A stretch of 13,175 nucleotides of DNA from Pseudomonadota bacterium (GTDB lineage: Bacteria > Bdellovibrionota_B > Oligoflexia > Silvanigrellales > Silvanigrellaceae), in contig JBEAPS010000259.1 of assembly GCA_041164285.1 (NCBI GenBank), positions 1-13,175 on the forward strand, read 5' to 3'. Positions within the stretch are counted from its first letter, which is position 1, and every line of letters begins with the position of its first letter. Shown here piece after piece: positions 1-13,175 of the stretch. The notes beneath the pieces were generated by a model. The model was given only the letters and a program-made list of their open reading frames with translations, had not been told where the DNA came from and made no database searches. Position numbers and translations under genes: made by a program.

Positions 1-250
1 GCAGAATAAAGTCTGCAGACACTTGATCTCTGATTTGATTGAGTTGTTGAAGAAAGCGTATGCCATCTGACCAGGGAGATGCCGTCTGAAAGTACTTTTT
101 GACGTATCGGCTTACTGAAGCAGCCGGAGCGAGGTCACTTCCAACTGCAAAAACATGATAGCCTGAACGACCCAGCGTTCGAATACAGCTCAGGGCGGAA
201 GAGCACTCAGCGTCAGTCACAATTACTACGCTTCTTTCGGGCAATCTCAT
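1..250 (-). CDS. ATP-grasp-like ligase, N-terminal fragment; gene continues beyond the left edge of the window. Not in the supplied ORF track.
   Basis: Minus-strand frame is open from ATG at 250..248 to position 1. Translation: MRLPERSVVIVTDAECSSALSCIRTLGRSGYHVFAVGSDLAPAASVSRYVKKYFQTASPWSDGIRFLQQLNQIRDQVSADFIL. The pattern of short hydrophobic strand, R.LG..G..V..V..D...AP.......D......P......FL..L..I, is typical of the pre-ATP-grasp N-domain. The ATG overlaps the TGA of the upstream deacetylase gene (ATGA at 247..250). The ORF track omitted it because there is no in-window stop. Confidence 0.5.
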   Translation of the reverse strand, partial: MRLPERSVVIVTDAECSSALSCIRTLGRSGYHVFAVGSDLAPAASVSRYVKKYFQTASPWSDGIRFLQQLNQIRDQVSADFIL

Positions 251-1185
251 GCTAACCACCTTTGCCACTTCCATCTGATAGAAGACAAAGGTCTGCTCAA
301 GTCAGTATGCTGACCAATGCAAAACCTTCGAAGCGAGAAGGCGTCTCGGAATGTAAAGTTCCATCCCGGGATAGTGCTCAGCGCGCAGTAAGCTCCTTTT
401 TCAGCAAGAATTTTTTTGCACCGTTCAGAGAAATCGCGCTTCCCACCATTTGGATAAGCGTACAAAAGTGGCCTGTTACTCTGAAGAGAAGCAACAAATT
501 GTAAACTCTTACCTATTTCCAACTTCAATTCACTCTCATCTAACTGCGAATGAATTGAGTGAGTTGCAGAGTGTGCGCCGAAATCAAACACACCGTTGAT
601 CCCAGCATCAGCGCATTGTGAAGGCGAAAGCACCCGAAACTGGTTTGAAACAATCGACTCATCTACCTCCAACCGCCTTAAAAGGTCATCAGTCAACAAT
701 TCAATAGCAGTGGGATGAAGGGAACGAAGAGCGTTCTGAATGAGCTCACTCGCTAGAGCACGTTCAGTAAGATCCGTTATTGGAAAGTGTCTACCCAAAA
801 AATCAAAGTGAGTGCGTTGTGAATTGCTCAGCGCTCCGATCACCTTGGTGTACCAAAGCATTTCACCAGTACTTGATATTTCAGAGGGCATGAAGATTGT
901 TGCCCGAATCCTATGTTCTGATAAGATGTCGCTGCCTAGTTCCACGACTGATGAAAGCCCGTCATCAAAGGTTATCGCCACAGAAGGTCTTTCTAGAGTT
1001 CCATTCGAGAGGGCAGAGAGTCCATCCTGCAACCCAATGAGTGACCAACCCATTTTGCAAACCATCGAAAGGTCAAAATGAAGTTTTGCAGGAGTGACAA
1101 AACAAAAGTCATTAAGAACACTTCGAGTTTCATTGACCAAACCATGGTACGCAAATATGACCAAAGGATTTTTCGTTAACTTCAT
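247..1185 (-). CDS. Polysaccharide deacetylase, CE4/NodB-homology family, with no signal peptide (predicted cytoplasmic)
   Basis: 312-aa ORF with NodB motifs in canonical order: ITFDDG (Asp-Asp metal/catalytic motif), HSATHSIH (H-[ST]-x-x-H), and RPLLYAYPNGG (R-P-x-Y-type motif 3). SD-like AGGAGA 6 nt upstream of ATG at 1185. The N-terminus MKLTKNPLVIFAYHG is not signal-like. Confidence 0.85.
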   Translation of the reverse strand: MKLTKNPLVIFAYHGLVNETRSVLNDFCFVTPAKLHFDLSMVCKMGWSLIGLQDGLSALSNGTLERPSVAITFDDGLSSVVELGSDILSEHRIRATIFMPSEISSTGEMLWYTKVIGALSNSQRTHFDFLGRHFPITDLTERALASELIQNALRSLHPTAIELLTDDLLRRLEVDESIVSNQFRVLSPSQCADAGINGVFDFGAHSATHSIHSQLDESELKLEIGKSLQFVASLQSNRPLLYAYPNGGKRDFSERCKKILAEKGAYCALSTIPGWNFTFRDAFSLRRFCIGQHTDLSRPLSSIRWKWQRWLA

Positions 1186-1200
1186 CAGGTTTCTCCTAAG

Positions 1201-3360
1201 TTAACTTATGCATGTCAAAGTAAAGACAATTCCTGCGACAATGAGCGCTTGAAACCTAGTGTTAAAAGAGTTTGCAAAGAACTTGATCAAATCAATATTG
1301 AGTCTTCTGAGTTCAGTAATAAGCATTCCAAAACGAAGAACGAGCATTCCTAGAACGCTTGCAACCACAGCGCCCTCTGCCGAGAAGTTCTTAAAGCCAA
1401 AAATCACACACGAACAAAGCAAGACGCAACTCACGAATCCGAACGCAAGTATCCTCGATGATTTTCCTTGTGCACGTGCGAAAATATCTGCAGGAATGCA
1501 GGCGCCAATATTCAGTGCTAAGTAGGTTGTTAGGAAAAATACTGAACGATGATATTTCTCACCAAAAAGTAGCTGAATAATTTCTTCTGAGCAGAACATT
1601 AATGCGGCAGTCACAGGGATAACTATATTCGAGACACGACGAACGGCGCGCGCGACCATATCTCTGGAATGATCAAGCTGACCATTCCGCAGTGCAGTTG
1701 CCAAAGGTGCAAGTATGCGCTGGAATACTGACTGCTCCAGATACCCAACCAAGGGCAACGGAAGCAAGCCGGCAACAACAATAGCAAACTGCTCTCCTGA
1801 CAACATGCGGCTAAGATAAAATCGATCGAACATTACGGAGAAAGTAAACATCGCTGCAGCAAAACAAATTGGGAGCGCCTCCCGAAAAATAGCTAGCATG
1901 TTGTTCAAATTGAGTGGCTCAAACCTAATGAGTTTAAGGCGAGCGTTTACCAGAATCATAATAAGAAATCTTAAGAAAATGAAAATGCATATCAATGAAA
2001 AGACGGATCCAAAATTTTGAAGCGCGATTGTCACAGCAACAATCGATATTAATTTGGATACTTCAATCATTGAGACAAGAAATGAGCCTAAAAATGCACG
2101 ATTAGAGATTGCAAGGTTTTGTTCCAAAAACATAGACGGGATAAGAACTATGATTGATAGTGAAAGGATCATATTGTCTTTTAATGATTCTCTGTCGGAC
2201 CCCATCGGTGAGATAAAATAGATAAAAACAGCAAAAAGCATTGCGAAGTAGTTATTTAAATTAAATGCAACTGTCGGTTTGCTTGCCGCGTTCACACCAT
2301 TTGATTTCCAAAACGGGAGCAAGCTCCAGAAGCCAGAGGTCAAGCTAAGACTTCCTGCAGAGGAAAGATAAAAACCAAACGTTCGGTAGTCAGAGAATTG
2401 CTCTTTGGTCCCAAGCCTTGCGAGAATAACGGGGGTAAGCAGGCCTAAGAATGCTACACATGTTTGCATAACTGCCTGAAGCGCCGGCATATGCTCTAGC
2501 TCGTTCGTTTTTCGAAGTATCTTTGCAAATAAATAGTCTGCAACGTGTCGAACGAGGCTGTTGAACCAATGCAAGAGGAGAAGTGGTCGCACTCTCACAA
2601 GCTCAAATCCAGACCGAGCCAACACTTCGACAGCTCCCCGCTTCAAGAGGAGCGCATGTTGATGAGACGCGAGAGAGTCGCTCTGACCTAGACGCCACAT
2701 ATAGGTCTCTCTGAGCGACAAAGTCGCGGGGGAGCTCCTCACAAGACGCAAAAGAAAATCCATGTCCTCGCATCGCCAGAGGCACTCATTGAAGCCACCA
2801 TGTTTGAGGAATGCATCTTTACGAATGAACAGTCCAGAAGGTTGAAGCCAGTTGCCCATCAATGCTTGTTTTTTTGCGTCCCCATGCCAAACTACTTGCG
2901 GTGCTTGAAGAGGAAATAGGTTCCTGAACCTTGACGAACTTCTCTTAAAGACTGGAAAAGCACCGATAAAGCCCTGTGGATCCGCGTAGGGGTTCAATAG
3001 AGCATCTGTAAGGATTGAGTTAGCAAGAATCCATTCAACATTTGAATTTTTCTCTTTGACTTCCTGCAGAGTCGCGAGATGATCTGGCAGCCAGACATCG
3101 TCTGAATCGATAAAAGCAATCCACTCTGACGAACATTTATCCACACCGAGATTACGTGCCCTGGAGGGACCACCTCTGCGACAGTTGAGGAGTATGATGT
3201 CACTCTGACTCCTGCACCACAACACTGTGCCATCGGTCGAGCCGTCGTCGACAACAACAATTTCTCTCGGCGTGAAACTCTGACGCCTTACTGAGTGAAT
3301 GCATTGCTTGAGAAGTCCCAATCTGTTGTATGTCGGAATGACCACAGAAACTTCATTCAT
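1201..3360 (-). CDS. Fusion protein: N-terminal family-2 glycosyltransferase (about aa 1-270, nt ~3360-2550) plus C-terminal 12-14-TM MOP/Wzx-like polysaccharide flippase domain (about aa 280-719, nt ~2520-1201)
   Basis: N-terminus VSVVIPTYNRLGLLKQCIHSVRRQSF...IVVVDDGSTDGT...IAFIDSDDVW is a classic GT2 (GT-A) signature with DxD. The C-terminal about 440 aa contains roughly 13 hydrophobic helices (for example FAMLFAVFIYFISPM, VFSLICIFIFLRFLIMILV, FAIVVAGLLPLPLVGYL, ILAFGFVSCVLLCSCVIFGF), resembling Wzx/PST-family polysaccharide biosynthesis proteins. RBS GAGGGA lies upstream of ATG at 3360. There is a 7-nt gap to the upstream gene. Confidence 0.8.
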   Translation of the reverse strand: MNEVSVVIPTYNRLGLLKQCIHSVRRQSFTPREIVVVDDGSTDGTVLWCRSQSDIILLNCRRGGPSRARNLGVDKCSSEWIAFIDSDDVWLPDHLATLQEVKEKNSNVEWILANSILTDALLNPYADPQGFIGAFPVFKRSSSRFRNLFPLQAPQVVWHGDAKKQALMGNWLQPSGLFIRKDAFLKHGGFNECLWRCEDMDFLLRLVRSSPATLSLRETYMWRLGQSDSLASHQHALLLKRGAVEVLARSGFELVRVRPLLLLHWFNSLVRHVADYLFAKILRKTNELEHMPALQAVMQTCVAFLGLLTPVILARLGTKEQFSDYRTFGFYLSSAGSLSLTSGFWSLLPFWKSNGVNAASKPTVAFNLNNYFAMLFAVFIYFISPMGSDRESLKDNMILSLSIIVLIPSMFLEQNLAISNRAFLGSFLVSMIEVSKLISIVAVTIALQNFGSVFSLICIFIFLRFLIMILVNARLKLIRFEPLNLNNMLAIFREALPICFAAAMFTFSVMFDRFYLSRMLSGEQFAIVVAGLLPLPLVGYLEQSVFQRILAPLATALRNGQLDHSRDMVARAVRRVSNIVIPVTAALMFCSEEIIQLLFGEKYHRSVFFLTTYLALNIGACIPADIFARAQGKSSRILAFGFVSCVLLCSCVIFGFKNFSAEGAVVASVLGMLVLRFGMLITELRRLNIDLIKFFANSFNTRFQALIVAGIVFTLTCIS

Positions 3361-3367
3361 GAGTCCC

Positions 3368-6181
3368 TCAGTCGCTGGTTGGGTTCCTCAGCTTTCCTTC
3401 CATCACACATTTAATCAGATCCGCTCTTGCAGACTGGTATTTACGGGGTTCTCGAGCCCAATTGACTCCATCAGTGACAAGTAAGTTCTCCGACTTTGTC
3501 TTTGCAAGACAAACAGGATTTAACTGACGAGCCCAATTTATGTACTCAGCATCAAATGAACCTTGCTTCCAGAACTTCATTCTGAGCGATGGAACTGGAG
3601 TATGGTCTTGCAACCCATAATTCCCAGGACGCCCGGGATAAAACAATGTTCCATCACCATTTCCCGTGAAATCGTAAAGATCTTTCCAAGGATCCTGTGT
3701 TTTGGCTTTTCTCCAGACGTTATTCACACTGTAATAAAGCACGGTTGATAGTTGATATTCATCAGCCATCCAAGGCCACACTCGAATGTAGGCCGCGTTT
3801 CTCTCAATCACGAAATCTGGCTCACCACTCGAGTCGAGCGACCCACAGCCATGGCTCATACAACTGACGTAGCTCCAAAGCTCGCGTTCTTCTGAAAAAC
3901 TAGGTTTGCCTTCTCTCACGAGTGTCTGCAAAAGAGGTGCAAATATATCGATATTTTCCTGCAAGCTTTTCCATGGGTACACTGTCACGAGGGAACTCAC
4001 GCTGGGAGCTGAAGCTTTGACGTCTGACGCTGCCTTATACAACATCATAAAGTCCTCTTGAACCGGCTCGTCCCACAGATAAACAAATGGTCGACTCCTC
4101 ATTCTTTCAATCAATCCATTCTCGATTGTGTCATCACTCGTTGCATCAAGGTAATCCTGCCATCTCTTCCAGTAGGAACGCCTTTCGTCTGAAGACGGAC
4201 TGTCAATGCGCGGAAGATCGACCCGCGCCCACGGGGGTAAAAAATCAATTACTGTTCTTAAAATTGACATTTCGAGACTCGGGTATCTACTGAGCAAAAC
4301 ATGTGCATCGCTGCGCTCTGCCAGTGTTTGAAATGGGTGCTTAATCCAAGCCTTGAGGGGAAGAATTCTATTTTCGATCATCTCTTTAATGTATTGTTTG
4401 GTCAGTGAAGCCTCCTCTCTGCCTGACTGACCATAATGCGCGAGCGATGCAAAGAATGGAGTAAACTCAGCCCTCATAGGCAGGGTCCACTTGTCGGGCA
4501 TTTCGAGTGGCAGAATATCGACCTTCAATTTCCAGGCCGGATTTATAACCTTAGCCGAGTCAATTGAATTGCCTGGATCATACATTAGATTCTGAAGAAA
4601 TCCTGAAACAGAACCTGGTTGTGCGGATCTACCTGCGGTTATCTCAGTGAAAAGCCACTCAAAAGAAGACGGATCTTCGTCGTGGCAGGGTGTCACAGCT
4701 GAGATTGGCACAAGAGCATCAATGTATTTTCCCGGTAACACACCTTCGTATGAAGGTTTCGTCACAGGAATACCAACGCCACCATACCACCTCAAACTAA
4801 GTCCGGCAGCTTTGAGGTTGGCACTTAGAATTGGCAAACTTCCACACCACGAATTAGTCTTTAGAGTGAGTAATGTGCTCTCGCCACGCGCAAGCTCCAA
4901 GCTGACTTCACTTTGCCAGTCTGTCGAACGGATATACTCAGGACGTTCCACCAGGCTTGTGAGTTGTACCCGCCCAACATCAGCGAAGCTCTTTAATGGA
5001 ACTGCTTTATTTAGTATAAAAACAGCAAGAATCATAAGAATTGATTTGTATTTAATGGTATAGTTTTTGACCATTTCCCGAAATGAATACTGAGCTCGAA
5101 ATTGCTCTCTCTGATTCCATTCATTTTTTCTGTCATTTTTTTTCGAGGCCTGCTCCAAAAACTTTTGAAGCATAAACGGGTCTGATGCTGAGCTGTTTGC
5201 TGGCAGGAAGCTCGCCCATGATTTAAGCTCACTGTGCCCAGGGATATCAGACAACAGAGCTGGCAGACCGAAGCCAATTGCTTCATATACTGCCAGTGGC
5301 ATTCCTTCTTCCTCGGACAGTGAGACAAACGCATCACACGCTTGATAAAAAAGATTGGGCACATCTGTGGCACCAAGGAACACAGGTGAAGCAACACCCC
5401 GCTGTGTCAGTGAGTTCAGTTCGCTCAAATAGTGCTCGTCGTTGATTGGCCCCACAAGAAGTACGCGCCACGCCTCTTGGGTTCTCTCCGGCAACTGTTG
5501 CCAGGCTCTCATGAGACGGTCAATTCCTTTTCCAGGAACTATTCTCCCCATGAATATCAGCAAATGCTGTTGCTTTTCTGCCTCTCTGATCCTGAACTCA
5601 TATGCCGAAGGGTATCGCCTGCTCAGAGCTTCACGAGCTGAAGCTGAGGATACGAATTGCGACGGAAACGCAACACCATTTGACACTACCGCCAATTTCT
5701 TTTCCGGAATGCCAAGTTGCCGATAGACCTCCTGCACTCTCCGAGAAACACTGCATATTATATTTGCAAATCGCGGAAAAAAGTTCTCATAAAGAAAGTA
5801 TCGAAATTTGCCTTTGCGCAGGTGAACAAAACTATGTTGTGTATGAATAATTTTCACTTTGCCCAAAAGCAGAAACGATATTATGACGGCATATATGAGT
5901 GCTCCCAGGTCGTGCGAGTGAATAATTTCAATCTTTTTTTGGCGGACTATCTCAAAGAGATAAAATAATGTTCGGAAGGAAAATCCGTTCAACTTTTGCC
6001 AAGAATAGACACTCACTCCATGCGCATGAAGCTCATTACAGAATGTCGAACTCAGTCCGTTCTTTTCATAAACTGCGACTGATGATTGATTTCCACGTAA
6101 TGCGAGCCCCGCTGCAAGGTTAGTCACACAACGTTCGAGCCCCCCTAACGCGAGATATTGAGTGATTTGCAAAACCCTCAT
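3368..6181 (-). CDS. Fusion protein: N-terminal GT4 (GT-B) glycosyltransferase (aa 1-~370), single TM helix (aa ~378-394, nt ~5047-4999), C-terminal about 540-aa extracytoplasmic glycoside-hydrolase-like domain (nt ~4980-3368)
   Basis: 937-aa ORF. N-terminal MRVLQITQYLALGGLERCV plus EX7E motif (EEEGMPLAVYEAIGFGLPALLSDIPG) are diagnostic of retaining GT4 enzymes. A TM segment KSILMILAVFILNKAV follows. The C-domain is rich in W/Y/D/E, with LWDEP (adjacent Asp-Glu) and NGDGTLFYPGRPG motifs. These are reminiscent of DUF4091/GH123-like or other TIM-barrel glycosidase folds, recalled from memory and not verified. The start ATG overlaps the upstream stop (ATGA at 6178..6181). Confidence 0.8.
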   Translation of the reverse strand: MRVLQITQYLALGGLERCVTNLAAGLALRGNQSSVAVYEKNGLSSTFCNELHAHGVSVYSWQKLNGFSFRTLFYLFEIVRQKKIEIIHSHDLGALIYAVIISFLLLGKVKIIHTQHSFVHLRKGKFRYFLYENFFPRFANIICSVSRRVQEVYRQLGIPEKKLAVVSNGVAFPSQFVSSASAREALSRRYPSAYEFRIREAEKQQHLLIFMGRIVPGKGIDRLMRAWQQLPERTQEAWRVLLVGPINDEHYLSELNSLTQRGVASPVFLGATDVPNLFYQACDAFVSLSEEEGMPLAVYEAIGFGLPALLSDIPGHSELKSWASFLPANSSASDPFMLQKFLEQASKKNDRKNEWNQREQFRAQYSFREMVKNYTIKYKSILMILAVFILNKAVPLKSFADVGRVQLTSLVERPEYIRSTDWQSEVSLELARGESTLLTLKTNSWCGSLPILSANLKAAGLSLRWYGGVGIPVTKPSYEGVLPGKYIDALVPISAVTPCHDEDPSSFEWLFTEITAGRSAQPGSVSGFLQNLMYDPGNSIDSAKVINPAWKLKVDILPLEMPDKWTLPMRAEFTPFFASLAHYGQSGREEASLTKQYIKEMIENRILPLKAWIKHPFQTLAERSDAHVLLSRYPSLEMSILRTVIDFLPPWARVDLPRIDSPSSDERRSYWKRWQDYLDATSDDTIENGLIERMRSRPFVYLWDEPVQEDFMMLYKAASDVKASAPSVSSLVTVYPWKSLQENIDIFAPLLQTLVREGKPSFSEERELWSYVSCMSHGCGSLDSSGEPDFVIERNAAYIRVWPWMADEYQLSTVLYYSVNNVWRKAKTQDPWKDLYDFTGNGDGTLFYPGRPGNYGLQDHTPVPSLRMKFWKQGSFDAEYINWARQLNPVCLAKTKSENLLVTDGVNWAREPRKYQSARADLIKCVMEGKLRNPTSD

Positions 6182-6918
6182 GACACACTCACCGGATCTG
6201 TGAGCGACTTAATCACACGTGCAGGGTTCCCAGCGAGTATGCATCGGTCTGGATAAATCCCGGCAGTTACCACTGCACCACTGGCTACAATACTGCCATG
6301 GCCGATCTGTGCCCCTTTCAGAACGATTGCTCCAGAGCCAATCCAAACATCGTCACCTATGACAATGGGCGCAGACGGTGGCATCCACCTCTGCAAGACA
6401 TCTTCGTTCTCTTGGGGAGCCGTGTTTGAAAGTCTGGGGTAAAATCTGCGACAAATTCTTTTTACCTGCTCAGCCCGTATTTCTGGCAAGGTTGGATGTG
6501 AATCATAGTCCTGTAGAAATACATTCCAGCTCAGCAATGCACGGTGCCCAATGGATATTTTCTCACGGGCAGAAATCCTACAGTCCCCAAGAACGGCACA
6601 TTCCCCAATACGAACAACTCCCTTACCTACAACCTCTAGCCGCGCATTTTCGAAAACAATGGAGTGATTCCCGATTTCAATTCGTGCTTCATCGCTGTAA
6701 ATTTGAATCGTCCGAGCATTCTGTATACGAACATTCTCTCCCAATCTCAGGTTGCGCCTGTATGACATTGCCCTTCGGATATAGTGTGATGAAAAATAGA
6801 ATGAAATATAATTCCGAAACATAGAAAATACTTGCATTCGATGAGACTTCATCGCTTTGAAAACGAGTTGAATGAAATGCCAGCGGCCTTGTTGTGAGGT
6901 TTCCCTTACTACTTCCAT
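6178..6918 (-). CDS. Hexapeptide-repeat (left-handed beta-helix) acyl/acetyltransferase, probable sugar O-acetyltransferase
   Basis: Imperfect [LIV]-G-x-x-x-x hexapeptide repeats throughout (IGNHSIVFENARLEVVGKGVVRIGECAVLGDCRIS; IGDDVWIGSGAIVLKGAQIGHGSIVASGAVVTAGIYPDRCILAGNPARVIK), as in LacA/WcaF/CysE-type transferases. The longest ORF starts at GTG 6942 and overlaps the upstream gene by 34 nt. An in-frame ATG at 6918 is preceded by AAGGAGAGGAGG and sits 4 nt after the upstream stop, so it is the preferred start. Confidence 0.8.
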   Translation of the reverse strand: MEVVRETSQQGRWHFIQLVFKAMKSHRMQVFSMFRNYISFYFSSHYIRRAMSYRRNLRLGENVRIQNARTIQIYSDEARIEIGNHSIVFENARLEVVGKGVVRIGECAVLGDCRISAREKISIGHRALLSWNVFLQDYDSHPTLPEIRAEQVKRICRRFYPRLSNTAPQENEDVLQRWMPPSAPIVIGDDVWIGSGAIVLKGAQIGHGSIVASGAVVTAGIYPDRCILAGNPARVIKSLTDPVSVS

Positions 6919-8030
6919 AGCACCTCCTCTCCTTGATCCCACGGACCAACGAGTAGGGAGCGAATCGCTTTCAGCGACGAATTAAAACTGGGTATTTTTT
7001 GCGCATATCTCAGAGCAATAACAAACAGTACAATCACAATAAGTATTCGAATCCACATTTCACCCGAACCATACTCAATAGCAAACAGTGAAAGCGATAG
7101 GCCAAGAAAGATTGGTACAAGTACCCAAAGCAATCGAAAAAAACGACGCAGTGAAAGAACAAAGACGGACTTGTTCCAGAACCACAGAAATGGCAACAAA
7201 CTTGCCATCCATTGAAGGTTGCCTTTACTCACACGCAATCGAGCGGCTTGCTCATTTAAATCCGATCTTCCCGCATGGTCACAGACGCAGAAACCCATCT
7301 TCTTATTGCGGCTGTATATAATGCGCTGGTTCGGATTGAGGGCCCTCATCACGAGTGGCAAAACGACGTCGTCGTTGATCCACTTCCGTCCCGCCAGAAA
7401 CCTCAAGGCAGTTTTCAAATAGTCGGTTCTATACAGGATAGTTGCTCCATGCACAGAGATTGGACCGCCTGCAACATTCTCAATGGATTTTATGAAAGCT
7501 TCCAGGGACCAAAACCATTTGCTCAGAAAACCAGATTTCCAAGTCGAGTAAGTTGGAGAGAAACCAACAACATCCGCAGATGCCAGATAGGAAATTGCGT
7601 TCCTCAATAACCTTTTATCCCAAACAACTCCACAATCGACCAAAGCAATCCACTGCCCCCGAGATTCCGAGGCCAGTGCATGGATGACCTTCCACTTAGA
7701 CCTAAATTTAAAATTTACGACATGTGCACCATATAATTTTGCATCGTCAGCGCTGCCATCGGTGCAGTCGTCGAGTCCACAAATCACCTGAACTGAAATT
7801 TCTGGAAATAGAAATTGCAAATGATCGACTGCCTCGAAAACACTTTGCAGGGTAAGTCTGAGACGCCCCTCCTCGTTGTGACAGGGAATTAAGACATCAA
7901 TTGAATGTGGTAAGTCTGAGGGTTGTGAATTCATTTTTTTAGCAGGACTCAACAGCGCGACAATAACAGGAAACGCAAAAAGAGAGACGAGAAGCAGAAT
8001 CGCTGCTAAAACCGCTGGCATCAACCACAT
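6909..8030 (-). CDS. Integral-membrane family-2 glycosyltransferase with synthase-like topology (N-terminal TM, GT-A domain, 2-3 C-terminal TMs)
   Basis: 373 aa. N-terminal helix MWLMPAVLAAILLLVSLFAFPVIVALL. GT2 core IDVLIPCHNEEGRL...GLDDCTDGS...ALVDCGVVWDK. C-terminal hydrophobic helices LLPFLWFWNKSVFVLSL, LLWVLVPIFLGLSLSLFAI and IRILIVIVLFVIAL. A GGGGGA SD lies 5 nt before ATG at 8030. No clean QxxRW motif was seen. Confidence 0.8.
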   Translation of the reverse strand: MWLMPAVLAAILLLVSLFAFPVIVALLSPAKKMNSQPSDLPHSIDVLIPCHNEEGRLRLTLQSVFEAVDHLQFLFPEISVQVICGLDDCTDGSADDAKLYGAHVVNFKFRSKWKVIHALASESRGQWIALVDCGVVWDKRLLRNAISYLASADVVGFSPTYSTWKSGFLSKWFWSLEAFIKSIENVAGGPISVHGATILYRTDYLKTALRFLAGRKWINDDVVLPLVMRALNPNQRIIYSRNKKMGFCVCDHAGRSDLNEQAARLRVSKGNLQWMASLLPFLWFWNKSVFVLSLRRFFRLLWVLVPIFLGLSLSLFAIEYGSGEMWIRILIVIVLFVIALRYAQKIPSFNSSLKAIRSLLVGPWDQGEEVLWK

Positions 8031-8088
8031 CGTGTCCCCCAGTCAGAATTGATCAGTCTCTTCATTTGGCAACAATTGCCACGTATGC

Positions 8089-9327
8089 TTAGTTTTGTTT
8101 CCGCAGAATCAACGGATATGACGCTGAATTAAAAGCCGAAATCCCCCAACCTGTAAGTAGACAGCGAGAATCGGAACCTCGTTCGGCGCTCAATCGCCAA
8201 GCAAGGGGAATATTTGCTTGCATATTAACAAACGTAAGTCGACCCGTACTCGCATTGTATTTTCCAAAAGCAAAAGGAAGACGAAACTCTCCTGAGGGTG
8301 TTGAAAACACTCCTGCGTATTGCTCAGTGCCGATTTTTTCGAGACTAAAAGTTCCTGAATGACCCGCAAGTGTCACGTAGTATTGACCCAAGAGTTCTGA
8401 TTCTGCACATGGCTCGTTGGAAAATGATCGAATACTGACAATGCGTCTCGCTTCAAATCGAGTTTTTTTGAGCGCGATGGGCTCCAAAACGGTTCCAGAG
8501 ACCATTTCAAAATTTTCGTCGAAATTCAACTCAATTACGGATGGAACCTGCGAGGCAAATGACTGACGACTTATAAGGCTTTGAGGCTGTCCCTGGAATG
8601 AGACATTCTTGAAGACCATAGGCGGAATAGTAGGGTGAGTGAGAGCCGCGACAATCCCTAAATCCCCGCCACTTGAAAATAGAATTAACTTTAGTTTGTC
8701 AATCTCTTCTTGCAATGGACCATCAATTACTGTGAGCTGAAAAGCTCCCTCCCAGCCATTAAAAACTTCCAAGAGCTGCGTAGAGAGGGAACTCGCTAAA
8801 CTCAAAGCATGACGTGAAATATAGTCTGCATCGTCTAATCTTCGACTCGTTGCTTCTGCGTTCCCCGCAAAACAGACGAGATTCCGGATGATGTCTTCAC
8901 TCTTAAATTCACCTACCCTACGCAGAAAGAAATCGAGGGCTGCGTAACGTCGCGCATCGCTCGCTAACTCAGAATATGCGGCAGAGAGCCTTTGACAGTC
9001 GCGCCAGACCCACTGCACGAGAGCAAAGAGAATTTGATCTTTCAGTGCCTTGGCTTCGCGCAGAACGTAGTCTTCATCATTCAATCGTGCAATGAGTTCA
9101 ACGACTCCACCAGCGAAGAGTAACAAATTGTTCAGTTTGGCTTCTTCTTTCTCTTTGCCAAAGTCATTACGAAGTTTAGAAATGAATTGAAACCGATAAG
9201 CCTGCCCTTTTTCTTCAAGAACTTTGAGCTCAGAGCGCACGTCACAGATCGGTAACCCGCACCCCAATCCTACTTGAGTAAAATTAATACACACGAAAAG
9301 AGCAGACAACGTAAAAAATGGTCTCAT
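8089..9327 (-). CDS. Hypothetical secreted or periplasmic protein of unknown function (first gene of the glycan operon). The longest ORF extends to a TTG at 9459.
   Basis: The ORF track gives 8089..9459 with a TTG start. The first in-frame ATGs are at 9417 and 9327. The ATG at 9327 begins MRPFFTLSALFVCINFTQVGLGCGLPIC, a convincing signal peptide (positive n-region, hydrophobic core, Cys-containing region that could be a lipoprotein site). The mature protein has a helical N-half and a beta-rich C-half, with no motif I can assign to a known family. The start is uncertain within 9327/9417/9459. Confidence 0.55.
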   Translation of the reverse strand: MRPFFTLSALFVCINFTQVGLGCGLPICDVRSELKVLEEKGQAYRFQFISKLRNDFGKEKEEAKLNNLLLFAGGVVELIARLNDEDYVLREAKALKDQILFALVQWVWRDCQRLSAAYSELASDARRYAALDFFLRRVGEFKSEDIIRNLVCFAGNAEATSRRLDDADYISRHALSLASSLSTQLLEVFNGWEGAFQLTVIDGPLQEEIDKLKLILFSSGGDLGIVAALTHPTIPPMVFKNVSFQGQPQSLISRQSFASQVPSVIELNFDENFEMVSGTVLEPIALKKTRFEARRIVSIRSFSNEPCAESELLGQYYVTLAGHSGTFSLEKIGTEQYAGVFSTPSGEFRLPFAFGKYNASTGRLTFVNMQANIPLAWRLSAERGSDSRCLLTGWGISAFNSASYPLILRKQN

Positions 9328-9584
9328 CCACTTCAAGTCATTGTAATCGGACTCTCGTTTGCGTTTTTTAAAACTGAAAATCGTAACCACAGTCGCCCCT
9401 CCAAACTTAATCGACATTCTGGAGAGTCGTTCAAATCCAGCCTCGCTGTCTCGTCTCAATTATTGGATCTGAAAAATATTCACTTTGCCTGCTCGCAACT
9501 GACATAATTTTAAGTTTCGGAAATTTTCGCAGTCCTGTTTATTGAAAATCTTATCCACTCTCTTTGAACAAAATGAATTTCTCC

Positions 9585-10721
9585 TCACCTGCCTGAAGGT
9601 GAGCCACAGACCTGCGGAGCCGTAAAGCCGAGTTTAAGGAGATCAAAATAATTTTGTCCCAACGCTATCTGCCGGTAGGCCGTGTCATCTACACGAGAAA
9701 GCACCGCACTCGTAAGCTTTACTTCTTCACTGTAGACTTGTTCCGATTTGTCCTCAGATGCAACAAAATCGGTGCCCGTTATGAAGCGCTTAGGCCACTT
9801 GTTCATTAGCTCTACATACGGCCCCACGTAGCTTTCATTGGAGAACACTTGGTCATACAACACCCGCCAGGCAATATCGAATGTAAGATTGGAATATCTG
9901 TTCATCAGGTTTTCAAGGATGGCTACGTGTTTGGATTTATCAAACTCTTTGAGCTCTTTTGAAAGTCCCAAATGAAGCCAGATAATCTTATTATCGGGGT
10001 AGAGTTTAAGAACCTCTTCCATTTGGGGAAGGTACTTGAAAGGCTCATTGTCGTTCCCAATATCTGAGTGAAAAGCAACAGGGATATCGAGACGCTTAAG
10101 TTCGTTCATGAACGGTGCCCATTCCGCAATTTTTTGAAGACTGACAGCTGAGTGCTGATTTTTAAAGAGCGCCTGTTTAACGAGGTTCACCTCGCCCATC
10201 CATCGGAACATTCCCGGATATTCATTGTTGAGAAGGCCCATTTGTTCGAGAACACCGCCCGGCTGCGCCAAGTCAGGGAACGTCATCGACAGTGTGAGTT
10301 TCAGGTCGGCGGGAGCATTGTCGAGTAGACTTTGTGCATTGTAAAAGTCGTTCTTCAAACTAGGAAGAACCGGAGTGCCAGGGCAATCGAGATAGTAGGT
10401 ACACCTCGAGTCAACCGGAAGTCGCTGACCAATGCCATAGAGAGTTGCAAAAATCACCCCACTCCTGCGCATATAGTCGAGAAGTTTCGTGAACGGCACG
10501 GGTTTTCCACCAAATGGACGTGAATGGAGATGACTGTCGACCACAGCCACTGGTCCGTGCTTTTTCCTATCGAAGCACGCTGCATTTGCTTTAGAAAAAT
10601 CAGAAATTGTCAGCTCGTGAGGCTTTAGCTTCTGATAGAGAGAAGTTTTCTCGGAATTCAGCTTGCAGGACATCTGGAGAAAAAAAAGCACGAACATTGA
10701 ACTTTTAAGAATGTAACTCAC
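9585..10721 (-). CDS. Amidohydrolase_2-family (TIM-barrel metal-dependent hydrolase) protein with N-terminal signal peptide
   Basis: 378 aa. VAVVDSHLH is the canonical D-x-H-x-H metal-binding start of Amidohydrolase_2. Later conserved His and Asp residues occur in VAFHSDIG, WLHLGLS and FITGTDFVAS. The N-terminus MSYILKSSMFVLFFLQMSCKLNS has a hydrophobic signal-like segment ending in Cys. Start is GTG at 10721, and an alternative ATG at 10697 lacks an SD. Confidence 0.75.
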   Translation of the reverse strand: MSYILKSSMFVLFFLQMSCKLNSEKTSLYQKLKPHELTISDFSKANAACFDRKKHGPVAVVDSHLHSRPFGGKPVPFTKLLDYMRRSGVIFATLYGIGQRLPVDSRCTYYLDCPGTPVLPSLKNDFYNAQSLLDNAPADLKLTLSMTFPDLAQPGGVLEQMGLLNNEYPGMFRWMGEVNLVKQALFKNQHSAVSLQKIAEWAPFMNELKRLDIPVAFHSDIGNDNEPFKYLPQMEEVLKLYPDNKIIWLHLGLSKELKEFDKSKHVAILENLMNRYSNLTFDIAWRVLYDQVFSNESYVGPYVELMNKWPKRFITGTDFVASEDKSEQVYSEEVKLTSAVLSRVDDTAYRQIALGQNYFDLLKLGFTAPQVCGSPSGR

Positions 10722-10899
10722 TGTTTTCCATCGCCCTATGAATAAAAAGGTATTCTCAAAGTGATCCAGACCGTTCCGTGGATCAAATATATTTCGTTAA
10801 TGTGACCAAGCTCAATTGGAGCAGATTTTTGATAACTCACGCAAATATTTTAATCTGCGCATATCTGGACTTCATCTGTCAATTTCGCATTCATTGCGC

Positions 10900-10931
10900 T
10901 TGAAAAAAATTTCAAACGAAGATTTTATTCT
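10900..10931 (+). promoter_or_regulatory. Candidate sigma70-type promoter for the flotillin gene, overlapping a palindrome TTGAAA-AAAA-TTTCAA
   Basis: TTGAAA (10900-10905) is a near-consensus -35. A T/A-rich -10 candidate (TTTATT at 10924-10929, or TATTCT at 10926-10931) sits 18-20 nt downstream. It lies about 30 nt upstream of the ATG at 10960. The -35 is part of a perfect 6-bp inverted repeat with a 4-bp spacer (10900-10915) that could be an operator. Confidence 0.25.
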
Positions 10932-10959
10932 ATGTTCGACACTTCCATAGGAGCAATAC

Positions 10960-12270
10960 ATGCTGAATTTCGGAACATTTGAAATCTTCGTCGTGACAGT
11001 GATTGGTATAATAGTCCTTACTTCAATATTACTTCGGAGAGTTGTACCGACAAACGAAGTTCATATCGTTCAGTCAGCTAAACAAACAACTTCCTACGGT
11101 AAAGACACTCAAAATGGAAACTCCTATTATGAGTGGCCCTCGTGGATTCCTGTATTGGGAGTCACGACAGTTTCTCTTCCCATGTCTGTCTTCGACCTAG
11201 ATCTTGAATCATACGAGGCTTACGATAAGGGTCGTTTGCCGTTCGTAGTGGATGTTAAGGCATTTTTCCGAATTTCGGAGTCGAACGTCGCTGCGCAACG
11301 TGTCGCATCTTTTGAAGAACTCAAGGATCAGCTCAAAGCAATTGTTCAGGGCGCAGTCCGCGTTATTTTGGCCTCAAGCGACATAGAAGACATTCTTCAA
11401 GGGCGCTCAACATTTGGTGAGCAGTTCACACGTGAGGTGACAGAACAGCTCATGCACTGGGGTGTCTCTGCGGTGAAAAACATAGAGCTGATGGATATTC
11501 GCGACTCACAGGAAAGCAGAGTCATTCACAATATTATGGATAAGAAAAAGTCTCACATCGAGATGGAGTCGCGAACGGAAGTTGCAAAAAACAGAAAAAT
11601 TGCTGAGATAGCTGAAATCGAAGCAAAGCGAGAAGTTGATCTTCAAAATCAAGTTGCAACGCAGGCTGTTGGCCTTCGAACAGTAGAGGCACAGAGGGAA
11701 GTTGCACTCCAAACAGAAACGGCAGAGCAGGCGATTAAAGAGCAGCAAAAGCTCACAAAACAGAAGGAAATGGAAGTTCGAAAAGTCGAACTGGTCAAAG
11801 TTGCAGAAATAGAAAAAGAGACCCAAATCATCAAGGCAGAGCAGATTAAAGAGACTCTGATTCTTGAAGCTGATGGTGCACTAGAAGCTAAGCGAAAAGA
11901 GGCAGCAGGTATTCAAGCAGAGGGTATTGCAAAGGCTGAAGCGGAGAAAGCTCTTCAACTAGCACCTGTTCAAGCGCAGATTGAACTCGCTAAAGAGATT
12001 GGCGAAAACAAGAGTTACCAGGAATATCTTGTCACAATAAGACGGGTCGAAGCTGAAGAGACTGTGGGTGTGAAGCAAGCTGAAGCATTGATGCAGGCAA
12101 ACATCAAAGTTATCGCTAACTCTGGCGACATCAATCATGGCTTTAAGTCCATTTCTGACGTCTTGAGCTCAAAAGGTGGAACTGCAATTGGTGCGCTGCT
12201 TGAGGGTATCAACAACACTGAGGTGGGTGGCACACTTCTCAGTAACCTGACTAAACAGCCACAGGCCTAA
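10960..12270 (+). CDS. Flotillin-family SPFH/band-7 membrane protein (FloT/YqiK-like)
   Basis: 436 aa. N-terminal TM FEIFVVTVIGIIVLTSILL is followed by an SPFH-type core (VVPTNEVHIVQS...LPFVVDVKAFFRI). A long Glu/Ala/Gln/Lys-rich coiled coil with EA repeats follows (AEIAEIEAKREV...AEGIAKAEAEKALQLA), and then a Gly-rich C-terminal tail. SD GGAGCA lies 7 nt before ATG at 10960. Confidence 0.85.
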   Translation: MLNFGTFEIFVVTVIGIIVLTSILLRRVVPTNEVHIVQSAKQTTSYGKDTQNGNSYYEWPSWIPVLGVTTVSLPMSVFDLDLESYEAYDKGRLPFVVDVKAFFRISESNVAAQRVASFEELKDQLKAIVQGAVRVILASSDIEDILQGRSTFGEQFTREVTEQLMHWGVSAVKNIELMDIRDSQESRVIHNIMDKKKSHIEMESRTEVAKNRKIAEIAEIEAKREVDLQNQVATQAVGLRTVEAQREVALQTETAEQAIKEQQKLTKQKEMEVRKVELVKVAEIEKETQIIKAEQIKETLILEADGALEAKRKEAAGIQAEGIAKAEAEKALQLAPVQAQIELAKEIGENKSYQEYLVTIRRVEAEETVGVKQAEALMQANIKVIANSGDINHGFKSISDVLSSKGGTAIGALLEGINNTEVGGTLLSNLTKQPQA

Positions 12271-12273
12271 TTC

Positions 12274-12297
12274 CTCACTGGGAAAGCGAGGAGCGTT
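12274..12297. terminator. Weak imperfect hairpin in the 26-nt convergent junction between the flotillin and SDR genes
   Basis: TCCTCaCTGGGAAAGcGAGGA: 5-bp stem TCCTC/GAGGA plus 2 further pairs across an A/C mismatch. It has no flanking T-tract and overlaps the SDR stop codon. Only weakly terminator-like. Confidence 0.15.
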
Positions 12298-13001
12298 CAC
12301 CAGGGAAGTGTCGAGCCGTCATAATTTTTGAACGTTCCTGTGTCGGTAGGCTTGAGTTGGAAAATGACTCGAAGAAGTGAAGCAACGGACTCTTGCACAG
12401 TGAGAGGTGCTTGTTGGCCGCCCATGTCGGTCTGCACCCAGCCCGGATGCATGGCCACTGTAATCAACTCGGGCCGATCAATGGCAAAACTACGCACACA
12501 CATATTCAATGCAGCCTTACTCGCTCGGTAAGCGTAATAGCCACCACTCGCATTGTCAGCCAATGAGCCCATGAGGCTTGAGATATTGACAACTTTTCCA
12601 CCCGTCTCTGCAATTTGATCGCTCAGGGCAGAGATAAGTCGCAGCGGTCCGATAGCATTTACGTTAAATGACTTCATGAGGGCATCAGGATTGAAGTTTT
12701 GCCCAACACCGCCATCGTCTTCAAATAGACCGGCATTATTAATGAGCAGATCGAGTCTGTTCCCAGAGAGTGACTCTTTGAGTTTCAAGGCGAATGCACC
12801 AACAGAGTCTGTATCACTCACATCGAGCTTAAGAACATTAAGCCGACCTTCAGAATTTCGCATTAATTGATTGAGCTCAGTTGCTTTCTCGGGATTACGG
12901 ACACCCGCAACGACCATCAATTCGTTAGAATTGGCGAGCAGTTGTCTGCAAAACTCTAGCCCTAAGCCACGATTGGCCCCTGAAATACAAACATTGAGCA
13001 T
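12297..13001 (-). CDS. Short-chain dehydrogenase/reductase (classical SDR, C-factor/sniffer-like subgroup)
   Basis: 234 aa. N-terminal cofactor-binding ISGANRGLGLEF (TGxxxGxG variant), LLINNAGL (NNAG motif), NAIGP, catalytic S...YYAYRASKAALN (S-Y-x-x-x-K triad) and HPGWVQTDM. RBS GAGGTGAG lies 5-6 nt before ATG at 13001. Confidence 0.85.
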   Translation of the reverse strand: MLNVCISGANRGLGLEFCRQLLANSNELMVVAGVRNPEKATELNQLMRNSEGRLNVLKLDVSDTDSVGAFALKLKESLSGNRLDLLINNAGLFEDDGGVGQNFNPDALMKSFNVNAIGPLRLISALSDQIAETGGKVVNISSLMGSLADNASGGYYAYRASKAALNMCVRSFAIDRPELITVAMHPGWVQTDMGGQQAPLTVQESVASLLRVIFQLKPTDTGTFKNYDGSTLPW

Positions 13002-13026
13002 TTGCTCACCTCACAAGCTAGAATAA

Positions 13027-13065
13027 AGTGTAAAAGAAAAACTCTGCTTTTTAGAAAAGCAGAGT
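13027..13065 (-). terminator. Rho-independent terminator (minus-strand orientation) for the gene ending at 13098
   Basis: Perfect 12-bp inverted repeat AACTCTGCTTTT (13039-13050) / AAAAGCAGAGTT (13054-13065) with a 3-nt loop. On the minus strand the hairpin is followed immediately by TTTCTTTTACAC (complement of 13027-13038), which is a U-tract. There is no T-tract on the plus-strand side, so it is unidirectional. Confidence 0.55.
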
Positions 13066-13097
13066 TCATATTAGCCCATTTGATCGGCTCGGGCGAA

Positions 13098-13175
13098 TTA
13101 GAGCGCAATACCTAAAGTCACTCCAACATCAACACGCACGTCTTTGTTGAGATTGTTCATTTTTGAAATGATGTC
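13098..13175 (-). CDS. 3' end (last about 25 codons) of a minus-strand gene entering from the right edge; product unknown
   Basis: Only one minus-strand frame is open from 13175 to TAA at 13100..13098 (…DIISKMNNLNKDVRVDVGVTLGIAL*). Supported by a canonical rho-independent terminator 30-60 nt downstream. Too short to assign function. Confidence 0.3.
   Translation of the reverse strand, partial: DIISKMNNLNKDVRVDVGVTLGIAL

What the first reader, a model, noticed from the sequence alone, without database searches (positions are those of the whole stretch)
1201..3360. GT2 glycosyltransferase fused in-frame to a Wzx/MOP-like multi-spanning flippase domain
A typical 270-aa GT-A family-2 transferase (VVIPTYN...DDGSTDGT...DSDD) continues without a stop into about 440 aa containing roughly 13 TM helices of the polysaccharide-biosynthesis (Wzx/PST) type. 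In Wzx/Wzy and related pathways, the last sugar addition and lipid-linked oligosaccharide flipping are performed by separate proteins. A fusion implies obligatory coupling of a specific glycosyl transfer to translocation and may define the flippase's substrate. The membrane domain is C-terminal, the reverse of most accessory-domain arrangements.
Basis: partly seen in the sequence, partly recalled or inferred. Interest (0 to 1): 0.65.

Follow-up and report, generated by a model that had tools for sequence, protein, structure and literature searches.

The report
Glycosyltransferase fused to Wzx-type flippase
One 719-residue protein joins a sugar-adding enzyme to the membrane transporter that flips lipid-linked sugar units outward, and relatives fuse the same transporter to two other enzymes of the pathway, which suggests the flippase works in physical contact with the enzymes that finish its cargo.

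Summary
An uninterrupted 719-aa ORF lies at 1201-3360, on the minus strand. It carries an N-terminal GT-A family-2 glycosyltransferase (aa 1-225), two amphipathic linker helices (aa 226-290) and a 13-helix MOP-superfamily flippase domain (aa 291-719).

The fusion is not an artefact. Sixteen full-length homologues (37-66% identity, four data sources) align without gaps through the junction. They sit in the same operon, inside a complete Wzx/Wzy-type polysaccharide cluster with no other MOP gene.

The nearest relatives of this MOP domain carry different fusions. Many are MOP::GT4, and one is deacetylase::MOP. The fused GT4 and deacetylase are homologues of the two genes that flank the fusion in the window. 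Three layouts therefore link one flippase clade to the same enzyme set, which points to a flippase-centred complex on the cytoplasmic face.

Coupling to the last sugar addition is plausible but not shown. I found no paper describing such fusions. I rate it a new variant of a known kind, of moderate to good interest.

The parts
1201..3360 (-). Complete GT2::MOP fusion gene: 719 codons plus a TAA stop at 1201-1203.
   Evidence: ORF list and translation. Sixteen full-length homologues align without gaps across the junction.
2686..3360 (-). GT-A fold family-2 glycosyltransferase domain, aa 1-225. The nucleotide-binding D38-D39, the DXD motif D85-S-D-D88 (nt 3097-3108) and the E198-D199 'CEDMD' motif are all invariant in the family.
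   Evidence: Pfam PF00535 E 1e-29 and PF10111 aa 5-210. Foldseek matches WrtF, TarP, TarS, RmlT, K4CP and a PglI-type enzyme. PDB sequence hits are GalT1, K4CP, PglI-type and WrtF. Invariant columns are listed. No QxxRW motif is present.
2491..2685 (-). Linker, aa 226-290. It consists of two long helices (aa 233-257 and 259-288) that are amphipathic rather than membrane-spanning. They probably lie on the cytoplasmic membrane surface.
   Evidence: DSSP assignment and pLDDT of 77-94 in the AlphaFold model. Mean hydropathy is about 0.3 and the hydrophobic moment about 0.9. There are no indels here in 17 aligned sequences, with W265, D275 and R283 invariant; mean conservation is 0.53, against 0.50 for the MOP domain.
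1204..2490 (-). MOP-superfamily (Wzx/PST-type) flippase domain, aa 291-719, with 13 transmembrane helices. Most homologues carry a 14th helix that this protein and P0002 lack.
3364..3369 (-). Shine-Dalgarno-like GAGGGA. It lies 3 nt upstream of the ATG (its last base 4 nt from the A) and overlaps the TGA stop (3368-3370) of the upstream GT4 gene, which suggests translational coupling.
   Evidence: Read directly from the sequence.
3368..6181 (-). Upstream neighbour in the same operon: GT4 glycosyltransferase (aa 3-383), one TM helix (aa 381-399) and a domain of about 540 aa that weakly resembles GH123. Its GT4 domain is the orthologue of the GT4 that is fused to the flippase in MOP::GT4 relatives.
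   Evidence: Pfam and TM prediction. It is 36% identical over 388 aa to the P0132 GT4 domain, E 2e-64. MOP-fused GT4 domains score 200-226 bits against this gene and its orthologues, but at most 52 bits against the other GT4 paralogues of the cluster.
247..1185 (-). Downstream neighbour (15-nt gap, own AGGAGA ribosome-binding site): a polysaccharide deacetylase with no signal peptide or TM helix. It is a homologue of the deacetylase domain that is fused to the N-terminus of the flippase in P0308.
   Evidence: Pfam PF01522 and a weak NCBIfam HfsH hit. No hydrophobic segment. It is 26% identical over 302 aa to P0308 aa 16-313, E 2e-18. P0308 architecture is given.
6178..8030 (-). Further operon members, conserved in all related loci: a hexapeptide-repeat acetyltransferase (6178-6942) and a membrane GT2 (6909-8030).
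   Evidence: Pfam and NCBIfam. Synteny holds in L001, L003, L011 and L012. The membrane GT2 is 34% identical to the L008 gene.

Best explanation
The gene encodes a bifunctional enzyme-transporter of a Wzx/Wzy-dependent exopolysaccharide or capsule pathway. The source is an uncultured freshwater bacterium that NCBI names only 'Pseudomonadota bacterium'; the sister fusion family is annotated mostly as Bdellovibrionota.

Shown:
- The N-terminal domain is a canonical GT-A GT2 with all catalytic motifs invariant.
- The C-terminal domain has the MOP flippase fold and passes the Pfam PST-type model.
- The fusion and its operon are conserved down to 37% identity.
- The operon sits next to genes for a Bac_transf priming phosphoglycosyl transferase, further GT4/GT1 enzymes, a Wzy_C polymerase, a Wza-like exporter and a Wzb-like phosphatase.
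- No other MOP gene lies within 10 kb in the related loci.

Inferred:
- The GT2 domain sits on the cytoplasmic face, held at the membrane by two amphipathic helices, because MOP proteins have a cytoplasmic N-terminus.
- It uses a nucleotide sugar to add one residue to the undecaprenyl-diphosphate-linked repeat unit.
- The tethered MOP domain then flips the finished unit to the periplasm for Wzy polymerisation.

The same flippase clade is elsewhere fused to the orthologous GT4 or to a homologous deacetylase. The fusion is therefore best read as one of several ways of hard-wiring a complex between the flippase and the cytoplasmic enzymes that complete and tailor its substrate. In that arrangement intermediates are handed directly to the flippase.
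For: - Domain identities.
- Catalytic motifs D38-D39, D85-S-D-D88 and E198-D199 are invariant in 17 sequences.
- The MOP domain keeps the residues that are at least 85% conserved across 85 MOP domains of all fusion types: R315, W351, D512, E542, D625 and R629.
- High-confidence models: pLDDT 89.3 and pTM 0.69 for the whole protein, 88.8 and 0.84 for the MOP domain alone.
- Synteny is conserved in L001, L002, L003, L011 and L012. The order is unknown protein, membrane GT2, hexapeptide acetyltransferase, GT4::X, GT2::MOP, deacetylase, ATP-grasp::LMWPc. On the opposite strand lie GT1, Wzy_C, an unknown protein, a Wza-like protein, GT4 and Bac_transf. The left end of the window continues this synteny.
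- Of the best 150 representatives found with a MOP-only profile, 9 are GT2::MOP, 69 are MOP::GT4 and 72 have MOP alone.
- GT4 orthology is specific: 200-244 bits against at most 52 bits to paralogues.
- A deacetylase::MOP fusion exists.
- N-terminal fusions (GT2, deacetylase) and C-terminal fusions (GT4, on the longer MOP forms) are all compatible with cytoplasmic placement.
- The closest solved GT2 relatives act on oligosaccharide or lipid-linked acceptors, for example a PglI-type enzyme and WrtF.
Against: - No activity has been measured. Donor, acceptor and position of the GT2 step in the assembly order are unknown, so 'last sugar' is not shown.
- The window protein has 13 rather than 14 helices, which places its C-terminus outside. 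The family varies in the last helices.
- The best structural match is MurJ rather than WzxE, so fold alone cannot place the domain in the Wzx subfamily.
- The standalone GT2 genes next to the other fusion types score only 65-98 bits against the fused GT2 domain. That is less than many unrelated GT2 proteins score (up to 172 bits), so GT2 orthology across layouts is not established.
Confidence: 0.7

Rival explanations
1. Lipid-monosaccharide route. The GT2 domain makes a polyprenyl-phosphate sugar, as GtrB, ArnC and DPMS do. The adjacent deacetylase modifies it, as ArnD does. The MOP domain then flips this small lipid-sugar so that the polymer can be decorated in the periplasm.
For: A GT2 is immediately followed by a cytoplasmic NodB-type deacetylase, which recalls ArnC/ArnD (the Arn analogy is from general knowledge). 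There are very weak NCBIfam hits to polyprenyl-phosphate GTs (PpgS E 0.0035, AglJ 2e-5) and one PDB hit to an archaeal GT2 (6yv7, E 6e-7; I recall 6yv7 as a polyprenyl-phosphate mannose-type enzyme, which no tool confirmed).
Against: The best sequence and fold matches are GT2 enzymes that act on oligosaccharide acceptors; GtrB, DPMS and ArnC are not among the listed matches: the 50 Foldseek rows shown of 242 at E<=0.001 and all 25 PDB sequence hits. Known flippases for Und-P-sugars are small GtrA or SMR-like proteins, not MOP proteins (general knowledge). No GT-C-like partner was seen within 10 kb. The cluster otherwise needs a Wzx and has no other candidate.
Confidence: 0.12
2. Anchor-only. 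The MOP domain has lost transport function and merely tethers the GT2 to the membrane or scaffolds the complex. Flipping is done by an unlinked flippase.
For: Wzx redundancy is documented in other systems: deleting prmI has no phenotype in Sphingomonas, and holdfast flippases are described there as promiscuous (PMC11340318). The last helices of the MOP domain vary within the family.
Against: The polar and charged residues conserved across the clade are retained. The 12-helix core is modelled with high confidence and superimposes on active MOP transporters. It is the only MOP gene in five syntenic loci. A 430-aa, 13-helix anchor would be costly when two amphipathic helices are already present.
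Confidence: 0.08
3. The membrane domain is a MurJ-type lipid II flippase, and the protein belongs to peptidoglycan synthesis rather than exopolysaccharide synthesis.
Against: The TIGR01695 score is 22 bits against a cut-off of 235.55. The window protein passes Polysacc_synt_3 but does not reach E<=0.01 against Pfam MurJ. The genomic context is a Wzx/Wzy polysaccharide cluster in every locus. Fourteen-helix 'groove' domains also occur in non-MurJ flippases such as TacF (PMC13385700).
Confidence: 0.03
4. Artefact. A frameshift, sequencing error or chimeric assembly has joined two separate genes.
For: None was found. The window is a single assembled sequence and read mapping was not available.
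Against: Sixteen full-length homologues at 37-66% identity, from four independent data sources, all carry the same uninterrupted architecture and align without gaps through the junction; a 99%-identical fragment (P0001) also spans it. The linker folds into two confident helices.
Confidence: 0.01

Closest known systems
Wzx flippases of Wzx/Wzy-dependent pathways (PST family of the MOP superfamily; examples are WzxE with structures 9g95/9g9p, HfsF of the Caulobacter holdfast, PssL of Rhizobium)
   Different: Described Wzx proteins are stand-alone membrane proteins of about 400-500 aa. Here a complete GT2 enzyme is covalently attached to the N-terminus. The domain has 13-14 helices, compared with 12 in WzxE (the WzxE count is from general knowledge). 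Sequence identity to solved Wzx proteins is only about 8-14%.
MOP::GT4 and deacetylase::MOP fusion proteins found here (uncharacterised; mostly from MAGs labelled Bdellovibrionota or Bdellovibrionales)
   Same: They belong to the same MOP clade and are the nearest relatives outside the family (about 110-210 bits to the MOP profile). They lie in a related gene set with a membrane GT2, a hexapeptide acetyltransferase, a deacetylase, Wzy_C and Wza. The fused GT4 is the orthologue of the gene upstream of the fusion in the window, and the fused deacetylase is a homologue of the gene downstream.
   Different: The partner enzyme differs (a GT-B fold GT4, or a NodB-type deacetylase, instead of a GT-A GT2). 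For GT4 the domain order also differs, with MOP first. No experimental work on any of them was found.
MurJ (lipid II flippase) and TacF (teichoic-acid 'gatekeeper' flippase)
   Same: MurJ is the best structural match, with 401-418 of 434 residues aligned. Most homologues have the additional C-terminal helices 13-14. TacF illustrates a MOP flippase that checks whether its cargo is complete (PMC13385700).
   Different: The MurJ equivalog model is not met (22 against 235.55 bits). The context is not peptidoglycan or teichoic-acid synthesis. Neither MurJ nor TacF carries a fused glycosyltransferase. A mycobacterial MurJ with a fused cytoplasmic pseudokinase domain is the nearest precedent I recall for an extra domain on a MOP flippase; that is from memory and was not checked.
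Synthase-type GT2 enzymes with their own channel (BcsA, hyaluronan synthase, PgaC/IcaA, Alg8)
   Same: They also place a GT2 catalytic domain and a membrane translocation device in one polypeptide, and so couple sugar transfer to export.
   Different: In those enzymes the GT2 is processive, carries a QxxRW motif, and is inserted between helices that form a polymer channel. Here no QxxRW is present in any family member. The membrane domain is a MOP alternating-access transporter for lipid-linked units, and the cluster has a separate Wzy polymerase.

Membership tests
Glycosyltransferase family 2 (GT-A fold, inverting; Pfam PF00535) | Match to the family HMM above the curated cut-off. | tested here: met
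   PF00535 scores 104.1 bits against 23.3, and PF10111 scores 54.1 against 27.3.
Glycosyltransferase family 2 (GT-A fold, inverting; Pfam PF00535) | GT-A Rossmann-like fold. | tested here: met
   The AlphaFold model has pLDDT around 90-96 over aa 1-220. Foldseek hits to solved GT2 enzymes have probability 1.00 and target TM-scores of 0.55-0.86.
Glycosyltransferase family 2 (GT-A fold, inverting; Pfam PF00535) | Nucleotide-binding Asp, DXD metal/diphosphate motif and an acidic catalytic-base region. | tested here: met
   D38-D39, D85-S-D87-D88 and E198-D199 are present and invariant in 17 sequences. Their catalytic roles are inferred by analogy.
Glycosyltransferase family 2 (GT-A fold, inverting; Pfam PF00535) | Glycosyl transfer activity; identity of donor and acceptor. 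| not testable with these tools
   This needs biochemistry.
MOP superfamily, PST/Wzx-type oligosaccharidyl-lipid flippase | Match to a PST-family HMM above the curated cut-off. | tested here: met
   PF13440 Polysacc_synt_3 scores 42.3 bits in the whole protein and 44.2 bits in the isolated domain, against a cut-off of 23. Every family hit across 11 homologues belongs to the MOP group: PF13440, PF03023, PF01943 and PF01554.
MOP superfamily, PST/Wzx-type oligosaccharidyl-lipid flippase | MOP fold: two six-helix bundles, at least 12 TM helices. | tested here: met
MOP superfamily, PST/Wzx-type oligosaccharidyl-lipid flippase | Encoded within a Wzx/Wzy-type cluster (priming PGT, Wzy polymerase, PCP/OPX export). 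| tested here: met
   In the syntenic loci L001, L003, L011 and L012, Bac_transf, Wzy_C, Poly_export/SLBB and LMWPc genes lie within 10 kb and no other MOP gene is present. The window itself ends before that half of the cluster, but it shares the flanking ATP-grasp::LMWPc gene.
MOP superfamily, PST/Wzx-type oligosaccharidyl-lipid flippase | Cytoplasmic N-terminus. | not tested
   This is inferred from published topologies of Wzx and MurJ, and from the need of the fused GT2, GT4 and deacetylase domains for cytoplasmic substrates. No topology predictor or experiment was available.
MOP superfamily, PST/Wzx-type oligosaccharidyl-lipid flippase | Translocation of Und-PP-linked repeat units. | not testable with these tools
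   This needs genetics or a reconstituted flipping assay.
MurJ / MVF family lipid II flippase | Match to the MurJ equivalog model above its cut-off. | tested here: not met
   TIGR01695 scores 22 bits against a cut-off of 235.55. Pfam MurJ is not reported for the window protein at E<=0.01.
MurJ / MVF family lipid II flippase | Fourteen TM helices with a TM13-14 groove domain. | tested here: inconclusive
   The window protein has 13 helices, while most homologues have 14. MurJ aligns over 401-418 of 434 residues.
Processive synthase-type GT2 (BcsA/HAS/PgaC) | QxxRW motif, and a GT2 domain embedded between channel-forming helices. | tested here: not met
   No Q..RW occurs in any of the 17 family members. 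The GT2 domain is wholly N-terminal to the membrane domain.
Polyprenyl-phosphate glycosyltransferase systems (GtrB/ArnC/DPMS with a small flippase and a GT-C partner) | GT2 closest to GtrB/DPMS/ArnC; a GtrA- or SMR-type flippase; a GT-C transferase nearby. | tested here: not met
   GtrB, DPMS and ArnC are not among the listed matches: the 50 Foldseek rows shown of 242 at E<=0.001 and all 25 PDB sequence hits. NCBIfam hits to such enzymes are far below cut-off. No GT-C-like gene was found in the neighbourhoods.

The most novel reading that the evidence does not exclude
In this lineage the Wzx flippase may be the organising hub of a cytoplasmic-face assembly complex. The GT4, the GT2 and the deacetylase would dock on it, each being covalently fused to it in one lineage or another. 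Lipid-linked intermediates would then pass directly from the last tailoring steps into the flippase cavity. On this reading, completeness of the repeat unit is enforced by physical tethering rather than only by substrate recognition inside the transporter. Natural single-chain GT-flippase proteins would allow direct structural study of that hand-over.
Probability: 0.35. Interest if true: 0.75.

Novelty: new variant of a known kind. Interest (0 to 1): 0.6.

Why it matters
How Wzx-type flippases choose complete repeat units is an open question. [quoted passage not shown] Two-hybrid tests for contacts between a terminal glycosyltransferase and Wzx in Rhizobium were described by the authors as ambiguous (PMC7589315).

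Here one flippase clade is fused to a GT2, to a GT4, or to a deacetylase, and the fused GT4 and deacetylase are homologues of the genes flanking the fusion in the window. That is classical gene-fusion evidence that these proteins act together.

The family also offers practical material:
- single polypeptides suitable for cryo-EM of an enzyme-flippase assembly;
- a direct test of substrate channelling;
- a possible design principle for engineered glycan pathways, where flippase specificity can limit which glycans are exported (general knowledge).

Tried and rejected
- **AFDB search.** An afdb50 search for full-length structural matches (other fusions in UniProt) was not possible because the library was unavailable.
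- **Word-indexed search with the MOP domain alone.** It found only 4 proteins. The exhaustive profile search was needed.
- **PDB sequence search with the MOP profile.** It gave no hit even at E<=1. Only fold comparison links the domain to solved structures.
- **Foldseek with the whole model.** It returned only GT2 hits, so the MOP domain was modelled separately.
- **Unfused GT2 orthologues.** I looked for them next to relatives of the flippase. Standalone GT2 genes do lie near deacetylase::MOP (L010) and in the MOP::GT4 cluster (L008). They score only 98 and 65 bits against the fused GT2 domain, less than many unrelated GT2 proteins (up to 172 bits). I therefore do not claim orthology.
- **Linker conservation.** I first thought the linker was unusually conserved. 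Measurement showed it is about as conserved as the membrane domain (0.53 against 0.50) and less so than the GT-A core (0.66).
- **Long GT2 hits from the first search.** Other 600-1000-aa GT2 hits have no MOP domain and no hydrophobic segments.
- **Literature.** Six keyword searches found no description of a glycosyltransferase-Wzx fusion. Promising hits (Sphingomonas promonan, a GT network paper, an Asgard transporter survey) use 'fused' in other senses. This does not prove that no description exists.
- **Taxonomy.** It could not be taken beyond NCBI's label 'Pseudomonadota bacterium' for this family.
- **Limit of the profile search.** Only the best 150 of 3412 MOP profile hits were visible, so other independent GT-MOP fusions may exist further out.
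Full report
**Observation**

The window contains an ATG-to-TAA open reading frame of 719 codons at exactly 1201..3360. It lies on the minus strand, which the finding did not say. It is one of a run of tightly packed minus-strand genes. The upstream gene ends at 3368, and its TGA overlaps a GAGGGA ribosome-binding motif for the ATG at 3360. The downstream gene starts 15 nt after the stop and has its own AGGAGA motif.

Pfam places Glycos_transf_2 at aa 5-105 (104 bits, cut-off 23.3) and Glyco_tranf_2_2 at aa 5-210. It places Polysacc_synt_3 at aa 313-607 (42 bits, cut-off 23). NCBIfam adds many sub-threshold GT2 hits and a weak MurJ hit over aa 416-712.

**Is the fusion real?**

A search of 5.8 billion proteins returned sixteen full-length homologues (692-771 aa, 37-66% identical, 95-100% coverage). 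It also returned a 99%-identical fragment cut by a contig end. These come from JGI, ENA, NCBI and Logan assemblies. Aligned with the window protein, they run from the GT2 domain through the linker into the first membrane helix without gaps. The invariant residues include the GT2 catalytic motifs (D38-D39, D85-S-D-D88, C197-E-D-M200) and linker residues W265, D275 and R283.

The linker is about as conserved as the membrane domain (0.53 against 0.50 mean majority fraction). The GT-A core is the most conserved part (0.66). An HMM of the membrane domain finds that domain in all of these proteins, the fragment included. It finds it in none of the other long GT2 hits, which have no hydrophobic segments at all. 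A sequencing or assembly artefact can be dismissed.

**What the two domains are**

AlphaFold2 with the 17-sequence alignment gives a confident model (pLDDT 89.3, pTM 0.69). It shows a GT-A alpha/beta domain to about aa 223, two long helices (aa 233-257 and 259-288), and then an all-helical membrane domain.

The two linker helices have mean hydropathy near 0.3 and a high hydrophobic moment. They are amphipathic and not membrane-spanning.

Foldseek of the whole model finds only GT2 enzymes: WrtF, TarP, TarS, RmlT, chondroitin polymerase and a PglI-type enzyme. The PDB sequence search agrees.

The membrane domain modelled alone (pLDDT 88.8, pTM 0.84) matches only MOP-superfamily transporters.
- Foldseek query TM-scores are 0.55-0.75 to MurJ entries (most 0.63-0.75) and 0.70 to the best WzxE entries (target-normalised 0.74).

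Hydropathy and DSSP both give 13 helices. Most homologues are about 40 residues longer and have a 14th helix. No family member has the QxxRW motif of processive synthases.

**Genomic context**

In the window the operon reads, 5' to 3' on the minus strand:
- an unknown 456-aa protein;
- a membrane GT2 (6909-8030);
- a hexapeptide acetyltransferase (6178-6942);
- a 937-aa GT4 with a C-terminal extension (3368-6181);
- the GT2::MOP fusion;
- a polysaccharide deacetylase (247-1185);
- the start of a further gene at the left edge.

That last gene is the orthologue of a 620-aa ATP-grasp::low-molecular-weight phosphatase gene in related loci.

The same order is kept in loci carrying homologues as distant as 37-38% identity (L001/L002, L003, L011, L012). 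Those loci continue on the opposite strand with a GT1, a Wzy_C polymerase-type protein, an unknown protein of about 350 aa, a Wza-like Poly_export/SLBB protein, a GT4, and a Bac_transf priming phosphoglycosyl transferase.

This is a complete Wzx/Wzy-type polysaccharide cluster, and the fusion is its only MOP gene. By function and context the membrane domain is therefore a Wzx-type flippase, even though MurJ is the best structural match. The MurJ equivalog model is missed by a wide margin (22 against 235.55 bits).

**Alternative fusions around the same flippase clade**

An exhaustive profile search with the membrane domain alone, against 1.84 billion representatives, found nine representatives of the GT2::MOP family (435-597 bits). 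After a gap, from 242 bits down, the remaining listed hits split almost evenly. About half are stand-alone MOP proteins of about 470-490 aa. The other half are proteins of 830-930 aa with the MOP domain at the N-terminus.

Pfam shows that the long ones are MOP::GT4 fusions. Of the 150 best representatives, 9 are GT2::MOP, 69 are MOP::GT4 and 72 are MOP alone; a few of the last group are probably fragments.

The fused GT4 is not just any GT4.
- It is 34-36% identical over its full length to the GT4 domain of the gene directly upstream of the fusion in this window and its orthologues (200-226 bits).
- It scores at most 52 bits against the other GT4 paralogues of the same clusters.

A further relative, P0308, is a deacetylase::MOP fusion. 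Its deacetylase domain aligns over 302 residues with the deacetylase directly downstream of the fusion in the window (E 2e-18). It is followed, after a 1-nt gap, by a stand-alone orthologue of the same GT4.

The MOP::GT4 loci also share the membrane GT2 (34% identity). They further carry a hexapeptide acetyltransferase, a Wza-like gene, Wzy_C, a GT2 and a deacetylase.

Three layouts therefore exist:
- GT4::X | GT2::MOP | deacetylase;
- MOP::GT4 with GT2 and deacetylase elsewhere in the cluster;
- GT2 | deacetylase::MOP | GT4.

One caution applies. The stand-alone GT2 genes in the other two layouts are not demonstrably orthologous to the fused GT2 domain (65-98 bits, less than many unrelated GT2 proteins).

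**Mechanism**

Shown:
- Both domains look intact.
- The GT2 catalytic residues are invariant.
- The MOP domain retains the polar residues that are at least 85% conserved across 85 MOP domains of all layouts: R315, W351, D512, E542, D625 and R629.

Inferred:
- MOP flippases have a cytoplasmic N-terminus (established for Wzx and MurJ; general knowledge). GT2 enzymes use cytoplasmic nucleotide sugars. The GT2 domain therefore sits on the cytoplasmic face, held at the membrane by the two amphipathic helices.
- The deacetylase has no signal peptide or membrane helix. In P0308 it is fused to the same cytoplasmic end, so it probably acts before flipping. The holdfast deacetylase HfsH is likewise predicted to act on lipid-linked or polymerised substrates (PMC6372794).
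- The most economical model has the GT2 domain add a sugar to the undecaprenyl-diphosphate-linked repeat unit beside the flippase entrance. The unit is also acted on by the neighbouring GT4 and deacetylase. The MOP domain then flips it for Wzy polymerisation and Wza-type export.

The alternative fusions argue for a physical complex centred on the flippase.

**Rival explanations**

- *A GtrB/ArnC-like route.* The GT2 would make an Und-P-sugar that the deacetylase modifies and the MOP domain flips. The GT2-deacetylase adjacency hints at this. The GT2's closest relatives, the absence of a GT-C partner and the type of flippase argue against it.
- *An anchor-only role for the MOP domain.* The conserved cavity residues and the lack of another flippase gene argue against it.
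- *A MurJ role.* It fails the MurJ model and the context test.
- *An artefact.* It is excluded.

**Comparison with what is known, and novelty**

Stand-alone Wzx flippases and their clusters are textbook material, and so are GT2 enzymes. Synthase-type GT2 enzymes couple transfer to export, but with a different, processive mechanism and a different membrane domain.

Automated annotation already labels some of these proteins with both functions, for example JGI's 'O-antigen/teichoic acid export membrane protein/GT2 family glycosyltransferase'. Six full-text literature searches found no paper that describes or studies a glycosyltransferase-Wzx fusion. Keyword searches cannot prove that none exists.

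The field treats flippase substrate selection as unresolved (PMC11759038; TacF as a 'gatekeeper', PMC13385700). Evidence for GT-Wzx contacts is described as ambiguous (PMC7589315).

I therefore rate the finding a new variant of a known kind. The pathway is ordinary, and the architecture and its alternative forms are new. They bear directly on an open question.

**Origin**

NCBI names the genomes carrying the family only as 'Pseudomonadota/Proteobacteria bacterium' MAGs. Two of these MAG labels (WHONDRS 'sw', NASQAN) suggest river or surface-water surveys; that reading of the labels is my own and was not checked. The sister MOP::GT4 family is annotated mostly as Bdellovibrionota or Bdellovibrionales, with single entries labelled Deltaproteobacteria and Elusimicrobia. 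I could not resolve the taxonomy further.

**Limits**

- There are no activity data.
- Only the top 150 of 3412 MOP profile hits were visible.
- The AFDB library was unavailable.
- No read mapping was possible.

Noticed in passing
window 3368-6181 (-): The upstream gene is itself an unusual fusion. It has a GT4 glycosyltransferase (aa 3-383), a single TM helix (aa 381-399), and then about 540 aa with a sub-threshold GH123 catalytic-domain hit (aa 668-883, 21.3 bits against a cut-off of 23.1). A stand-alone 553-aa GH123-like protein with a signal-peptide-like N-terminus lies next to a stand-alone MOP relative in L009 (5609-7270). The extension is therefore probably a periplasmic glycoside-hydrolase-like domain tethered to a cytoplasmic GT4.
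   Followed up: partly
P0126-P0227 proteins; loci L007 10001-12520 and L008 9894-12569: There is a large family of MOP::GT4 fusion proteins (830-930 aa). It makes up 69 of the best 150 representatives for the MOP profile and is annotated mostly from Bdellovibrionota/Bdellovibrionales MAGs. The proteins lie in clusters related to the one in the window.
   Followed up: partly
L010 2150-4594 (P0308): This is a deacetylase::MOP fusion of 814 aa (PF01522 at aa 79-276, Polysacc_synt_3 at aa 357-652). It is followed after 1 nt by the orthologous GT4 and preceded divergently by a GT2. It represents a third way of linking the same enzyme set to the flippase.
   Followed up: partly
window 6909-8030 (-): A 373-aa GT2 has one N-terminal and about three C-terminal TM helices, a topology like that of small processive synthases. 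It has only weak NCBIfam hits to EpsU and PgaC/IcaA. It is conserved in both the GT2::MOP and MOP::GT4 cluster types (34% identity to L008 7308-8453). Its role beside a Wzx/Wzy system is unclear.
   Followed up: partly
window 8089-9459 (-): A 456-aa ORF (TTG start) has one hydrophobic segment near aa 51-69 and no Pfam or NCBIfam hit. An unannotated gene of 416-431 aa occupies the same position in L001, L003 and L011.
   Followed up: no
window 1-~250 (-), running off the left edge: This is the start of a gene whose first 83 residues are 47% identical to the N-terminus of a 620-aa protein in L001. That protein combines a weak ATP-grasp-like region with a C-terminal low-molecular-weight phosphotyrosine phosphatase (Wzb-like) domain, which is another unusual fusion in the cluster.
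   Followed up: partly
window 1201-1320 (-) compared with homologues: The window protein and its 66%-identical relative P0002 end about 36-50 residues earlier than most homologues and lack the 14th membrane helix. P0008 is shorter still. The helices beyond the 12-helix MOP core appear dispensable in this family.
   Followed up: partly
window 6178-6942 (-): The listed GTG start of the hexapeptide acetyltransferase overlaps the upstream GT2 gene by 34 nt and gives 254 aa. Homologues are 236-270 aa, so the true start is uncertain.
   Followed up: no
window 9585-13001: Beyond the polysaccharide operon lie an Amidohydro_2 protein (9585-10721, -), a 436-aa SPFH/Band-7 protein with a long coiled-coil-like tail (10960-12270, +), and a short-chain dehydrogenase (12297-13001, -). 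None of these appears in the syntenic loci examined.
   Followed up: no

Follow-up and report, generated by a model that had tools for sequence, protein, structure and literature searches.

A GT4 glycosyltransferase fused to a GH123-like glycosidase domain through a predicted membrane segment in a Wzx/Wzy-type polysaccharide operon

Introduction

Several bacterial polysaccharide operons encode extracytoplasmic hydrolases that act on the polymer made by the same operon. Examples are PslG (GH39) of the Pseudomonas aeruginosa Psl system, BcsZ (GH8) of cellulose systems, the hydrolase domain of PelA, and the C-terminal GH153 domain of PgaB. PslG is tethered through a single N-terminal membrane helix, and in both PgaB and PelA a hydrolase is paired with a deacetylase on the periplasmic side. 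To our knowledge, these four proteins and EpsB of M. xanthus all belong to GH families other than GH123, and none is covalently linked to a cytoplasmic glycosyltransferase.

Glycosyltransferase and GH-fold domains do occur together in NdvB (GH17 and GT2) and Cgs (GT84, GH94, and further GH-like domains). Both serve cyclic glucan synthesis, with the two types of domain acting on the same polymer. They are processive synthases that operate outside the Wzx/Wzy route, and their GH-fold domains are transglycosylases or phosphorylases that take part in synthesis. We know of no single-pass linker in NdvB or Cgs that sets the two activities on opposite sides of the membrane. A further system to consider is MltG, a single-pass endolytic terminase of glycan strands that is anchored in the inner membrane next to a polymerase of lipid-linked precursors. 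CAZy groups SEDS proteins into one clan together with O-antigen ligases and some of the Wzy-type polymerases.

In M. xanthus, the predicted hydrolase EpsB has an important part in Wzx/Wzy exopolysaccharide (EPS) synthesis but is not strictly required for it (PMC7484181). A fusion has been described in WadA, in which a GT25 domain is attached to an O-antigen ligase (GT121) to give a bimodular protein, and was interpreted as functional coupling (PMC10920833). Family GH123 enzymes use an adjacent Asp-Glu (DE) motif for substrate-assisted catalysis (PMC11087588). One Group 1 member, NgaCs, is encoded in a cluster with glycosyltransferase genes, an O-antigen-ligase-like gene, and a flippase gene, and exopolysaccharides built of repeat units, or else O-antigen, have been suggested as substrates for oligosaccharide-releasing GH123 enzymes (Sumida et al. 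2024; PMC11087588).

Here we describe a protein encoded in a 13,175-nt stretch of DNA, hereafter the window, from a Pseudomonadota bacterium (GCA_041164285.1 JBEAPS010000259.1:1-13175). Like PslG, BcsZ, PelA, PgaB, and EpsB, it carries a hydrolase-like domain encoded inside a polysaccharide operon, and like NdvB and Cgs it unites a glycosyltransferase with a GH fold in one polypeptide, although its GT4 and GH123 domains differ in family from theirs. It also resembles WadA in being a lineage-restricted fusion of a globular glycosyltransferase with a module that acts in the membrane or periplasm, both in the same surface-glycan pathway. In contrast, WadA consists of two transferase modules and no hydrolase, and its membrane module is of the multi-pass GT-C type.

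Results

The original prediction described a single 937-aa polypeptide in which a complete GT4 unit with an EX7E motif is followed by one hydrophobic helix and an extracytoplasmic, glycosidase-like TIM-barrel domain with an Asp-Glu pair. The layout has held up: the reading frame runs from ATG to TGA with no internal stop codons, and all of the named motifs were found in it (Table 1). Three findings would have spoken against the prediction, namely a C-domain lacking a GH-like fold or catalytic pair, a C-domain predicted to be cytoplasmic, and two genes joined by error; each was checked for, and none emerged. Sixteen full-length homologues (44-70% identity) all have the same three-part layout, which is far beyond chance.

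Table 1. Features of the fusion protein and its neighbouring genes (positions counted along the window)
Feature	Coordinates	Strand	Basis
Whole ORF: GT4, signal-anchor segment, GH123-like domain	3368..6181	(-)	937 aa plus stop; full length kept in 16 homologues
GT4 domain (GT-B, retaining), aa 1-378, predicted cytoplasmic	5048..6181	(-)	Pfam, NCBIfam, AF2
EX7E motif, E292...E300, in EEEGMPLAVYEA (aa 290-301)	5282..5308	(-)	Both Glu invariant in 17 sequences
Hydrophobic, signal-peptide-like segment SILMILAVFILNKAVPLKSFA, aa 380-400	4982..5044	(-)	Hydropathy peak; homologue comparison
N-terminal beta-sandwich, aa ~405-560, with D488 and W509	4502..4969	(-)	AF2 secondary structure; NgaDssm alignment
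(beta/alpha)8 catalytic barrel including DUF4091/GH123_cat region, aa ~569-865	3587..4477	(-)	
Predicted catalytic pair D704-E705 in YLWDEP (LWDEP, aa 702-706)	4067..4072	(-)	Alignment to characterised enzymes
Subfamily loop C774-M-S-H777-G-C779, directly past substrate-site Tyr Y771	3845..3862	(-)	Nearly all of 170 members
NGDGTLFYPGRPG motif, aa 841-853, with Y848 equivalent to structural Tyr Y466 of NgaLy	3623..3661	(-)	
C-terminal helical bundle, aa 866-932, invariant C891 and C925	3386..3586	(-)	Homologue alignment; AF2
GT2 glycosyltransferase fused to Wzx-type flippase, 719 aa, downstream	1201..3360	(-)	PF00535 9.8e-30; PF13440 7.1e-11
CE4-type polysaccharide deacetylase, 312 aa, without N-terminal signal peptide	247..1185	(-)	PF01522 5.2e-13
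Hexapeptide-repeat acetyltransferase, upstream	6178..6942	(-)	PF00132; NCBIfam WbbJ-like 2.7e-19
Membrane GT2 glycosyltransferase, 373 aa, upstream	6909..8030	(-)	PF00535 and PF13641
456-aa protein, first gene of conserved block	8089..9459	(-)	

A search for the same fusion in other genomes recovered full-length versions (44-70% identity) in at least 18 protein clusters and in 10 species-level Silvanigrellaceae/Oligoflexia MAGs. The original prediction had flagged a possible frameshift or assembly error at about 5000-5060. Through such an error, or through the loss of a stop codon, two neighbouring genes could have become joined in this one sequence. Relatives do contain overlapping neighbours that would be able to merge, namely the Wzy and GH123 genes of locus L015. 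However, an uninterrupted fused ORF of 918-967 aa is present throughout these clusters, which come from JGI, ENA, NCBI, and Logan assemblies, and in the 10 MAGs. Its recurrence across independent assemblies shows that no frameshift artefact produced it, and we put the chance of a merger by error at close to nil. An unfused pair consisting of a GT4 gene followed by a GH123 gene was seen in none of the loci examined.

The N-terminal domain is a member of CAZy family GT4 by its Pfam matches and motifs, and is predicted to have transferase activity. Both halves of the fold are matched well above their Pfam cut-offs: PF13439 (Glyco_transf_4) at aa 13-170 (1.5e-24, 87.4 bits versus 28.5) and PF00534 (Glycos_transf_1) at aa 199-319 (4.6e-19, 69 bits versus 26.4). 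The NCBIfam GT4 alignment extends to aa 382, and the AF2 model has the Rossmann-type alternation of strands and helices. In 17 sequences, the Gly-rich loop G13-G14-L15-E16 is conserved at 90% or above, and the phosphate-binding residues R213 and K218 (GRxxxGKG) do not vary. No NCBIfam equivalog model comes near its cut-off, the best being a PEP-CTERM/XrtA-type glycosyltransferase (98 bits versus 409). The nucleotide sugars that GT4 enzymes need are cytoplasmic.

The hydrophobic segment agrees in position with the stretch at about 5000-5060 that the original prediction had named. Its sequence differs among homologues while its hydrophobicity is constant, and it is flanked by positive charge on the N-side and acidic residues on the C-side (mean charge +1.9 and -1.0, respectively, in 17 sequences). 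Free-standing GH123 homologues carry an N-terminal Sec signal peptide at the corresponding position, and six cysteines are invariant in the C-terminal domain versus one in the GT4 domain. The charge bias, the cysteines, and the signal peptides of the homologues favour the extracytoplasmic location that had been proposed for the hydrolase domain. The segment would serve as a membrane anchor (N-in/C-out) or else as a signal peptide that is internal and cleavable.

The segment resembles a signal peptide that has been retained and that ends like a signal peptidase site, so the protein may be split into its two halves after export. One gene might thereby yield two proteins, with signal peptidase I, once Sec-dependent export has taken place, cleaving past aa ~400 (SFA/DV) to set free a soluble periplasmic GH123 protein and leave the GT4 tail-anchored by the former signal peptide. 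The fusion would then secure co-expression, stoichiometry, and membrane targeting and not lasting physical coupling. Its anatomy is that of a signal peptide: a positive flank is followed by a hydrophobic core, which in many members measures ~11-15 residues, and this by a polar stretch. By inspection, small residues are found at -3/-1 at the end of that stretch in 15 of 17 fused sequences (e.g., SFA/D, AHA/Q, VFA/E, and ALS/V, with the slash at the putative cleavage point), although in a short polar linker this is not very improbable by chance. The site coincides with the cleavable-looking signal peptides of free-standing homologues, and Wzy::GH123 fusions are alike at the junction, sometimes with the ancestral Met still there. 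The uncharged stretch of the window protein is just 12 residues, which is short for a stable membrane anchor, whereas in most homologues it is 20-26 residues and could span the membrane. Moreover, bacteria seldom cleave an internal signal sequence located behind a folded cytoplasmic domain of ~380 aa. We take cleavage seriously as a possibility without expecting it to prove correct; it would fit the enzymology proposed below and differ solely in the final state of the protein.

The 537-aa C-terminal domain is, on profile and structural-model grounds, a divergent GH123-family glycosidase that is predicted to be hydrolytic. The predicted TIM barrel is borne out by the AF2 model (pLDDT 95.3, pTM 0.94), in which the GH123 layout is reproduced by an N-terminal beta-sandwich, a (beta/alpha)8 barrel that contains DUF4091, and a helical C-terminus, and the top 22 Foldseek matches to this model are all GH123. 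The family model GH123_cat (PF13320, formerly DUF4091) does match the window protein (E 1.9e-4), but at 21.3 bits the score falls a little under the Pfam cut-off of 23.1, which is passed by subfamily relatives such as P0146 (64 bits). Single-sequence phmmer found no PDB relative of the window protein. A profile of the subfamily matched the PDB sequences of NgaCa (3.6e-51), NgaDssm (1.5e-41), and NgaAt (1.2e-34), and the DE motifs coincide in these alignments; it also matched NaNga (3.9e-17) and BvGH123 (1.1e-8).

D704 and E705 align with the DE of NgaDssm (hLaDEP) and NgaAt (YLWDEP), and this pair is invariant in 18 of 18 GT4-fused and 126 of 126 free-standing members as well as in a 71-sequence alignment. 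Nine residues have been reported as conserved in all GH123 groups (D95, W115, D327, E328, Y392, G427, W431, Y466, and R478 of NgaLy), an empirical set drawn from 17 sequences and not a formal family definition (PMC11087588). HMM alignments indicate that seven of these nine are kept, as D488, W509, D704, E705, Y771, Y848, and R867, among which D488 and W509 are the equivalents of D95 and W115 (residue roles: PMC11087588). At the remaining two positions, the equivalent of G427 is T813, which is variable (R/T/G/A) within the clade, and the equivalent of the substrate-site residue W431 is Y817, a Tyr in all 18 GT4-fused sequences and in most of the subfamily. In addition, the profile alignment shows that NgaCa, NgaDssm, and NgaAt, all of them characterised, lack the C-x-x-H-x-C loop, which lies close to the active site. 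Because of T813, Y817, and the extra loop, the specificity of the domain, and even its chemistry (e.g., transglycosylation), may differ from that of known enzymes.

The closest characterised relative is NgaCa, an open-cleft, oligosaccharide-releasing Group 1 beta-N-acetylgalactosaminidase of family GH123, which CAZy expanded following Sumida et al. 2024 (PDB 8K2F/8K2G; PMC11087588). NgaCa and the C-domain share the DE pair and the same three structural parts and are similar in length (516 versus ~537 aa), with an identity of ~20% and profile positions 181-311, in the central region, unaligned. The C-domain differs in having Y817 for the substrate-site Trp, T813 for the structural Gly, and the extra loop. 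Furthermore, NgaCa is a free soluble protein, whereas the C-domain is preceded in the same polypeptide by a GT4 and a membrane segment.

The nearest relatives of the C-domain are themselves parts of fusions. These are Wzy_C::GH123 proteins of ~1000 aa from Bdellovibrionota (P0137-P0159; L014, 8447..11515), which form at least 17 clusters at 50% identity and whose GH123 part is 34-40% identical to the C-domain. They share with the window protein a signal-peptide-like junction, a Wzx/Wzy-type cluster, and a conserved DE pair. The partner in these fusions is a multi-pass Wzy_C of the polymerase/ligase family (~450-490 aa), unlike the cytoplasmic GT4 of the window protein, and in the genomes that carry them the GT4 homologue is fused to the Wzx flippase. 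Wzy and GH123 are one gene in L014 and overlapping neighbours in L015. The subfamily is joined to Wzy polymerase more often than to GT4, and independent fusions to acyltransferase-3 also occur. Since the nearest relatives are Wzy-polymerase::GH123 fusions, the subfamily appears to be a built-in module of Wzy-dependent assembly. No description of Wzy_C::GH123 fusions was found in the literature searched.

These fusions also bear on whether the C-domain might be a transglycosylase or transferase that uses the retaining oxazolinium chemistry of GH123 to shift segments of a polymer or oligosaccharide to another acceptor, for example in branching, cross-linking, or fixing the polymer on the cell surface. 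Retaining GH enzymes are capable of transglycosylation. Repeated fusion with a polymerase/ligase family would suit such a role, as would the replacement of the substrate-site Trp by Y817 and the extra loop, which set the domain apart from all characterised hydrolases. Nevertheless, no acceptor-site feature was identified in the C-domain, EPS operons usually have dedicated hydrolases as accessory enzymes, and the GH123-family enzymes characterised so far are all hydrolases (PMC11087588). We therefore judge a transferase role unlikely and continue with a predicted hydrolase.

The start codon of the fusion gene overlaps the acetyltransferase stop codon (ATGA), and 7 nt separate its own stop from the next gene, so that the ORF lies within an operon. 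The order of an unannotated gene, GT2, acetyltransferase, GT4::GH123, GT2::Wzx, and CE4 deacetylase is conserved between the window and loci L001-L003. The first of these genes (8089..9459 in the window) gave no family match in Pfam or NCBIfam and has counterparts of 421-431 aa, also unannotated, in L001-L003; the deacetylase has weak NCBIfam matches to HfsH and PgaB. L001-L003 also hold a divergent block that encodes a GT4, Wzy_C, a PCP-like protein (351 aa, weakly Wzz/GNVR-like), and an OPX protein (Poly_export/SLBB). The window includes the Wzx domain and ends short of the Wzy_C/PCP/OPX block. Within 10 kb in L001-L003, neither an initiating phosphoglycosyl transferase nor a GalNAc-forming epimerase was found. 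By its gene content, the cluster is assigned to a Wzx/Wzy-dependent polysaccharide pathway.

This genomic context is relevant to another conceivable target for the hydrolase, namely foreign beta-GalNAc glycoconjugates of prey, host, or environment that are degraded for nutrition or attack, with the fusion to GT4 being accidental. The phylum Bdellovibrionota includes predators. The characterised members of GH123 break down glycolipids and glycans of host origin (PMC11087588). However, the GT4::GH123 gene always resides in the same biosynthetic operon (L001-L003), the fusion and both catalytic motifs are kept down to 44% identity, and the independent fusions with Wzy_C and acyltransferase-3 indicate polysaccharide assembly. 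A domain that is tethered to the inner membrane or periplasmic would also be badly placed to reach external glycans. Thus, a foreign target is very improbable, and the cell's own polymer is the more likely substrate.

Discussion

From the computed domain identities, fusion conservation, operon context, and repeated GH123-Wzy fusion, we infer a topology, a hydrolytic activity, a substrate, and a biological role that probably combine in a membrane-spanning bifunctional GT4::GH123 enzyme of a Wzx/Wzy EPS or capsule pathway that trims its own polymer. The host would be an uncultured, Silvanigrellaceae-like freshwater bacterium whose pathway makes EPS or capsule. At the cytoplasmic face, the GT4 domain would add one sugar from a nucleotide sugar onto an undecaprenyl-diphosphate-linked repeat unit. 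The last GT4 helix would pass straight into the hydrophobic segment, which may have begun as the signal peptide of a hydrolase encoded by its own gene and would take the C-terminal 537 aa over the inner membrane.

On the other side, after flipping and Wzy polymerisation, the GH123 domain would cut beta-linked N-acetylhexosamine bonds, probably of GalNAc, within the polymer. Catalysis would be substrate-assisted and retaining: D704 would orient the 2-acetamido group, and E705 would serve as the acid/base. Among the conceivable roles, endo-cleavage of the self-made polymer at beta-HexNAc linkages is the most likely. The domain would thus be a membrane-tethered trimming or chain-terminating enzyme comparable to PslG, BcsZ, M. 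xanthus EpsB, or MltG. The original prediction went further, in that it saw chain synthesis as physically coupled to processing. The covalent fusion of transferase and hydrolase stands, but the coupling was overstated because the polymerising enzyme of this Wzx/Wzy-type cluster is not the GT4, which assembles the lipid-linked repeat unit. As in the case of MltG, the GH123 module may set chain length; this likeness would be a functional analogy, as the MltG fold (YceG) is unrelated and its chemistry is that of a lytic transglycosylase.

A bolder proposal, to which we give a modest chance, is that this GH123 subfamily is a dedicated and hitherto unrecognised part of Wzy-dependent assembly, in which it would work close to the membrane as a terminase and cut the growing chain where a beta-HexNAc linkage joins one repeat unit to the next. 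If so, GH123 would set the chain length or release the polymer, as MltG does in peptidoglycan, and evolution would have repeatedly joined it to a protein encoded next door, be it Wzy, acyltransferase-3, or GT4. With GT4 as the partner, the retained internal signal peptide may also let one ORF supply a separate protein to each side of the membrane. More broadly, the GH123-polymerase fusions suggest a role for an enzyme family about which little is understood.

An uninterrupted GT4-GH123 reading frame

The fusion gene is a single open reading frame that runs without interruption from ATG to TGA over 937 codons, and every element that the original prediction had named within it is present, including the EX7E motif (E292...E300), one hydrophobic segment, LWDEP, and NGDGTLFYPGRPG. 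Its start codon shares the bases ATGA with the stop of the acetyltransferase gene upstream, and the downstream gene begins only 7 nt past the stop of the fusion gene, which places the frame inside an operon. Neither an Rfam nor a tRNA scan of the window yielded a match, and promoter and terminator patterns occur in the window at chance level.

Features of the window and of homologous proteins and loci (P handles, homologous proteins found by searches; L014 and L015, Bdellovibrionota loci with Wzy and GH123 fused or adjacent)
Feature	Location	Strand	Basis or description
GT4::GH123 fusion gene	3368..6181	-	
Hydrophobic segment SILMILAVFILNKAVPLKSFA	aa 380-400, nt 4982..5044	-	sequence, hydropathy
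LWDEP	aa 702-706	-	sequence
NGDGTLFYPGRPG	aa 841-853	-	sequence
C-M-S-H-G-C loop	aa 774-779, nt 3845..3862	-	
Edge frame MRLPERSVVIVTDAECSSALSCIRTLGRSGYHVF...	1..~250	-	open; leaves the window; overlaps end of deacetylase gene
CE4 polysaccharide deacetylase	247..1185	-	no N-terminal signal peptide; weak HfsH matches
GT2::Wzx fusion	1201..3360	-	cytoplasmic GT2 aa 5-210; Polysacc_synt_3 aa 313-607, weak MurJ match
456-aa protein	8089..9459	-	no Pfam/NCBIfam match; hydrophobic stretch in N-terminal region
Amidohydro_2 protein	9585..10721	-	N-terminal hydrophobic leader
SPFH/Band-7 flotillin-like protein	10960..12270	+	long Glu/Lys/Ala-rich coiled tail
Short-chain dehydrogenase	12297..13001	-	
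Wzy_C::GH123 fusions	P0137-P0159; L014 8447..11515		
Unfused Wzy and GH123 genes	L015 8386..9924 and 9921..11510		
Wzx::GT4 fusions	P0017; P0024; L014 1848..4412; L015 2624..5272		

It had been recognized from the outset that a frameshift or an assembly error could make one gene out of two. A search of 5.8 billion proteins for the same fusion in other genomes retrieved 16 full-length relatives (918-967 aa, 44-70% identity), all of which share the three-part layout and which derive from JGI, ENA, NCBI, and Logan assemblies. Further relatives, among them a fragment at 98% identity, came from a search with the C-domain only. When GTDB was scanned with a single genome for each species, the full-length gene also turned up in 10 metagenome-assembled genomes (MAGs), labeled Silvanigrella, Silvanigrellaceae, Oligoflexia, or unclassified “Pseudomonadota,” and every carrier found is an uncultured MAG. 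Among the loci examined, none encodes the halves as separate adjoining genes. These independent full-length homologues rule out a frameshift or misassembly, and that the fusion is an artefact is now vanishingly improbable. An alignment of the 17 sequences shows good conservation of both halves and a linker that differs from protein to protein, yet is hydrophobic in every one.

One residue near the junction, M370, is invariant among the fused sequences. It was considered as the vestigial start codon of a formerly separate hydrolase gene, or as an internal translation start, and was rejected: GT4 homology reaches aa 382, which places M370 within the last GT4 helix, and upstream there is only a poorly spaced GGGA.

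Both halves belong to known families

The N-terminal domain is a GT4 enzyme as judged by its matches to Pfam Glyco_transf_4 (1.5e-24) and Glycos_transf_1 (4.6e-19), both well over the cut-offs. Across the 17 sequences, R213, K218, and E292/E300 never vary, and conservation of the Gly-rich loop G13-G14-L15-E16 is 90% or higher. The complete GT4 unit seen originally is upheld by both the Pfam matches and the EX7E motif. Similarity to many EPS-type GT4 enzymes in NCBIfam is sub-threshold throughout and gives no specificity assignment.

The C-domain had been predicted to resemble a glycoside hydrolase, possibly of family GH123. Alone, the window protein scores 21.3 bits against Pfam GH123_cat (formerly DUF4091), below the cut-off of 23.1, and single-sequence phmmer for PDB relatives of the C-domain returned only noise (E >0.7), such that a profile was needed. 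A profile made from the C-domain and 46 relatives decisively matches the recently solved GH123-family enzymes NgaCa (3.6e-51), NgaDssm (1.5e-41), and NgaAt (1.2e-34), and in the profile alignments YLWDEP falls on hLaDEP of NgaDssm and YLWDEP of NgaAt. NgaCa is a Group 1, oligosaccharide-releasing enzyme, and the four new groups to which such enzymes were assigned now reside within CAZy GH123 (Sumida et al. 2024, PMC11087588).

An AF2 model of the C-domain from a 71-sequence alignment (pLDDT 95.3, pTM 0.94) contains a beta-sandwich, the anticipated alpha/beta barrel, and a C-terminal helical bundle, and GH123-family structures fill the first 22 Foldseek matches. On the combined grounds of fold, sequence, and catalytic pair, the C-domain is a member of the GH123 family.

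Catalysis in the GH123 family is substrate-assisted and proceeds via the DE motif. All groups share nine conserved residues, and the cleft of Group 1 enzymes is open in a way that suits cuts inside longer chains (PMC11087588). Mapping by HMM alignment indicates that D488, W509, D704, E705, Y771, Y848, and R867 are retained, while the other two positions are altered (structural Gly to T813, substrate-site Trp to Y817). The DE pair is conserved across all architectures described here. A transglycosylase function is, on our assessment, improbable. The specificity of this subfamily may differ from that of characterized GH123 enzymes.

Directly after the substrate-site residue Y771 lies an invariant S-C-M-S-H-G-C loop, present in almost every one of 170 subfamily members and absent from NgaCa, NgaDssm, and NgaAt. 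Its pLDDT is low with a shallow alignment and about 88-91 with a deep one. The C-M-S-H-G-C portion could form a disulfide or a metal site beside the active centre.

Topology of the fusion protein

AF2 models the full-length protein (pLDDT 81) with the last GT4 helix continuing as one helix over aa 367-393. Across the 17 fusions, the 12-residue flanks of the uncharged stretch have a mean net charge of +1.9 on the N-terminal side and -1.0 on the C-terminal side, a positive-inside pattern that points to an N-in/C-out orientation. Nearly all free-standing homologues of the C-domain (~520-570 aa) start with a typical Sec signal peptide, located exactly where the fusion has its hydrophobic segment. 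Six invariant cysteines occur in the C-domain (C446, C499, C774, C779, C891, C925) and one in the GT4 half, and GT4 enzymes take their nucleotide sugars from the cytoplasm. Together, these observations make a cytoplasmic GT4 half with an extracytoplasmic C-domain the best-supported prediction, and the in-TM-out arrangement first envisaged is favored.

The hydrophobic segment resembles a retained signal peptide more closely than it does a classical anchor. Its uncharged core in the window protein spans 12 residues only, and by inspection small residues occupy positions -3/-1 in 15 of the 17 fusions. For these reasons, cutting by signal peptidase I after export, which would generate two proteins, is a live if rather unlikely alternative, and it is compatible with the enzymology proposed below for the membrane-spanning protein.

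An operon of the Wzx/Wzy type

The window protein has no exact match in the assembly index, and the wider genomic context was therefore taken from homologous loci. On the complementary strand, the window encodes in order the 456-aa protein, a membrane GT2, a hexapeptide acetyltransferase, the GT4::GH123 fusion, the GT2::Wzx fusion, and the CE4 deacetylase. This order is kept exactly in three homologous loci (L001-L003), which continue with an ATP-grasp/low-molecular-weight-phosphatase protein and then a divergent block encoding a GT4, a Wzy_C protein, a weakly Wzz-like protein, a Poly_export/SLBB protein, and another GT4. The cluster is of the Wzx/Wzy-dependent EPS or capsule type. No initiating phosphoglycosyl transferase was found within 10 kb in L001-L003. 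The three genes of the window beyond the conserved polysaccharide block (9585..13001) show no synteny with the cluster in these loci.

HfsH is a holdfast oligosaccharide deacetylase. The weak matches of the CE4 enzyme to it, and the lack of a signal peptide on the CE4 enzyme, suggest that deacetylation may take place at a cytoplasmic, lipid-linked stage rather than in the periplasm.

Several other members of the operon deserve comment. In L001-L003, the conserved operon opens with an unannotated gene, of 421-431 aa, in the place of the 456-aa protein. The edge frame has a counterpart of 611-620 aa there, with an ATP-grasp-like part and a C-terminal low-molecular-weight phosphotyrosine phosphatase. 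This combination is unusual, as the phosphatase of Wzx/Wzy clusters is usually a small, separate protein. With its listed start, a GTG at 6942, the acetyltransferase gene overlaps the end of the upstream GT2 gene by 34 nt (6909..6942, complementary strand) and yields a product of 254 aa, compared with 242-270 aa for homologues; translation may actually begin farther downstream.

Directly downstream from the GT4::GH123 gene, a GT2 joined to a multi-pass Wzx-type flippase constitutes a second fusion protein (755-771 aa in L001-L003). In other Bdellovibrionota, the flippase instead precedes the GT4 homologue (Wzx::GT4, 854-887 aa). The closest relatives of the GT4 half beyond the fusion clade (32-37% identity) are likewise GT4 domains fused behind a Wzx flippase. 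This lineage has shuffled the pairing of its transferases with membrane modules.

GH123 domains fused to polymerases

An exhaustive HMMER search of 1.84 billion representatives gave 65 clusters at E <=1e-30. Beyond the GT4 clade, the nearest relatives of the C-domain form three groups: Wzy_C-fused proteins, one acyltransferase-3 fusion together with a discoidin-domain form, and free-standing proteins bearing signal peptides. Members of the first group are ~1000-aa proteins in which a GH123 of the C-domain type follows a Wzy_C polymerase/ligase-family membrane protein. Judged by size and position, they make up at least 17 clusters at 50% identity; eight of these were scanned with Pfam, and each proved to contain Wzy_C. 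The junction is signal-peptide-like and of the same kind as in GT4::GH123. For the topology of these fusions only the flank charges are used, as hydropathy-based helix counts are too crude.

In a Bacteriovoracaceae MAG, a Wzy gene and a free-standing hydrolase gene overlap by 4 nt, and in an Oligoflexia MAG the two are one 1022-aa frame; both MAGs carry a GT4 homologue fused to Wzx. In a tree of 170 domains, the GT4-fused sequences group as a single clade, whose sister clade mixes Wzy-fused with free-standing sequences, although this tree (hmmalign, neighbour-joining, no bootstrap) is indicative only. Together, these findings argue that this GH123 subfamily is integral to Wzy-dependent assembly in Bdellovibrionota, as a module that has been fused repeatedly. 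In the Silvanigrellaceae, the modules have been combined anew, as GT4::GH123, GT2::Wzx, and a free Wzy.

Proposed function and implications

Most likely, the GT4 half would extend a lipid-linked repeat unit at the cytoplasmic face, and the hydrolase half, outside the membrane, would use D704/E705 to cut beta-linked N-acetylhexosamine bonds in the flipped, polymerized product. Because catalysis requires the 2-acetamido group, residues deacetylated by the CE4 enzyme of the operon would be shielded. The hydrolase might thereby serve in polymer trimming, chain termination, or clearance. Hydrolases within EPS operons are well known, and roles of this type have been proposed for PslG, BcsZ, PelA, and PgaB. 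A comparable role has been proposed for EpsB of M. xanthus (PMC7484181). MltG, which acts beside peptidoglycan polymerases, would be a functional analogue of the GH123 module.

In the searchable open-access literature, we found no covalent GT4-membrane segment-GH123 architecture (such absence is no proof), no description of Wzy::GH123 fusions, and no characterization of this GH123 subfamily; searches on Silvanigrellaceae polysaccharides likewise uncovered no GT-GH trans-membrane architecture.

Gene fusions are strong guilt-by-association evidence, and here a large GH123 subfamily is covalently joined to GT4, Wzy polymerase, and acyltransferase-3 in one type of gene cluster throughout. That such a domain would act on foreign glycans is very unlikely. 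The discoverers of the oligosaccharide-releasing enzymes recently added to GH123 called their natural substrates and role unknown, and speculated that exopolysaccharide or O-antigen is the target of Group 1 enzymes; in their supplementary table, the gene for NgaCs, another of these enzymes, appears among glycosyltransferase, O-antigen-ligase-like, and flippase genes (PMC11087588). With the three fusion partners, this vague idea becomes a hypothesis open to test: at the periplasmic face, the enzyme would process the Wzy-made polymer of the cell itself. The architecture is rare in that a glycosyltransferase and a glycosidase would lie across the membrane from each other, placed by a former signal peptide, and it bears on chain length and quality control in Wzx/Wzy pathways. 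Inferred though these functions are, and from uncultured carriers, they would give a poorly understood group of enzymes a concrete, testable role.
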